Shown: piece by piece, positions 1 to 64,000 of the stretch
How positions within the stretch are numbered: the first letter of the stretch is position 1
How the letters are laid out: each line of letters starts with the position of its first letter
Assembly (NCBI GenBank): GCA_964434115.1
Contig: CAYSSX010000003.1
Span: 12,554 to 76,553, forward strand
DNA from: an uncultured bacterium
GTDB taxonomy: Bacteria; Omnitrophota; Omnitrophia; Omnitrophales; Aquincolibacteriaceae
Direction of reading: 5' to 3'
DNA length: 64,000 bases
Translations under genes and position numbers: made by a program
Notes under the pieces: model-generated
Seen by the model: only the letters and a program-made list of their open reading frames with translations
What the model was told of the DNA's origin: nothing
Database searches by the model: none

Positions 1-447
1 CACACAGGCCTGCTGGCCTTTGCCACAAGCGACGATGAGCTGGCGGGCGTTCTGGGGCATGAGATAGGGCATGCTTATGAGCGGCACCCTGCCAAGGGCA
101 TGACGCGCTCTCTGGGGGCAGAGTATATTTCCAAAATGCTTCTCAAGGGGAATAACAACCTTGCGGCCAAGGCCGCGCTTCAATTCGCAAGCGGCGGAGT
201 TTTAAATAAGTACGGCCGCGACGATGAGCGTGAAGCGGATGACATTGGTTATTACCTGATTCGCCGCACAGGGTATTCACCCGATGGCTTGCTTCGCTTT
301 ATGAAAAAGCTTCAGCTTGTCAGCAACGATACAACTCCTGTCTTTTTTCGTTCCCACCCGCCCACCGCAGAACGCGTCGCGCGCCTCGAAGCTTTGATCA
401 AGCAGCCTGCGTCTGATACCGAAATAGCGAAGCGTTACGCGTTGTAA
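1..447 (+). CDS. M48-family zinc metallopeptidase, C-terminal part (the gene begins upstream of the window)
   Basis: Frame 1 reads through from position 1 without an in-window start. The translation contains LGHEIGHAYERH, an HExxH zinc motif typical of M48/HtpX/BepA peptidases, and the ORF ends at 447. It is a paralog of the complete M48 gene at 30406..31365 (IAHEIGHISHHD). Confidence 0.7.
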   Translation, partial: HTGLLAFATSDDELAGVLGHEIGHAYERHPAKGMTRSLGAEYISKMLLKGNNNLAAKAALQFASGGVLNKYGRDDEREADDIGYYLIRRTGYSPDGLLRFMKKLQLVSNDTTPVFFRSHPPTAERVARLEALIKQPASDTEIAKRYAL

Positions 448-721
448 ACCGCTTTAACCCAGCCTTTTACCCGTTTAAAACCCCCTGTAAGTCATTTCCG
501 CACTAGCAATCCTATGCATCTACACTCTTTGTTTTCGCAATAACAATTTTGTCTCCTACAAAAATAGCTGTATTTTTAGAATCGCTTCACAGGTATGCCA
601 TATTTTACCCTTGACCTGAAATAGAGGACTTCATTGCAACCCAATTGTTTGAAGCAGTTTATGGTCAAGGTTAATGCTGGGTGGCGGGAAGTCTAAACAG
701 CGGGTATCTTTCCCCATATTT

Positions 722-737
722 TGGCACATGCGTTGCA
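722..737 (+). promoter_or_regulatory. Candidate sigma-54 (RpoN) -24/-12 promoter upstream of giant ORF 1
   Basis: The sequence TGGCAC-ATGCG-TTGCA matches the consensus TGGCAC-N5-TTGCA exactly, with GG at 723-724 and GC at 735-736 (12 nt spacing). It lies about 60-95 nt upstream of the candidate start codons at 797 and 830, at the end of an AT-rich leader of about 350 bp. Confidence 0.5.
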
Positions 738-796
738 ACGTAATAGAGACGGACGAAAAACTTTTAAAAACAATGTATTAAAAACGTCCGGAGGGT

Positions 797-3700
797 GTGC
801 TCGAAAATTTTGCGGGGAGGGCAAGGCCAATGTTTAAGACCTTTTTCGGGGGAAAAAAGACGAGAACGAAGGTCCTTGCCCTCTCCCTCATCACCACTCT
901 TTTAACTCTGGATATAAAGGAAGCTGGGGCTTTTGAGTCTTTTCTTCCGGCTCCCGGAGTTTCTTCTTTAAGCGATCAAAGTCTTCCTTCTGAAATTCTT
1001 CCGGAAATTGCTTTTCGTATTCCCGCGGCCTACGGACAAACCCTTCGCTCCTTTCAGGGAGACAAACCTTTTTTTGTCGTTCTTCTCCAGGATGCGCATG
1101 TTCATGAGGAGGCTCAGCTTCATTTGGCCGAGCTCCTTAAATTTCTTTCCGAAAATTACCGCGTCAAACTTGTCAGCGTGGAAGGTGCTGAGGGTGAGCT
1201 CGGTACGCACGCGGTGAATGCGTTTCCCGATAAAAGCGCGCTCCGTAAAGCTGCGGGGTATTTTCTGAAAAACGGGCGTCTGACAGGCGCGGAGTATGCG
1301 GCCATGATTTTGGACCCGAGCCTTCGTCTCTTCGGTGCCGAAGACCGGAAGCTCTATGAACAAAACCGGGATATTTATTTTAAAACCCAGGAATTCCGCG
1401 GGCGTGATCAATCGGTATTGAAAGAGACGAGTGACCTTCTTCAAAAACTCTCACGCTATGTGTATGCGCCGGACGTTCAGGAACTGCTCAGGAGTGAGGA
1501 GAAGGCTTTTCAGGACAGCGGACGCCTGGAAACTTATGTTTACATGCTTGCTCAGAAAGCCCGTCATCTGGAAATTTCCGAACAGGCTTACGGCTCTATT
1601 GCAAAATTCCTCCAGGCCGCTGAACTGGAAAAACGCATTCAGTTCGAAGAAGCCCGTGAGGAGCTGGCAGCATTAGAGCAGACCCTGAAAATCCGTTTCC
1701 CTGGACAGGTGTGGGATTTACCGTTGACGGAAACCAGCGATGCGGGCGGAGAATGGCGGCGCCGCGACTGGGCCAAGATCATCGCGAGAGCAGAAGAAGC
1801 GGGGCTGGGCGAACAATTTCCTCAGGCTTTGCGGATGGCGCAGTATTTTGAAGTTTCCCGCTCTTTGGGAATGAACCTGACCCAGGAAATACGCGCCTTG
1901 GCCGCGGCAGTTAAAGAAAAACTTCTGCTCACTGACACTGAGAAAAAATTCGACCAGTTTTTGCAGGCCATCCGGATTTATGAATCTTTCCTGAATCTTT
2001 CCCTGACGCAGGAAGACGCGGAATTCTTTTTTCCGCACCGGGCTCTTTTCTCTTCACAGAAAATACGCGAATTCGTGGAGCCTCTCTTGCGTGAACAGCA
2101 ATTTGAAAAAACACTTCCCGCGGACCTGGATCTGCTTGATAAGGATCTTCCCGAACTCGAAAAGTTTTATCAGGCCGCTTTGCTTCGTGACAAGGTGCTG
2201 GTGGAGCGCACGGTGAATAAAATGCAGAAAGAACGCGCTTTGTCTTCGGCGCTTGTGGCCGGAGGGTTTCATACCGCCGGCATTGAACGGCGTTTACGGG
2301 AAAAGGGAATTTCTTTTGTGACCGTGATGCCACGGATGACGAAAGTGGACGGCGAAGAAGAAAGTAAAAAACGCTATGAAGATGCGCTCAGCGAAAAGCC
2401 TTTGACCCTTGAAGATATTTTTAAAGTGACGGCAGAGAATTCAGCCCAGGCCAAAACTCAGGATACCCGGTTCCAGCTTGTGGCCTGGCTGATGAGTTCG
2501 GGGCCGGCAGTTCCGGGAGAAAAGGAATCCCGTATCCGGCCGCTTTTCTGGCTGGCGGCAGTGGAAAGTCTTCTGGGCGAGGAGCGCGTAAGCCCTGCCA
2601 TCCGTGAGCTTGAAAAACAGGCGGGAGAAGTTTCCGATGAAGGCTACCGCAGTGAGTTGAGAGACGTTCTGCGTGAGCTTGAAGGCGGAGTGCTGGAACA
2701 GCGTTCAGAAGACATGAAGGTGTATTGGCAGCGTTTGCCGGAAGGGGCTTTCCGGGCGGTGGTGAAGGCAAGCGGGAAAGACCGCCTGAAACTGGCGGCA
2801 GTTTTTGGGGTCCGCCGTTCCGTGCCTATCGTTGATCTGGGCGGGGATGAGATTCTTTCTGTTTTGAAAGTGGATGGTTATCTCGTGCCGGAAAAAGTCC
2901 GCCGGCAGTTTGATGCGAAGGATACAAGCGCCCGCCTCGCGGAAGAGCAGACGGCCGCGAGGGCTGAGCTCCGGACTCATGAACAGGACAGCTTTCGCAA
3001 AGATGTTGAAGAGAGGCAGCAGCAGTGGCTGGAAGAAACCCTTGAAAAAGTGAACCGGATTTTTGCCCAGGCCGAAGCCTATCTTGAACGCCAGGAAACG
3101 ATCGACTCTGCGAAGCTTTCACGTTTTCTCGAGCAAGGCGTGACCGCGGCCCTGCGCGAACTCGAAGACCTCAAGGATACGGAATTTCATCAGGTGGCGG
3201 ATGCCGCGCTTTCCGCCCGCTTCAAGGAGCGCTGGAATGACCTTTTGGCGCGCATTGGGGTTCGTGCTCCGGAAGCCGTCGAACAGTTGAAAAATCTCCT
3301 GCCTGCTTTACTGGATTCAGAAGCGGCCACAGCGGAGGCTGAAGATGTTTCCCTGACCGGACTTCTTTCGACGTACCGCGGTGACGGAACTTTTTTTCAG
3401 ACCCATTCACTGGAACAGATTCAGCAGGCGCTGGAAGACTTTCAAAAGCAAACGCCTTCAGCGGCCCGTGAAACCCGTGTTCCCGGGAGTGTCCGGTTTG
3501 CCGCGGGCCTCATTCTTTTTTATGTGATTCCGGGAACGGCTGCTTATTTTCTTCAAAACATGAGCCTTCCCGCGGTGATTCAGACGCTTCTTTTTATTTT
3601 CTCCATGCGCGTGGGGTATCTGGCCTTGACGCTGGCGCATGAGTGGACTCATTTGTCAGCCGCGGTACTCACCGGGGCGGGCAAGGACGCCTTGACGAGA

Positions 3701-6700
3701 ACCAATCTCACCGGGTCTCTGAAAATCCGGGAATGGGCAGCGGGAATTTTCGCGCCGCTGGTAAGGACCCCGAGGGTCATGATCCCGGCGCTTCGTTTTG
3801 GAAAGAATACTTCCCAGCATTCCCTGGTCCGTGACGCGGCCTGGATGATGAGCGGGCTGGTGGCCTTGGCCGGTATTGTTGCGCTGGTGGTCCTTACGCC
3901 GGGGCTGGAAAATATTTTATCGCGTTCTACGGTCGCGGGTGTTGCCGTCGGCTTTGCTTTGTCTTTCTTCGCGGGTTTTTGGTCCGATATTTTACGGCCT
4001 GCACCCAAAGGCGTTTATTGCTGCGGTAACTACGGGGCAGCGTATTTGGATACATCAGTTCAGCCGCCCGTTGGGGGACAGGATTTAACGTCCGTCCGCG
4101 CAAGAGTCGTGAAGACAAAACGCGGACAGCTTCCGGACGCTCTGCGCGGGGAGTATAAAGGCGAGGTGAGAAAGCGCTCTTTGCTGGAAAGACTGCGCCG
4201 TCCCTTTGGAGGCCTAGAAGCGCCCCGGACAGCCACATGGTTTGATGAACTTCTGCTTAAGATGTCGAAGGTCACGGTGATTCGCGGTGAGCAGGCCGGC
4301 GGTGAAATTGGTTACGCGGGTTCCGGTTCCGCAAGGATTGTCCGGTTACAGGGGCATTCACGTTATGGAACTTCCAGCGCGCCTGCGGTTAAAGAAACGC
4401 AGCCTCATACATGGCTTCCGGAACGCAAGACGCCGGTGTGGAGCATTGATAACGGCGTCATGCCGCGCGGTGCCCAGACAAGGCGCGTCAGTACCTTTGT
4501 CACGCACAATGGCGACTTTGATTTTTGGGAGTTATACGGCAAACAGGTTTCTTTTGATCAGGTCGCTGTTTGGCTGAAAAAAGTTTTGGGGGTTGGGCAC
4601 CCGGCCAAGGGCGATACGCCCAAACTGGCCGGCGTCATTGATTATGTTTTTGCCCAGGGGATGTGGGATGCGGCCCTGCGGTTTGCGTTTTATGAGAATG
4701 TGGCGGACACCCTCGATTTCCGCGGACTGCCACAGAGAACGTGGAAGCAGTGGGGCGCGCGTATGGACGAACTTCTTTCCCGGCTTATCCGCGAAGGCCG
4801 CGTGTCGCCTGTCCGTGAATGGTCGCACGTGCCGCAGGCGGAGCGCGATTTGATTGCGGCTGAAGCGCTCCGGATGTTCTCCGAAAGTGATGACTTCAAA
4901 AAGTCCGTTCCGGAGTCAAAGCGGGAAGGGTTTATTAAGGCGGCCGTGCAGGCCTTTCTTGAAAATGATCTCTACACAACAGCGCGTATCGTCAAAGCCC
5001 GTTCCGAAGGCTCTTTTGGCGTGATTATTACGTCCTCTCTGCAGCCGGAAAAAACGGTTTTGTTTGCGCACTCTCAGCCGCTTTTCATTGGCTATGACCC
5101 AAGCCTGAATTTAATGGCCTGGGCCTCGGAAGCCGCAGCGCTTAAAGTTGCGTTCACCGTGGATGGAACGAAACGCACGCTTCCTTACCGTTTTGACATG
5201 GACCAGGAAACAGGCGAGATTCTTGAGCTCCGGATGGATGATGGGCTTGGGAAAGAAGGGGAAACGGCCCAGTCCCTGCGTGTTTATTCGGAATTTTTGA
5301 AGCGGGAGCTGACACCGGAAGAAGTGTCCCGTTCCGGCCGTGTGATTGACACGCGTAATAATCCGCTGATTGACCCGCTTCCGGATTTTGATGAAAAGGA
5401 TCTGGTGGGTTCAGACATCAAGGAAATTCCCTACATTTTAAACAAGATCGAACAGACCTGGCAGGACCCCGAAAGCTTTAACCGGCAAAGCGCCTATGCG
5501 CTTCTTGAAATGCTGGTGGAAAAAGATATTGAGAAAAGAATCCGCGCCGGCGTGAGTTTAAAACTTTTAAACGGGCTGGCTGAGCAGATCCGCGAAACAG
5601 CCGCTCTGATCCGCGCGGATTTGATGAGCGGAAAAGTTTCAAATCAAAATCTTCCGGCTCTTGTGGAACGTGAAATCGCTGCCATTAACCAGGCCGCGCT
5701 TTTGAATCCGCCTCACGTGCCTGAATCCGGTGATTTTTTCCCGGAAGGGCAGTCCACTGTTGATGTTTTGTTGACGGGCTTTGAAGTCAGCCAGTGGTTT
5801 GGCGAACAATTTATTTCGGACCTCAGCCGTTTGTTTCCGGCCCTGACGGTGGAAGCGGTTTCATCGAATAAAGTTTTGAAGTCCTTGAAGGAGACCCGCT
5901 TCCGCGGCGGCGCCCGGGAATTCCGGATTCAGGAAAATAACCGTGTGGTGAAGGTGGATAGAAACACGGTGGTGCTTGCCGTGAGCCAGTCGGGACAGAC
6001 CTTTCCGACATTGAACGCGACCATTGCTTTGCGGGCTGTGCTGGGTGAACGGGTGTTTGCCATGACTGGCGGCCTGGATACCCTGATGGGGCGTGCCGTG
6101 GGACAGGTGTATGCCAAGGGTGCTCCCTTCAGCGGAAGAATTTTTGATAATTTGAGCGGACTCCGGCCGGCAGAACCGAGCACCGTGGCAACAGCTGCGG
6201 TCCATGCCACCTTTACCGAGATGCTGCTGTACCTCGGGACTGAAATGAAACGCATTTATGGAGAACGCAGGCCGCTTGGAATGGCGTTTGAATTAGAGGA
6301 CCTGGATATTTTGCGCAAGCTCCGGGATGAGCTGAACACGCAGGGACTGCCCGCGATTGCCGGTGCCTCTCCGCGCAGTTCCAAGGAAACAGTGGACTCT
6401 CCGGTGCGCCGCGACTTGATAAAACTTGGAAAGCGCTGGGCTCAGCATATCCTGGAACCTGCGATTGTGATTGGTTTAGCGACCTTGATTGTCGGTATTG
6501 CCAGCTATTACGGGCTTCCGTTTTTCCCGTCATCCTGGGGATGGCTGCAGGCGGTATCACCGGCAAGCCTCGTCGACTTTTTGATTTCTTTTGGAATTCC
6601 GGTACCCAGTTCTGTGGGAGCGGTGGGTAACTCCATCTTTTTTGTTCTCGCGAACGGAATTTACGCCATCATTCTTTTCCCCTGGTTTCTTTCTCTTGGT

Positions 6701-8833
6701 CTGCGTTTGATTCAGCGGCGTTTCCCTCTGCTGGCCCGCACGGGAAAAAGAACCCTTGTGATCGGGGACATTCCTTACGTGCATCAAACATTGGAAGCCT
6801 ACGTGAGTAAAATTCTTTCACTCAGTTATGGTTTTGCCTCGCTGGATGTTCATGCCGCCAACCCGCGTGATCATTATCTTCCGCGCTTTGGCCACCGTAT
6901 TGTCCGCGGACTTTTGTCTCTTTTGATGGAGCCGGATGCGCGCCTGCACAGTCATCAGGATGAAGTCGGCGCTGTGCGTATGACCAAGAGCCAGCAGGAA
7001 GGGGTCCGGAACTTTCAGGTCGGAGCCGAGGTTTTTACGCTGGGCCGGAAGATCGCGGGGAAGGATGCCCGTGAGAAGGAAGTGGCTCTTCCCGTGGCCA
7101 ATACCCCGATTCAGGTTTCAATTCCTAATTTCATCCGCAAGGTATCCACCGTGGTAACGCTGGATGACGCGGCCCGCCGGACACTTGCCAGCCAGCTGGA
7201 GAATTTCGCGGAACTGTTCCGCGGCAAGCCTTTGCATTTGGCCGCAAAGGAACTTGGAATTTCAATCGGCCTTTCGGGAAATGACCTCGTGAAATTCGAA
7301 GAAGAGTTCCTTCTTTATGGAGAGCGCCAGCACCTTCTGGAACGGATGTATGAGAAACGTCTCGGTTCGTTTGAACGGCTTGTCTCAGCGTACGTGATTT
7401 TTTGGGCGCTGGGAAGAATCGTTTCGCGCGCCTTTCGTTTCTTAAGGTTGACCTACGATATGGCGGCCAGCCAAAGCCGGACGCGTGTGGCCACAACGCG
7501 TTCCCCGGACGCGGCCGTTAATCTGAATCTTCTTTTTTCACAAATCGGAGAGCCGGAATCCGCCAGCCGTTTTAATTCGCCGGCCGTGCCCTTGCCTTTC
7601 CGGGTTGAGACCGCGGAGACGGTTCTTCAAAAAAGCCGGGAATCCGAAGTGACGGTGAGCGCTCCCGTGGCTCAAAGAAGACGTTCGAACACAGGCTTGA
7701 CCCGTGACGACCGCCGGAAGCTTTACCAGCGCGGCATTGAAATGGGGCTTGAAAAAATCGTGTTTGATCTTTTTATCGAGCTCAAAAACCTGGAAGACCA
7801 GGCCCTGGAGCCTGCGGTGGCCGCGCATCTGGACCGCAGTTACACAAGACTGCGTAAGGAAGCGGCTGAAGACCTTGAATGGTTTCAAGGCAAAATTGAC
7901 CCGACTCGTCTTGAAGAACTGAAGTATCTGATTCGCCAGGCGTTGACCAACAGCCGCGAAAGAGTGCAGAAACTTAGAAGCCTGCAGGCGCCTGCAGAAC
8001 GTGCTCCCCGTGTTCAGAACCAGCCCAGTGAAAGTTTTCTGAGACTGCGGCAGGCGCAGAGCCGTTTAAAAGATCAGGAAGAGGTCCGCCGCCAGATTGC
8101 GAAAACTTTTGTTCCTCTTAAGCAGGAACGGGCTGCTGAAAGTTCTTCCGCGCCCGGTTCTGCGCGGGCCGAGCTTCGCGAAGCGCCCCCGGAAGCCTTG
8201 AATCCAGCGGAGTTGTCGGAAGCGCTTCTTTCCAAGAGCAGTCTGGCATGGCTTTCGGAGGAACGACGTTTATTGCCCGGCCTTGCTAGGGCGGAAGCCG
8301 CGGGAATTGATCTTGAAAAGGCTTTTACTGAATTTGCCGTGACCCCGGGAGTTGTGCAGGCCTTAGGGCTTCCCGGTTCTTCCCGGGCTGGAACCCGCGG
8401 GTATTATCTTTTTGAATACCGCGCGCCTGAAGACCGTGAACTTCTTAAAAAGCTTCTGGTCCAAAAAGCGCCCGGCATTGTGGTCGCTGTTTTCGCGCCT
8501 GTTTCAGAGAGGGCTTCCCTGGTAAAGGAATTTACCGAGGCCGTGGCCCAGAACAATTTTGCTTTTCCAGAAACGGATCTTGTGACTTACCTGAACGAGA
8601 AATCTCGCGAGCTTAAAGTTCTGCGCAATGAAGTGATTCATTTCAGGCCGCTGGTCCATGTGAAGTTGAAGAAAAATTACGAGGAAGCGCTTCAGGTTGG
8701 AGCCTTGCCGCTTGCGGCCGGAGGGATTGTCATTCGTTCCGAAAGTCCTGTGCCGGGTGCCCGTGAACTCAGGGTCGCGGATGTTATTGCGGAAGTCTTG
8801 AAAGCCGCGCTCCTTGTGGAACGGTCGGCGTAA
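797..8833 (+). CDS. Giant multidomain protein 1 (2678 aa). It has an N-terminal hydrophobic anchor, the shared two-His N-module, a polytopic membrane segment containing HExxH, a GlmS-like class-II amidotransferase region, a SIS domain and a second membrane segment
   Basis: Uninterrupted ORF of 8037 nt. An alternative start is ATG 830, preceded by GGAGGG. The N-module motifs are VVLLQDAHVHEEAQ at 1088..1099 and GGFH at 2261..2272, both shared with the other two giants. LAHEWTHL (3638..3652) lies in a hydrophobic stretch. GHSRYGTSSAP..QPH and VTHNGDFDFW (4505..4513) resemble GlmS N-domain motifs. VVLAVSQSGQT (5984..6001) is the SIS signature. Confidence 0.8.
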   Translation: MLENFAGRARPMFKTFFGGKKTRTKVLALSLITTLLTLDIKEAGAFESFLPAPGVSSLSDQSLPSEILPEIAFRIPAAYGQTLRSFQGDKPFFVVLLQDAHVHEEAQLHLAELLKFLSENYRVKLVSVEGAEGELGTHAVNAFPDKSALRKAAGYFLKNGRLTGAEYAAMILDPSLRLFGAEDRKLYEQNRDIYFKTQEFRGRDQSVLKETSDLLQKLSRYVYAPDVQELLRSEEKAFQDSGRLETYVYMLAQKARHLEISEQAYGSIAKFLQAAELEKRIQFEEAREELAALEQTLKIRFPGQVWDLPLTETSDAGGEWRRRDWAKIIARAEEAGLGEQFPQALRMAQYFEVSRSLGMNLTQEIRALAAAVKEKLLLTDTEKKFDQFLQAIRIYESFLNLSLTQEDAEFFFPHRALFSSQKIREFVEPLLREQQFEKTLPADLDLLDKDLPELEKFYQAALLRDKVLVERTVNKMQKERALSSALVAGGFHTAGIERRLREKGISFVTVMPRMTKVDGEEESKKRYEDALSEKPLTLEDIFKVTAENSAQAKTQDTRFQLVAWLMSSGPAVPGEKESRIRPLFWLAAVESLLGEERVSPAIRELEKQAGEVSDEGYRSELRDVLRELEGGVLEQRSEDMKVYWQRLPEGAFRAVVKASGKDRLKLAAVFGVRRSVPIVDLGGDEILSVLKVDGYLVPEKVRRQFDAKDTSARLAEEQTAARAELRTHEQDSFRKDVEERQQQWLEETLEKVNRIFAQAEAYLERQETIDSAKLSRFLEQGVTAALRELEDLKDTEFHQVADAALSARFKERWNDLLARIGVRAPEAVEQLKNLLPALLDSEAATAEAEDVSLTGLLSTYRGDGTFFQTHSLEQIQQALEDFQKQTPSAARETRVPGSVRFAAGLILFYVIPGTAAYFLQNMSLPAVIQTLLFIFSMRVGYLALTLAHEWTHLSAAVLTGAGKDALTRTNLTGSLKIREWAAGIFAPLVRTPRVMIPALRFGKNTSQHSLVRDAAWMMSGLVALAGIVALVVLTPGLENILSRSTVAGVAVGFALSFFAGFWSDILRPAPKGVYCCGNYGAAYLDTSVQPPVGGQDLTSVRARVVKTKRGQLPDALRGEYKGEVRKRSLLERLRRPFGGLEAPRTATWFDELLLKMSKVTVIRGEQAGGEIGYAGSGSARIVRLQGHSRYGTSSAPAVKETQPHTWLPERKTPVWSIDNGVMPRGAQTRRVSTFVTHNGDFDFWELYGKQVSFDQVAVWLKKVLGVGHPAKGDTPKLAGVIDYVFAQGMWDAALRFAFYENVADTLDFRGLPQRTWKQWGARMDELLSRLIREGRVSPVREWSHVPQAERDLIAAEALRMFSESDDFKKSVPESKREGFIKAAVQAFLENDLYTTARIVKARSEGSFGVIITSSLQPEKTVLFAHSQPLFIGYDPSLNLMAWASEAAALKVAFTVDGTKRTLPYRFDMDQETGEILELRMDDGLGKEGETAQSLRVYSEFLKRELTPEEVSRSGRVIDTRNNPLIDPLPDFDEKDLVGSDIKEIPYILNKIEQTWQDPESFNRQSAYALLEMLVEKDIEKRIRAGVSLKLLNGLAEQIRETAALIRADLMSGKVSNQNLPALVEREIAAINQAALLNPPHVPESGDFFPEGQSTVDVLLTGFEVSQWFGEQFISDLSRLFPALTVEAVSSNKVLKSLKETRFRGGAREFRIQENNRVVKVDRNTVVLAVSQSGQTFPTLNATIALRAVLGERVFAMTGGLDTLMGRAVGQVYAKGAPFSGRIFDNLSGLRPAEPSTVATAAVHATFTEMLLYLGTEMKRIYGERRPLGMAFELEDLDILRKLRDELNTQGLPAIAGASPRSSKETVDSPVRRDLIKLGKRWAQHILEPAIVIGLATLIVGIASYYGLPFFPSSWGWLQAVSPASLVDFLISFGIPVPSSVGAVGNSIFFVLANGIYAIILFPWFLSLGLRLIQRRFPLLARTGKRTLVIGDIPYVHQTLEAYVSKILSLSYGFASLDVHAANPRDHYLPRFGHRIVRGLLSLLMEPDARLHSHQDEVGAVRMTKSQQEGVRNFQVGAEVFTLGRKIAGKDAREKEVALPVANTPIQVSIPNFIRKVSTVVTLDDAARRTLASQLENFAELFRGKPLHLAAKELGISIGLSGNDLVKFEEEFLLYGERQHLLERMYEKRLGSFERLVSAYVIFWALGRIVSRAFRFLRLTYDMAASQSRTRVATTRSPDAAVNLNLLFSQIGEPESASRFNSPAVPLPFRVETAETVLQKSRESEVTVSAPVAQRRRSNTGLTRDDRRKLYQRGIEMGLEKIVFDLFIELKNLEDQALEPAVAAHLDRSYTRLRKEAAEDLEWFQGKIDPTRLEELKYLIRQALTNSRERVQKLRSLQAPAERAPRVQNQPSESFLRLRQAQSRLKDQEEVRRQIAKTFVPLKQERAAESSSAPGSARAELREAPPEALNPAELSEALLSKSSLAWLSEERRLLPGLARAEAAGIDLEKAFTEFAVTPGVVQALGLPGSSRAGTRGYYLFEYRAPEDRELLKKLLVQKAPGIVVAVFAPVSERASLVKEFTEAVAQNNFAFPETDLVTYLNEKSRELKVLRNEVIHFRPLVHVKLKKNYEEALQVGALPLAAGGIVIRSESPVPGARELRVADVIAEVLKAALLVERSA
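1088..2272 (+). other. Shared N-terminal module of giant 1 (region between the two invariant His motifs)
   Basis: QDAHVHEEAQ ... VSVEGAEGEL ... GGFHTAGI align with QDAHANLEAQ / VALEGSAGELHPEY / GGFHSEG in giant 2 and QDAHANPEAQ / VAVEGARGDLHPEY / GGFHAQG in giant 3. Confidence 0.6.
3490..4000 (+). other. Polytopic membrane segment of giant 1 with an HExxH motif inside a predicted helix
   Basis: Several 18-25 residue hydrophobic runs occur here (GLILFYVIPGTAAYFL, TLLFIFSMRVGYLALTLAHEWTHLSAAVL, MSGLVALAGIVALVVL, VGFALSFFAGFW). HEWTH is at 3638..3652. Confidence 0.45.
4250..5000 (+). other. GlmS-like class-II glutamine amidotransferase-like region in giant 1, lacking the N-terminal catalytic Cys
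   Basis: VIRGEQAGGEIGYAGSG / GHSRYGTSSAPAVKETQPH / FVTHNGDFDFWELYG parallel GlmS RGYDSAGLA / GHTRWATHGEPSEVNAHPH / VVHNGIIENY. No Cys is present at the equivalent of the Ntn nucleophile position. Confidence 0.45.
5860..6290 (+). other. SIS (sugar isomerase) domain in giant 1
   Basis: NTVVLAVSQSGQTFPTLNATIALRAVLGERVFAMTGGLDTLMG matches the GlmS SIS1 signature SQSGET..T..AL. Confidence 0.55.
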
Positions 8834-8835
8834 GC

Positions 8836-9192
8836 CTAAAAGATGGACGCAGAGCTTTCGGAGGAGTTAAGGACGCCTTGAACAAAATTTCTCAGCCGGT
8901 TGCGGGAACTTTTTTGATCAAAGTGACAGATGTCATAAGTCAGACGTTTCCAATAGCGGTCATTTTCGACTTTTCCGAAGGCCACAAACCGCATCCATCC
9001 TGAAACAACAATCGCGGCAAGACAAACGCCGACAATCGATAGGACCAAATTCAGAGTCATCCAAAAGGCCGAGGAAAGACCGGCTGCCATTTCCCTTCCC
9101 TCGCCCACGCGGTTTTTGCTGCGGGATTTGTTCCGTTTCCGCTGTTCATTACGGTAATCGCGAAAGTCGGAAGATCGATATTCTCTGCTCAT
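8836..9192 (-). CDS. Small membrane protein, hypothetical (118 aa from ATG 9192)
   Basis: ATG at 9192 is preceded by GGAGAT. The product has a strongly basic N-terminal region followed by one hydrophobic helix (LNLVLSIVGVCLAAIVVSGW). It is convergent with the giant 1 stop and divergent from the HDAC gene. The longer ORF starting at 9297 would overlap the HDAC start. Confidence 0.35.
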   Translation of the reverse strand: MSREYRSSDFRDYRNEQRKRNKSRSKNRVGEGREMAAGLSSAFWMTLNLVLSIVGVCLAAIVVSGWMRFVAFGKVENDRYWKRLTYDICHFDQKSSRNRLRNFVQGVLNSSESSASIF

Positions 9193-9289
9193 AATCTCCG
9201 TTCTTGAAAAACCTGACTTGATTGATGACTTAAACATCGTCATCATAGTGAATACGGTTAAATCCTTTTTAATCTCCGGAAGAGTCCCC

Positions 9290-10261
9290 ATGAGCACAGC
9301 GCTTCTTTATGATGAAATTTACCTTTCCCATGACGCGGGGGCGCATCACCCTGAACGTCCGGAACGGCTTTCCGGGACGTACTCGCATCTTCAAAAGCAG
9401 AAATGGTTTAGGTCGCTTAAACTCCTGAAGCCCTCATCCGCACAAGAGCCCTGGATCCAGACGATCCATAGCGCGGAATACATAGCCCGGGTCTCCGAAG
9501 CCTGCCGGAGGGGCTATTCGAGCATCGATACTCCGGACGTAGGAATTTGTAAGCGGTCTTTTGAAATCGCGAAGCTCGCGGCGGGGGGTGCCTTGACTCT
9601 GGCAGACGCCCTGATGAAAGGGGAAATTGAAAACGGTTTCGCTCTTTTGCGTCCGCCGGGCCACCACGCGGAGCAGGATTTTGCCATGGGGTTTTGTCTT
9701 TTTAATAATGTTGCGATCCTTGCAAGGTACTTGCAGAAAAAGCACGGCCTTGAAAAAATCCTTATTCTTGATTGGGATGTGCACCACGGCAACGGTACCC
9801 AGCACGCGTTTGAAGAAGACCCGTCTGTTTTTTATGTCAGTCTTCATCAGTACCCCTTTTATCCGGGAACGGGCGGCGAGTATGAAAGCGGGCGCGGCCG
9901 TGGAGAAGGCGCAACGCTCAACTGTCCGATGGGGCAGGGGGCGCGGGATTCGGATTATGAACACGCCTTTTGTCAGAAAATTCTTCCGGCCATAGAATTT
10001 TTTAAACCGGACGCGGTGCTTGTTTCAGCGGGGTTTGATGCGCATGAGGCGGATCCCTTGGCCTCCATCAATCTCAGCACCGAATTTTTTGGGTGGATGA
10101 CGGAACGCGTGATGGAGATTGCCGCGAAGCACAGCGGCGGCCGCCTGATTTCACTGCTGGAAGGCGGCTATCACCTTGATTATCTTCCTCTTTGTACGGC
10201 GGAACACCTCCGCGTATTGATGGGCGGGAGCGCCGTAAAAATGTCCAAGCGCAGGCCTTGA
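9290..10261 (+). CDS. Histone deacetylase-family protein (acetoin utilisation AcuC / acetylpolyamine amidohydrolase-like)
   Basis: DWDVHHGNGTQ, GFCLFNNVAI and YVSLHQYPFYPGTGG are classic arginase/deacetylase-fold HDAC motifs. The start was chosen at MSTALLYDEIYLSH (ATG 9290). Confidence 0.85.
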   Translation: MSTALLYDEIYLSHDAGAHHPERPERLSGTYSHLQKQKWFRSLKLLKPSSAQEPWIQTIHSAEYIARVSEACRRGYSSIDTPDVGICKRSFEIAKLAAGGALTLADALMKGEIENGFALLRPPGHHAEQDFAMGFCLFNNVAILARYLQKKHGLEKILILDWDVHHGNGTQHAFEEDPSVFYVSLHQYPFYPGTGGEYESGRGRGEGATLNCPMGQGARDSDYEHAFCQKILPAIEFFKPDAVLVSAGFDAHEADPLASINLSTEFFGWMTERVMEIAAKHSGGRLISLLEGGYHLDYLPLCTAEHLRVLMGGSAVKMSKRRP

Positions 10262-10303
10262 AGCCATTCCTTGAATGCATTACAATGCGCGGACGGAGAA
10301 AAA

Positions 10304-10843
10304 ATGAAATTCACACCGCTTGAAATTCCAGGACTTATCTTGATTGAGCCGCGTCTTTTTCCGGACGCGCGCGGGTTTTTTTATGAATCCTACCGCACGG
10401 ACTTATTCGCCCAGAACGGAATCAAGGATACCTTTATTCAGGATAACCACAGCCGTTCTTCCAAAGGTGCTTTGCGCGGGCTTCACTTTCAGGTGGACCC
10501 GATGGCTCAGGGAAAACTGGTGCGTGTGATCCGGGGTTCGGTGTTTGATGTTGCCGTCGATCTCCGGCCGGGTTCAAAAACCTACGGCAAGCATGCCTCG
10601 CTCGTGCTGAGCGCGGAAAATAAAAAGATGCTTTATGTGCCTGCGGGATTTGCTCACGGGTTTTGCGTGCTGGAAGATGACACGGAATTTCTTTACAAGG
10701 TCACGAACTTTTATTCGGCGGCGCATGAACGGGGGATTCTCTGGAGTGATCCGGATCTCGGTATCGCGTGGCCTAATCTTGGAACCCTTATTCTCTCCGA
10801 CAAAGACAAGAAGTATCCCCGCCTGAAAGATTTTAAGAATTAA
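10304..10843 (+). CDS. rmlC: dTDP-4-dehydrorhamnose 3,5-epimerase
   Basis: MKFTPLEIPGLILIEPRLFPDARGFFYESY..HFQ..KLVRVIRGSVFDVAVDLR is the typical RmlC cupin. The start at ATG 10304 has GGAG 5 nt upstream. Confidence 0.85.
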   Translation: MKFTPLEIPGLILIEPRLFPDARGFFYESYRTDLFAQNGIKDTFIQDNHSRSSKGALRGLHFQVDPMAQGKLVRVIRGSVFDVAVDLRPGSKTYGKHASLVLSAENKKMLYVPAGFAHGFCVLEDDTEFLYKVTNFYSAAHERGILWSDPDLGIAWPNLGTLILSDKDKKYPRLKDFKN

Positions 10844-11859
10844 TCGTCGATTCCCGGACGGCTGAGGTTGAGAATGCGCTGGATGAGCTGGGGAAATTCA
10901 AGCCCTGCCTTTGCCGCGGACTGCGCGAAATCCTCTTCCGCGGCAAGCATCGGGTTCGGGTTGGCTTCGATGAAGACGAGATCTCCGGAAGAGGTCAAAC
11001 GCATATCAAGCCGCGCGTACCCTTTAATGGAAAGAAGCTGATAGATTTTTTTCGAGACCTTTTCGATTTTGGCGAGCGCGCCATTGACCAGGGTCCCCGC
11101 GAACTGGTTTTTAATGCCCCATTTCTTCCGGTAATTCTCATCCCATTTGGCTTTGTAAGTCGCGACCTTTGGCTCATCTTCGGGAACTTCGTTGAAACGG
11201 ATTTCCCTGACCGGAAAAATCTCAAGACGTTTGTTCCCGAGCAGGCTCACATAAAGTTCCCGGCCGTCGATGTATTCTTCCGCGATCACGTCCTGGTCCA
11301 TTGTTTCGTGTATGAACTGGACGCGTTCCTTGAGCTGTTCATCATTTTCCACGAAAGACGCCTGCGCGATGCCTAGGGAGGCCTCTTCTTTCAGAGGCTT
11401 TACAAAAATGGGGAAGTTGAGGTTCCTCGGGCGTTTGACGGCTTTTTTGCGGAGGAAGATCGCGAAGTCAGGAACCCGGATTCGGTGAAAACTCAGGATC
11501 TCTTTCGAGAGGCCCTTGTTTTTACACAGCGTCATGCCCGTGGGGCCGCAGCCGGTAAAAGGAATGCCGATGAGTTTTAACAAAGACGCGATATCGCGGT
11601 CATGCGCCGAGTCATGCTTGAAACGTTCGACGAGATTGAAGATAACGGTCGGCTGGAACTGCTTGATTTTCTCGAAGAGGATTTCCGTGTCGTCGAAAAG
11701 ACCGAGCGGGGCGGCGGTGTGGCCCAGCTGACCGAGAGCCTTCAGGATGTCGGCCTCGGTCTCCCAGTCTTTTTTTTTCAGGTCTTCAGTATAGTCCTGA
11801 TCAAGGGTGGTGGGACCTTCCGCGTTGAACAGGACAAGAACTTTTTCCGCTTTGCTCAT
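10840..11859 (-). CDS. ATP-grasp family ligase (D-Ala-D-Ala-ligase-like)
   Basis: The C-terminal half (EYIDGRELYVSLLGN..ARLDMRLTSSGDLVFIEANPNP) is a typical ATP-grasp fold. Its start overlaps the stop of the upstream HExxH gene in an ATGA arrangement. Confidence 0.7.
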   Translation of the reverse strand: MSKAEKVLVLFNAEGPTTLDQDYTEDLKKKDWETEADILKALGQLGHTAAPLGLFDDTEILFEKIKQFQPTVIFNLVERFKHDSAHDRDIASLLKLIGIPFTGCGPTGMTLCKNKGLSKEILSFHRIRVPDFAIFLRKKAVKRPRNLNFPIFVKPLKEEASLGIAQASFVENDEQLKERVQFIHETMDQDVIAEEYIDGRELYVSLLGNKRLEIFPVREIRFNEVPEDEPKVATYKAKWDENYRKKWGIKNQFAGTLVNGALAKIEKVSKKIYQLLSIKGYARLDMRLTSSGDLVFIEANPNPMLAAEEDFAQSAAKAGLEFPQLIQRILNLSRPGIDD

Positions 11860-12881
11860 TTGGAGCGCTTAAATTTCCCCGTAAAAAGGTGATTGCTGAT
11901 CAGCGTTGTGATGTAAGCCGCGATTTCAAAGTCTGTTTGATGATCGTCCTTCCGGGCATAAAGATTGAGCGCGTCGCAGCGATTAATGAGATTGCGGATG
12001 AGTTTGTCGACGGTGAATTTCTTTTCCCGGGTCCACCGCGCGACCGGCGCGAGGATGCGCTCATGATTATCGCGGAGATAGCGGGAGGCTTTGCGGCTGC
12101 CGCGTTCTTCGGGAACGGCGGTAAAAACGGTCTTTAAGTTGTTGTCGTGAAAATCAGGATAGTCCTCTTCGAAGAGTTTCTTTTTACGTTTGAAATAGGT
12201 CTTGAGACGGATCGACAGTCCCGCGAATTGTTTGAGATCCGCGGCGGGTGTCACGGCGGGAGGTTTTCCCGCGAGCGATTTCATCAGCGTGTCCACGTAC
12301 TCGAGTTTTTCCAGGGCTTTCCATCCGCGGAATTTTTTCCGCCAGTCAAGGCCCGGCGTGAGCCATACGGCAAAAGTTTCGGCGAAGTCTTCATCGGGAT
12401 GACTCTGGGCGTACCAGTTGTCGAGATGCGTCACGAAGGCGCGGCTGTACGGACGGGGGCGATAGGTGTCGCGGTACTCTTCGGCCGCGGAACCAAAAAG
12501 TTCGCGCCACTGTTTTTTCTTAAACAGGTTATACGCGTAGGAGTAAGCATGGCCGGTTTCATGGCGCATGAGTTTCATAAAATCTTTTTTTGTGCCGCCT
12601 TCCACTTCGAGGATGATTTTCTTTTCGAGGCGGCGCAGGCGCGGATGAGAGAGATAAAAAGGAACGCCGATCGCAGGGACGCCCACGGGACAAAACCATT
12701 CATCGGCCAGAAAACAGGGCGGCTCAAAAGCTAGGCCTTTCGCGCGCAATTCTTCATAGAGCATCTGGATCAAGGGTTCCAAAGCCGAACCGGAGATCGC
12801 GAGTTTCAGGTCCTGAATGCGTTTTTCGAAGAGGGCGTTTTCGGCAAGACGGCGCCAGTCGGGGTTTTCCATGGGCGGCAT
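11856..12881 (-). CDS. Putative zinc-dependent metallopeptidase (HExxH), hypothetical
   Basis: The translation contains MRHETGHAYSYAY (HExxH), and a conserved Glu further downstream (DEDFAETFAVW) could be a third zinc ligand. It is translationally coupled to the ATP-grasp gene. Confidence 0.55.
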   Translation of the reverse strand: MPPMENPDWRRLAENALFEKRIQDLKLAISGSALEPLIQMLYEELRAKGLAFEPPCFLADEWFCPVGVPAIGVPFYLSHPRLRRLEKKIILEVEGGTKKDFMKLMRHETGHAYSYAYNLFKKKQWRELFGSAAEEYRDTYRPRPYSRAFVTHLDNWYAQSHPDEDFAETFAVWLTPGLDWRKKFRGWKALEKLEYVDTLMKSLAGKPPAVTPAADLKQFAGLSIRLKTYFKRKKKLFEEDYPDFHDNNLKTVFTAVPEERGSRKASRYLRDNHERILAPVARWTREKKFTVDKLIRNLINRCDALNLYARKDDHQTDFEIAAYITTLISNHLFTGKFKRSK

Positions 12882-12895
12882 TATAACACGGGCTT

Positions 12896-13651
12896 CTAGC
12901 TTGACGGGGCGGCGAGCTTTTCGGAAAGAGCGGAAAAGAATGGGCCCAGTTCCGTATGGATGACGCGGTCGGCCAGGCTGTCGATCGGGGTGGGTTCCCG
13001 GTTAATGATAAAGACTTTGGCCCGGGCGCGCTTGGCATACCGGGGCAGGGAGGCTGCGGGCTCTACGACCAGGGAAGAACCGATGCAAAGAAGAAGGCCG
13101 GTTTGCTGGACCCAATCCACGGCCTGATGCAGGGTCCCTGGATCAAGCGCCTGCCCAAAGGAAATGGTGTTGGGTTTTAAAAGGCCCTCGCAGGCGGGAC
13201 AGAGGGGACACTCCCCGGTTTGTGTAAAATGTTCAAGAGCTGGTTCGATGGGGGCGGTCTTGCCGCATTCCAGACAAATCGTTTCCAGTGTGGTGCCGTG
13301 GATTTCAACGATGCTGCGGCTTCCGGCACGCGCGTGAAGGCCGTCGATGTTCTGGGTGATGATGCCTTTCAAGAGGCCGAGGTCTTCAAGCTGTTTTAAG
13401 GTAGTGTGAACAGGTCCGGGCCGGGCATCACGAACCGCGGGGTAAACTTCTTTTTTTCTCCGCCAGTATTCGATGCGGGAATCTTTACAAGTTAGGAATT
13501 CCTGAAAGGTGATGGGGTGATAGCGGTCCCACAAGCCGCCTTGTGAGCGGTAATCCGGAATTCCGGAATCCGTGGACACACCGGCTCCGGTGAGGGCCAC
13601 GGCCCCGGTTTTGAGCAATTCCTCAAGAAGGGCATTGATTTCATCGGTCAT
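12896..13651 (-). CDS. cobB: NAD-dependent protein deacylase, Sir2 family
   Basis: GAGVSTDSGIPDYR, GIITQNIDGLH and the C..C...C..C zinc ribbon (CLECG...CPLCPAC) are present. Confidence 0.85.
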   Translation of the reverse strand: MTDEINALLEELLKTGAVALTGAGVSTDSGIPDYRSQGGLWDRYHPITFQEFLTCKDSRIEYWRRKKEVYPAVRDARPGPVHTTLKQLEDLGLLKGIITQNIDGLHARAGSRSIVEIHGTTLETICLECGKTAPIEPALEHFTQTGECPLCPACEGLLKPNTISFGQALDPGTLHQAVDWVQQTGLLLCIGSSLVVEPAASLPRYAKRARAKVFIINREPTPIDSLADRVIHTELGPFFSALSEKLAAPSS

Positions 13652-13699
13652 TCGTGAGACATAATAGCAAAATTAAACACACATAACCCGGAAAGTCTT

Positions 13700-14971
13700 A
13701 TGACAGAACCCCTGCCTTACCTGACGTCCGATATTGCCCCTATCGCCTTTACGATCCGTGCTGTGCCTCAGGATTTCCGGGTGGAGGAGATTCCCGCGTA
13801 CACGCCGAGCGGCGAGGGTGATCATGTCTACATCACCATTGAGAAACAGGGGCTTTCCACCATGGAAGCCGTCCGGAGAATCGGAAAAAGCGTGGGGCTT
13901 ACGCCCAGTCAATTCGGATACGCGGGCCTGAAAGACGCGCGCGCGGTGACGGTTCAGACCCTGAGTGTTGAACATTTTGACCCGGAAAGACTGCAGGGTC
14001 TGGATTTGGAAAACATCCGGATTCTTTCGGTGGCAAGGCACCGTAATAAACTTAAAACCGGGCATTTGCATGGCAACCGGTTTGTTCTGAAACTGCGCGG
14101 GCTTGATCCTGCGCGGCTCAAAGATTTTTCGGAGATTCTGAATCGGCTTGTCACGAAAGGCACGCCGAATTATTTTGGAAGTCAGCGTTTCGGCATGCGC
14201 GGCGATACCTGGCAGACCGGACAGGCGCTGTTGAAACAGGATTATGAACTGGCCGCGCGTTTAATGGCCGGGACCCCGGGACCGAAGGATCAGGGGCGTA
14301 TTCTTGAAGCCAGGGAAGCCTTTATGAAAGGGGAATACAGCCGTTCTGCCGGACTTTGGCCGGGCGCGATGTTCTACTGTGCCGTGCTTTGCCGCCTGCT
14401 GGCCGCGCATCCCCAAAATTTCCGCAGGGCCGTGCGCTCGATTGATAAAAAAATACTGAAATTCCATGTCTCCGCGTTTCAATCAAAGCTTTTCAATGAT
14501 ATGCTTGCTTCCCGGATTTCCTCATTGGAGCAGGTGTTCAAAGGCGACTGGGCGGTGAAGCACGCGAGCGGCGGCATGTTTCTTGTGGAAAGCGAAGAGA
14601 CAGAAAATCCAAGAGCCGGAAACTTTGAAATATCCGCAGCCCTGCCGCTTTTTGGAAAAAAAATCCGGCCCACATCCGGCGAGCCCGAAAAAAGAGAAGA
14701 AGAAATTTTAAAGCTCTACGGAGTGAACCGCGCCGATTTCGAACAGGAGGGCTTGCTGAACTGTGAAGGCGACAGAAGGCCCGTCCGTTTCAAGCCCGAA
14801 GAACTTTCCTGGGAGCAAGGCCGGGATGACGCCGGTGATTACGTGGAATTGAAGGTGACCCTTCCGGCAGGATGCTACGCGACTGTTTTTCTCCGCGAAA
14901 TTGCTAAAGGCGAAATGCACGAAATCCTGTCCTCCGCGGCGGCGGAGAATTTCGCTGCCGATCAGGGGTAA
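13700..14971 (+). CDS. truD: tRNA pseudouridine(13) synthase
   Basis: The TruD-like N-terminus (IRAVPQDFRVEEIP) and YAGLKDARAVTVQ (catalytic Asp motif GxKD) are present. Confidence 0.75.
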   Translation: MTEPLPYLTSDIAPIAFTIRAVPQDFRVEEIPAYTPSGEGDHVYITIEKQGLSTMEAVRRIGKSVGLTPSQFGYAGLKDARAVTVQTLSVEHFDPERLQGLDLENIRILSVARHRNKLKTGHLHGNRFVLKLRGLDPARLKDFSEILNRLVTKGTPNYFGSQRFGMRGDTWQTGQALLKQDYELAARLMAGTPGPKDQGRILEAREAFMKGEYSRSAGLWPGAMFYCAVLCRLLAAHPQNFRRAVRSIDKKILKFHVSAFQSKLFNDMLASRISSLEQVFKGDWAVKHASGGMFLVESEETENPRAGNFEISAALPLFGKKIRPTSGEPEKREEEILKLYGVNRADFEQEGLLNCEGDRRPVRFKPEELSWEQGRDDAGDYVELKVTLPAGCYATVFLREIAKGEMHEILSSAAAENFAADQG

Positions 14972-15603
14972 AGCCGTTCCCTTTTCCAGCCCGAGCTCTT
15001 CCTTCTATAAAGCAGCCGGTCATGCAGACGGCTGGAACGTCCCTGCCAGAATTCGAAAATTTCAGGTTTTAAGACATAGCCGCCCCAGGATGCCGGGCGC
15101 GGAATCACCTGTCCCCGGAACCGACGCTCAATTTCCCGGCATTGATTTTCCAAAGTTTCCCGGTTTTTCAAAGTGCGGCTTTGGTGAGAGGCCAAAGCGC
15201 CAATCTGTGACTCTCTCGGACGGGAATGAAAATAGGCCGTAGATTCCGCTGCCGGGATCTTTTTAACCAAGCCCCGGATTCTGACCTGACGCTCCATGGC
15301 GGGCCAATAAAACAGCAGGCATGCGCGGGGATTCTTCGCCAGCTGATGCCCTTTGGGGCTGTCGTAATGGGTGAAGAAGACAAAGCCTTTTTTATCAAAG
15401 TCCTTAAGCAGGACAATCCGGGCATCGGGTCCGCTTTTGTCCGCCGTTGTCAGGGTCAGGGCGTTGGGGATTTTATCGCCTGATTTCAGGGCCGCATTGA
15501 ACCAGAGGCCGAATTGGCGGAAAGGATCCCTGGACGCGGTTTTTTCAACCAACGGGACATTGGAATAATCATAACGGATCTGGCTAAGTGAGGTTTTCTT
15601 CAT
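14962..15603 (-). CDS. pdxH: Pyridoxamine 5'-phosphate oxidase
   Basis: RIVLLKDFDKKGFVFFTHYDSPKG and the C-terminal EFWQGRSSRLHDRLLY are PdxH signatures. ATG 15603 has AGGAG at optimal spacing. The longer ORF from 15732 is probably a 5' over-extension. Confidence 0.8.
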   Translation of the reverse strand: MKKTSLSQIRYDYSNVPLVEKTASRDPFRQFGLWFNAALKSGDKIPNALTLTTADKSGPDARIVLLKDFDKKGFVFFTHYDSPKGHQLAKNPRACLLFYWPAMERQVRIRGLVKKIPAAESTAYFHSRPRESQIGALASHQSRTLKNRETLENQCREIERRFRGQVIPRPASWGGYVLKPEIFEFWQGRSSRLHDRLLYRRKSSGWKRERLYP

Positions 15604-15768
15604 GCGAACTCCTTCCGGGAATGAGGGGAAGAGCGACATGATAGCATAAGCAGGCACCCCCGCCAATTGTCCGGCGCGTTCTTTTTTGTGTTCAATCCCA
15701 GGGGTTTTCGCTAGAATCGGGCCTAATTTCACCCTCTCTCAAACCATCCAATTTATTGGAGGAGACAC

Positions 15769-17202
15769 ATGCCGGGGATACTCATGATTGGGATCGCCGT
15801 CACAGTTCTTTCGGCCGGAATGGTTTTCTTTGCCCTGCGCCGCGGCGTTAAGGCAAAAGCGCCTGCTTTTGAAAAATCCCCTTTTGCCGGGGATTTTGCT
15901 CCCAATGTCCAGAACGAGCTCGCCAAACTCGCCCTTCCTAAAGATAAGATCTCCAAAACGATTCATGTCATGAGCGCTTTGGTAGACAAGGAAGTAGAGA
16001 AACGCTCAGGAGACTTCAAGCGCGAAGTGACACGCACCTATGAGCAGATGATTCAAAATAAAGACAGCGCGATCCGCAAGGCTGAGGAAAAGTTTGTCGC
16101 GATGGCTGAAGATCTTAAAACCGCGGGAAGGGCCCGCCGGCGGACCGATCATGTGGTGCGTTCTTTGGCCGAGGGCCGCGTGGTGGTGAGCCGCGAAGGC
16201 AAAGCGCTTCTGGTCAATCCCGCGGCAGAGAAAATTATTGGCCGCAGAAAAGAGGAGATCCTCGGGCACCCTGTGGCGGACCTTAAAGGGAAGCAGCAAG
16301 TTATATCCTTTGTCCGTGATTTGATGCAGTCCGAAGACGATGCTGTTTCCCTTCTTGCCGAAGATGAGGAAACCTCCCGCAAGGTCCGGAGCACTACTGC
16401 GGTTATTGAAACTGAATCCGGGGAAACCCGGGGCATGATCTCTGTTCTTCCCGAGGCGGTTCGGGAACAGGAAACAGAAGATGTTAAAACCGAATTTATT
16501 TCCAGTATTACCCATGAACTCAGGACCCCGCTGGTGTGCATCCAGAAATCCCTGTCCGCGGTGCTTGAAGGGGAGCTGGGTGAAGTCAGCACGGAGCAGA
16601 AAAAGTATCTTGAAATCGCGGATCGTAACTCCAAAAAACTTTCGGAATTTATTAATCAAATTCTTGATTTTTCACGGCTTGAATCCGGGCAAGTCAGCCT
16701 TCGCAAAACCCTTTTTCCGGCCTCAGAGCTTTTGGACGAAGTCGTCTCGAGTCTGACGCCCTGGGCCAAGGAAAAAAAGATCCAGCTTTCATGGGAGATG
16801 ATGGACCCTTCACTGGCGATGGAAGCAGACCTTGGGCGTGTCAGCCAGGTCTTGACGAACCTGACTGCCAATGCGCTTAAGTTTACTCCGGAAGGCGGCA
16901 CCGTGGTTCTTTCCGCGAATGTCGCGGGCCCCAGTGATTTTTTTATTCCGGAAATGGGTCTTAACTATGTTCAGTTTCAGGTCAAAGATAACGGGATTGG
17001 GATTCCCGCCCGCGAGATCGGTAAAATTTTCGACAAGTTTTCTCAAGGTTCCAGCGCCGCGACGGCCGGTGAAAAGGGTACGGGGCTGGGCCTTTCGATT
17101 GTGCAGGAAATTGTGCGTCTCCACCGCGGCCGCGTGTGGGTTCAAAGCGAACCGGGCAAAGGCAGCGTTTTCAGCTTCGTGCTTCCGCAGTATCAGCTTT
17201 AA
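15769..17202 (+). CDS. Sensor histidine kinase (N-terminal TM helix, PAS-like region, HisKA and HATPase)
   Basis: H-box ITHELRTPL is present, together with N/G-boxes (LTNLTANALKFT, DNGIGIP, GTGLGLSIV). Confidence 0.85.
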   Translation: MPGILMIGIAVTVLSAGMVFFALRRGVKAKAPAFEKSPFAGDFAPNVQNELAKLALPKDKISKTIHVMSALVDKEVEKRSGDFKREVTRTYEQMIQNKDSAIRKAEEKFVAMAEDLKTAGRARRRTDHVVRSLAEGRVVVSREGKALLVNPAAEKIIGRRKEEILGHPVADLKGKQQVISFVRDLMQSEDDAVSLLAEDEETSRKVRSTTAVIETESGETRGMISVLPEAVREQETEDVKTEFISSITHELRTPLVCIQKSLSAVLEGELGEVSTEQKKYLEIADRNSKKLSEFINQILDFSRLESGQVSLRKTLFPASELLDEVVSSLTPWAKEKKIQLSWEMMDPSLAMEADLGRVSQVLTNLTANALKFTPEGGTVVLSANVAGPSDFFIPEMGLNYVQFQVKDNGIGIPAREIGKIFDKFSQGSSAATAGEKGTGLGLSIVQEIVRLHRGRVWVQSEPGKGSVFSFVLPQYQL

Positions 17203-17213
17203 AGGCGCCGTGA

Positions 17214-17435
17214 GTGAAGATCTTTGTAACAGCCAAACCCAATGCGAAGAAAGAAGCCGTTGAGCGTCTTGATGACACGCATTTTCGCGTTGCGGTCAAA
17301 GCCCCGCCGGATGAAGGGAAAGCCAATGAGGCGGTTTTAAAAGCGCTGAAGAGTTACTTCGGGCTTCCCTTATCCTGTTTTTCAATCGCCTCCGGGCATA
17401 AATCAAAAAACAAGGTTATCCACGTTCAAACATGA
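17214..17435 (+). CDS. DUF167/YggU-family small protein
   Basis: This 73 aa product (KIFVTAKPNAKKEAVE...FRVAVKAPPDEGKANEAV) has the UPF0235-like pattern. It sits between the kinase and the ZIP gene, and the ZIP start overlaps its stop. Confidence 0.55.
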   Translation: MKIFVTAKPNAKKEAVERLDDTHFRVAVKAPPDEGKANEAVLKALKSYFGLPLSCFSIASGHKSKNKVIHVQT

Positions 17436-18187
17436 ATGAAGTCTGGGTCTATACCATTGTCAGTGTTCTGATTGTCAGCGCCGCTTCGCTTGTGGGTATT
17501 TTTACGCTTTCGCTCAGGCCCGACCGGCTGAAGAAAATTATTTTGTATCTCGTGAGCTTTGCTGTGGGCGCGCTTTTTGGAGACACGTTTATTCATTTGC
17601 TGCCGGAAGCCTATGAACGTCTAGGCTCGGGCATGTCAACGTCTCTCAATGTGCTCTTTGGAATTTTACTTTTTTTCCTGCTCGAAAAATTTATCCGCTG
17701 GCGGCATTGCCACATCGTGACCGATGAAGAGGAAGATCATCTTCATCCCGTAGTGACCATGAATCTTGTCGGGGACGCGGTTCATAACCTGATCGACGGC
17801 ATGATCATCGGGGTCAGTTATTCGGTGAGTATTCCGATCGGCATCACGACCACGCTGGCTGTTTTCCTCCATGAAATCCCGCAGGAGATAGGGGATTTCG
17901 GGGTTCTCTTGCACGGCGGTCTTTCCGCCCGGAAGGCCCTCTTCTATAACTTTTTGTCCGCGCTCTTCGCGCTGCTGGGGGCTGTGATTGCGCTGACCTT
18001 TGGGACCCAAGTTGAGAACCTGTCCGTGGCGCTTCTTCCGATTGCGGCAGGGGGGTTTATTTACGTTGCCGGTTCTGACCTTATTCCGGAATTGCACCAT
18101 GAGGTCAGGGCCAAAACATCGGCAGTGCAGTTCGTCATGATTGTTTTGGGCGTTGCCGTCATGGCAGCCCTCAAAATGCTGGGTTAA
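17432..18187 (+). CDS. ZIP-family divalent metal transporter (ZupT-like)
   Basis: HNLIDGMIIGVSY and FLHEIPQEIGDFGVLL are ZIP signature helices. Confidence 0.85.
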   Translation: MNEVWVYTIVSVLIVSAASLVGIFTLSLRPDRLKKIILYLVSFAVGALFGDTFIHLLPEAYERLGSGMSTSLNVLFGILLFFLLEKFIRWRHCHIVTDEEEDHLHPVVTMNLVGDAVHNLIDGMIIGVSYSVSIPIGITTTLAVFLHEIPQEIGDFGVLLHGGLSARKALFYNFLSALFALLGAVIALTFGTQVENLSVALLPIAAGGFIYVAGSDLIPELHHEVRAKTSAVQFVMIVLGVAVMAALKMLG

Positions 18188-18265
18188 GTAGAGATTTCGT
18201 TCAAAAACATTGCTTGCGGCGCATTTTAAACCGGGTAAAATACTGCCTTCCTCGCGGGGCCTTTT

Positions 18266-18616
18266 ATGAAAGCCATACTTTTAGTTTCCCACGGCAGCCG
18301 TTCCCCCCGATCCCGTCAGGAAAACATCGATTTGCTGGGACGTCTTCAAGAGAAATCAGGTATTGCCTTAGGCGAGGCGGCTTTCCTTGAAACGGATACA
18401 CCGTCGATCCCCGAGGGAATCGACCGCTGCGCGTCCCAAGGCGCCCGGGAAATCCTTGTGATGCTGAATTTTTTAAACTCAGGACGGCATGTTCTGGAAG
18501 ATATTCCGGCGCTTGTCGAAGCGGCAAAAAAGAAATACCCGGAAATCGTTTTTCGTGTGACACCCCCGGTCGGAACGCATCCGGCAATCACCGATTTGTT
18601 TTTGAGCTGGATCTAG
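18266..18616 (+). CDS. CbiX-like (small sirohydrochlorin cobaltochelatase-fold) protein
   Basis: MKAILLVSHGSRSP..ILVMLNFLNSGRHVLEDIP matches the CbiX/SirB pattern. Confidence 0.6.
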   Translation: MKAILLVSHGSRSPRSRQENIDLLGRLQEKSGIALGEAAFLETDTPSIPEGIDRCASQGAREILVMLNFLNSGRHVLEDIPALVEAAKKKYPEIVFRVTPPVGTHPAITDLFLSWI

Positions 18617-18647
18617 AAACCGAGTCAACAAGGGCATAGCCCAAAGG

Positions 18648-19772
18648 ATGGGTATGAAAACCGGCAGCAGCGAAGAGAAAGCGGCAGGCAGAATTTTTAA
18701 TTTCAGCGCAGGACCCGCGGTGCTTCCCGTGGAAGTGCTTGAACAGGCGCGCGACGAAATGCTCAATTACAAAGGCAGCGGAATGTCTGTGATGGAAATG
18801 AGCCACCGCTCCGAGGAGTTTGAAGCCATTGCCGGACGCGCTGAGGCCGGTGTCCGCAAACACCTGGGAGTGCCCGCGAATTATGACGTTCTTTTTCTTC
18901 AGGGCGGCGCGAGCCTTCAGTTTGCCATGATTCCCATGAATCTGGCCTTGCCGAACAAACCTGTGGATTTAATTAATACGGGTGTTTGGACGCAAAAGGC
19001 CTTGGACGAAGCGCAGAAATTAACAACAGTGAATATCGCGGCCTCCACGGAAAGTGAAAAATTCCGCCGTCTTCCGCGGCTTGATGAAATCAAATTGAAC
19101 CCTGATGCGTCGTATGTCCACCTTTGCTCCAACAACACGATTGCGGGCACGGAATGGACCACCTTTCCCGAAACGGGGGCGGTCCCGCTTGTGGCAGACA
19201 TGTCCTCGAATATTCTGTCGCGCCCGGTGGATGTTTCAAAATTTGGGGTGATTTTTGCGGGCGCTCAGAAAAATATCGGACCTTCCGGCGTTACGCTTGT
19301 GGTCATCCGTAAGGACCTTGTGGAGCGCGGCAGCAAGAACCTGCCTGTGATTTTGCAGTACCGGACACATGCCAAAGAGAAATCCTTGTACAACACGCCG
19401 CCAACGTATGGGATTTACATGGTGGCGCTGGTCATGGAGTGGATGGACCGTCAGGGAGGACTGGCCGCGGTTGAAAAGAGAAATATCGAAAAAGCGAATA
19501 TGTTGTACAACGCCATTGAGCAAAACGAGTTTTACTATTCACCGGTTGAAAAGAAGGACCGTTCCCGCATGAATGTGGTTTTCCGGATCAAGGGTGACCG
19601 TGAGGATCTGGAAAAAAAGTTTGTGACGGAAGCAGCGGCGGAAGGCCTGAGCGCGCTTAAGGGACACCGTCTTGTCGGGGGACTGAGAGCCTCAATTTAT
19701 AACGCCCAGCCCCTCGAAGGCGTCAAGGCGCTCACCGAGTTCATGAAAGAATTCAGCCGCAAGAACGGATAA
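18648..19772 (+). CDS. serC: Phosphoserine aminotransferase
   Basis: IFNFSAGPAVLP, MEMSHRSEEF and the PLP-lysine region (FAGAQKNIGPSGVTLV) are present. Confidence 0.9.
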   Translation: MGMKTGSSEEKAAGRIFNFSAGPAVLPVEVLEQARDEMLNYKGSGMSVMEMSHRSEEFEAIAGRAEAGVRKHLGVPANYDVLFLQGGASLQFAMIPMNLALPNKPVDLINTGVWTQKALDEAQKLTTVNIAASTESEKFRRLPRLDEIKLNPDASYVHLCSNNTIAGTEWTTFPETGAVPLVADMSSNILSRPVDVSKFGVIFAGAQKNIGPSGVTLVVIRKDLVERGSKNLPVILQYRTHAKEKSLYNTPPTYGIYMVALVMEWMDRQGGLAAVEKRNIEKANMLYNAIEQNEFYYSPVEKKDRSRMNVVFRIKGDREDLEKKFVTEAAAEGLSALKGHRLVGGLRASIYNAQPLEGVKALTEFMKEFSRKNG

Positions 19773-19793
19773 GTTTTTAGAGCAGGCATAAAA

Positions 19794-19830
19794 AGCCCGT
19801 ACGGGATGACTCTCGTACGGGCTTTTTTAT
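19794..19830. terminator. Bidirectional rho-independent terminator between serC and ccp
   Basis: The stem GCCCGTACG...CGTACGGGC is followed by a T-run on the + strand and preceded by an A-run (a T-run on the - strand). Confidence 0.6.
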
Positions 19831-19839
19831 TTCAGAAAT

Positions 19840-20889
19840 TTATTCAGGCAGAACCGGTTCTTCGACAGGCTTCCAGTCACCCTCAAGCGATTTGAGAAAT
19901 TCCAAGAGGTCCGTATGTTCTTGATCGCTCAGATTAAGCGGCTGCATTTTGGGATCCAGCCACGGATTGGCCTCGCCGCCCTTGTCGTAAAGATCAATGA
20001 CTTCTTCCAGGGTTTTGACGCTTCCGTCATGCATGTAAGGCGCGGTTCTTAAAAGATCCCGGAGCATAGGCGTTTTAAAAGCGCCTTTGTCGGCGTCATT
20101 TTTTGTAACGTCATAGCGCCCCCAATCGGGCTTTGCCGCGTTCATGCCCACGCCCAGGTTATGGAAGATTTCGTCGGTGAGGTTGAAGCCGACATGACAC
20201 TGCGTGCAGCGGGCCTTGCCTTCAAAAAGTTTCAGCCCGCGCTGGGCGGATTCGCTCAAGGCGGTTTTATCCTGGTTTTGAGTGAAGCGGTCCCACGCCG
20301 AGTTGCCGGATAAGACCGTTCTTTCAAAAGCGGCGATAGCCTTGACGATCCGGTCGATGTTGACCCCAGGATCCCCAAAGGCGGCTTCGAAGTAAGGGCC
20401 GTAGCCCTTCACTTCCGAGATCCTTTGGGTTGCGCCGGCGAGTGTGTGGGCCATTTCCACAGGGTTTTCCATCGGCCCCTTGGCTTGTTCTTCAAGGCTC
20501 GGGGCGCGTCCGTCCCAAAATTGAAAAAGACGGTAACCGCTGTTAAGGACCGACGGAGAATTGCGGGTCCCGTTTTTCTTTTGCACACCTTCTGAAAATT
20601 GCCGCTGATCCGTAAAGCCTTTTTGCGGGTCGTGACAGGTGGCGCAGCTGACGGTTTTATCCGAGGAGATGCGCTTGTCGAAATAGAGCATTTTCCCAAG
20701 CGTGACTTTTTCCTGAGTCATGGGGTTGTCATCGGGAATTATGTAAACATCAGGATCCAGGCCTAAAGGGAACTCAAGTTCGTAGGGCGCGGCCTTTTCG
20801 CCTTCCGCATGAAGGGTCCAAGAAGCGCCTTGGGCGATGAGAAGCACTGAGGAAAAGAAGAGAATAGTTTTAAGAATGTGATTTTTCAT
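19840..20889 (-). CDS. ccp: Di-haem cytochrome c peroxidase
   Basis: Two CxxCH motifs are present (CATCHDPQKGF and CTQCHVGFNL), together with a signal peptide and PYMHDGS. Confidence 0.9.
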   Translation of the reverse strand: MKNHILKTILFFSSVLLIAQGASWTLHAEGEKAAPYELEFPLGLDPDVYIIPDDNPMTQEKVTLGKMLYFDKRISSDKTVSCATCHDPQKGFTDQRQFSEGVQKKNGTRNSPSVLNSGYRLFQFWDGRAPSLEEQAKGPMENPVEMAHTLAGATQRISEVKGYGPYFEAAFGDPGVNIDRIVKAIAAFERTVLSGNSAWDRFTQNQDKTALSESAQRGLKLFEGKARCTQCHVGFNLTDEIFHNLGVGMNAAKPDWGRYDVTKNDADKGAFKTPMLRDLLRTAPYMHDGSVKTLEEVIDLYDKGGEANPWLDPKMQPLNLSDQEHTDLLEFLKSLEGDWKPVEEPVLPE

Positions 20890-20967
20890 ATGGCGGATTT
20901 CCCATGGCGGAGTTATTTTAAGGGAGCTAAGGAATAAAAATCATCTCTTAATCCGGGAGTATAGTCC

Positions 20968-21699
20968 ATGAGCAGGCTGCTTCACCATGACTTTTGTCAC
21001 ACTCTTTTCCTTCGCAATCTTCCAGCGGTTCAAAATGTTTTATGGCTGGGCGAGACGCCTTCGGGTGACCGCAGTTTTGAGATTTTCACGGAGACCGGTG
21101 TGAAGCGGGTGCATCTTGCGGAATTGATTTTGGCTGAGGAACGGGCGCTCTGGGACTCTGTGAAAGAAATCTTTGATTTCGCTATCAGGGAGGCGGAAGC
21201 GCAATTGTATGGGACCTTTTCTCTGGAACTTATTTCCGCGGGTGAGCGCGACAAACTCCGCAATTTTGACGGACGGAATCTTGGAAGCCTGCTCTTGAAT
21301 CATGGGCGCGCGCTGAATCCCGGGGAAGAGCGTATCTTTCCCTATTCTTCGCTTTGGCTGGCCTTCAAAAAGCTTGTTCCTGCGGATTGGGGCAAGATCC
21401 GGTTTCAGCACGGTATGACGGTCTATAGTCAGGAGCGCGCTAAGTTCGACTTGTTTATAAAGAAGCGTCTTCAGGAAGCCGCGGCAGAAGAAATCCCTAC
21501 CTGGGTGGTTATCCGGGACTTCAGCCAGAACGCCCTTTTCCGTTTCGGAGAAGAAGACCAGACAAGCCGTCTGCGGAAAGTGCTTGAGAAAAACCGTGAG
21601 TTTTTTCCGGAGAAGATCCCAGGCGTTTTGATGGTCGAGGAATCACGTGTCGTGGATCTTGTTGAACAGTTTGAAGCCGGGGAAAAACCGAAGGTTTAA
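20968..21699 (+). CDS. Hypothetical protein
   Basis: A 243 aa ORF with no motif I can recognise. It is convergent with the CBS gene. Confidence 0.45.
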   Translation: MSRLLHHDFCHTLFLRNLPAVQNVLWLGETPSGDRSFEIFTETGVKRVHLAELILAEERALWDSVKEIFDFAIREAEAQLYGTFSLELISAGERDKLRNFDGRNLGSLLLNHGRALNPGEERIFPYSSLWLAFKKLVPADWGKIRFQHGMTVYSQERAKFDLFIKKRLQEAAAEEIPTWVVIRDFSQNALFRFGEEDQTSRLRKVLEKNREFFPEKIPGVLMVEESRVVDLVEQFEAGEKPKV

Positions 21700-22253
21700 G
21701 AGGCGTCTGCCGGTCCGGGCATTTTTGACAGAGAAACACCTTCCATCAAATAGACCAGGACATCTTTGATCGAAATAATGCTGATCGGGGTTCCGTCAAC
21801 GGCCAGCACCGGGAAGTGCCGGAAGCCTCCGATGGACATGCGGTTGACCGCGTAGCTGATAGGGTCCTGCAGGGTGGCATAACCCGGGTTGCGGGTCATG
21901 ATATCGCCGGCCGTGACGCGGGAAAGATCCGTGAATTTGCAGGCCGCTTCTGTGAGAAGTGTCCGAAGACTTAAAATGCCCACCAGTTTTTTCTTCTCGT
22001 AAATGAGAACGCAGGTCTTTTTCTTCTTCTTGAGAATACCGACGATTTTTTGAAGGGAATCCGCAGCGCTGGCCACGAGAAGGTCTTCGCCTGTGATCAG
22101 AGCTGATACAGGGGCGTTCAGAAGCAGGCGTTTGAGAGGATCGTCTTTCGGCGGACCCGGAATATAACGGTCCATGAGGGTGTGCAGACACTTTGAACAG
22201 CGGGTGTCGCCATCAAGATTTTCATGCCCGCAGGCTGGACAACGAATGCTCAT
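21696..22253 (-). CDS. CBS-domain pair protein with an N-terminal zinc ribbon
   Basis: CPACGHEN..CSKC is a zinc ribbon, followed by two CBS repeats. It is the first gene of the kor operon. Confidence 0.65.
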   Translation of the reverse strand: MSIRCPACGHENLDGDTRCSKCLHTLMDRYIPGPPKDDPLKRLLLNAPVSALITGEDLLVASAADSLQKIVGILKKKKKTCVLIYEKKKLVGILSLRTLLTEAACKFTDLSRVTAGDIMTRNPGYATLQDPISYAVNRMSIGGFRHFPVLAVDGTPISIISIKDVLVYLMEGVSLSKMPGPADAS

Positions 22254-22265
22254 AACCGCCCTCGC

Positions 22266-23309
22266 TTAGGAGACGGTCCAGGTCTCCGCTCCGTAAATCA
22301 AATCCTTAATATTGCCCTTACCTTTTTTCTTGAGAGAATCCTCAATCTGAAGATCCAGCAGCTCGTCATAAACCGGACGTTGAACAGCCCTGAAAACACC
22401 GAGAGGAACCGGCAGTTCCGGATATCTGAAATGACTTAAGAGGTAAGCGTAATTGGGGTCTTCTTCTTTTTCATTGTGAAGAAGGAGATCCGCCGGGGCG
22501 GGCGCCCCCTTTGCAATTTCCACAACCTCAGGCTTGAAGCCTTTGAGGCGTATGCCGCGGTCTTTGGCTTTGCCGAAGATCAGGGGCTTTTCATGCTCCA
22601 GGTACACGGCCCGGTCATCGCGGTTTTCGCGGCCGGTCACAGGGGCGAAGGCCTTGTCGTTGAAGATAATGCAGTTTTGATAAATTTCAACGAACGAAGT
22701 GCCTTTGTGCTGCATCGCGCGTTCCAGCACATACCCCATGTGTTTAGGGTCACCGTCGACCGTGCGTGCGACAAAGGTGGCTTCCGAAGCCAAGGCTACC
22801 GAAAGGGGATTGATCGGCTGATCAATGGAACCCAGGGGGCTGGACTTTGTGACTTTCCCCATTTCCGAAGTCGGGGAATACTGGCCCTTGGTCAAACCGT
22901 AAATCTGATTGTTCACGAGAACGATGTTGATGTTCATGTTGCGGCGCATGGCGTGAAGCAGATGATTTCCGCCAATGCTGAGTCCGTCCCCGTCGCCCGT
23001 AATGACCCAGATGACCAGATTAGGGTTCACGCAGCGAAGACCGGAAGCAATTGTTGGAGCCCGGCCGTGAATGGTATGAAAGCCGTAGTTGTTCATGTAG
23101 TAAGGAAAGCGGCTGGAGCAGCCAATTCCGGAAATGAAAACATAGTTTTCACGAGGAATAGAAAACTTCGCGAGCGTGCGCTGCATCACGGCAAGAATGG
23201 CGTAATCACCGCAGCCAGGACACCAGCGGACTTCCTGTCCGGATTCAAAATCTTCTTTAACGAAAGGGAGTTTGCCTTCAACCTTAGGGGTGATGTTGTC
23301 TGTGCTCAT
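22266..23309 (-). CDS. korB: 2-oxoglutarate/2-oxoacid:ferredoxin oxidoreductase, beta (TPP-binding) subunit
   Basis: WCPGCGDYAIL, GIGCSSRFPYY and the GDGDGLSIGGNH TPP motif are present. Confidence 0.85.
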   Translation of the reverse strand: MSTDNITPKVEGKLPFVKEDFESGQEVRWCPGCGDYAILAVMQRTLAKFSIPRENYVFISGIGCSSRFPYYMNNYGFHTIHGRAPTIASGLRCVNPNLVIWVITGDGDGLSIGGNHLLHAMRRNMNINIVLVNNQIYGLTKGQYSPTSEMGKVTKSSPLGSIDQPINPLSVALASEATFVARTVDGDPKHMGYVLERAMQHKGTSFVEIYQNCIIFNDKAFAPVTGRENRDDRAVYLEHEKPLIFGKAKDRGIRLKGFKPEVVEIAKGAPAPADLLLHNEKEEDPNYAYLLSHFRYPELPVPLGVFRAVQRPVYDELLDLQIEDSLKKKGKGNIKDLIYGAETWTVS

Positions 23310-25153
23310 AGATGCCTTTTAATTTCTTCCATAAGTTCTGCTGATTTGAAAGGTTGCCCATGGACTTTATGATAACCGACATAATTCCGGCCCGGAAAGT
23401 GATGCCGCATCAACACAAGAAGCTGTCCCATGTTGAGTTCCGGAAGAAGGATCTTATCGAATTTGCTTACAACAGTTCCAAGGTTCTTCGGGAAAGGATT
23501 CATGTAGGAAAGGTGCGCGTGAGAAACAACTTTTCCCTCATCCGCGAGATTTGAAACCGCCTGGTAGATCGGGCCGTAACTTCCGCCCCAGCCAAGCACC
23601 AAAAGTTTTCCTGATGCGGGGCCTTCTACCACAATATCGGGAATGTCGTCGGCAATGCGGCGGATTTTTTCCGCGCGCAGATTAATCATCTTCTGATTGT
23701 TTTCAGGGTCATAGCTGACGTTGCCCGTAAGATCGGCCTTGGAAAGTCCGCCGATACGGTGCTCAAGGCCCGGTGTTCCGGGAACCGCCCAAGGGCGGGC
23801 CAGTGTTTTAGAATCGCGCGCGTAGGGAAGGAAAGGTCCGTCGCCTGCCACCGGATGCTTAACCGTGATCTTGGGAAGTTCTTCAAGTTTGGGAAGCTTC
23901 CAAGGCTCGGCACCGTTCGCAAGATTTCCTTCGGACAGAAGCACGACAGGCGTCATGTATTTAAGCGCTAGACGAACAGCCTCAATGGCCATGTTGAAAC
24001 AGTCGGCCGGAGTTTTGGGAGCGACCACGCAAACCGGGGATTCCCCGTTTCTACCATAAAGCACTTGGAGGAGATCGGTCTGCTCGGTTTTGGTCGGCAT
24101 GCCGGTGCTGGGGCCGCCGCGTTGAACATCAATGACCACAAGCGGAAGTTCCGCCATGACGGCAAGGTTCATCATTTCCGCTTTCAAGCAGATGCCGGGG
24201 CCGCTGGTGCCGGTGATTCCGATCTGTCCGCCGAAAGAAGCGCCGAGAGCAGAGCCGCAGGCCGCAATTTCATCTTCAGCCTGAAAAGTCTTCACGCCAA
24301 AATGTTTGTAGGTTGAAAGGTAATGCAGGATGTCGCTGGCCGGCGTAATGGGATAGGACCCGTAAAACAAGGTCTTGCCCGCAAGGTTGGCGGCCGTCAC
24401 AAGTCCGATGGCCATGGCCTGGTTGCCGGTAATTTTCCGGTAAACACCGGTTTCCAGCTGGGCTTTTTTGATTTCATACTGAACAGGCAGGGTCTCGGTA
24501 ATGTCCGCGAAGTTGTAGCCCGCTTTCAAGGCCGTTACGTTGCCGTTGACGATATCGGGACGTTTGGCGAATTTCTTTTGGATCCAGGAAATGGTGTGGT
24601 CCATGGACCGGCTGTAAAGCCAGAAGAGCATGCCGAGCGCGAAAAAGTTTTTGCAGCGTTCCACTTCTGTCAGTTTGAGCGGCTGGTCTTTGAGAGAGTT
24701 TTTTGTCAGTTCGGAAAGAGGAACTTTAAGAAGCTGAAAATCTTTCAGAGTCGTATCTTCAAGGGGATTGGATTTCCAGGTCGCTTTTTTAAGAGCCATT
24801 TCCGTGAAAGCGCTCTCGTTGGCGATAATTAGACCGCCCTTTTTAATGTTCGGAATATTGACTTTCAACGCCGCGGGATTCATGGCGATGAGAACATCGG
24901 CCTGATCCCCGGGAGTGAAAATAATGGATTCGGAAAACTGGATCTGAAAACTGCTGACGCCGGGAAGTGTTCCGGCCGGGGCGCGGATTTCCGCAGGAAA
25001 GTCCGGAAGCGTTGCAAAGTCATTGCCCATCGCGGCCGCGGTGTCCGTGAATTGATCGCCCGCCAGCTGCATGCCGTCACCGGAGTCTCCGGCAAAACGG
25101 ACTGTAATCGCATTCGTGGTCTGGATATTTTTCTTCGTGGATAACATATTCAA
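23306..25153 (-). CDS. korA: 2-oxoglutarate/2-oxoacid:ferredoxin oxidoreductase, alpha subunit
   Basis: This is a 615 aa OFOR alpha-type protein (GNQAMAIGLVTAANLAG..YPITPASD). It overlaps korB and the upstream CBS gene by 4 nt each. Confidence 0.85.
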   Translation of the reverse strand: MNMLSTKKNIQTTNAITVRFAGDSGDGMQLAGDQFTDTAAAMGNDFATLPDFPAEIRAPAGTLPGVSSFQIQFSESIIFTPGDQADVLIAMNPAALKVNIPNIKKGGLIIANESAFTEMALKKATWKSNPLEDTTLKDFQLLKVPLSELTKNSLKDQPLKLTEVERCKNFFALGMLFWLYSRSMDHTISWIQKKFAKRPDIVNGNVTALKAGYNFADITETLPVQYEIKKAQLETGVYRKITGNQAMAIGLVTAANLAGKTLFYGSYPITPASDILHYLSTYKHFGVKTFQAEDEIAACGSALGASFGGQIGITGTSGPGICLKAEMMNLAVMAELPLVVIDVQRGGPSTGMPTKTEQTDLLQVLYGRNGESPVCVVAPKTPADCFNMAIEAVRLALKYMTPVVLLSEGNLANGAEPWKLPKLEELPKITVKHPVAGDGPFLPYARDSKTLARPWAVPGTPGLEHRIGGLSKADLTGNVSYDPENNQKMINLRAEKIRRIADDIPDIVVEGPASGKLLVLGWGGSYGPIYQAVSNLADEGKVVSHAHLSYMNPFPKNLGTVVSKFDKILLPELNMGQLLVLMRHHFPGRNYVGYHKVHGQPFKSAELMEEIKRHL

Positions 25154-25626
25154 CCGCCCTCAGGTGTCGTCATAATCTGGTGAATATTAGGAGGTAAATT
25201 ATAAATTTCGGCCGGATAAAAGGCGGCCAGAAAACGGATGATCATCCGCACGGAAAGCACCCCGGCAAGTTTCCCCTCCGGATCCGCAAGCGGTACGTGA
25301 TACAAACTTTCTTTGACCATGAGCGAAATCGCTTCATGGACTGTGTCCTCAGGCGATAAAACCGCTGGGCAAGGACTCATATATTCAAGAGCCGGGGCCT
25401 CCCAATTAACAGGTTCCCCCATGATCTTGTAAATCACATCCCGTTCTGTAAAAAGCCCCAGGACTTTATTCTTTTCAGTGATCGCAACATAGCCGGCTTT
25501 ATTGGCCCGCATAAGCTCCACAGCGCTTTTAACGGAAATGGAAGGGGAGGCCTGCACCAGTTTCGACTCGGCAATCTGCCGAATCTTCTTCTCCCGGAGA
25601 ACTTCCTCAATCTGCTTCGCCGTCAT
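25150..25626 (-). CDS. CBS-domain pair protein
   Basis: Two CBS repeats are present, and its stop overlaps the korA start in an ATGA arrangement. Confidence 0.7.
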   Translation of the reverse strand: MTAKQIEEVLREKKIRQIAESKLVQASPSISVKSAVELMRANKAGYVAITEKNKVLGLFTERDVIYKIMGEPVNWEAPALEYMSPCPAVLSPEDTVHEAISLMVKESLYHVPLADPEGKLAGVLSVRMIIRFLAAFYPAEIYNLPPNIHQIMTTPEGG

Positions 25627-25792
25627 AGGGTCACTTCTTTCGCGCGTGCGATTCCCGCAAACCTTGATTCAAGGGAATGTTACCTTGAGGAGGGGCGGAG
25701 GGGTATGATACCAAAATACGTCAAAAAAATGCTAAGTTTTTAGGCTTTTCTTTAGAAGTAACTCTATCCTAGAGAACCTGTTAGCAGGTAAA

Positions 25793-26365
25793 ATGCGCTT
25801 TTACGAGGAGAAACAGGATTGTATGCGCAAGTTGACCCATGAAGAGCTTTTGGCCCGGCAGTTGTCCAAAGATGCTGAGAAGCTTCCTTTTCACGTGCTA
25901 TTGAATGACATCCGCAGCCTCCACAATGTAGGCTCTATTTTCCGCACCTGTGATGGGGCGGGGGTGGCCAAGCTCTGGATTTGCGGAATTACGGGTTTCC
26001 CCCCGGACTCTAAAATCTCAAAAACGGCCCTTGGCGCCGAAACCGTTGTTCCTTGGGAATACCGGCGGGATCCTGAAGCTTTGGCAAAAGAACTAAAGGC
26101 GCAGGGTTTTCAGCTCGTCCTGCTTGAGCAGATGGAAAACAGTACGGCCTATGATGTCTTTGATCCGCAGGCTCCGGTTTGCCTGGTTTTGGGGAATGAA
26201 ACCGGCGGCGTGAGCGATGGCCTTGCGGCGCTTTGTGATGCCGCGGTCGAAATTGAGATGTCGGGTGCGAAAAATTCACTTAATGTCACTGTGGCTTTTG
26301 GAATCGCGGCCTACCGTTTCCGGCAGGCGCTGATTCAGAAAAAATCAGCAGGAGGAGTGAGATGA
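25793..26365 (+). CDS. TrmH/SpoU-family RNA 2'-O-methyltransferase
   Basis: LLNDIRSLHNVGSIFRTCDGAG, LVLGNETGGVS and NVTVAFGIAAY form the SPOUT fold. Confidence 0.75.
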   Translation: MRFYEEKQDCMRKLTHEELLARQLSKDAEKLPFHVLLNDIRSLHNVGSIFRTCDGAGVAKLWICGITGFPPDSKISKTALGAETVVPWEYRRDPEALAKELKAQGFQLVLLEQMENSTAYDVFDPQAPVCLVLGNETGGVSDGLAALCDAAVEIEMSGAKNSLNVTVAFGIAAYRFRQALIQKKSAGGVR

Positions 26366-27096
26366 AATCAAAGCCGGAAGTTCTTATTGTGAAAAATGTC
26401 ACGCACGAAGGTCCGGGGCTCCTTCAGGAATTTATCCGTGAAGCGGGGCTGGGCTTTGATGAAATTGACCTTGATGGAGGGGATGCGTGGCCGGCTCTGG
26501 ATGATTATGAAATCATGATCGTGCTTGGCGGGCCTGATAGTGCAAACGATGGGACTTCGAAAATCCAGCAAGAGCTGCAGCAGATTCACACGTGGGTTTC
26601 CGCGGGACGTCCTTACCTTGGGATTTGTCTGGGCCTGCAGCTTCTTGTGAAAGCTATGGGCGGACGCGTGGAGAAAAACCCCGTGAAGGAAGTCGGCTTT
26701 TTTGATCCCCAAGGAAAACTTTACGAAGTTGAAGTGACGCCTGAAGGGGCGCGGGATCCTTTGTTTTCCGGGCTTCCAGCAGCGCTTCCTGTTTTTCAGC
26801 TGCATGGTGAAACCGTGGTGTTGACTCCGGACATGACGCTGTTGGGTTCCGGCAGGCATTGCCGCAATCAGGTTGTGCGTGTGGGGCAAACGGCGTATGG
26901 CCTGCAATGTCATTTTGAACTTACGCCCCGCCTTCTTGAAGAGTGGGCCTCGGAGGATCCGGACCTTAAGCCGCTGAGTAAAGCGGAACTTCTCGATCAC
27001 TTTAAAAAGACCGAAAGCGGGTACCGCAGTACGGCATGCGGTCTTTTCACCCGCTTCCTTAAACAGGCAGGAACAGCGAAAGGGCTTAGGAGATGA
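26362..27096 (+). CDS. Class-I glutamine amidotransferase-like protein
   Basis: The PYLGICLGLQLL nucleophile elbow and a downstream His region are present, making it GMP-synthase-GATase-like. Confidence 0.7.
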   Translation: MKSKPEVLIVKNVTHEGPGLLQEFIREAGLGFDEIDLDGGDAWPALDDYEIMIVLGGPDSANDGTSKIQQELQQIHTWVSAGRPYLGICLGLQLLVKAMGGRVEKNPVKEVGFFDPQGKLYEVEVTPEGARDPLFSGLPAALPVFQLHGETVVLTPDMTLLGSGRHCRNQVVRVGQTAYGLQCHFELTPRLLEEWASEDPDLKPLSKAELLDHFKKTESGYRSTACGLFTRFLKQAGTAKGLRR

Positions 27097-27254
27097 CGCA
27101 AGCAGACCGTATTCTTTTAATCGTGGTGATTCTTCTGGCGGACATGCTGATTTTTATGCTGCCGCTCACGGCTTTTTTTGCGGCCTATGTTCTTTGGGCC
27201 CGTCCCGTTTGGTTCAGGGATTGGATTTTGAGACTTTATGAAAGTGTCGATTAA
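27093..27254 (+). CDS. Small hydrophobic ORF (53 aa), hypothetical membrane peptide
   Basis: ATG 27093 overlaps the GATase stop in an ATGA arrangement. The product MTQADRILLIVVILLADMLIFMLPLTAFFAAYVLWARPVWFRDWILRLYESVD is almost entirely a TM helix. It is shorter than the 60 aa ORF-track cutoff. Confidence 0.3.
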   Translation: MTQADRILLIVVILLADMLIFMLPLTAFFAAYVLWARPVWFRDWILRLYESVD

Positions 27255-27312
27255 TACTTTGCCAGTCACGAGCTGTGAAATGCAGCAGAAATCCTAACCA
27301 GGAAATTTTTTC

Positions 27313-29430
27313 ATGAAGATTTTTCTTTCTCTCGTGAGTCTTTGCCTGACCGCGTTTTTTTCTTCACCTGTTCAGGCCGCGGCTTCTCACACAGAAGCCG
27401 AACTGATCGCGGAAGTCCGCTCCATTCAGCCGGGCACACCGTTCTGGACCGCCGTGCGTCTCAAAATGGATGACCGCTGGCATACGTATTGGAGAAACCC
27501 GGGAGACTCGGGTATTCCCACCGAAGTCCGCTGGAAACTTCCGGAAGGTTTTACGGCAGGACCGCTGGTTTGGCCCTACCCCCAAAAAGTCGACCTGCCG
27601 CCGCTTTCTGTTTATGCCTACGAAGGGGAGGTCCTTCTTCTGACCCGGATCACACCTTCTCAGGCCCTTGTGCCTGGGCAAAATCAAACCCTTCAAGCGC
27701 AAGTGTATTGGCTGGAATGCGAGGTCAACTGTATTCCGGGGGATGCCTTGCTGACGCTTGAGCTCCCTGTGAGAGTTGAGACACCGGAAACGGATGCCTC
27801 CCGGGTTGAAAGTTTTGCCCGTGCCCGCGCCCATGTACCTCTGGCTTCTTCAGAGTGGCAAGTGACGGCAGAGGGCAGCGAAAAGCAGATTCTTTTCCAC
27901 CTTAAACCACCCGGCGGCAATGCGTATAAAATCAGCGAAGTTTCATTTTTCCCGTACGATGAAAAATTGATCCAGCATTCCGTGCCGCAGCGTTTCCGTG
28001 AATCCTCAGGCGGGTACGAGATCCTGATTGAGCGTTCATCGCTTCAGCAGGGGATTCCCGAAAGGCTTCAGGGGATTCTTGTTTCAAAGGAAGGGTGGCG
28101 GGGCCAGGCTTCAGAGAAAGCCCTTGAGGTTGACCTGCCCCTTGAAAAAGCAGAAGGAGAAGACTGGGGAAATTTTCCCCAAGCGGGAACAACTTTTAGG
28201 ATAGCGCTTCTTTTTGCCTTCGCGGGCGGGCTTATTTTGAACCTCATGCCCTGTGTGTTTCCCGTGCTTTCGCTGAAGATCCTGCATTTTGTGGAGCAGG
28301 CCCGCGCCCATCGCACACACATTTTTCTGCAAGGCGTGATTTTTACGGCCGGGGTGCTTGTTTCATTTTGGATGCTTGCGGGTACGCTTATTTTTCTCCG
28401 CTCGGCAGGCCTTGAAATCGGCTGGGGCTTTCAGCTGCAATCACCCCCCTTTGTAATCTCGCTCGCGCTTCTTTTTTTTATTTTTGCGCTTAATCTTTTT
28501 GGAGTATTTGAGGCGGGGCTTTCCGTTTCCGGCGCCGCGGGAAAATCAAGCAGGCAGAGCGGAAAAATGGCTGTTTTTCTGAACGGAGTTTTGGCCACGG
28601 CCGTTGCGACGCCTTGTACCGCGCCGTTCATGGGGGCGGCGCTGGGCTTTGCCATAACGCGTCCCGCGTGGGAAGCCCTTTGTGTTTTTACATCTCTTGG
28701 ATTAGGAATGGCATCTCCGTATCTTTTTCTTTCCGCATTCCCACAATTCTTGAAAGCACTGCCAAAGCCAGGTCCCTGGATGGTCAAGCTTAAAAAATGG
28801 ATGGGCATCTTTCTGCTCATGACGGCGGCGTGGCTGGCATGGGTCTTAAGCGTTCAGTCGGGGCCGCCAGCTCTGCTGGGGCTGTCCGCCGGTTTTCTTT
28901 TTCTGGGTGCCGCGTGCTGGATTTACGGCGCTAAAATTCAACGCCCCGGGGCAAAACCGTTTTGGCGTTGGGCGGCAATCCTGACCCTTTCGTTAGGGGT
29001 GGGGATGTCTTATGCCGGGCTTTTGGGAAAGCGGCAAGCGGTCCAGGCTGAGGAAACTTTTTCTTCCGGATTGAAGTGGGAAAGATTTTCTGAAGCCCGG
29101 CTTTCCAGCCTTCTTGAGGAGGGGCATCCGGTGCTGATTGATTTTACGGCGGCGTGGTGTTTGACCTGCCAAGTGAATGAACGTACGGCCCTTGGCGCCG
29201 GGAAAGTGAAAGATCGGCTCATGTCAGAAAAAATTATTTTAATGAAGGCTGACTGGACTTCACGCGACGCCGCGATTACGAGGGCCTTGGCGGGGTATGG
29301 GCGGAGCAGCGTGCCGCTCTATGTGCTTTATGGCCGGGGTTCGACAGATCCGGTTTTCCTCCCGGAAATTCTGACGCCTTCGGGTGTCCTCGGTGTTTTG
29401 GATAAGGTTTTTCCCAAGAAAAGTGAATGA
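27313..29430 (+). CDS. dsbD: Thiol:disulfide interchange protein DsbD (N-terminal DsbD-alpha domain, TM core and C-terminal thioredoxin)
   Basis: A signal peptide is present. The TM-core cysteines (MPCVFPVLSLK and ATPCTAPFMGAALG) and the C-terminal thioredoxin CxxC (AAWCLTCQ) are all present. Confidence 0.85.
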   Translation: MKIFLSLVSLCLTAFFSSPVQAAASHTEAELIAEVRSIQPGTPFWTAVRLKMDDRWHTYWRNPGDSGIPTEVRWKLPEGFTAGPLVWPYPQKVDLPPLSVYAYEGEVLLLTRITPSQALVPGQNQTLQAQVYWLECEVNCIPGDALLTLELPVRVETPETDASRVESFARARAHVPLASSEWQVTAEGSEKQILFHLKPPGGNAYKISEVSFFPYDEKLIQHSVPQRFRESSGGYEILIERSSLQQGIPERLQGILVSKEGWRGQASEKALEVDLPLEKAEGEDWGNFPQAGTTFRIALLFAFAGGLILNLMPCVFPVLSLKILHFVEQARAHRTHIFLQGVIFTAGVLVSFWMLAGTLIFLRSAGLEIGWGFQLQSPPFVISLALLFFIFALNLFGVFEAGLSVSGAAGKSSRQSGKMAVFLNGVLATAVATPCTAPFMGAALGFAITRPAWEALCVFTSLGLGMASPYLFLSAFPQFLKALPKPGPWMVKLKKWMGIFLLMTAAWLAWVLSVQSGPPALLGLSAGFLFLGAACWIYGAKIQRPGAKPFWRWAAILTLSLGVGMSYAGLLGKRQAVQAEETFSSGLKWERFSEARLSSLLEEGHPVLIDFTAAWCLTCQVNERTALGAGKVKDRLMSEKIILMKADWTSRDAAITRALAGYGRSSVPLYVLYGRGSTDPVFLPEILTPSGVLGVLDKVFPKKSE

Positions 29431-29500
29431 AAGTAAAATACCCCCGTCTTACAAAGAATCTGAAAATGGAATTTTAAAAAATCCAAGAAGGAGAATTTTT

Positions 29501-30106
29501 ATGAAAAACATTTTGAAATTACTTACGTTTGCCGCACTGCTGCTTTTTTCCCATGCGGCGTATGCGCAGCTTGCTACCGGTGATGCGGCACCTGATTTTA
29601 CCCTGACCGATTCTCGGGGGGGAACGCATTCCCTTTCCGGAGAAAAGGGAAAGTACATTGTCCTTGAATGGACCAACCCCGATTGTCCTTTTGTAAAAAA
29701 ACATTATGGAAGCGGGAACATGCAGAGCCTGCAGGCAGAGTACACCGCCAAAGGGGTTGTTTGGTACTCCGTGGCTTCTTCCTCGGAAGGGAAGCAGGGG
29801 TTTTATTCAGGAGAGGAATGGAATGCGATTATTGAAAATCAAAAATCCTCCGCGTCCGCGGTGCTTTTGGATCCGGATGGAAAAGTGGGCAAGCTTTACG
29901 GCGCTCAAACAACGCCGCATATGTTTGTGATTAATCCGGAAGGAAAACTTATTTATCAGGGAGCCATTGACAGCGTGGCCTCGCCTAATCCGGCAGATAT
30001 CGGAGCCTCGGAAAATTACGTAAAAAAAGCTTTAGATGAATCCCTGTCGGGACAGAGCGTGACCACGCCTTCGTCCAAATCTTACGGCTGTTCTGTGAAA
30101 TATTAG
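29501..30106 (+). CDS. Secreted thioredoxin-fold (redoxin-family) protein
   Basis: ATG 29501 has AAGGAGA upstream. The product has a signal peptide (MKNILKLLTFAALLLFSHAAYA) and a thioredoxin-like fold with a single Cys in the WTNPDCPFV context. The ORF-track start at 29384 is probably over-extended. Confidence 0.55.
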   Translation: MKNILKLLTFAALLLFSHAAYAQLATGDAAPDFTLTDSRGGTHSLSGEKGKYIVLEWTNPDCPFVKKHYGSGNMQSLQAEYTAKGVVWYSVASSSEGKQGFYSGEEWNAIIENQKSSASAVLLDPDGKVGKLYGAQTTPHMFVINPEGKLIYQGAIDSVASPNPADIGASENYVKKALDESLSGQSVTTPSSKSYGCSVKY

Positions 30107-30128
30107 GCGCATTTTTTTTCTGCTGAAA

Positions 30129-30162
30129 GAGCCCGGCTTCTGATGAGGCCGGGCTTTTTTTT
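30129..30162 (+). terminator. Rho-independent terminator after the redoxin gene
   Basis: GCCCGGC-ttctgatgag-GCCGGGC is followed by TTTTTTTT. Confidence 0.65.
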
Positions 30163-30405
30163 ATCTCTTTTTTATCCCGTTCCAAACAGCGCTTGAACCC
30201 AGACCTCATTCCTAACATCCCTTTCTTTCATGACGTTCAAGCTTTCGGATTCCAGGCGGAATTATTTTCTGCAACCGCTCCATTTGAAAGGGGTTATGAA
30301 TTTTAAAAAAAAACCTTTTCGGGGGATGACGTTATTGCAAATGCGGGTGCTCAAAGGTATCTTCTAAGTAGAGAGTTTCGCAGGATTTCTCATATGGGGT
30401 GAGGG

Positions 30406-31365
30406 ATGAAAAACACGGCGGCGTTGGCCATTTTGGCCTTGTGCCTCGTTGCGGCGGGTTGCGCCCGGGTTGACCGGAAAGGCGTGATCAGCCAGGAGCT
30501 TCCCCTAACTGTGGACGATCTCGCTGAAATTCGCGCCGGTGAACTGAACCACGAAAAAGTCCTCGAAGATTTTGACCGCTACCAGAATCCAAAACTGGAA
30601 TCCTACCTGAACGAAGTGGCTAAAAATATTGCCGCAGTTTCAACGCGCCCCTCGCTTCCTTATAAAGTGATTATCCTGGAAGACGACGAGGTTAATATCT
30701 TTGGCGGGCCGGGCGGTTTCATTTACGTGACACGCGGGCTTTTGAACTTTGTGGGCTCGGAGGCCGAAATGGCCGGCCTCATCGCGCATGAGATCGGGCA
30801 CATTTCTCACCATGATTACTCCACGATTCCGCACCTTTCAAAGATGCAGCAAGTACACGGGGCCCTTCTGAAGGGGACTGAGCTGGCCCGCAACAGCGTG
30901 GGGACCTATGGCACCGCAGCCTATTACACGGTCAAATACTCTGGCAAGGTAGCGCCGTATCTGGGGCATCGTTTTGATGTGGACAGTGAAATTGTGGCGG
31001 ATGAACATGCCGTGAAATACCTGATGGACGCGGGGTATGATCCCCGCGGGCTTCAGACCTTTATGGACCGTCTGGCAAGGGTTCCGATGGACGATGTCGG
31101 GCGTTTTGTGACCTTTATGAATGTGCATCCGCCATTTCAGGACAGAAGAGAGCTGCTGGAAGAACGTTTGAAGGGTTTTAAGTTTGATGATGCCAAACTG
31201 GAATTCAAGCCCGACCGGCTGAGCGAGGTCAAACAGACGAGTTCGGACTCCGTGTCGTCCATTATTTTCACGCCTCAAAAGGGTGTTCATCATATTGCGC
31301 CCCTTGCCCTTGAAGACTTTGGCGCGGATTCGATGAAATCATTTCCGGATCATTCCGGCGCCTAA
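30406..31365 (+). CDS. M48-family zinc metallopeptidase, lipoprotein
   Basis: The lipobox is LVAAGCARV and the zinc motif is IAHEIGHISHHD. It is a paralog of the partial gene at 1..447. Confidence 0.8.
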   Translation: MKNTAALAILALCLVAAGCARVDRKGVISQELPLTVDDLAEIRAGELNHEKVLEDFDRYQNPKLESYLNEVAKNIAAVSTRPSLPYKVIILEDDEVNIFGGPGGFIYVTRGLLNFVGSEAEMAGLIAHEIGHISHHDYSTIPHLSKMQQVHGALLKGTELARNSVGTYGTAAYYTVKYSGKVAPYLGHRFDVDSEIVADEHAVKYLMDAGYDPRGLQTFMDRLARVPMDDVGRFVTFMNVHPPFQDRRELLEERLKGFKFDDAKLEFKPDRLSEVKQTSSDSVSSIIFTPQKGVHHIAPLALEDFGADSMKSFPDHSGA

Positions 31366-31412
31366 GCAAGTTCCGCTTTTCATCCCGTGAGATCTCGGTT
31401 ATATTCCCGGTC

Positions 31413-32300
31413 ATGAAAATTTCCGAATTTTATAAAAAGGGAGCGCGCACTTTTTCCTTTGAGTTTTTCCCGCCCAAGACAGAAGAGGGCGAGGCAAAAC
31501 TTTTTGATACGATCCGTGAACTGAAAAGGCTGGAGCCTTCATTTGTGTCTGTAACCTATGGCGCGATGGGAACCACCCGCCAAAACACCCTTCGCATTGT
31601 TTCCAAAGTGCGGTCAGAGCTTGGAATCGAGTCGGCCGCGCATTTAACCTGTGTGGGCCATACCCGGGATGAGATTGCCGCGATCCTCCGCGATCTCAAG
31701 GCTCGCGGGGTCAGCAATCTTGTGGCTTTGCGGGGTGATCCTCCGAAGGGAGAAACGGAATTCCGTCCCGTTCCGGGAGGTTTTCATTATGCCGCAGAGA
31801 TGGTTCGCTTTATCCGGGGAGAAGCGGAGTTTCGCGACGCCTTTTCTTTGGCCGTTGCGGGGTATCCGGAAACGCACGTGGAGTGCCGTGACCGCGTGAA
31901 AGATCTTGAGCACTTAAAACAAAAAGTGGATGCCGGCGCGGATCTCATCGTGACGCAGCTTTTTTTTGATAACCGTGATTTTTTTGATTTTGTCGACCGC
32001 GCCAGGCGGGCCGGAATCGTCATCCCGATCGTGGCAGGCATTATGCCCGTGACCCATGGCCCCCAGATTGAAAGGTTTGCTCAGATGTGCGGCGCAAAGG
32101 TTCCTCAGGAGATGAGGGACGCCATTTCGCGTTTGGGAGACGACCAGGCGGCCGTTGAAGCTTACGGTATTGATTTTGCAACGCGGCAGTGCGCCGGGCT
32201 CTTAAAAGAGGGCGTTGCCGGCATCCATTTTTACACCCTCAACAAGTCCCGCGCGACACTTGAAATTTATCAAAATTTAGGACTTGCCAAATTGCGCTAA
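31413..32300 (+). CDS. metF: 5,10-methylenetetrahydrofolate reductase
   Basis: SFEFFPPKT, VSVTYGAMGTTR and LTCVGHTR are MetF motifs. Confidence 0.9.
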   Translation: MKISEFYKKGARTFSFEFFPPKTEEGEAKLFDTIRELKRLEPSFVSVTYGAMGTTRQNTLRIVSKVRSELGIESAAHLTCVGHTRDEIAAILRDLKARGVSNLVALRGDPPKGETEFRPVPGGFHYAAEMVRFIRGEAEFRDAFSLAVAGYPETHVECRDRVKDLEHLKQKVDAGADLIVTQLFFDNRDFFDFVDRARRAGIVIPIVAGIMPVTHGPQIERFAQMCGAKVPQEMRDAISRLGDDQAAVEAYGIDFATRQCAGLLKEGVAGIHFYTLNKSRATLEIYQNLGLAKLR

Positions 32301-32557
32301 TTTAAGCAAAATTATGTCACTAGCAAGCGTCAGCGCGCAATTTTTTCTTTATCAAGTCTAAGGGTGACCATGCAGACCCTGATCCGAAAAAACAGAGCGC
32401 TTCAGAATTTAGTTTTTTTCCCGCCGTATTGTTTTCTCTTTTCGAGCAGCTTAAATCCTGAAACCACCCAAACCACAGGAGGTTTTTTTTAAGCGCCTTT
32501 TTTTCTGCGAGGCCGGATTTTCGGCTAAGCATAACCCCCCAAAGAAAGGACACCGCT

Positions 32558-32974
32558 TTGGAATCGAGCCATCAGCTTAAGATGTTTACGCTTCAGGAAG
32601 CGAATGAACTGATCCCCCGGCTCAATGAGTTAATCGAAAAGTTAAAAAGCAAAAGAGATGAGATCTCCTTTCTTGAAATGGAGATCGATGTTTTAGAACT
32701 CTTAAACCAGTCAGCCTCTGACAGGGCTTCTGAGAACCCGGTCGAAGGGAAACTCCAAGAATACGAAAAATCAGTGAACGAATTTTATTCGCTCATTGAG
32801 GAAGTCCATGGCACGGGCTGCTTTTTGAAGAATATTGAAAGCGGCCTTGTGGATTTTTACACTGTTTACAAGGGCCGTGTTGTTTATCTCTGCTGGTGTT
32901 TCGGAGAACCCGAAATCACAAGCTGGCATGATATCGGACGCGGTTACGGGGCCCGGCAGCCGCTGGACCTTTAA
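32558..32974 (+). CDS. Hypothetical protein (DUF2203-like)
   Basis: A 138 aa product beginning MFTLQEANELIPRLNELIEKL. Its size and pattern resemble DUF2203. Confidence 0.45.
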   Translation: MESSHQLKMFTLQEANELIPRLNELIEKLKSKRDEISFLEMEIDVLELLNQSASDRASENPVEGKLQEYEKSVNEFYSLIEEVHGTGCFLKNIESGLVDFYTVYKGRVVYLCWCFGEPEITSWHDIGRGYGARQPLDL

Positions 32975-33057
32975 AAATCAAACTTTCTGTTCAGCCGTTT
33001 GCTGAGGGCGCACTTCCCCTAAAGGCTCAGTAATCGCATGAATCTCAAGGAGGAAGT

Positions 33058-33522
33058 ATGCCGCTTAAAGAAGGTGAGAAAGCCCCTGCCTTTAACCTGC
33101 CCGCAGGAGATGGTGCATCGGTCAAACTAGCCGATTATAAAGGGAAAAAGGTCGTTCTTTACTTCTATCCCAAAGACAACACCCCTGGCTGTACTCAGGA
33201 AGCGTGTGATTTTCAGGCCTCCCTTAAAGCCTTTCAATCAAAAGGCGCTGTGGTTTTGGGGGTTAGCGCCGATCCCTTGAAAGCCCACTCTAAATTCGCT
33301 GAAAAGTACAAGCTTTCTTTCCCGCTTCTTAGTGACGAATCGACCGAAACCCTTCAAAAATATGGGGTTTGGAAAGAAAAGTCCATGTACGGCAAGAAGT
33401 TTATGGGGGTCGAACGGACCACCGTCATTATTGATAAAGCAGGGCAGGTTCGGAAGATTTTCCCGAAAGTTAAAGTCGCGGGCCATACCCAAGAGGTTTT
33501 GGCATCATTAGATGAGATCTGA
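33058..33522 (+). CDS. bcp: Peroxiredoxin Bcp (thiol peroxidase)
   Basis: VVLYFYPKDNTPGCTQEACDF is the Bcp peroxidatic Cys motif. Confidence 0.9.
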   Translation: MPLKEGEKAPAFNLPAGDGASVKLADYKGKKVVLYFYPKDNTPGCTQEACDFQASLKAFQSKGAVVLGVSADPLKAHSKFAEKYKLSFPLLSDESTETLQKYGVWKEKSMYGKKFMGVERTTVIIDKAGQVRKIFPKVKVAGHTQEVLASLDEI

Positions 33523-33553
33523 GGCCTGAGCGGTTAGCCGGCCTAAAAAGTGC

Positions 33554-33581
33554 TTGCCCGGTAAACGGATTTTGCTATAAT
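33554..33581 (+). promoter_or_regulatory. Candidate sigma-70 promoter for the rpsB-tsf-pyrH-frr operon
   Basis: TTGCCC at 33554..33559, a 16 nt spacer and TATAAT at 33576..33581. It lies about 140 nt upstream of the rpsB start, leaving a structured leader. Confidence 0.45.
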
Positions 33582-33720
33582 GACGCCCCAATAAAAGATG
33601 CCCTTCGTGTATGCCTTCGGTGTCTCTCTACGGGATTGCTGTCAGGTCTTTTAATCGATTGCGGCAAGCGGCCTGACATGCCGTATCAATTTTTCAAAAA
33701 ATTTAAGGGAGTCGTGAATC

Positions 33721-34650
33721 TTGGCGGACATAACCATTAAACAATTACTGGAAGCAGGAGTACATTTCGGTCATCAAACGCAGCGGTGGAATCCGAAGAT
33801 GAAGAAGTATATCTTCGGAGAGCGTAACGGGATTTATATTATCAATCTCGAAATTACGCTGGAATTCCTTAAAAAGGGTGTGGAGTACGTCCGCAACCTG
33901 ACGCGCGAAGGTAAGGAAATCCTTTTTGTAGGCACTAAACGCCAGGCCCAAGATTGCATCCGGGAAGCCTCGGAAGCCTGTGAAATGCCTTACGTGAACC
34001 AGCGCTGGCTGGGCGGCATGCTCACGAACTTCGAGACGATCCGCAAATCCCTTGTGCGTCTTGAAAACATCGACCGCATGGAACAAGACGGCAGCTTTCA
34101 GTACATCACGAAAAAAGAAGTGGGATCGATTAAAAAAGAGCGTGAAAAGCTCGAGAAGAATCTTTGCGGTATCCGCTTGATGAAGCGCATTCCCTCGGCG
34201 ATTTTTGTCATTGATGCGAAGAAGGAAGAAATCGCGATTTACGAAGCCCGTAAATTAGGGATTCCCGTTGTCGCCGTGCTAGATACCAATTGCGATCCCG
34301 ATCTTGTGGATTATGGATTTCCCGGCAACGACGATGCGATCCGCTCCATTAAGCTTTTCTGCGGGGCTATTGCGCAGGCGGCCAGAGAAGGCCGTGATGA
34401 ATTTAAGAAGAAAATCGCTGATCAGGAAGCCCGCCGTGCTAAAGAGCAGGATGATGTTGATGCTGCAAAGGCTGCCGCAGCAGCCGCTGAAGCAGTGACT
34501 GGTTCAGATCAGGCCGAGGAAGCTTTGGTTCCCGCATTTCCGCAGGAAATTGTGGTTGAGGAAGTTGAGCAGAAGTTCGCCAAGACAGCTTTGACGGACG
34601 AAGAAAAGCTCGCGAAACTCGCCAAGCCTAAAAAGCCCGTCCGCAAATAA
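33721..34650 (+). CDS. rpsB: 30S ribosomal protein S2
   Basis: [26 protein letters not shown]. The apparent start is TTG at 33721. Confidence 0.9.
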
Positions 34651-34690
34651 TTCGAGCGGAAATTAATTCAAGAAAGAGGAAAGCACCGCA

Positions 34691-35299
34691 ATGCCTATGA
34701 GCGCTGAGACTGATGCAAAGAACAATCTTGTAAAGCTTCGTGAACTTACCGGAGCCGGAATGATGGAGTGCAAAAAAGCCCTTGATGAAGCGAAGGGAGA
34801 TTTGCAGGAAGCCCAGAAAATCATCCGCAAAAAGGGTCTTGATATTGCCAAGAAAAAATCCACCCGTGAAGTGAAGGAAGGCCAGATCATTTCCTATATC
34901 CATTCGGGCGGCAAACTGGGCGTTCTCCTCGAGATTAACTGCGAAACAGACTTCGTTGCCAAAAATGACACATTCCAGGCGTTTGCCAAGGATGTTGCCA
35001 TGCAGATCGCTGCAGGATTTCCTCTTTATGTAGACGAGCAGGGAATTCCTGCTGCGGAGCTTGAAAAAGAGAAGGAAGTTTTCCGCAGTCAGGTCGCGGG
35101 AAAACCGCAGGATGTTCAGGAGAAGATTATTCAGGGAAAGCTTACGAAGCGCTTTGAAGAAATTTGTCTTCTGCATCAGAAATTCATTAAAGACGATTCA
35201 AAGACTATTCAGGATTATCTGAATGAAATGATTGCCAAGATCGGCGAGAACATTGTGATTCGCCGGTTTGTCCGTTACGAAGTCGGCAGTTCCATTTAA
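34691..35299 (+). CDS. tsf: Elongation factor Ts
   Basis: [16 protein letters not shown] and [10 protein letters not shown] are EF-Ts signatures. Confidence 0.9.
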
Positions 35300-35376
35300 A
35301 CGTTTTTCGGATCCGGAGAAGCGGCCTCGTTTCTCCGGGAGTCCTTCCTCAGCAGTATCACAACCCAAGTCACGTC

Positions 35377-36111
35377 ATGGCAGCACGCGCAGCAAATAAA
35401 CGCATCGCATACAAGAGAGTCCTTCTGAAGCTTTCAGGTGAAGCGCTTCAGGGGCGTCTCGGCTATGGCGTGGACCCCAAAGTTGCCTCCAGTATTGCCC
35501 AACAGATCAAGGAAGTTTATCAACTCGGAACCGATCTGGCGATTGTGATTGGCGGAGGGAACATTTTCCGCGGGCTTCAGGGGGCCGAAGCGGGAATGGA
35601 CCGTTCGACAGCGGATTACATCGGGATGCTTGCCACCCTTATTAATTCCATGGTTCTTCAGGAAGCTCTTGAGAAAATCGGGGTTCCGACACGTGTTCAA
35701 TCCGCCATTGATGTCCACAAGCTGGCTGAGCCGTATATCCGCCGCCGGGCGATGCGCCACATGGAAAAAAAACGTGTGGTCATTTTTGCCGCGGGCACGG
35801 GCAATCCTTATTTTACGACTGACACGGCGGCTGTCCTTCGCGCGGTTGAAATTGATGCGGATGTCATTTTGAAAGCGACTAAAGTGGACGGCGTTTATAC
35901 GAGCGACCCCGTGAAAGACAAGAAGGCTAAGAAGTATGAGCATCTTCCTTTTATGGAAGCCCTCCGGAAGCGTCTGCGGGTTATGGATGCCACGGCTATT
36001 TCGCTTTGCATGGAAAACGATCTTCCGATTATTGTTTTTGATATGAATCAAGCAGGCAATATCCGCCGGGTTATTCAGGGCGAAAAAATAGGGACTCTTG
36101 TTCACTCTTAA
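35377..36111 (+). CDS. pyrH: UMP kinase
   Basis: [23 protein letters not shown] and [12 protein letters not shown] are PyrH signatures. Confidence 0.9.
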
Positions 36112-36156
36112 TTTGGATGCGAACCCTAAAAGGTCTTTCACCTGGAGGGAAAAAGT

Positions 36157-36729
36157 ATGACCACGACGACCGACTCAAGAAAAATTGTTGATGATATGCA
36201 GAAAAACATGGCGAGGGCTGTGGATGCCACCCGGAAAGAATTTAAAAACATCCGGACCGGCCGGGCGTCTATCGCTCTGGTGGAAGGTGTGATCGTGAAC
36301 TATTACGACACGCCCACTCCGCTCAAGGGGCTTGCGAATATTTCAACGCCAGATCCGAAGACAATCATGATCACTCCTTGGGATGTTTCGGGAATTGCCG
36401 AAATTGAAAAGGCGATTATGAAATCCGATCTTGGTTTGAATCCGATGAATGACGGCAAGGTGGTGCGCATTCAAATTCCCTCGTTGACCGAAGAGCGCCG
36501 TGAAGAGCTGACGAAGGTGATCCGGCGCGTTGCGGAAGAGGGCCGTGTTTCAGTGCGCAACTCAAGACATGAGGCCATCGAGCAGATTAAGAAGCTTGAA
36601 AAATCCAAGGTTCTTGCGGAAGATCTGTCGCATGCGGCTCAGAAGGAAATCCAAAAATTCACGGATAAATTTGTCTCAGAAGTGGATGATGCTCTGAAAC
36701 ATAAAGAGCAGGAAATACACGTTATTTAG
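36157..36729 (+). CDS. frr: Ribosome recycling factor
   Basis: A typical 190 aa RRF (NIRTGRASIALVEGV..VRIQIPSLTEERR). Confidence 0.9.
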   Translation: MTTTTDSRKIVDDMQKNMARAVDATRKEFKNIRTGRASIALVEGVIVNYYDTPTPLKGLANISTPDPKTIMITPWDVSGIAEIEKAIMKSDLGLNPMNDGKVVRIQIPSLTEERREELTKVIRRVAEEGRVSVRNSRHEAIEQIKKLEKSKVLAEDLSHAAQKEIQKFTDKFVSEVDDALKHKEQEIHVI

Positions 36730-36734
36730 TTTTA

Positions 36735-36807
36735 GAGCCCGTAGCTCAGGTGGTAGAGCACATCCCTTTTAAGGATGGTGTCGATGGTTCGAATCCATCC
36801 GGGCTCA
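36735..36807 (+). tRNA. tRNA-Lys (anticodon UUU)
   Basis: A manual cloverleaf fits: acceptor GAGCCCG/CGGGCTC, D-arm GCTC-AGGTGGTA-GAGC, anticodon stem CATCC/GGATG with loop CTTTTAA (anticodon TTT), T-arm GATGG-TTCGAAT-CCATC and discriminator A. Confidence 0.85.
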
Positions 36808-36938
36808 CAAAAGTAAAACCCAACCCAGTGAGGGTTGGGTTTTTTTTTGCCTGAAAAGTGGTGGATTCGAACAGGAGTAGCGGCGCCCAAGAAAAAGGAG
36901 CACCGCCGGTGCGACTTCCATGCGACGGTACGGGGGGC
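36789..36938 (+). repeat. Direct repeat copy 1 (about 150 bp) comprising the last 19 nt of tRNA-Lys, the terminator and about 90 bp downstream
   Basis: It is nearly identical to 36995..37144, with 2-3 mismatches at an offset of 206 bp. Confidence 0.85.
36817..36849 (+). terminator. Rho-independent terminator after tRNA-Lys
   Basis: AACCCAACCC-agtga-GGGTTGGGTT is followed by TTTTTTTTT. The element is duplicated at 37023..37055 inside repeat copy 2. Confidence 0.7.
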
Positions 36939-36994
36939 CGACCGGAGGACGAAAGTTCGAGCGAAGCCGAGAACTGTTTTGAGTCCAAAGGCGC

Positions 36995-37144
36995 TCGAAT
37001 CCATCCGGGCTCACAAAAGTAAAACCCAACCCAGTGAGGGTTGGGTTTTTTTTTGCCTGAAAAGTGGTGGATTCGAACAGGAGTAGCGGCGCCCAAGAAA
37101 AAGGAGCACCGCCGGTGCGACTTCCATGCGGCGGTAAGGGGGGA
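36995..37144 (+). repeat. Direct repeat copy 2 (duplicated tRNA-Lys 3' end and terminator, att-like)
   Basis: tcgaatccatccgggctcacaaaagtaaaacccaacccagtgagggttgggttttttttt...cttccatgcggcggtaagggggg repeats copy 1. Confidence 0.85.
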
Positions 37145-37358
37145 ACCAGGAGGAAGGTTTCAGTGCCCTCGGCCTAGACGCTTCCGGGAATCGTCTTCCT
37201 CTGGAATCCCAGGAATCAATGATAAAGATAAGCGTTAATTCTTAAAGCTAATAAAAGATATAAACAGCTATATATTGATAGTTAAAAAATCGGTTCCCCC
37301 GTTGTTTTCCTGCCTGGAACTCTGTATCCTTTGATCAAAGAGAAGTTTCTTTCCGGGT

Positions 37359-37387
37359 TTGACAAAGCGATTTTAATAAATTATCTT
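37359..37387 (+). promoter_or_regulatory. Candidate sigma-70 promoter in the AT-rich leader upstream of giant ORF 2
   Basis: TTGACA at 37359..37364, a 17 nt spacer and TATCTT at 37382..37387. The region 37200..37440 is markedly AT-rich compared with its flanks. Confidence 0.3.
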
Positions 37388-37460
37388 TACCATATTTAAA
37401 AGTTTTAATATCACTTTAACTAATCGCGTTCCGAGACAAGGGAGGCGACATTCTACTGGA

Positions 37461-40400
37461 ATGTCGCAAACTGACTGTATGGCTATTCTAGGCGCACGAA
37501 AGTGCGCGGCGGTAACATTGTTCTTTTTCGGCTTTCAGACAGTCGCTAGCTCTGCGCCTGCTGAGACGCTTTTACCTGCCGCCTCTCAAATTCAAATCCA
37601 AGAAAAAATCCCCAACTTTACTCCTCAGGAGATTGCCGGATACCTCCGGGAAATCCCTTCCGAACTTGGCAGTTTGCGTGAAAGCTTCATTCCTGGAAAT
37701 GCTGACGCTGAAAACGGGACGGCTGAGAAACTTCCGATGCCGGTTGTTTTTCATGTTCAGGACGCACATGCAAATCTTGAGGCGCAGGCGAGAATAAAAG
37801 AAATCCTGGAATGGGTTCGGAAAATGTCGAAAGACCATGGCGTTCAAGGGCCTGTTGTCGTGGCGCTGGAGGGAAGCGCCGGGGAACTTCATCCAGAGTA
37901 CCTTGATTTATTTCCGGAATATCCGGAGGCGAATGAAGCTTTTGTCCGGGATCTCAAAGACAAAGGCGAGATCACGGGAAGCGGTCTTTTCTTGTGGGAG
38001 CAGTATAAAGAAAAAAAATCGCACCCGGAAAACGACTCGGAAAATACCGGAAACATTGTGTTTTGGGGCGCTGAAAATCCGGAGCTTTACCGGCGTAATT
38101 TGAATCAGTTTCGAAGCCTTTTGATGAAACGCAAGGAGATTGATGCGTTTCTCCAGCCTTATCAAGCCCAGCTTGCCATAGCTCAATCGCGTATTCTTAA
38201 CCCGCAGCTTCGGGATTTTTTGAAAGACAGTGATAACCCCGAGACTCTTGCCCTGGCAGTTCTGAAGCACGCCAAGCCAACACTGGGTATTGATCTTTCC
38301 GAGCGGATCGAGCAGATCCGTTTCCCTAATCTTGCGCGTTTTGCCTACCTCCGTGAGCTTGAGCCGCTCCTCGACTCAGAACTGTCCCGCATGGATTGGC
38401 AGTCGCTGAAAAAGGGGTTTGAAAAGGATGGGATTCCCGAGGAGATGATCGCGAGGTTTGAACAGCTTTTTTCTCCTTCGGATGAAACGGGTGTCTCCTT
38501 CCGGAAAACAGTTGAAGAGATTTTACAGCGTTCCAATTTTTCCGCATCCCGCTTCCGTGATTACCCTCATTTGGCACAATGGGTTTCCTACAAATTACTC
38601 AGCCAGGAAATAGAGTCTTCGGATTTTGTCGCCGAGCTGGAACGGCTCAAGCAGGCGGTGATGACGAAATTGGCCGTGCGCAAGCAGGAAAAAGATTTTC
38701 TGAGTGTGCACAGTGACTTTTCGCTTTTTCAAAAGGTGCTTCATCTCGAAGTGACGCGCAGTGAGTATGCGGAAGCGTTGAAAACTGGAGGCCGTCTTCA
38801 GGCCGGTGAATTCAGCAAGCGCTTGGGCGAACTTCTTGAGCGGGATCGTGAGTTTGAGGAGCTCGGCAAAAATGCACGCAATAACGAGGCGGCTCTTCAA
38901 GAGGTCTTTAAGAAGGCTCTTGGATTCTACGAAGGTGCAGGAAGCCGCGATCTTGAAATTTTGGAGAATGCGCTTAGCTTTTATGACAAGCAAGCCAGGG
39001 CTCAGGTCAGTTTGCAGGAAGGCGCGCTGTCAAAGCCCGGAGTTCTGGTGCTTGTGACAGGAGGTTTTCATTCCGAGGGTGTGACACGTTACCTTAAGGA
39101 TCAAGGGATTGCTCACCTCGTGGTCGTTCCGAGGATTTCAAAAATCGAAACAGAAAATCTTTATTTCAAAGTCATGCGCCGTGAGAATTCCGACATGTCC
39201 GCTTATTTTGACAAAAACCCCCTGAACAAACAGGAGTCTCTTTTCCTTCGCGGACTCGTTGAAAAAGCGGCCCCGGAACTCACTCAAAAATACGGCGTTT
39301 CGAGCGCGGAAATCCCGCAGTTATTGGAGCAAGTCATTCACCGGCATCCGGTGCTTTCTGAAAAACTGGAAACCGCTGTGTTTCCCGGTGAAGGCAAACC
39401 CTTTGTCCGGATTAGTGTCACAGATCCCGCGAAGAAAGCCGTTCGAACCTCGGCTCAAAGTGTTGGGGAAGTGGACCTTCTTACTTCGGCAGGAAAGGGC
39501 CAGGCCTCTTATGCTTATTTGGCAGAGCAGGAATTCGACCCGAGCCTTGTTACAACGGTGACAGTGACGCCGAGCTTAAGCGGTCATTCCGCCGTTGAAA
39601 AAGCGCCGCTCAAAGGCGGTCTGTTGATGCAAAACCTGGGAAGCCTTGAAGTGACCGCGGGGCCGATTGATGCGGCTAATTTAAAAATTCTTAGATCCGC
39701 CGCCGATCAAATGCGTAATTTCAGCGGGATCATGAGCGCGACCCAGGCGGGGCCGAATTCTCTTATTCTGCCCCAGGCTGGAGTGCGGTCGGAGCTTCGA
39801 ACGATTCCGCAGGGATCCGAGAAGAAAGCGGTGGCAGAAATATCGCTCGATAAGATGACGGCAAATCAGGAGGAAATTAACCGGATCGTTGAAAACCATG
39901 ACCTGATTTATGTGAAGGCGGACATCCAGGATACTTTGACCTATGCGGAGTATATGAAAAAGTTTGAACCGTATATCACGGCGATTGGGAGTGCGCTAAA
40001 AACCCTTCGGCAAAAGGAAAAGCTGGGCGGGCGTGACAATTCGCATAAAGTCTTTATCATGAAAACCTGGTCGGAAGTGGGAAGCACTCAAAAGTTTTTT
40101 GATGACATCAAATGGTTCCGGGAACCGACACCGGAAGAAGGCGACAACGATTACTTTTTTGACGTTGTTTTTCAACCCGATTTTTCCTACCGGAGCGAGA
40201 GCGGAAAGGATGTCGAGGACCAAATCCTTTTTGGGGTTCGGAACCTTGGCGTTCCGAGCGGGGATCTCGAAACAGCCCGGCAGGAGAGGACGCTTAATCT
40301 TTTGCGGAAAAATTTTGATAACCCGGATTTTATGGGTGCTGCCAGCGCGGAACAAACGAAGAATGATTTGTTTCTTTACCTGGCGGCGAAGCTCGCGCAC

Positions 40401-43400
40401 TTTAATGACTTAGCCAAGGTGTCAGAGCGTTATGGTGCGGACCTTAGCGTGGTGGCTTATGGCGCGGGGCTTGATAAACGAATCCGCAAACTTTTCACCA
40501 ACCCTTCTTTAGGTTTCGGCGGACGTCTCGCCCAGTTTTTGGAGTGGGTCAGGGAAGAGAGGCTGGAAGAAGTTCTGGCAGCTCTTGAAGCCCGTCCGGA
40601 TTTCTTTACGGAGCGTGAAAAACAGGATACCAAGCAGAAGAAACTGGAAATTATTGAAAGACGCCTTTCGGACAGTGTGTCGATGCTCCGTGAAATTGCT
40701 GAGAACCCGGACAGCGACATCACGGTGAAAGATATTCTGGATAAATTGCCGCCTATCCTGCATTTCCTTTTCGAGCTGGAAACGGTTCTCGATATCAACA
40801 AACGGAATCTGCAGGATTTTTCTGACAAGATTTCAGCGTATGTCGGTGACCTCAAGGGAAAGAAAGCGGCGCTTATTGGCGTGGGGTACCGGGAAGGGGA
40901 CACCCGGGTTACAAAATCTCCGGCCAAGCGGATTATCCGGCAGCTTGTGGCCGCGGGAGTGACCGAGTTTTACGTCTCGGATCCGCTCGCGCGGCAATCG
41001 CTTAAAGAATGGATCGAGGCCATCAGAAAAAACCCGCATGATTCGATGGGGAAAATTCTCAAAGACCGCCGTGTTCGCTTTTATGGCGTGGATGATGGAA
41101 CCCCCGATCTTGATCTTTACACAGCCTCTGCGAATTCCGACTTCGTGGTGATTCCCACAGATGCCAACTCCGATTTGAAGAATTTGGACCTCCCAAGACT
41201 TAAACAGAGTCTGGGGGATAAATTCCTTTTTGACGGAATTAACTTTTTTGGTCTCCGGGCGAACGGAGAAACAATTTATTCTTTAGAGGCCCTTCGGGGC
41301 GCGGGTATCCGCTATGTCAGCGTGGGCCGTCCGCCCTTGAATTTTTCCAGCGATTACGCACTTGTAGACAGCCGCGTTATTGGTGACGATTATGAACGCG
41401 GCGATGCTCAGCTCGCAGCAAAAGCCGTTGAAGAGTATCAGGCCTATCTCTTATCTCTGGAAACAGACGATGAGCGGAGAAAGAAACTGGAAGAGATTTT
41501 CAGAACACCGCAATTAGACCAGCGTGAAGCGAACGCTATTCCTGTCACTCAAAAGAAGGTTGCCGTGATTGGCGGCGGTTACGTGGGATTGACTACGGGG
41601 GCCAACCTGGCCGATCTCGGAAATGATGTGACCGTTCTCGATATTCCGCAGAGGAAGCGCGCGATGGACGCGTTGACCAGTGAAGCCACGGAAGTTCCTA
41701 TTCATGAGCCCGGTCTGCGCGACCTCATTATTAAAGGTAAGGAAGCCGGCAGGATACGGTTTCAAACCCTTCCCGCGGAGTATGAAAAAGGTGTGCGTGA
41801 AGCGAGCATTGTTTACCTTGCCGTGGGAACCCCTCAGCAGGACAACGGCGCTCAGGACCCCGCTTATATCAATGGTGCTATGCGTGATATCGCGGCCATT
41901 ATCAAACGCCAAGCCTCGGAAACGAGCAGAGAGGCAGCCTTTAAAACCATTGTGATCAAATCGACCGTGACTCCCCGGGTATTCGAAGACGCGGTAAAAA
42001 TTTTGGCGCAGGAGTTCGGCCTCAAGCCAGGGATTGATTACGGCTTTGTCAGTAATCCGGAGTTTTTGAGAGAAGGGCAAGCGATCAAGGACATTACCAC
42101 GGACCTTGACCGGACCGTTCTGGGGTTTTACTCGGGAATGCCGCAGGAAGCCCGCAGGCGAGTCGAAAAAGATCTTTTGGAACTCTGGTATCCGCTCATG
42201 CTGCGCACCCCTCACTCTGTTCTGCTGACCGATACGGCAACCTCTACTTTAATCAAATACGCGGCCAATGCGTTTCTCGCGGTGTCCATCACCACGGCGA
42301 ATGTGATGGCCCAGGATGCCGCGCTTGAAATTGAAGGTTCCAACTTCAAGGAAATCGCTCCGAGACTGCGCAGAGACCAGCGGGTTGGAGCGAATGCCTT
42401 CCTGAGCGAGGGATGCGGGTACGGCGGATCCTGTTTTCCTAAGGATGTCCGTGCGGTGAACTATCTTTCCGATGAACAAGCCGGCCGTTCGCTTTTGATG
42501 ATTGTTCTTGCCGATCAATTGAACCAATATTTCAAAACCGCTGAGGTTAAGCGGCTGATTGAACAGCTTCGCGGGACCAAGGCGATTGGGACGAAGGCGA
42601 TTCTTCAGGGCAAAGTCATCGCTCTTCTTGGAATGGCTTTCAAAGCTGAAACCGACGATATGAGAGAAGCGCCAAGCGCGCACGTTCTTTATGAGCTTTT
42701 GAAATTGGATGCCCAGCAAGTCAGGATCGATGACCCGATTTTCAGAACACCGGATGCCCCCCGGAAAGAAGTGATTATCAATAATTATCTGGGAGAGCTT
42801 TACAAGCATTTCAAACACGATGTGGATTTTGAGAGAGCCTTTGACGTCTATCTTAGATCCGGGGCTTTGGAAGATCAGACGGTTCAGCGTCAACTGTTCG
42901 CCAGGCTCCGCTTCAACCCGGATGTCCAAAAGCAATTGAGAGAAAGAATCAGTGTTGATTACGATGTGGATCTTGATGAAGCCGCTTTCCGGAAAAACTA
43001 TGGCATCTATTTTGATCCAAGTAATCCCAAAGATCCATGGGATGATCAAGCCGCCCATCTTGATGTCCGCCCGTTGATTTATGGATTTCAAGGTTTGTTG
43101 AAGACCAACCGCATCGACAGCTCCTCCCTTAAGGAGTTTTACTTCCGTGAGGTTTTCTTTAACCTCAAATACCAGGTCACGAACAGGGTGGTTTTTGTGA
43201 ATCAGGCCGAGGAAGCTCTTTCTTTTGAAGCTTCTGCCGGCAGCGGAAAACGTCCCGCGGATGCCGCACTTTTGATTACGGATTGGAGCGAGTACCGGAA
43301 TTTGGACTATTCAAGTTTTTCAGGACAGCTTTTGATTGATACCCGCAATACCCTTTATGCACGAGCCCCGCAGCTGACATCAAGCCTGGGAATCAACTTA

Positions 43401-44372
43401 ATCGGTCCCGGCCGCCGCACGCCGGCGCTGGGATCCATCCGTTCTGAACTGCGCTTGGCGGAAACAGCCTCGGTTTTTGAAACCCTCGCTGCCTCGGATG
43501 CTGCTAATCCGGTGAGCACGGTCCAGTTCCGGGAAAGGGTTTCGGAATTGCCTCGCCCCGGATCTTCGAGCGTGGCGGAGTTTCTTGAAATTCACCCGGA
43601 CTTCAAACCCAGGGATCAGGTGGTGGATGCTGTAGCCGCATCGTTTTTGCCGGAAGATGTACTGCATACCGATGACCCGAGTTCTATCGAGTATGTTCAT
43701 CTGCGTCTCTCGGAACCGTCCAAGGTTTCCGAGGAAGAACCGCTTGTTCTAAAAGAAGCCCGTGCCGCTTTGGGAAAATACGGCTGGCTTTTGGATCAGG
43801 CAAAAACCCCGGGACAGATTATTCTTCCGCTGGAGCAGGATCAGTCCGGTGATGAGGATCAGTTGAATGACAAGCTGTTCCGGGTTGCGGTCGTTTTGGC
43901 TGCCGCGGACCCGGGAAATCATTTTGCTTTTCTTGTCGATGGAACTCCTCAGCAGGCCCGGGCACAGGCATCCCGTATTGCAGGCCGGCAAAGCGAACTT
44001 AAAATTCCGGCAGCCCGAATTCTCGAACAGTTCAAATTTGTGCCTACGGATGGAAGTTCAGCGGGGTACATCCGGGCGGTTAAACAGCTTTATTCGAAGA
44101 ATAAAGAGGTGGATTCGGCGGTCGTCGGGAAGCGGCTGGATTGGCTGAGCGATCTCGAGTATATCCCGCGTATGCATAGAATTTTCAACGAACGTCTTGA
44201 TGACAAGACCGCTATTCTTGTCACGGCGGCCCTTTTGCGGCAATTGAGCGATCAATACGATGTGGTCAGGATGGACGATCTTCTCAAAAAATTTGATATT
44301 AATCTTGATGAACTGGTTGAGAACGTGGCGCGTATGATCCAGGTCATCAACCATCTTGCGACCCAAGCTTAA
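37461..44372 (+). CDS. Giant multidomain protein 2 (2303 aa). It has an N-terminal hydrophobic anchor, the shared two-His N-module, an extra UDP-binding (UDPGDH-C-like) domain and a complete UDP-glucose/GDP-mannose dehydrogenase
   Basis: Uninterrupted 6912-nt ORF. N-module motifs are QDAH at 37758..37769 and GGFH at 39060..39071. The dehydrogenase motifs are VAVIGGGYVGLTTG, NPEFLREGQA, GCGYGGSCFPKD (Cys codon 42432..42434), IALLGMAFKAETDDMREAP and ITDWSEYRN. Confidence 0.8.
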   Translation: MSQTDCMAILGARKCAAVTLFFFGFQTVASSAPAETLLPAASQIQIQEKIPNFTPQEIAGYLREIPSELGSLRESFIPGNADAENGTAEKLPMPVVFHVQDAHANLEAQARIKEILEWVRKMSKDHGVQGPVVVALEGSAGELHPEYLDLFPEYPEANEAFVRDLKDKGEITGSGLFLWEQYKEKKSHPENDSENTGNIVFWGAENPELYRRNLNQFRSLLMKRKEIDAFLQPYQAQLAIAQSRILNPQLRDFLKDSDNPETLALAVLKHAKPTLGIDLSERIEQIRFPNLARFAYLRELEPLLDSELSRMDWQSLKKGFEKDGIPEEMIARFEQLFSPSDETGVSFRKTVEEILQRSNFSASRFRDYPHLAQWVSYKLLSQEIESSDFVAELERLKQAVMTKLAVRKQEKDFLSVHSDFSLFQKVLHLEVTRSEYAEALKTGGRLQAGEFSKRLGELLERDREFEELGKNARNNEAALQEVFKKALGFYEGAGSRDLEILENALSFYDKQARAQVSLQEGALSKPGVLVLVTGGFHSEGVTRYLKDQGIAHLVVVPRISKIETENLYFKVMRRENSDMSAYFDKNPLNKQESLFLRGLVEKAAPELTQKYGVSSAEIPQLLEQVIHRHPVLSEKLETAVFPGEGKPFVRISVTDPAKKAVRTSAQSVGEVDLLTSAGKGQASYAYLAEQEFDPSLVTTVTVTPSLSGHSAVEKAPLKGGLLMQNLGSLEVTAGPIDAANLKILRSAADQMRNFSGIMSATQAGPNSLILPQAGVRSELRTIPQGSEKKAVAEISLDKMTANQEEINRIVENHDLIYVKADIQDTLTYAEYMKKFEPYITAIGSALKTLRQKEKLGGRDNSHKVFIMKTWSEVGSTQKFFDDIKWFREPTPEEGDNDYFFDVVFQPDFSYRSESGKDVEDQILFGVRNLGVPSGDLETARQERTLNLLRKNFDNPDFMGAASAEQTKNDLFLYLAAKLAHFNDLAKVSERYGADLSVVAYGAGLDKRIRKLFTNPSLGFGGRLAQFLEWVREERLEEVLAALEARPDFFTEREKQDTKQKKLEIIERRLSDSVSMLREIAENPDSDITVKDILDKLPPILHFLFELETVLDINKRNLQDFSDKISAYVGDLKGKKAALIGVGYREGDTRVTKSPAKRIIRQLVAAGVTEFYVSDPLARQSLKEWIEAIRKNPHDSMGKILKDRRVRFYGVDDGTPDLDLYTASANSDFVVIPTDANSDLKNLDLPRLKQSLGDKFLFDGINFFGLRANGETIYSLEALRGAGIRYVSVGRPPLNFSSDYALVDSRVIGDDYERGDAQLAAKAVEEYQAYLLSLETDDERRKKLEEIFRTPQLDQREANAIPVTQKKVAVIGGGYVGLTTGANLADLGNDVTVLDIPQRKRAMDALTSEATEVPIHEPGLRDLIIKGKEAGRIRFQTLPAEYEKGVREASIVYLAVGTPQQDNGAQDPAYINGAMRDIAAIIKRQASETSREAAFKTIVIKSTVTPRVFEDAVKILAQEFGLKPGIDYGFVSNPEFLREGQAIKDITTDLDRTVLGFYSGMPQEARRRVEKDLLELWYPLMLRTPHSVLLTDTATSTLIKYAANAFLAVSITTANVMAQDAALEIEGSNFKEIAPRLRRDQRVGANAFLSEGCGYGGSCFPKDVRAVNYLSDEQAGRSLLMIVLADQLNQYFKTAEVKRLIEQLRGTKAIGTKAILQGKVIALLGMAFKAETDDMREAPSAHVLYELLKLDAQQVRIDDPIFRTPDAPRKEVIINNYLGELYKHFKHDVDFERAFDVYLRSGALEDQTVQRQLFARLRFNPDVQKQLRERISVDYDVDLDEAAFRKNYGIYFDPSNPKDPWDDQAAHLDVRPLIYGFQGLLKTNRIDSSSLKEFYFREVFFNLKYQVTNRVVFVNQAEEALSFEASAGSGKRPADAALLITDWSEYRNLDYSSFSGQLLIDTRNTLYARAPQLTSSLGINLIGPGRRTPALGSIRSELRLAETASVFETLAASDAANPVSTVQFRERVSELPRPGSSSVAEFLEIHPDFKPRDQVVDAVAASFLPEDVLHTDDPSSIEYVHLRLSEPSKVSEEEPLVLKEARAALGKYGWLLDQAKTPGQIILPLEQDQSGDEDQLNDKLFRVAVVLAAADPGNHFAFLVDGTPQQARAQASRIAGRQSELKIPAARILEQFKFVPTDGSSAGYIRAVKQLYSKNKEVDSAVVGKRLDWLSDLEYIPRMHRIFNERLDDKTAILVTAALLRQLSDQYDVVRMDDLLKKFDINLDELVENVARMIQVINHLATQA
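37758..39071 (+). other. Shared N-terminal module of giant 2 (between the QDAH and GGFH motifs)
   Basis: VVFHVQDAHANLEAQ ... VVVALEGSAGELHPEYLDLFPEYPEA ... VLVLVTGGFHSEGVTRYL. GGFH falls at residue 534-537, the same position as in giant 3. Confidence 0.6.
40855..41180 (+). other. Additional UDP-glucose dehydrogenase C-terminal-like (UDP-binding) domain in giant 2
   Basis: KGKKAALIGVGYREGDTRVTKSPAKRIIRQLVAAGVTEFYVSDP...DFVVIPTD follows the pattern VAVLGLAFKxxTDDxRESPA..II..L...GA.V..YDP...AD.VVI.T. Confidence 0.45.
41551..43370 (+). other. UDP-glucose/GDP-mannose 6-dehydrogenase domain of giant 2 (the UDP-binding subdomain has a long insertion)
   Basis: The NAD-binding GGGYVG, the central NPEFLREG, the catalytic GGSCFPKD, the C-terminal FKAETDDMREAP and the final ADAALLITDWSEYRNLDYSSFSGQLLIDTRN are all present. 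Confidence 0.75.
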
Positions 44373-44527
44373 GCGAGCCCTTTTGGGGTTTGTAAAATTT
44401 TTTCCAAGTCCTTTTGCAGTAAGCCTATAAAGTTACCCCCCTGGTTTGACCCAAGGCATTTCATCAGGTATCTTTCTATCAGACTTTTTAAAAGTTCCCA
44501 ACACGCGTAAAACCTTCGCGGAGAGCT

Positions 44528-47500
44528 ATGGATTTACCTAAAATAAAAACCGGGTGGGCCCGGCTTAGTGCTTGGCCTTTGCTCATCGTCTTTCTCTGTT
44601 CCGAGACGATTGGTCCGGGGTCTGTCCATTTAGCGTATGCCGGCGAACCCGCGGGTTTTTCTAGTGTCATCTCCGGTAAAGACGGGGATGTTTTAAAGGC
44701 TCTCTTGAAGCTGATGCCGGAGAATAAGGCTGTTGTTCAGAGCCTCGAAAATGGAAAGGGAAGTCCGGAAGACCCCCGGGTGATTCATCTTCAAGATGCC
44801 CATGCTAACCCCGAAGCTCAGCGCCATATTCAAGAAGTCCTGAGTTTTCTGGCGGAGCACCAAGCACGCAAAGGGCTTGATCTTTTTGTCGCCGTGGAAG
44901 GCGCCCGAGGAGATTTACACCCGGAGTATTTTGACTTCTTTCCGGATGTCCCGGAGGCCGGAGATGCGGTCGTTCGAGACCTTCTTGAAAAAGGTGAAAT
45001 TTCCGGCGTGGAACTTTTTGCCTGGTCCCAGTATCAGACCCTCAAAAAGAAACCCGCATCCGGCCAGCTGAACCCTGTGAAGATCCGAGGAGTCGAAACA
45101 ACACCGCTTTACCGCGAAAACCTGGAAACTTACCGGGCTTTGCTCAGCCGCCGGCCTTGGATTTCTGAAACCCTTGAAAAAGGTAAGGCGGCGCTGCAGA
45201 GCGAGATGACGCAGACGCTGAATCCGGAACTGACCCGTTTTTACAAAGAGCGTGAGAAACGCCGGCATGGGCAATTTGGAATCCGGAGAAAAGACGCGGG
45301 CAACGGTGATCTGAGCGTTTATGCGGATACGCTTAAGGTGCAGAGCGCGCAAACGCTTCAGGTTAATCTTGAGGATCCGGTTGAGCAGCTGCGCTTTCCG
45401 AATTTTGCGAGGCTTCTTGAACTGAAGAAAACGAAACTCAGTTTTCATGACGAAGCGACTGTTCAAGGCTGGAAGCAAGTCCTAGAGCTCCTTTCCAAAT
45501 CGCCTCAAAATGCAAGCAATCTGACGGCTCTTGCGGAGCTGGCAAAGAACCATGCTATTTTGACGGCCGAGGACCTGGCGGCGTTTCCTTCTGCCGAAGC
45601 CGTGGAAGAAATTTCTCCGCGCCGGATTTTTGAAGACCTCGCACAGCAGGGCATTCTAGCGGCCGCAGGCGAAGAGGGGGCCCTGCCCTTTAAGTCGGCA
45701 CTGAAAGCAATCGTTCTCCAGTCAGAACTTGATGTCCAGGGCTTGTTCGAAGAAATGGACCGTCTTGAAAATGGCATTCTAAATAGTCTGGCTGTGAGTC
45801 CGGCTGAAAAGGAATGGCTTGGCCGGATACAGAGTTATGAGAATCTCCAAAAGCTGATGTATCTGGAAATGACAAGGTCTGAATTTGAAAAGATCGATTC
45901 CCGGCGTCTTGACCTTGAAACCCTGCTGGGAAGCGTTCTTGCTCCGGACGCCCTGAAGGAATTAAAGAAACTCTCGGAGCAGGCATTTTTCTTTTACCAG
46001 CAAGCCCGTGAACGCGATGAAGCGCTTGTGTCCAATGCCCTTGAATTTGTGCATAAAGAAATGGAGGGGCCCGGACGGGAAGTCCTTTCCATGAAGAGGG
46101 AAGACGACTCCAGGCCCATTCTTGTTATTGTCAGCGGCGGATTTCATGCTCAAGGAATACAGGATGTCCTGCGGAAGAAAAAATTGTCCTTTGCGTCCGT
46201 GCTGCCGACTATCGGTGAACTTGACCGGGGAGAACGTTACGCCCGTGTTATGGGAGGCGAAAACGCCGACCTTCAAATTTACTTTAAGAATGCCAACCCT
46301 TTTCTGACGAAGCAGGAAGCTCTCTTTTTTAAAGAGGCCGTTGAGGTGGCCCTCCCTGTTTGGATCAAAGAAAAAGGAACTTCTCCCGATTCTCTCAACG
46401 AGGTGAAAGGTTCTTTTAAGAGCCATCCGGTGCTGTCGCAGATCTTAGAGGTCGAACTCGCGGAGTCTGCTGTTTCGCCGGCCCTTGTTTTTTCCGCGCG
46501 GCCTAATCTTGGGGCTTTGCTGCCAAGAAATTCTTCCATCAGCGCTGTCTTGTCTTCTTCGGATATTGCTTTCAGCCGCGAAGTGGAGGGGAAACTTCCC
46601 AGGAAGGAAACGTCTTCCGAATTCCGGTGGAAACCTTCAGGGGTTTCATCCGCGCCCCGGCCGCAGGAAATCCCGGCTGGACCGCGTGCCGAACTGCGTT
46701 CAACGGGAACATCGTTAAGCCCGGAAGAACAAAGGTTTGCCGAGCAGAATATTCAGGCCATGTACAACGCGGTTCAGAAGTCGGAAGGTCCCGACATTGT
46801 GATCATTGTTTCTGCGCAAGAAAGCGAACGGCGTTTTTGGAAAACAAGGCTTGAAGGCCTGCGCGGGCAGGTCATCGGAAAAGATACAACGGTGTTTTCA
46901 GTTCTGGAAAGTTACGGAGCCGGTTCTCCTCCGGGAAATGGGCTGGGCAGTCTGCTGGCCTATCAAAGCGCCCGGGAAGAAAGCAAAGAACAAGCCGGTG
47001 TCAGCTGGAAAACATTGATGGAAAAAATCAAACGCGAAAAGGGCAGGGAAGCGACGATTGCGATTTATCACACGGCAGGTTTTGGAAGCCGTGTTTGGCC
47101 GATCACCGGTTCCGAATACGGTTCTAAAAGCCGCATCACGATGCCTCGCTATTTGGATAAAGCAGGAAGCAAGGTGCCGATGACGCTTCTTGAGTCCACC
47201 ATTTTTCAAAGTTCGATTTTTGCCAAGAACCGCCCAGGACGAATCCTGGTGTTTTGGGGAGACCAGGTGTTTGTGCCGACGGTGCCGCTCGAGGAGCTTC
47301 AAAGTCCGAGTGATTCTCCTGTCGAGATTTTGGCGTTAGTGGGACAGTTTCCCTACGAAGACATTATCAATAAATATGGGTTGATCGCACTTGAATCGCA
47401 GGGGCCGGACGGATGGACGGCTGCGCGGCTCATGCAAAAACCAAAAACGGTGCAGGAAGCCCAGGAATTTATAGCTGCGCACAGCCAGGTTTCGGGAATG

Positions 47501-50500
47501 GGAAAAAGCCTGGGATCTTTCACTGTGGATCGCCGCTTCTGGGACAGCATGATGCGTTCTTACCGCCAGGAATTGAATGAGGAAAATCCCCTTGAGCAGT
47601 CAAAGAACCGGGCGGATACGGACGGTGATTGGTGGATCCCTCTCACGAGCCTGGAGTTTGTTCTGAAGAATGCCTCGACGGATGTTTCGCAGTTTAAGAA
47701 TGCAAAGGCTCTGAAAGAATATCTTGTGAAAGAGGGGCTTGACCAGCCCGAGTTTACGGACCGGGTCATCCGCCTTTATCTGAGCTCACGGAAAAACTCT
47801 TCTCAGCCTTTTATGAAGGTCATCAATGCCGGAGCCAAATCTCTTTGGTGGGATTTTGGAAATGTCGGAGTCGAGGAAGGAACCACAGAAGGAATCTTCA
47901 GGCGAAACATCCTTGTTCTTCTTCAGGATACAGCGGAAGGCCGTTTGGCGCGGCAGTTCTGGGGAGTGCCAGAACTTTTCACGGGAACATTGCCCGGAAC
48001 GCAGGTTCAGGTTCAGAATTCCATCATCACAGCTTCTGAAATTTTGCCCGGATCGACCGGCGCTATTCAAAATTCCGTCATTTCAGGGGTCCGGGGAGCT
48101 TTCAACTTTGAAGTCTCCGACAGTTTCCTTTACGGGATTACGAATGAAAGCGCTTCCCCGCAATCACCACTTAGCGTCAAGTCCGAACATGGGATTGGCT
48201 ATCAGTTAAAGCTTTCCGCGCCGCTTGCTATTTCCTCGGGACACATTCTGGCAGGCGTTCCAGTTCTTGGAGTAGACGTTGTTTTGAGAACAACTGAAGC
48301 GTCAGATGCAAAACAACTGTGGCTCCGGGCTATGTATGAAAATCTATTAGCTTTTGGATCCGCGGCTTATCTTATCCGTCTGGCTGAAGCTAACCGCAGC
48401 GCCCAAATCGCAGGCGTCTCTGTTTCGAACCTTGAATATCGCGGCTTCTTTGAGCATCAGGGGATGCAGCATGCCGTGATCGAAGGGCGTGACGCTTCAG
48501 ATCAACCGGTTATCGCAGTCCTGCACGTATCTTCTGTTGATCAGATAACAGACGCAGAACTTCATGAGGCCATTCTTTCGCCGGGCATCGAAGGCGCAAT
48601 CTTTTCCGGGAAACTCTATGACAGTTCCAGAGAAATTCTTCTCCTTACTTACGCGGCACGATCCGAATTGCGCGGTCTTGAGATGGATTCTTTGGCGCCT
48701 GAAATCCAGACCTTATTAGCGGCTACCGCCGATGAAGCGGCCTTGAAACAGGAGTTTCTGAGGCTTGTGTATGAAAAGCTTTCGCCGGAAAAAAGCGCGC
48801 AGGCTGCCGCTGTTTTTAAGGCCGTCCGCGCAGACAAACTCCCCTATGAGTACCCGCAGTTTTTTGAGGGGGTGATAAGTGCCCGGACCCAGGCATCCGG
48901 CCAAACATCTTTCAGAGCCTATTTGGAAACGAATCTTTCTGCTAACCCTGCCGAAATCAGCGCTTTTGCGGCGGATATTCTCCGGGCCTTTTCAAAAACC
49001 GCAGATTTTGAAAGGGCTACGACGGCTTTTTTCCGGTTTGATCAGACTTCGACCATTAGGTTTGTGGACCAGCTCATTGAAGAGAAAACGCTTACAGGCG
49101 ACAAATCCGTTACGGTAAAAAGCTTGGGAACTTCCAGCGGAGAAGAGCCTTATACGCTGGCCATGATTGTTTATTATGGATTGAAAAAATATTACGAGGC
49201 TCACCAGCGGGAAATATCGTCAAAAGAAGGGATTGGGACCTTCCAGGCTTGGGCAGAGAGCTGGAATGTTTCAATTGAAGCCTATGATTATGACCTGGCG
49301 AATTTAGTCCTCGTTCAAAACGGTTTGTTTGATTTTCTTTACGATGACCCTATGGGCGGATTTGGTTACAACGATGAAGACAATTATCTCAATGAAGCGT
49401 GGCTGTATTCAAAGGACAGAAATACCGGGGCTCTTGGGCCTGCCGAAACATGGCGGTATTCTCCAGAAACGGAAGCTGGAGCCTCTTTCCCGTTTCGCTC
49501 AACGCTTAGCAAACGGTTGAAATCGGGAGAAAAGATCGGCTTTAAATTTTCTGCCGTCGATTTGCTGAAAAAATGGATGAAGCCTGTTTATGTTGATTTG
49601 CGGGGACCCGCTGACGCTGAAGTTCTGAGTCTTACCCAAGCGAATATTATTGTTGTGAGTTTTCTGCGGGGCGCGGCATATCTCGATTCGAAAGATGATT
49701 ATCTTGTTCAGGCTATAGAAAAAAGCCGGGATGCAAAACACAGCAGTCTTGCCCTTGCCGGATCTGCGATCGTGAAGCCCGCTCAGCGTTCGGAGCTCAG
49801 AATAAGCACAGAGACGGAGAGCCTTGACAGTACACTTTTGAACGCCGTTGGAAAATTGGATATCGAAACATCCGAAGGAGTTAAAACGCTAAAACTGCTT
49901 GTCAGCCGGATCTTGAAATCGGCATTCACCCGGACACTGTCGGCTGAGCAGCGGACAAAAATAGCAGATCTGTCAGGTTTAACCGAGGACAGCGAACAGT
50001 TGGAAGTCCTTCAGGACATTCTTGACGATCCCGAAGTTCTGCAGGTTTTCAGAGATGATCTTGCTGCTGATGATTCGGGCGATGTTCGTTTTGACGCGGC
50101 CGCCCAAACCTTGAGCTATACACCCGGATATGCATTGGCCGTACAGGCTGATATTGACGAAGCGCTGCGCACCTTTGAAACGGGCAGTTATGTCGATGTT
50201 CAGGGGGCTATGATAAAACTTCTCCGGCAGGTGAGCCTGGGATTTGCGGAGGAGGTCCGGAAGAGTCTGAAACAGAGTTTGGTTCGTGAGTTTGAACAGT
50301 GGCGGATTTTGATCAAAGTCTTGGAAACCGAGATTGGTGCCAGATCTGAACTTCGTTCATCAGAAAAAACCTATTCGGAAGCTCTCCAATTTACATCCCG
50401 TCCTGTGGTGACGGTTTCCGGTGATTCCGCAAAAGTTGAAATTACTTTCCGGACAGATGCCGCCACGCTTGAAAAATCAGAAATGTTTTTTCATTGGGGA

Positions 50501-53500
50501 GACTATACGCAAGGCCCGCTGGATTGGACGGATCACGAAATTCTAAATTGGGACATCGAAGATCTCGGCGGCGGTATTTATAAAGCATCAAAGGTGATTC
50601 AGCCCGGCCGTATCGGTGAGTTCGGAGTCACAGCCTACGCGCAGAACCGCGTGACGGGAGAGCGGGTTTGGCAGGGAAAAAACCGAGGTGATGATGCTGT
50701 GATGGGGATTGACCTTCTTCCGAAAACCGTCCTTGAAGACCTCCGGCGTAATCTTAAAAAACAGGAAGCCATTCAGGAGATCCGGCAGAGCCTTATTGAC
50801 ACGAATCCGTATGACAGCTTCATCACTGTGATCCACCGTCTCGTGGTTGATGAAGAAATGCGGGGCATGGGAAAAATTGTTTACGACGCAGTCAAAGATG
50901 TCCCGCGCTTCCGAACGGTTCTTTCTCAGATTCACAGCCGTCTGAAAGAGGACAGTAAAGTCTGGAATCCGTTTTTCAAGGAAAGGGCGCTTCCTGCTTT
51001 GCATGCATTAGAAACGCTCGGCATTGGAGAGATTGTTTTTGTAGCTCCTGAAGGTCCTCATGCGATTGCCGGCGGTTTGGCCAAGGTCATTGAGGGCCTT
51101 GCCAAGGCTTTGTCAGAAAGCGGTGTCTCAGTCACGGTCATCACGCCTCTCTATGAAGACAATCAAGGTAAGAAGCATGAATCCGCAGAAGCTTTGATCG
51201 AAAAAGGTTTCATGACAGAAAGCGGGGAAAGAGTTCCCATTAAGGCCGACCCCGTCGCTGAGATCGGAATGACCTTTGGCCCCATTTATGATTCGGGAAC
51301 GCACATGACCGGTTTGAGCGATGACAAAATCCGGACCTTTCAAAGAACAGTTCAAAGCCGGGTCTATGAAGCCAAAGCAGAAGGCGTCCGGTACCTTTTC
51401 CTCAGACACCCGCGCCTTGCTGACAAGCTTTACGCAAAAGTCCCGTCTTCCGAAGAGTTAAGGCGCGCTGTCTTTCTGTCCCGGGCCGCGCTTGAAGTGG
51501 TTCAGAACAGGGCGCTTGGCGTTGACCCGCAGCTCATCATTTCCAATGACTGGGTCACCGGGTTAATCCCGACGTTCCTTCAACGTGATCCGCGTTACTC
51601 CCAAGACCCCCTTCTCAAGGATGTCGGCACGGTTCATATGATTCACAATTACGGGCGCGACTATCAGGGGCGTGTTTTTACGAATCAATATGGGTTGGAT
51701 CTCTGGCCGCTTCTTGGACTCAAGCACGACTTCTACAAAGATGTTGCAGACCCCAATGATGACCGGTTCCTCAACATCACTTCAAGCGCCATGGAGCACG
51801 TCAACCGTTCCATTCTGACGGTGAGCCGTCCGTATGCCGAGCAGATGCTCACCCCTGAAGCAGGGGAAGGTCTCGACACTATTCTCAATCCGCTGAAAGA
51901 AATTCTGTTTGGAATCAGTAATGGAATTGATGAAGCGGCGGCCCGGAAAACATTCTGGAAAAAGGGTGAAGAGGCCCGTCAGGCCCTCGAACTTCCAGGG
52001 CTTATGGAAGACTATTCCGATGAAGGCTTTTTGAAAAATCTTTGGGACTATAAGAATTCGGCGCTTGTTAAAACTCAGAAAGACTTCGGTTTTACCGAAG
52101 ACCCAGATGCGATCTTTTTGTCGATGATCGGACGCGTTGCCGAGCAGAAAGGCATTCAGCTTTTGACGGATACGGAAAATGGAGTGACGGTTCTGGAAAG
52201 CCTTCTCCAGATGAATCCGAAAGTTCAGATTTTTCTGGGCGGGCCTGTTGCAGAAGGGGATGGGACGGCGGAGCGGCTGCGGGATTTGACCCGTGAACTT
52301 GAGCAGAAATATCCGGGCAGAATCCGGGGGGAATACACCTTCATTCCGGGAGCCACAACCCTTCAGGTCATGCTGGCAAGCCGATTCTTTTTAATGCCTT
52401 CCCGCTATGAGCCAGGGGGCATTACGCAGCTGGAGTCGTTGGCGTCGGGAACGCCTGTGGTGGCAAGAAATGTGGGGGGGATTGCCGCAACCTTGATTAA
52501 TTATTTTGATCATCCCGATAATGGCAACGGCTTTTTGTTTACAGATTTTACCGGCGCAGCCCTTCGAGGAACGCTCGCAGCGGCTTTTGATGCAGCGGCT
52601 GGCGACCCCGGCCTTCTTAAGACCTTGTCCAACCGTGCTGCCAATGCTCAAAACGACTGGCATGACCGGATTCCTCAATATCTTTCTCTGCTTCAACTCG
52701 GGGCCGGCGTGATCCGTCCTTCGGAAACGGCATTTCAGACAGATTATGCTTATCTCTCTGACCGGACAGGCATTCTTAACGACCTTCGCCCCCGCAACCG
52801 CGCAGAATTGAGATCGGATAAAGGGAACCCCTATATACTGGAAGAGAATGTCACCCGTGGATTTGCATTTCTTGATGAAATGCATGGGGGCCGCGTGAGC
52901 ACGGCGATTTCAAACGCGGTAAAACGCGCAGCGCCAGGAACTAAACCCAGAGTGCTCCTCTTAGAGGTCGGACGCGGAGTTGTGCCTGCCGAATTGATAA
53001 ACCAGAGAGACGAAAAGGGTGAAAAAAAATGGCCCGATGTTGAGTTCTTTTCGTCCGGTGCGGAAGACCTGCTTTTTTCTGCAGAAGAACTGGAGAAATT
53101 CATGGGCAATATCAGCCCTGAGGAGGCTGCGGTCATCGCGGATACTATCAGAGGCCGTTTCGCCGCTGCGGATCTTGACTATGATCTTGGCGCTTTTGAG
53201 AATTCCACATTTGATGTCATTGTCATGACGCAGGCTGTGATGGAGTACATGAGAAATATCCCCGGAGTGATTGACCGTCTTTCCAGAAAATTAAATATCG
53301 GAGGAGAGTTCATAACCGATCTGGACATCATGAGTATTAAGGATCCCGAGACGCAGGAAAGAGTGGATACGAAAGCTTTCTTTGAGTCGTTGAATCCAGG
53401 TTATGAGATCTATGGAATTACCCTGAAAGGCACACCGCTGCCGTACGACTTTTTTGCAGGACTTCGTTTCACGCGCCTGTCAGAAGACATTCCCAAAATT

Positions 53501-56500
53501 CCGCTGGATGCGACACAGAGTTCAAAAACCTATACAGTGCAGCGCTCTGAGCTGCGCGCGGAACAAGCCAGCGCTCCCCAAAACGTGCGTTTGAACGGCG
53601 TTTCACCTGAAATGCTGAAAGTAGAAGCCGGCGAGCTGGTTTTTTGGCGTCCGTCCCAGCGTCAAATGAACACGTCTCTGAAGAGGCCTTATGATGATGA
53701 AAAGGTCGTGGTCCAGAAAATACACAATGAGCTTGAAACTTTGGATACCCTTTGGATGCAGATTATGGGCGAGCTTCAAGAGCGGAGCTATTCCCCTGAT
53801 GCGCTGGATATTGTGGAGCTAATGGTTCGACGTGCGATGGAGGTGATACGGACCCAGGAGATCAAAGCGGAAGTGGCGCTCCGAACGGTGAAAGAGGAAA
53901 TGCTGGCGGCCGCTAAAGAAGAATCCGGTGATGATCTGGATTTAACGACGGCAGCAGGAATCGTAGATAAGAGGCTTCTCCCCGCTTTGGAAAACCGTGA
54001 AGAGCTTGTGTATGTTGAAAGCGGTCTCGATGAAGAGGCGAGGAAAAAACTCTTCATTGATCGAGAGAGAGACCAAGTACTCGCGAAAGTTTTTGAAATC
54101 ATTCTTCGACTGCCGTATGGGCTGCACATTTCCCCCGAGGATTACGGAGAAGATGAAAAAGACAGGGTCAAAAAGCTGATCCATACGGAACGCCAAATAG
54201 CGGACGGACGGCGCGCCATGCTCACCAATGACCTACTGCCGGAGATCCTGAAAGTTGTTGAACAGGGGAAGAGGGCCCAGTTTGCAATTAATCAGGTCAT
54301 CAAAAAGAAGGTCGAGCCGGGCTTGGAGCGCTTAAAAAAGATGGTGGACGACAGCCGTAAAACAGGCGGAGATACCCTTGTCGGTTCAAGACTCATCAAA
54401 GTTTTTGAAGAACAGAGATCTCTCCTGGAAGGGATTCGCGACGAATTTGACACGTATGATTTTATTTATGATTCGTCAGACCTGCCTGCGGAAAAGGAAA
54501 AGAAGCGGCGCGGCGAGCTTGAACGGTTTGAAGCCGTTTACAGGGACACCCTGGTTTTTTTCCCAAATCCCTCTGAGGATCTAAAAGCGTTTCTGGAAGA
54601 ACTCAGAACCCTGGTTACGTATGAAATCCGGGAGCGCGGCCGCACGCTGGACTATGGTATCGCGAAATTTTTCAGTCAAAAGGGATCGGAGCGGTATAAA
54701 GATATTCCCACTGAGCAGCTTGATTTCCTGATGCGGTTTTACAACGTCAGCCAGTATGGCATCGTGAAGCGGAAAGGCGACAAGAACCTTGTGGTTTTCG
54801 CGGAGAAGATCCGGCATGAAGCCGATTTTGCCGAGCTGATGATGAGGAACAAGGGGCGCGGAAGAGTGGTCTCAATTGCGACGCTCAAACGGTTCGCTCC
54901 GGATGACGCGCCCGGCCGGGTACCGCACTGGTTTATTTTTTCAAAAGACCAGGGCATTGTTCCGATTGAAGCACTCGACTTTGAAGATCGTAAAATGGAT
55001 TTCAAGGACCTCAAAGACGGAGACTTCGTTCTGGTGGACGGCAAAAAAGGAATCGCTGTCGTGAACCCGAACTCGGAAACTCAGCGCGATATGATCGAAC
55101 GCGGCAAGGTTTACAAATACCTGGATGAGTATTTCCTTCCGCGCGTGTCTCTGCCGGCTCTTGTCAATGGACGACCGTTCTACTTTTGGGCGGATGAATC
55201 ACGTTTGGATTACCTGAAGCGCGACGGCGATCAGCCGAGATTCCAGAAATTCGGAGCCCGGGGGATCGGACTGCTCCGGCTTGAGCAGTTGATGGGAGAA
55301 ATGGACCGTGCGGGCATTGAGTTCGACGAAATGCGCCTCAGCCTTGCAATCGAAGAAATGCTTCTGCCGTTTTCCGATCCTGAAGCGCCGTTGACGATCC
55401 GACTTTATGATGTTCAAGGAGATAAACGCCCGAAGTTTTTTGTGGAAGGAAAAAGCGAGGAACAAATCGAGGGTATTCTCAAGACGCATTCCAACATTCG
55501 CTTTTACCTGGACGAACGGGAGGAATTCCGCAATCAGCGTGAATTCGGAAAAATGCAGATCAAGGCGATTTACCGGGCTTATCTCCGCGCGCAGAAGAAC
55601 AACTTACAGATTCTGCTCCCAAATCTGCTGAAAGTGGAAGAGGTAGAAGCGTTGAAGAAGCTTTTTGATGAAGCGCGCCAGGAGCTTATCCGTGAACTTG
55701 AAGAAGAAGCTCTGATTCAGGTAGAAGCGGCCGTGGTGCGCCGGCACGGGTGGATCACAGATATTAATGCTTTGGAAACCGAAGCCCTTGAGAAGGGGCT
55801 CGACTGGTTCAGGAATCAGCTTCTAAGTAAGCCCGAAATGAAGCCGCACGAGGAGCAGTTCGGGCAAGAGTCCGACGCTGATTTTGCCAAGGTGGCTGGC
55901 CCTGATTTTGGAAAGAAAGTCACTCTGAGTTTGAGCAAAATCCGGTTTGGATACATGTTCGAAGAGGTTTCGGCTGTTGAGCAGCGCAGCGACATTATGA
56001 AGGCTGTCCTTGCGCAGCATCAGGTTGCGGAGGCCAAGCCTTTTTTTGGAATCGGTACGAATGACCTTCAGAAGTCAGTACTTGAGTCCCGCGAAGAAAC
56101 CAATGATGAGATGAACAAGCTGCACCCCGGACTTGTGAAGGCTATAGCGGATCTTGAGGGGACTGCGCGTGAGCTAGGACTTCATCTGACCGTTGAAGGC
56201 CAGTGGGGCGGATCCGCCCGCATGCTGTTTGCCGCCATGGCGCTTGAAATCTATCACGGGCGTAAGATGCAGCTCGTTGCGCCCACCAATAAAATCCCTG
56301 AACTTCTTGAAATGATCCGGATGACTGAAGCCGCGGATCTGGAACACGTTTTTGACTTGGGATCCAGCTATAAGCCGGCATCCATGAAAACATTGATTGA
56401 CCGGATGGAAGCCGGGGATCTTCCTGAGCTGGATGAGATGAACCTTGTCGCGACCATGCTGCAAGACCGTATTGAGGCGAAGATTGTGGCCAGTTCTGAT

Positions 56501-57499
56501 TTTCAGACATTCCGGAATTTGAAGGAAAGGCAGGAACTCATGGCGCGTAATGAACTTCGCCTGGCAGAGGCCCCGGATGTTTCCTCGACGCAGGGATGGA
56601 AACAAACATTGGCTGAAACCATAAGCCCGGTGTTTTCTCTCCGTTTGCCCGGCCTTTTTGGTTCTGACGTTCAGGCTTCTGTGATTGATGCCTCCCGTAA
56701 TTTGGGAGGGGTTTATTCCGTGGCGGAAGTTGAAAAACGTCTTCCGGATCAAGTGGCCGTGGAAGGCGATCTTTCCGGAACAGGACAGCTTTCCCGTGAG
56801 CAGGCGGCTCAGAAGTGGGTTGCCCGGCAAGTGATGCAGGAGAATGGGCTCTTTGAGCGTTCGGGGGTTGAGGATGAAGCCCTTCAGAAAATGCTGTCAG
56901 AAATTCCGGAACTCCCCATGCGCGCAGCCGAGGATCAGGGAGCCGCGGGATTGTCCGCGGAAGTGCACATTCAAATGCCTGCAGTCCCTCAAGATCTGAC
57001 AGGCTTTTTGCCCGTGCTGGCCGTAGTGGCTTCCGTGAACGGGGCCTTGCATTTGAATATGAGTTCCCTGGATGAAGCGGGCGCGAAAAAATTCGAAAGA
57101 CAGATTTTGGATCTGGCAGCCGAAAAACGGATTCAGTTAAAACGCGGACAATTTCAGGTGAGGGCCGGGGCAGGTGCCGCCCTTTTCGCTTCTGTTCCCC
57201 AATCCCGGTTGAATGCCTCCGACCATCACGCCTTGCTTGGGGAAGAAGATGTTTTTAACAGCTTTCCGAAACGGCGGGGGTTGAATCTTTTCAGCCTCGA
57301 TCCGGCTGCGGTTTCTGATCCGGGTCTTTTTGCATCCACCGTGATCACGGTTCTTCAGGCCATGGCGCTTGGAAAACAGCCGGAGGATTATTTCCACGTC
57401 CTGAATCCCAAGAGCCTTTTCCCGCAGAATTTCCAGGCCGTGGTGCAGGCGGTTTCGACCTATCTCGCGGCCCAGGCACGCATCGCTGCCGCGGCTTAA
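44528..57499 (+). CDS. Giant multidomain protein 3 (4323 aa). It has an N-terminal hydrophobic anchor, the shared two-His N-module, an FPGT/fucokinase-like nucleotidyltransferase, a CheR-like methyltransferase, a CBM-like module, a GT5 glycogen/starch-synthase-like glycosyltransferase, a class-I methyltransferase and a PEP-utilising enzyme (phosphohistidine plus PEP-binding barrel)
   Basis: Uninterrupted 12972-nt ORF starting 155 bp after giant 2. N-module motifs are QDAH at 44792..44803 and GGFH at 46136..46147. The domain motifs are listed in the sub-features below. Confidence 0.8.
   Translation: [4323 protein letters not shown]
44792..46147 (+). other. Shared N-terminal module of giant 3
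   Basis: [15 protein letters not shown] ... [25 protein letters not shown] ... [18 protein letters not shown]. Confidence 0.6.
46793..48300 (+). other. Fucose-1-phosphate guanylyltransferase (FPGT)/fucokinase-family-like nucleotidyltransferase region with a hexapeptide-like tail
   Basis: [22 protein letters not shown]...[24 protein letters not shown] and [30 protein letters not shown] parallel the FPGT pattern W-D-VVITA..E.Q...Y..QL...DP.G..GSGGSTL.AL and IIHSGGYSQRLP. It is followed by a [29 protein letters not shown] beta-helix-like stretch. Confidence 0.45.
48900..49620 (+). other. CheR-like SAM-dependent methyltransferase domain
   Basis: [24 protein letters not shown] matches the CheR motif VWSAACSTGEEPYSIAM, and [16 protein letters not shown] matches the downstream CheR motif. 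Confidence 0.55.
50400..50700 (+). other. Putative carbohydrate-binding (CBM20/25/53-like) module preceding the GT5 domain
   Basis: [40 protein letters not shown] has the beta-sandwich pattern of a short V-x-F strand followed by a W/H-G-x-x-x-W aromatic cluster. The position mirrors the CBMs of starch synthase III. Confidence 0.3.
51040..52700 (+). other. GT5-type (glycogen/starch synthase-like) GT-B glycosyltransferase domain
   Basis: The N-terminal [41 protein letters not shown] matches the GlgA motif KTGGLADV. The C-terminal [37 protein letters not shown] matches the GlgA motif [33 protein letters not shown]. Confidence 0.7.
52940..53330 (+). other. Class-I SAM-dependent methyltransferase-like domain
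   Basis: [18 protein letters not shown] is motif I-like, [13 protein letters not shown] is motif II-like and [14 protein letters not shown] is motif III-like. Confidence 0.4.
54880..56260 (+). other. PEP-utilising enzyme module (mobile phosphohistidine domain plus TIM-barrel PEP-binding domain)
   Basis: [21 protein letters not shown] parallels [54 protein letters not shown] and [14 protein letters not shown] (the classic IGTNDLTQ motif) are all present. Confidence 0.65.
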
Positions 57500-57519
57500 A
57501 CAAGACCCAAAAATGGCCT

Positions 57520-57547
57520 TTGCTTCCCGGGACGAAATCAGTATAAT
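57520..57547 (+). promoter_or_regulatory. Candidate sigma-70 promoter for tRNA-Glu
   Basis: TTGCTT at 57520..57525, a 16 nt spacer and TATAAT at 57542..57547, about 36 nt upstream of the tRNA. Confidence 0.4.
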
Positions 57548-57583
57548 ACCCCCTCTTATTCGGGCCCATTAGACCTCCTTTAT

Positions 57584-57658
57584 GTCCCCATCGTCTAGCT
57601 CGGCCTAGGACACTAGATTTTCATTCTAGCGACAGGGGTTCAAATCCCCTTGGGGACG
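57584..57658 (+). tRNA. tRNA-Glu (anticodon UUC)
   Basis: A manual cloverleaf fits: acceptor GTCCCCA/TGGGGAC, D-stem GTCT/GGAC, anticodon stem CTAGA/TCTAG with loop TTTTCAT (anticodon TTC), T-arm AGGGG-TTCAAAT-CCCCT and discriminator G. Confidence 0.85.
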
Positions 57659-57702
57659 TAATTTTTAATCAACAGCCTGTCGTAAACCGGCTGAGCAAGT
57701 TT

Positions 57703-57733
57703 AAAAAAGGCTGGCTTTTGCCAGCCTTTTTTA
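57703..57733 (+). terminator. Rho-independent terminator after tRNA-Glu
   Basis: GGCTGGC-tttt-GCCAGCC is followed by TTTTTT. Confidence 0.65.
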
Positions 57734-57756
57734 TTTCCAGACTGTCCTGACCCTTT

Positions 57757-58728
57757 ATGACTCTGCGAAAAGCAAATCCTGAAAATATCCGGGAAGCCGC
57801 TGCGATTCTTCAACAGGGCGGACTTGTTGCTTTCCCGACTGAAACGGTCTATGGCCTGGGGGCGAATGCGCTGAACCCCGCCGCCGTTGCTCAAATCTTC
57901 GAAGTCAAAAACCGTCCTTTCTTTGATCCGTTGATTGTTCATGTCGCGGACCGCTCCGAAGTTGAAAAATTTGCGTTTGTTTCTGAACAGGCAAAACAGC
58001 TTCTGGAGGTTTTTTGCCCGGGTCCACTGACCCTTGTGTTGAAGCGTAAAAATAATATTCCCGACCTCGTGACGTCAGGGCTGCCGACTGTGGCGATCCG
58101 GGTACCTGCTCATCCCGTGGCGCTCGCCCTGATCCGGGAGAGCGGATTTCCTATTGCCGCCCCGAGTGCCAATCCCTTTGGTTTTCTAAGTCCCACCACG
58201 GCCCAGCATGTCGAAGCTTCTTTGGGAGATAAGGTGGCTATGGTTCTTGACGGGGGCGTTTGTGAAACGGGGGTCGAATCCACGATTGTGGATGTGTCCG
58301 GAGAGAAGCCCGCGCTTTTACGGCCCGGAGGAATTCCCGTGGAAGAAATTGAACGCGTCATCGGCTTTCTCGAAGTTCCAGAAGCCGGCACAAAACCCAC
58401 GGCTCCCGGACAGCTTGAGCAGCATTATGCCCCGAGGACTCCCTTGAGGATTCTTTCCCTGGATCAAATAGTGAAGCACCCCAAACTTTCCAGCGCGGGA
58501 ATTCTTCTTCTGAAGAACGCCCGGGAAAAAATTTCCGCAAAGGCTTGCGAAGTCCTTTCTCCGAAGGGCTCTCTTAATGAAGCCGCGCAGAATTTATTTG
58601 CGGCGCTCCACCGCCTGGATGAAAGCGGCGCTGACGTCATTTTTGCGGAGCCTGTTCCCGAAACCGGCCTCGGGCGTGCGATCATGGACCGCCTCCGCAG
58701 AGCCGCGGCCTCCCGCGGCGGCCATTGA
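57757..58728 (+). CDS. tsaC: L-threonylcarbamoyladenylate synthase (Sua5/YwlC type, YrdC domain plus Sua5 C-domain)
   Basis: GGLVAFPTETVYGLGANA, FEVKNRPFFDPLIVHV and IAAPSANPFG form the YrdC fold. The total length of 323 aa includes the Sua5 C-terminal extension. Confidence 0.8.
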   Translation: MTLRKANPENIREAAAILQQGGLVAFPTETVYGLGANALNPAAVAQIFEVKNRPFFDPLIVHVADRSEVEKFAFVSEQAKQLLEVFCPGPLTLVLKRKNNIPDLVTSGLPTVAIRVPAHPVALALIRESGFPIAAPSANPFGFLSPTTAQHVEASLGDKVAMVLDGGVCETGVESTIVDVSGEKPALLRPGGIPVEEIERVIGFLEVPEAGTKPTAPGQLEQHYAPRTPLRILSLDQIVKHPKLSSAGILLLKNAREKISAKACEVLSPKGSLNEAAQNLFAALHRLDESGADVIFAEPVPETGLGRAIMDRLRRAAASRGGH

Positions 58729-58776
58729 TGCCGGAAGGCTTCCCTTTCCGCGCTTTTTCATGTAATTTGTCTCTTC

Positions 58777-60009
58777 ATGGATAAGAAAAAGCACCTCCTC
58801 CACGGAATCCCTCAAAACATTTTTATTTTTGGCGTCGTGAGTTTTTTGACCGACGTCTCCAGCGATATGATTTTTCCCCTGCTGCCGATTTTTCTCACCC
58901 AGGTGCTTGGAGCAGGGCAGGGTTTTCTGGGGTTGGTGGAAGGCGTTGCGGAATCAACGGCGGCTTTTTTCATGCTCCTTTCCGGTCTTTGGGCGGACCG
59001 TATCAAGGACCGCAGCAAACTGGTTTTGGCCGGATATGGTTTTTCCGCGTTTTCAAAACCGCTGATGGCTTTTGCCTGGAATCCCTGGGTCGTTCTATTT
59101 GTCCGCTTTGCGGACAGGATCGGTAAAGGGGTGCGCACTTCTCCCCGGGACGCGCTTATCGCGGATTCCGTAAGCGCGCAGCACCGAGGAAAGGCTTACG
59201 GCCTTCAAAGGTCCCTTGATCATGCGGGAGCGGTGACAGGGCCGATTTTAGCATCGCTGCTTCTTGCTTTCTGGGTCAAGGATCTCAGACAGCTTTTTTT
59301 AATTGCGGCCGTTCCAGGCATCCTCGGCGTTTTTCTAATTGCCTGGAAAGTCCGGGAAGTTTCCCCGGAACGGCAGCGCAGTGCCAAACAGCCTGTCTCT
59401 TTAAAGCCGCCTTCAGGAAAACTCAGAATTTACCTCGCGATTCTTTTCCTCTTTGTTCTCGGCAGTTCCTCGGATGCCTTTTTGCTTTTGCGGGCCGCCG
59501 AGCTGGGTGTTCCGCATTCCTTAATGCCGATGCTCTGGCTTGTTTTAAATTTAGTGAAGGCCCTGACAACGCTTCCTTTCGGCGCCTTGTCAGACCGCTT
59601 AGGAAGAAGGCGCGTGATTCTTATGGGCTGGATGGTTTATACGCTGGTCTATGCCGGCTTTGCTTTTGCGAAAAGTCCGCTGCATGCCTGGATTCTCTTT
59701 ACCGCGTATGGACTTTTCTACGGGTTTACCGAAGGCGGTGAGCGTGCGATTTTAGCAGATTATGCCGGTCACTCAGGAAAAGGGCAGGCCTTTGGCTGGT
59801 ATTACTTCATTGTCGGAACAGCGGCCCTTCCGGCGAGTCTGATTTTTGGTTTTGTGTGGCAGGTTTATGGATCTCAGGCCTCTTTTTTGATGGGCGCCAC
59901 CATGGCCGCGACCGCCAGTGTGCTGCTCATGCTTTTTCTAAGGCTGGTTCCTTCCTCAACGCACCATGAGGAGGTTCCGAACCCGCCCTTAAACTCACCG
60001 TCCAGCTGA
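58777..60009 (+). CDS. MFS transporter
   Basis: Twelve predicted TM helices, with the MFS motif ADRIGKGVRTSPRDALIAD (GxxxDRxGRR-like) in loop 2-3. Confidence 0.75.
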   Translation: MDKKKHLLHGIPQNIFIFGVVSFLTDVSSDMIFPLLPIFLTQVLGAGQGFLGLVEGVAESTAAFFMLLSGLWADRIKDRSKLVLAGYGFSAFSKPLMAFAWNPWVVLFVRFADRIGKGVRTSPRDALIADSVSAQHRGKAYGLQRSLDHAGAVTGPILASLLLAFWVKDLRQLFLIAAVPGILGVFLIAWKVREVSPERQRSAKQPVSLKPPSGKLRIYLAILFLFVLGSSSDAFLLLRAAELGVPHSLMPMLWLVLNLVKALTTLPFGALSDRLGRRRVILMGWMVYTLVYAGFAFAKSPLHAWILFTAYGLFYGFTEGGERAILADYAGHSGKGQAFGWYYFIVGTAALPASLIFGFVWQVYGSQASFLMGATMAATASVLLMLFLRLVPSSTHHEEVPNPPLNSPSS

Positions 60010-60042
60010 ACCCACGGGGATCCCGGAAAAAACGGCGGGCTT

Positions 60043-61431
60043 ATGCTTTTCCACACTTTTCCATTTCTTCTTTTTTTTCTGACCGTTTATTTTTTGTACC
60101 TCTTTTTACCGCTGCGCGGGCAGAACCTCCTTCTCCTGGCGGCAAGCTATGTTTTTTATTCCGCCTGGGACTGGCGGTTTGCCGTACTTCTTTTGATTTC
60201 AACCGCCGTGGACTATCTTTCCGCTATCCAGATGGAAGATTCCCGGGGCTTGCGGCGGTTTTTTCTGGGCTTGAGCCTCTTTACGAATTTAGGGATCCTG
60301 GGGTTCTTCAAATACTTCAATTTCTTTTCGGCAAGTCTGGCGGATTTACTGGCTTGTTTTCATTTTCAGTCGCACCCGGTATTTCTGAAAGTCATTCTTC
60401 CCGCAGGTGTTTCGTTTTACACCTTCCAATCGATAAGTTACAGCGTGGATGTGTACCGCGGGAAGTGGCGAGCCGTACGCCGCTTTCCTGATTTTGCCCT
60501 TTATGTTTCCTTTTTCCCGCAGCTCTTGGCCGGGCCGATCAGCCGTGCTTCCCAGCTTTTACCGCAGATCACCCGTCCTCGAAAAATTTCCTTTGAAGGC
60601 TTTCAAAGCGGATGCCTTCTTTTTTTTCTGGGACTGTTTCAAAAAATTTATGTCGCCGATCACTTGTCGGGTATCGTCCATTCCATTTTCGACCGGGCAG
60701 GCCCCTGGACCGCGGCGGAAGCCGCACTCGGTGCCGCCGCTTTTTCGTTTCAAATTTACGGGGATTTTGCAGGTTACTCGAACATGGCTCGGGGACTAGC
60801 ACGCATGATGGCGTTTGACCTTCCGGTGAATTTCAAACAGCCTTTTTTCTCGGCAGGGCCGAAGGAGTTCTGGCAGCGCTGGCATATCAGCCTCTCCGAA
60901 TGGATTCGTGACTACCTTTATATCCCGCTGGGTGGAAATCAGGGGAGCCGTGTCCGGCAGGCAGGGGTTCTTATCATCACTTTGACCCTGGCAGGGCTTT
61001 GGCATGGAGCTGCCTGGACTTTTGTTCTTTGGGGGCTTTATCACGGACTCTTGCTGGTGCTGTACCGCGGAGTCGGGGTTCTGTTTCCGTCCAGGCCGGT
61101 GCCCGAAGGACTGCTGGCCCGAGCTTTGTTTTTTGCCCTTACCGCTTACGGATTCCTTATTTTCCGCGCGCATTCCCTTTCGCAGGTTCTGGAGATGACC
61201 CGGAGTCTTTTTTCTTTAACGGCAGGGAGCGGGTTTGCTCTGATCAAACCCCTGTTCTTCATTCTTCTCCCGCTGTTCGTCTTGGAAATTTTTGAGAAGG
61301 CGAAAGGTGTGCCGGAAGCCCTTACCCGGCTTCCGCTGGCTTTCCGCTGGACAATCTATATTGCCCTTTTCCATCTCATGCTCTATAGCGGCAATGCGAA
61401 CCCGAAGCAGTTCATTTACTTTCAGTTTTAG
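60043..61431 (+). CDS. MBOAT-family membrane-bound O-acyltransferase (AlgI/DltB-like)
   Basis: A polytopic protein with WHISLSEWIRDYLYIPLGGN (the MBOAT catalytic His region) and FWQRWH. Confidence 0.85.
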   Translation: MLFHTFPFLLFFLTVYFLYLFLPLRGQNLLLLAASYVFYSAWDWRFAVLLLISTAVDYLSAIQMEDSRGLRRFFLGLSLFTNLGILGFFKYFNFFSASLADLLACFHFQSHPVFLKVILPAGVSFYTFQSISYSVDVYRGKWRAVRRFPDFALYVSFFPQLLAGPISRASQLLPQITRPRKISFEGFQSGCLLFFLGLFQKIYVADHLSGIVHSIFDRAGPWTAAEAALGAAAFSFQIYGDFAGYSNMARGLARMMAFDLPVNFKQPFFSAGPKEFWQRWHISLSEWIRDYLYIPLGGNQGSRVRQAGVLIITLTLAGLWHGAAWTFVLWGLYHGLLLVLYRGVGVLFPSRPVPEGLLARALFFALTAYGFLIFRAHSLSQVLEMTRSLFSLTAGSGFALIKPLFFILLPLFVLEIFEKAKGVPEALTRLPLAFRWTIYIALFHLMLYSGNANPKQFIYFQF

Positions 61432-61440
61432 AGGAATTTT

Positions 61441-62490
61441 GTGCGAGACATGCAGGCCATGATTCAAAAAAGAAAAGGCTGGGCCATCGGCATGCTTTTG
61501 CTTTTTGCCGCCGCATGGGGGGAGCATCTTGCTTTGCTGGAAGGCATGAAGTTCTTCGGCGAACCGTCCTTTCAGGTTTGGAAGGATGTGACCGGCCCTG
61601 CTATCAACGCGGACATTCTGGTCTTAGGATCTTCCCGGGCGCTGGCGCATTTCGACTGCCGGATTCTTGAAAGAGCCTGGCCTGGAAAATCGTGCTACAA
61701 CCTGGGGCTGAACGGCGGCAGCGTCTTTTCCCAGCATTTTCTTTTAAAAACGTATCTTTCCCGGAATCGAGCCCCTCTTTTGGTGATTCTGGAATCTGAC
61801 GTCCGGGCTTTCATCCCGCGGCCGGACAGCCCCGGGAAAATTTACAATCCGATTCAGTATCTTCCGTATCTTGGAGAAAAGACAGTCTACCAAGGCTATT
61901 GCGCCATGGATAAAAACTGCTGGAAGCACCGGTTTATTCCTCTCTACAGCGGATACCTTTATGGCCGGCAGTTTCTGGAGTTTGCCGTGGGAGGATACCT
62001 GGGAAAAAAGAGAGCAGAACGTGTTCAAGGATTTAGCCCGAGTAAAAGTCTGTCGCCGCAAGGGTTTGAAGATTCTCTCAAAGCCGTTTCCGGCTACCGT
62101 ATTGAGGGGCCGATTTCTGAGCAGGGAAAAGCGGAGTTCAGAGATCTCCTGGCAGAGATCAGAAATCTTTCCGCAAGATTGATCGTTGTTTATGCGCCCG
62201 AACATCAGGGGATTCATGACTATGTTTCAAATGCGGCGGAGATTAAGGGAACCCTGCGAGGCGAGGCTCACCGGGCTCAAGGCGTGTATTGGGACTTTTC
62301 GTCTTTGGGGCTCACCCGGTATTCCCGCTACTTTGTCAATGTCAGGCATTTGAATGCGGAGGGGGCGGACTTTTTTTCAAAAATTTTCACAGCACGGCTC
62401 CGGCGGTACTTGGAAACAGAGGGCGTTGTGCCCGTTACTCCAGCGCCGAGGCAACAGCTTGAACCACTTGCCGGATCTGCCCGGGTGTGA
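61441..62490 (+). CDS. Hypothetical SGNH/AlgJ-DltD-like partner of the MBOAT acyltransferase
   Basis: It has an N-terminal anchor, and [16 protein letters not shown] resembles SGNH block I (GDSxx). It lies immediately downstream of the MBOAT gene, as AlgJ/DltD do. Confidence 0.4.
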
Positions 62491-63538
62491 TTTCTGGAAA
62501 CATCGGAAGCGAGAGAATGGACTGCGCGGCTTTTTCAGCGTGAGGGAAATCACCCCGGCGGTAACCCAGGTCTTTGTGGCATTTCAGGAGATGAACCGGT
62601 ACCGGGTAATGAACTCCGGCGCCAATTCCTTTTTTGAGAAGATGGTTTAAAACCTTGTCGCGCTGAGGAACCCGGATCACATAAAGGTGATGAACAGAGG
62701 TCATCCCGCTCATGATTTTCGGGGTGGCCACGGCGGGGATTTTCTGAAAGGCCTCGTTGTAAATTTCCGCAGCTCTTCTTCTTGCCTCGTTCCACCGGTC
62801 CAGGTATTTCAGCTTCACCCGGAGCACTGCGCCTTGGACCGAATCAAGCCGTGAGTTCACACCCTTAAGGTCATGACGGTATTTCACTTGTGAGCCGTAA
62901 TTTCCGAGGGTTTTAATAACGCGCGCCAGCTTTCCCGAGTCTGTGACCACGCAGCCCGCGTCCCCGTAAGCCCCAAGATTTTTGCTGGGGTAAAAACTGA
63001 AACAGCCCAAGTCTCCAAAACTTCCCGCCTTTTTTCCAAGGTATTCCGCGCCGTGGGCCTGGGAAGCATCCTCAATCACACGAAGATTGTGTTTTTTCGC
63101 GGTTTTAAGGATCGCGGGCATATCCGCCATTTGGCCATACAAGTGAACGGGGATAATGGCCTTGGTGCGCCGCGTCATTTTCTTTTCCAGGCCCGCGGTT
63201 TGAATATTAAAAGTCATGGGGTCGCAGTCCGTGAGGACAGGGCGCGCGCCCGTGCGAAGGATGGCTAAGGTTGTCGCGGCAAAAGTGTTGGCAGGCGCGA
63301 TGACTTCGTCTCCAGGGCCAATGCCGCAGGCGCTCAGAGCCAGGTAAAGAGCATCAAGCCCGCAGGCCGTACCGGCGGCATGACGCGTTCCGGTGTAGCG
63401 GGCAAAGTCCTTTTCAAACGCAGTAACCGCGGGGCCAAGGACATAACGCGGATCTGAGAGAACCGAAAGAACCGTCCTCTCGATTTCTTTTTTAATCTGT
63501 TTGTGCTGAGCCTTTAAATCAACAAGAGGAATCCGCAT
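62435..63538 (-). CDS. DegT/DnrJ/EryC1/StrS-family PLP-dependent sugar aminotransferase
   Basis: [10 protein letters not shown], the active-site Lys region [16 protein letters not shown] and the C-terminal [11 protein letters not shown] are present. Confidence 0.85.
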
Positions 63539-63542
63539 CGTG

Positions 63543-64000
63543 TTACTTTCTAAGGCCTAGCCCCAGGAGAAAGATGGGCCGGAGAATGGACCACCAATCA
63601 CACCAGGGATTCATTTTGGAATAAGGCATGTTATCGCCTACAGGATAGATTTTGCTTACCGGAACTTCTTGATACCGGAAACCCGAGGTGAGGGCTTTGA
63701 ATAAAAGGTAAGGCTCCAGTTCATAGTGATCAAGCCACGGCTGATCGATTTGAATGCGCGGATCCTTCAGCACCGCGAGGCGAAGGGCGCGAAAACCGTT
63801 GGTGCTGTCTGTGACTTTCCGGCCGCAAAAGAAAGACATAAGCACAGGGTGAAGCCATTTTGTCGCGATGAGCCTGTGAAAGGGAAGACCGTCGTAGCGG
63901 CCGCCTTTGAGAAAACGCGATCCCTGAACAAAATCCGCATCGCCCTTCAGAAGAGGCTCCAGCAGAAGCGGTATTTCCGCGGGATCATCTTTGGTGTTGC
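63543..64000 (-). CDS. GT2-family glycosyltransferase, C-terminal part (the gene continues beyond the window end)
   Basis: The C-terminus TNGFRALRL...[22 protein letters not shown] is typical of polyprenyl-phosphate GT2 enzymes. The reading frame continues upstream of the listed Met to the window edge. Confidence 0.45.

Follow-up and report, generated by a model that had tools for sequence, protein, structure and literature searches.

A 4,323-residue modular giant protein of Omnitrophota with a short recurrent motif at its cassette boundaries, a candidate bacterial polyprotein

Giant multi-enzyme proteins are a signature of the phylum Omnitrophota. The 'Archaeovorins' join GT5, GT1, methyltransferase and pyruvate-phosphate-dikinase-type domains (West-Roberts et al., bioRxiv 10.1101/2023.11.21.568195). 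A 'multi-enzyme metabolic cluster' class of giants has also been described, and a PF08323-centred sugar-metabolism module was reported in the larger Omnitrophota giants (Nielsen & Lui, bioRxiv 10.64898/2026.06.07.730766). Post-translational cleavage of such giants has been suspected, and the 2023 study could not split its giants into functional units because the cleavage points were unknown (bioRxiv 10.1101/2023.11.21.568195; 10.64898/2026.06.07.730766). Giant 3 (G3), the protein described here, belongs to the multi-enzyme class in being of Omnitrophota origin and in carrying unrelated enzyme domains on one chain. It also shares with the published giants a similar repertoire and, through its signal-like N-terminus, a probable signal peptide or membrane association. 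The view of the initial annotation that no such fusion of GT5, PEP-utilising and CheR-type domains had been described is therefore outdated, as comparable Omnitrophota giants appear in both studies. The published giants are, however, larger (at least 10,000 aa in the 2026 catalogue and at least 30,000 aa in the 2023 paper, against 4,323 aa), and they contain many membrane helices, HEAT repeats and C39/S8 peptidase or SecA-like domains. G3 lacks membrane helices, and HEAT, C39, S8, SecA-like and C80 families were not detected in it by a Pfam scan. The hallmarks of the G3 family, unlike those of the published giants, are a TIKI-fold N-module and a C-module. A text search of the two studies found no mention of the delimiter motif described below, of a TIKI-like head or of EI/HPr.

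A second comparison is offered by the MARTX toxins, in which site-specific autoprocessing in the inter-domain linkers frees effector cassettes; one of the effectors, RRSP, is a TIKI-fold, sequence-specific endopeptidase with a 2His/2Glu site (PMC6254334). MARTX and G3 share conserved N- and C-terminal regions around variable enzymatic cassettes. In contrast to MARTX, a search of G3 found neither RTX repeats nor a C80 cysteine protease domain, and its cargo is metabolic, not cytotoxic. The MARTX TIKI domain is itself a cargo effector which cuts host Ras, not the processing protease.

Viral and eukaryotic polyproteins are processed at short cleavage motifs, such as the Q-G/S sites of 3C/3CL and the basic sites of furin/Kex2. 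Like G3, they place several independently folding enzymes in one ORF, with a short lineage-specific motif in flexible linkers that varies by lineage. The G3 family likewise has conserved termini, exchangeable cassettes and a short motif in each linker. To our knowledge, a chromosomal bacterial gene family of such a size acting as a polyprotein would have few precedents.

G3 is encoded at 44528..57499 of the window, the whole stretch of 64,000 nucleotides that was analysed, and all features given below are on its forward (+) strand. It had been annotated as one undisrupted frame, and this holds: the 4,323-aa ORF ends in a stop codon, contains no stop codons across 12,972 nt and is of uniform composition along its whole length. 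An identical public protein, P0007, is found on an NCBI contig of 349,684 bp. A colinear ortholog, L017, is 81.7% identical across 2,500 aa, and a second relative, P0042, is colinear with G3 cassette by cassette. The contig comes from a metagenome and several cassettes score under curated family cut-offs, which would suit a chimeric assembly, a run of fused genes or a decaying pseudogene. Against this stand the intact and uniform frame, the independent ortholog L017, the agreement of P0042 at each cassette and an architecture common to thousands of relatives. A frameshift or misassembly artefact is unlikely in view of the intact frame, the identical P0007 and the colinear relatives, and the artefact reading is effectively refuted.

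Two further giants are present in the window. Giant 2 (G2), immediately upstream at 37461..44372, is 2,303 aa long and contains a G3-type N-module, RSELR at aa 776 and 1994, and a UDP-glucose dehydrogenase (aa 1365-1768) as cargo. Giant 1 (G1, 797..8833, 2,678 aa) has a divergent N-module copy, R[SA]ELR at aa 618, 722 and 2457, and several membrane helices; a Pfam search found no recognisable cargo in it. The shared N-module proposed initially is confirmed by 32% identity between G3 and G2 (E 2e-67), with a weaker resemblance in G1. The downstream neighbours include an MBOAT gene and a DegT aminotransferase, and RmlC lies near G1. A protease gene adjoining the giants was not found in the neighbourhood.

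The layout of G3 consists of a signal-like N-terminus, an N-module of about 600 aa, six cargo cassettes and a C-module of about 315 aa. The N-terminus (aa 1-39, 44528..44644), read by eye, resembles a signal peptide, with a basic n-region followed by the hydrophobic LSAWPLLIVFLCS and then AYA-G; the structure model places a helix at residues 9-24. These features suggest that G3 is exported. A 19-aa window scan found no membrane helices beyond this signal-like N-terminus, the sole later window above threshold (aa 1235, score 1.69) lying within cassette 1.

The N-module (aa ~62-660, 44711..46507) has a TIKI/ChaN/EreA-type alpha/beta core with a helical insertion of about 340 aa. The core is the parallel beta-sheet fold common to ChaN, Bcr135/136, HopBA1, Ere and TraB. 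Its sequence profile has no Pfam, NCBIfam or PDB-profile match. Fold matches include the haem-binding ChaN and esterases, and some members of the fold are annotated 'succinoglycan biosynthesis'. The invariant residues are Q89-D90-A91-H92, E124-G125 and G537-G538-F539-H540. Among them, D90-x-H92, E124 and H540 follow the modelled strands 84-90, 119-123 and 531-537. The set departs from the 2His/2Glu of TIKI in its first acid, which is Asp or, in about 10% of family members, Asn in place of Glu. Q[DN]AH is present in 132 and GGFH in 144 of 151 members, and QDAH/QNAH status is uncorrelated with the type of delimiter motif. At the other end of the protein, the C-module (aa 4007-4323, 56546..57496) is kept in relatives and is always C-terminal; its phmmer matches are the extreme C-termini of nine family members, and it has no match in Pfam or NCBIfam.

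Each junction of G3 bears a pentapeptide, R-[S/A/N]-E-L-R. A motif scan located RAELR at aa 720-724 (46685..46699), RSELR at aa 1378-1382 (48659..48673), aa 1754-1758 (49787..49801) and aa 1939-1943 (50342..50356), RAELR at aa 2758-2762 (52799..52813), RSELR at aa 3006-3010 (53543..53557) and RNELR at aa 4007-4011 (56546..56560). Across the family the delimiter was defined as R-[SA]-E-Φ-R, with any of V, L, M, I and A allowed at Φ; Φ is uniform in some genomes and mixed in others. The seven sites of G3 compare with 0.032 expected from shuffling, and the 668 sites in the best 150 relatives with 27 expected. Scanning the window in six frames gave 12 delimiter sites in real genes, every one of them in the three giants. 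One extra match, in an antisense ORF overlapping G3, was judged spurious. ORFs with an N-module have 0.97 delimiters per 1,000 aa and other ORFs about 0.1, while motif-rich ORFs without an N-module are mostly further giant ORFs.

The delimiters are also regular in their placement. The first occurs at a median of aa 687, right behind the N-module, the last at a median of 294 aa before the C-terminus, and the median spacing in the family is 269 aa. Their surroundings are linker-like, with small residues followed by acidic ones; in the best 150 relatives P/S/A is over-represented before the motif and S/T/E after it. The linkers are predicted to be flexible: pLDDT drops under 50 for aa 684-721 and also, in the model of cassette 1, for residues 1-8. 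All four sites in the available part of L017 are kept although the linkers have diverged. The delimiter codons vary synonymously, which indicates that selection acts on the peptide. Lineages without RSEΦR use a different short motif, [AGS]-x-S-L-G, in the inter-cassette role, and neither motif is present in 27 of 96 long members. The R-S-E-L-R boundary motif is the most striking feature of G3 and was absent from the initial annotation.

Cassette 1 (aa 720-1377, 46685..48658) is an FKP/FPGT-like sugar-1-phosphate nucleotidyltransferase with a GxGxR signature. Its closest fold is GDP-fucose pyrophosphorylase, and the GxGxR loop reads AGFGSR at nt 47075. Fold and loop agree with the FPGT/fucokinase-like enzyme first proposed here, but PF07959 was matched neither by the cassette (E-value limit 1) nor by 19 of its homologs (limit 0.1). 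Compared with FKP/FPGT GDP-L-fucose pyrophosphorylase, the cassette is only 13% identical and the fucokinase half is missing. The relatives found by sequence are standalone proteins of about 530 aa that carry no Pfam annotation, and at least two come from transcriptomes of marine eukaryotes. In one homolog the domain is joined to a phosphomannose isomerase, which hints at a hexose, not fucose, as the substrate sugar.

Cassette 2 (aa 1378-1753, 48659..49786) is a CheR-type SAM-binding methyltransferase-like domain, with GEEPY at nt 49139 where the CheR call had placed it. The family score is borderline: PF01739 reaches 22.6 bits on whole G3, under the cut-off of 27, and 27.4 bits on the isolated cassette, where the match is confined to profile positions 2-55 of 195. 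For the P0042 ortholog of this cassette the score is 32.9 bits. The cassette has no PDB sequence match, and G3 has no match to PF03705, the CheR N-terminal helical domain. Cassette 3 (aa 1754-1938, 49787..50341), of 185 aa, belongs to no recognisable Pfam or NCBIfam family and is kept only in P0042. The second class I methyltransferase that had been suggested corresponds to cassette 5 (aa 2758-3005, 52799..53542). It probably has a class I SAM-methyltransferase fold, although the signal is weak: Methyltransf_11/12 and MetW match below threshold, and a profile match to the SAM-methyltransferase MitM (E 0.018) extends from motif I through post-III.

Cassette 4 (aa 1939-2757, 50342..52798) contains an N-terminal region of about 230 aa followed by a GT5 glycogen/starch-synthase-like GT-B enzyme. 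In the scan of whole G3, PF08323 was matched at aa 2169-2454 (E 8e-36) and PF00534 at aa 2519-2674 (E 1e-11); in the scan of the cassette alone the values were 2e-37 and 3e-12. Scores of 124-130 bits for PF08323 and 45-47 bits for PF00534 exceed the gathering thresholds of 22.7 and 26.4. Together with AGGLAKV at nt 51068 and PSRYEPGG at nt 52397, these matches bear out the GT5 assignment of the initial annotation. PDB matches are to GBSS1 (3e-20) and glycogen synthases. Like GlgA and the plant starch synthases, the cassette has the two-domain GT-B arrangement of PF08323 and PF00534 and the PSRYEPGG motif. It differs from GlgA in scoring 216.6 bits against TIGR02095 (glgA), under the trusted cut-off of 328.45, and in reading IAGGL for KTGGL, with loss of the Lys. 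It also differs in its 230-aa N-terminal extension and in being embedded in a giant protein. The extension is conserved and matches no profile, which leaves the possible CBM proposed at ~50.5 kb unsupported.

Cassette 6 (aa 3006-4006, 53543..56545) consists of a region of about 450 aa, without a family match, a phospho-His swivel-like motif and a PEP-binding TIM barrel. The barrel matches PF02896 (E 1e-18 on whole G3 and 3e-20 on the cassette alone; 67.7-72.9 bits against 22.8), TIGR01417 (61.8 bits) and the C-domains of EI structures in the PDB (3e-8). Alignment with these structures shows conservation of GLxRxE, TIRxxDxxGDK and IGTNDL, the last at nt 56051. The swivel-like motif lies at nt 54914, and GRVPH(3467)WFIF followed by FVLVDGKKGIAVVNP stands where the TIGR01417 alignment expects the swivel His. 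The PEP-utilising module of the initial annotation is thus recovered through PF02896 and both motifs, but its expected PF00391 match is not.

The order of swivel-like motif and PEP barrel is that of PTS Enzyme I, as are the three conserved motifs. In contrast to Enzyme I, the cassette has no match to PF05524 (the N-terminal HPr-binding domain) or PF00391, and the region of about 450 aa stands instead. In a weak second stretch of the alignment, a Glu lies opposite the catalytic Cys of the barrel, which is Cys502 in E. coli EI. No HPr was found in G3 or in the six-frame translation of the window. At the same cassette position P0042 carries PEP-utilizers_C together with three HPr-like domains. 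Cassette 6 is read, from sequence comparison, as a putative Enzyme-I-like PEP-dependent phosphotransferase which would have lost the HPr domains of its closest paralogous cassette. The proximity to EI and the HPr domains of P0042 point to EI–HPr protein phosphotransfer rather than to the glycan phosphorylation or pyruvylation suggested earlier.

The family of modular giants to which G3 belongs is very large and was seen here only in Omnitrophota. The N-module matches 8,806 clusters at 50% identity. Essentially every one of the best 150 relatives has it at the N-terminus, and those that do not are evidently fragments truncated at the 5' end. Of the 80 genome loci, one is labelled Planctomycetales and the others come from Omnitrophota MAGs. 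The cassettes of G3 align end to end with P0042, P0046, P0053 and P0025 in differing contexts. In P0053 the GT5 cassette stands alone, P0063 combines it with a histidine-kinase ATPase domain, and in P0046 it is parted from the methyltransferase cassette. In a comparison of 61 motif-rich members, a motif or the C-terminus was no more than 10 aa away from 38.7% of homology-block ends, compared with 5.7% of random positions. Homology between relatives begins and ends at the motifs, and the cassettes are the units of exchange. The domains of G3 are independent, recombining cassettes and not a co-evolved pathway.

The reading preferred here, at about even confidence, is that G3 is a modular 'beads-on-a-string' giant, probably a polyprotein, and not a purpose-built glycan assembly line; the best guess for the delimiters is that they are its processing sites. 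G3 would be exported, and R-S-E-Φ-R would serve as the recognition site for endoproteolytic processing, so that each cassette would be set free as an enzyme of its own. A candidate for a protease acting in cis is the TIKI-fold N-module, as Tiki and RRSP are sequence-specific endopeptidases with a 2His/2acid set. Released cargo would act on sugar-nucleotide and glucan metabolism and in PEP-dependent phosphotransfer, whether in the envelope of the producer or inside a host cell. The exchange of the delimiter for [AGS]-x-S-L-G in other lineages is expected of a recognition site which co-evolves with its reader. Several observations count against this reading. The TIKI fold of the candidate protease also includes the non-proteases ChaN, which binds haem, and the Ere esterases. 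The Asn variants and their lack of correlation with the motif type, the mixed Φ of some genomes, the long members with neither motif and the lack of a neighbouring protease gene weigh against processing. Exported cargo enzymes would be deprived of NDP-sugars, SAM and PEP unless they reached the cytoplasm of another cell, and some catalytic residues are altered (the Lys lost in IAGGL, Cys to Glu in the EI-like barrel). A possible but rather doubtful alternative is that the motif is an uncleaved docking or tethering site, for instance a beta-strand whose R/E/R face would bind a chaperone, an export factor, a scaffold or the N- or C-module. The uncut chain would be organised on the cell surface, with the TIKI-fold head as an esterase or ligand-binding anchor like EreA, GumN and ChaN. 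The alternating R-x-E-x-R would fit one face of an extended strand, and the non-proteolytic and 'succinoglycan biosynthesis' fold matches, the predicted membrane-anchored surface location of larger Omnitrophota giants and the lack of a dedicated protease nearby are all in keeping with docking. The switch to [AGS]xSLG suits docking and processing alike. The conserved acid-x-His/Glu/His set, however, favours a catalytic over a purely binding head.

The single glycan assembly line of the initial annotation is less probable still and is considered unlikely. As a megaenzyme, uncleaved G3 would activate a sugar, polymerise an alpha-glucan through its GT5 domain, methylate it twice and phosphorylate or pyruvylate it through the PEP module, with the RSELR peptides as plain linkers. 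Every recognisable cassette does fit sugar chemistry, and glycan genes (the UDP-glucose dehydrogenase of G2, MBOAT, DegT and RmlC) are nearby. The PF08323-centred module of larger giants is a further point in favour, and L017 and P0042 keep the cassette order, although this says little as both are close relatives. Against these points, distant members carry the GT5 cassette without the pyrophosphorylase, the methyltransferases or the PEP module, and the PEP module is EI-like and joined to HPr domains in P0042. The pyrophosphorylase fold is nearest to the GDP-fucose enzyme and not to the ADP/UDP-glucose enzymes, and such an enzyme would not obviously supply a GT5 glucan synthase. A plain linker also needs no invariant R-x-E-x-R, enriched 25- to 200-fold. 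The earlier proposal holds in part: its enzyme types were mostly right and are sugar-related, and the neighbourhood contains glycan genes as well, whereas the independence of the cassettes and the EI-like module speak against its single pathway.

Under the preferred polyprotein reading, the delimiter may show where giant proteins are cut. A pentapeptide at the cassette boundaries of thousands of proteins provides a parsing rule for structure prediction and annotation. It also makes the processing of giants cheaply testable, with the N-module as a candidate protease head and three residues to mutate. If processing is false, a new linear motif and a new family are still described, with N- and C-modules outside the current domain libraries. 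If it is true, this would be a large chromosomal bacterial polyprotein system with exchangeable enzyme cargo. In a wider and improbable extension, the N-module family would be widespread self-processing polyproteins. The TIKI head or a genome-encoded partner would cut R-S-E-Φ-R or [AGS]-x-S-L-G, freeing a customisable set of metabolic and signalling enzymes which, once exported through Sec, might be delivered to the inside or the surface of the host cell of these episymbiotic nanobacteria. Should both self-processing and host delivery be true, the family would follow a MARTX-like principle of effector delivery with metabolic cargo, and the missing 'cleavage points' of the giants would be supplied.

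The giant protein G3 is encoded at 44528..57499 on the + strand by a single unbroken ORF of 4,323 codons. A public collection holds a protein identical to G3, from a 349,684-bp NCBI contig, and an ortholog on an independent MAG contig (locus L017, CAYRBY010000003.1) is colinear and 81.7% identical over the available 2,500 aa. The ORF thus did not arise through a frameshift, a concern raised in the initial annotation, or through faulty assembly. The same strand also encodes two more giants, G1 (797..8833; 2,678 aa) and G2 (37461..44372; 2,303 aa). The start of G3 is K/R-rich, followed by LSAWPLLIVFLCS and then AYA-G; this resembles a Sec signal peptide and suggests that the protein may be exported. 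No membrane-helix-like segments are found in G3 beyond its N-terminus. In contrast to G2 and G3, G1 contains two clusters of such segments (aa ~900-1035 and ~1885-1975).

Each border between the recognisable domains of G3 carries the pentapeptide R-[S/A/N]-E-L-R, a feature that is not in the initial annotation. There are seven sites, at aa 720, 1378, 1754, 1939, 2758, 3006 and 4007, against a mean of 0.032 expected in shuffled G3. They divide the protein into an N-module (aa 1-719), six cassettes and a C-module (aa 4007-4323), eight pieces in all. An example of a linker bearing the motif is PAGPRAELRSTGT. The codons of the five motif residues vary synonymously among the sites (CGT, CGA, CGC, AGA etc.), so the constraint lies on the peptide, and an explanation at the level of DNA or RNA is excluded. 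Three sites are present in G1 and two in G2, each with Leu as its fourth residue. When the whole 64 kb is scanned in six frames, the motif is found in no other real gene of the window; the sole extra match, in an antisense ORF overlapping G3, is taken as spurious. Between the two RSELR sites of G2 lies a complete UDP-glucose/GDP-mannose dehydrogenase (aa 1365-1768, three Pfam domains). G1 is a divergent member of the family with no Pfam-recognisable cargo. The C-terminus of G2 is similar to those of two family relatives, P0005 and P0003.

The enzymatic content of G3 was assessed with Pfam on the whole protein, after which every piece was scanned on its own with Pfam and NCBIfam. The glycosyltransferase call of the initial annotation holds: the whole protein matches Glyco_transf_5 (PF08323) at aa 2169-2454 (E 8e-36) and Glycos_transf_1 at aa 2519-2674 (E 1e-11). 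Cassette 4 (aa 1939-2757; PF08323 2e-37 for the piece alone) is thus a GT5 glycogen/starch-synthase-like enzyme. Its PDB matches include granule-bound starch synthase (3e-20) and bacterial glycogen synthases, and it scores 216.6 bits with TIGR02095, under the cut-off of 328. The PSRYEPGG motif is unchanged, with IAGGL in place of KTGGL. The cassette begins with a conserved extension of ~230 aa that has no match even with a four-sequence profile, and the carbohydrate-binding module proposed for this region is not borne out. Cassette 6 (aa 3006-4006) contains a PEP-binding barrel, matched by PEP-utilizers_C (PF02896) at E 1e-18 in the whole protein and 3e-20 in the piece alone. The top NCBIfam model is PTS Enzyme I (EI; TIGR01417, 61.8 bits), and the closest solved structures are EI C-domains, with GLxRxE, TIRxxDxxGDK and IGTNDL kept and the catalytic Cys of EI aligned with Glu. 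The sequence GRVPH(3467)WFIF, then FVLVDGKKGIAVVNP, stands at the position expected for the EI phospho-His domain. The barrel half of the predicted PEP-utilising module is thus recovered, although PF00391, like PF07959 (Fucokinase), is absent from the whole-protein Pfam result.

The two methyltransferase calls are less secure. CheR scores 22.6 bits in the whole protein, below the cut-off of 27; cassette 2 alone reaches a marginal 27.4 against that gathering score, over the first 55 profile positions only, and its ortholog in the relative P0042 reaches 32.9 bits. For the second methyltransferase, the whole protein gives weak class I matches near aa 2875-2929. All methyltransferase matches of cassette 5 are sub-threshold, and a three-ortholog profile aligns at E 0.018 with MitM, a SAM-methyltransferase, starting at motif I. 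The Pfam and NCBIfam scans assign no family to cassette 3 (185 aa) or to the C-module, and searches of PDB sequences with cassettes 1 and 2 return nothing useful.

Cassette 1 (46685-48658, +) has no sequence-level family, and its identity comes from structure prediction. The best 50 Foldseek matches are sugar-1-phosphate nucleotidyltransferases only; the FPGT/FKP assignment is therefore correct at the fold level, although the proposed HMM test fails and PF07959 is not matched. The homologs (P0152-P0169) are standalone FKP-like nucleotidyltransferases of ~530 aa without Pfam annotation, at least two of them from marine eukaryote transcriptomes (MMETSP). Single homologs are fused to phosphomannose isomerase/cupin and to ArfGAP and PH domains. 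The loop H-T-A-G-x-G-x-R is invariant in the alignment.

G3 and G2 have the N-module in common (32% identity, E 2e-67), with a more remote version in G1, in agreement with the initial annotation, where it was described as shared. It has no relatives in Pfam, NCBIfam or PDB sequences, and its alignment profile gives one chance match only against the last. Its fold matches overlap the TIKI superfamily set listed in PMC6254334. Members of this superfamily carry a 2His/2Glu catalytic set on core strands (PMC6254334). The invariant residues of the N-module are Q89-D90-A91-H92, E124-G125 and G537-G538-F539-H540, which come straight after strands 84-90, 119-123 and 531-537 of the predicted structure. 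Across the family, Q[DN]AH is present in 132/151 members and GGFH in 144/151; the first acid is Asn in about 10%.

An exhaustive profile search, clustered at 50% identity, finds 8,806 N-module clusters at E <= 1e-3, of which 4,973 reach E <= 1e-30. Among the best 150 of the 8,806, most are 1,000-7,840 aa long, and the N-module stands at the N-terminus in virtually all; those in which it does not are evidently fragments truncated at the 5' end. Scanning a single genome for each GTDB species gives 195 N-module loci. The best 80 of these are from Omnitrophota MAGs, many with two to five paralogs, save one contig labelled Planctomycetales. This contig (L056, CAYXSY010000002.1, ‘uncultured Planctomycetales bacterium’) is either mislabelled or mis-binned, or the sole occurrence seen outside Omnitrophota.

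The delimiter is a property of the whole family, in the form R-[SA]-E-Φ-R. The most frequent repeated tetrapeptides in 150 relatives are RSEL/SELR, RSEV/SEVR, RSEM/SEMR, RSEA/SEAR and RAEV/AEVR. R-[SA]-E-x-R is present 668 times in the 150 best relatives, where 27 would be expected, with V (199), L (183), M (88), A (59) and I (44) as the variable residue. The flanks are P/S/A/G at -3 to -1 and S/A/T at +1, with an acidic stretch beyond. At least three sites are found in 63/96 members of >=2,000 aa. The median position of the first site is aa 687, directly behind the N-module, and that of the last is 294 aa before the C-terminus; neighbouring sites are a median of 269 aa apart, about the size of a domain. 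In the fetched loci, N-module ORFs carry 0.97 motifs per 1,000 aa, and the density in other ORFs is near chance. The exceptions are mostly more large same-strand ORFs, which are upstream neighbours truncated at the edge of the locus or else N-module ORFs missed by the classifier. In six loci (L008, L018, L023, L053, L064 and L071), N-module genes have large motif-bearing ORFs of the same orientation directly upstream; such giants are therefore often in tandem, as are G2 and G3.

In six long members RSEΦR is replaced by [AGS]-x-S-L-G, with 5-16 copies each at comparable spacing, and 27/96 long members have neither motif. The [AGS]-x-S-L-G inter-cassette set, outside the window, is listed as P0133, P0104, P0121, P0108, P0113, P0140 and P0146. 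Compound linkers, RSEVR-(E/A)AR(M/L)GL(S/N)DPQSLNPIGS-RAEIR, occur in P0146. The residue Φ is uniform in the window and in the JAUYMS and VFQY genomes and mixed in others, so that there is no clean pattern by which Φ could be taken as a genome-specific sign of a trans-acting reader.

Comparison of the G3 pieces with the family by phmmer gives end-to-end matches and shows that the cassettes are units of evolution. The relative P0042 (4,960 aa) contains cassettes 1-5 in G3 order and the C-module, with alignments that start and stop at the motif-defined borders, and a different unit of 1,678 aa as its sixth cassette. In P0046, cassette 4 (aa 3311-4103) is distant from cassette 5 (aa 5370-5600). 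Of the G3 pieces, P0053 has cassette 4 and the C-module only, and P0025 cassette 6 only. In nine members the C-module finds its match at the very C-terminus. When the cargo regions of 61 motif-rich members are compared by all-against-all BLAST, 38.7% of alignment ends are no more than 10 aa away from a motif or the C-terminus; for random positions the figure is 5.7% (median distance 25 aa for the alignment ends, 128 aa for random positions). A Pfam census of cargo in 12 members records response-regulator receiver domains in four, GT5 in three, PEP-utilizers_C in three and PTS-HPr in two. Hexokinase, GlpX-type FBPase, transaldolase, a histidine-kinase ATPase domain, TrmB-type methyltransferase and DUF218 were also found.

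These comparisons bear on the proposal that G3 is a fused glycan assembly line. At the position of the G3 PEP module, P0042 carries PEP-utilizers_C followed by three tandem HPr-like domains (aa 4046-4135, 4250-4328 and 4443-4530), the first of which keeps a GLH-x-x-P-A-like active-site motif. Cassette 6 of G3 is ~680 aa shorter and lacks them, and no HPr domain is found in G3 or anywhere in the window. This points to a place for the PEP module in an EI-HPr phosphorelay, whose HPr component G3 has lost. Because of this relationship, phosphorylation or pyruvylation of a glycan is a less likely role. The sugar theme of the region is real, with a UDP-glucose dehydrogenase inside G2, RmlC near G1, and MBOAT and DegT genes after G3. 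The combination of cassettes, however, is found only in the close relatives L017 and P0042, and the GT5 cassettes of P0053, P0051 and P0063 have no recognisable pyrophosphorylase, methyltransferase or PEP module alongside. The motifs quoted in the initial annotation are all present where it placed them; its observations are largely confirmed and its interpretation is supported in part.

The setting of G2 and G3 is chromosomal and not obviously mobile. On one side is the housekeeping block rpsB-tsf-pyrH-frr (window 33721-36729), and on the other (57757-63538) are Sua5/TsaC, an MFS transporter, an MBOAT acyltransferase, a DUF1574-like protein and a DegT sugar aminotransferase. Elsewhere in the window are a Peptidase_Mx-like gene and an M48 peptidase with no evident link to the giants. 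The former, a putative zinc peptidase, adjoins a Ddl-like ATP-grasp gene (the pair at 10843-12881, -), an arrangement that recalls peptide-modification loci.

From the architecture, the motif statistics and the behaviour of the cassettes, which are direct observations, we infer a function for the delimiter. In both models the pLDDT near the motif falls below 50, indicating flexible linkers; together with strict conservation and switching between lineages, this is expected of a site that another macromolecule recognises. The two main options are docking of a partner at the motif and endoproteolytic processing, which would split the giant as a polyprotein. Processing is favoured on three grounds. 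The N-module has the fold, and apparently the residue set, of a family that includes sequence-specific endopeptidases, such as the metal-independent MARTX effector RRSP (PMC6254334). The constant termini around variable cassettes resemble those of MARTX toxins, and there was already a suspicion, from other evidence, that Omnitrophota giants are processed. Several observations fail to support it: the QDAH/QNAH variant of the N-module shows no correlation with motif type, Asn stands in for the first acid in about a tenth of members, no protease gene adjoins the giants, whose neighbours are housekeeping genes, and more than a quarter of the long members are motif-less. On balance, cleavage at these sites is a serious candidate whose chances fall a little short of even, and the N-module itself would rather improbably be the protease.

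The ‘Archaeovorins’, Omnitrophota proteins that exceed 30,000 aa, contain GT5, GT1, methyltransferase, NUDIX, glycolytic-enzyme and pyruvate-phosphate-dikinase-type domains; their cleavage is suspected, at points stated by the authors to be unknown (West-Roberts et al., bioRxiv 10.1101/2023.11.21.568195). The fusion in G3 is therefore not without precedent, contrary to the initial annotation, to which no such fusion was known. Nielsen & Lui (bioRxiv 10.64898/2026.06.07.730766) catalogued 916 proteins of >= 10,000 aa, defined a ‘multi-enzyme metabolic cluster’ class, found PF08323 in 153 proteins and reported a sugar-metabolism module around it in larger Omnitrophota giants. In light of both papers, G3 is a small representative of a phenomenon that had been described before. 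Text searches find no mention of TIKI, TraB, the delimiter motif or HPr in either; literature searches on the pentapeptides return noise only, and those on Omnitroph* with polyprotein nothing relevant. Within the literature searched, the N-module/C-module family and the delimiter code appear to be undescribed. The delimiter motif provides a parsing rule for these proteins and makes the processing of the giants directly testable.
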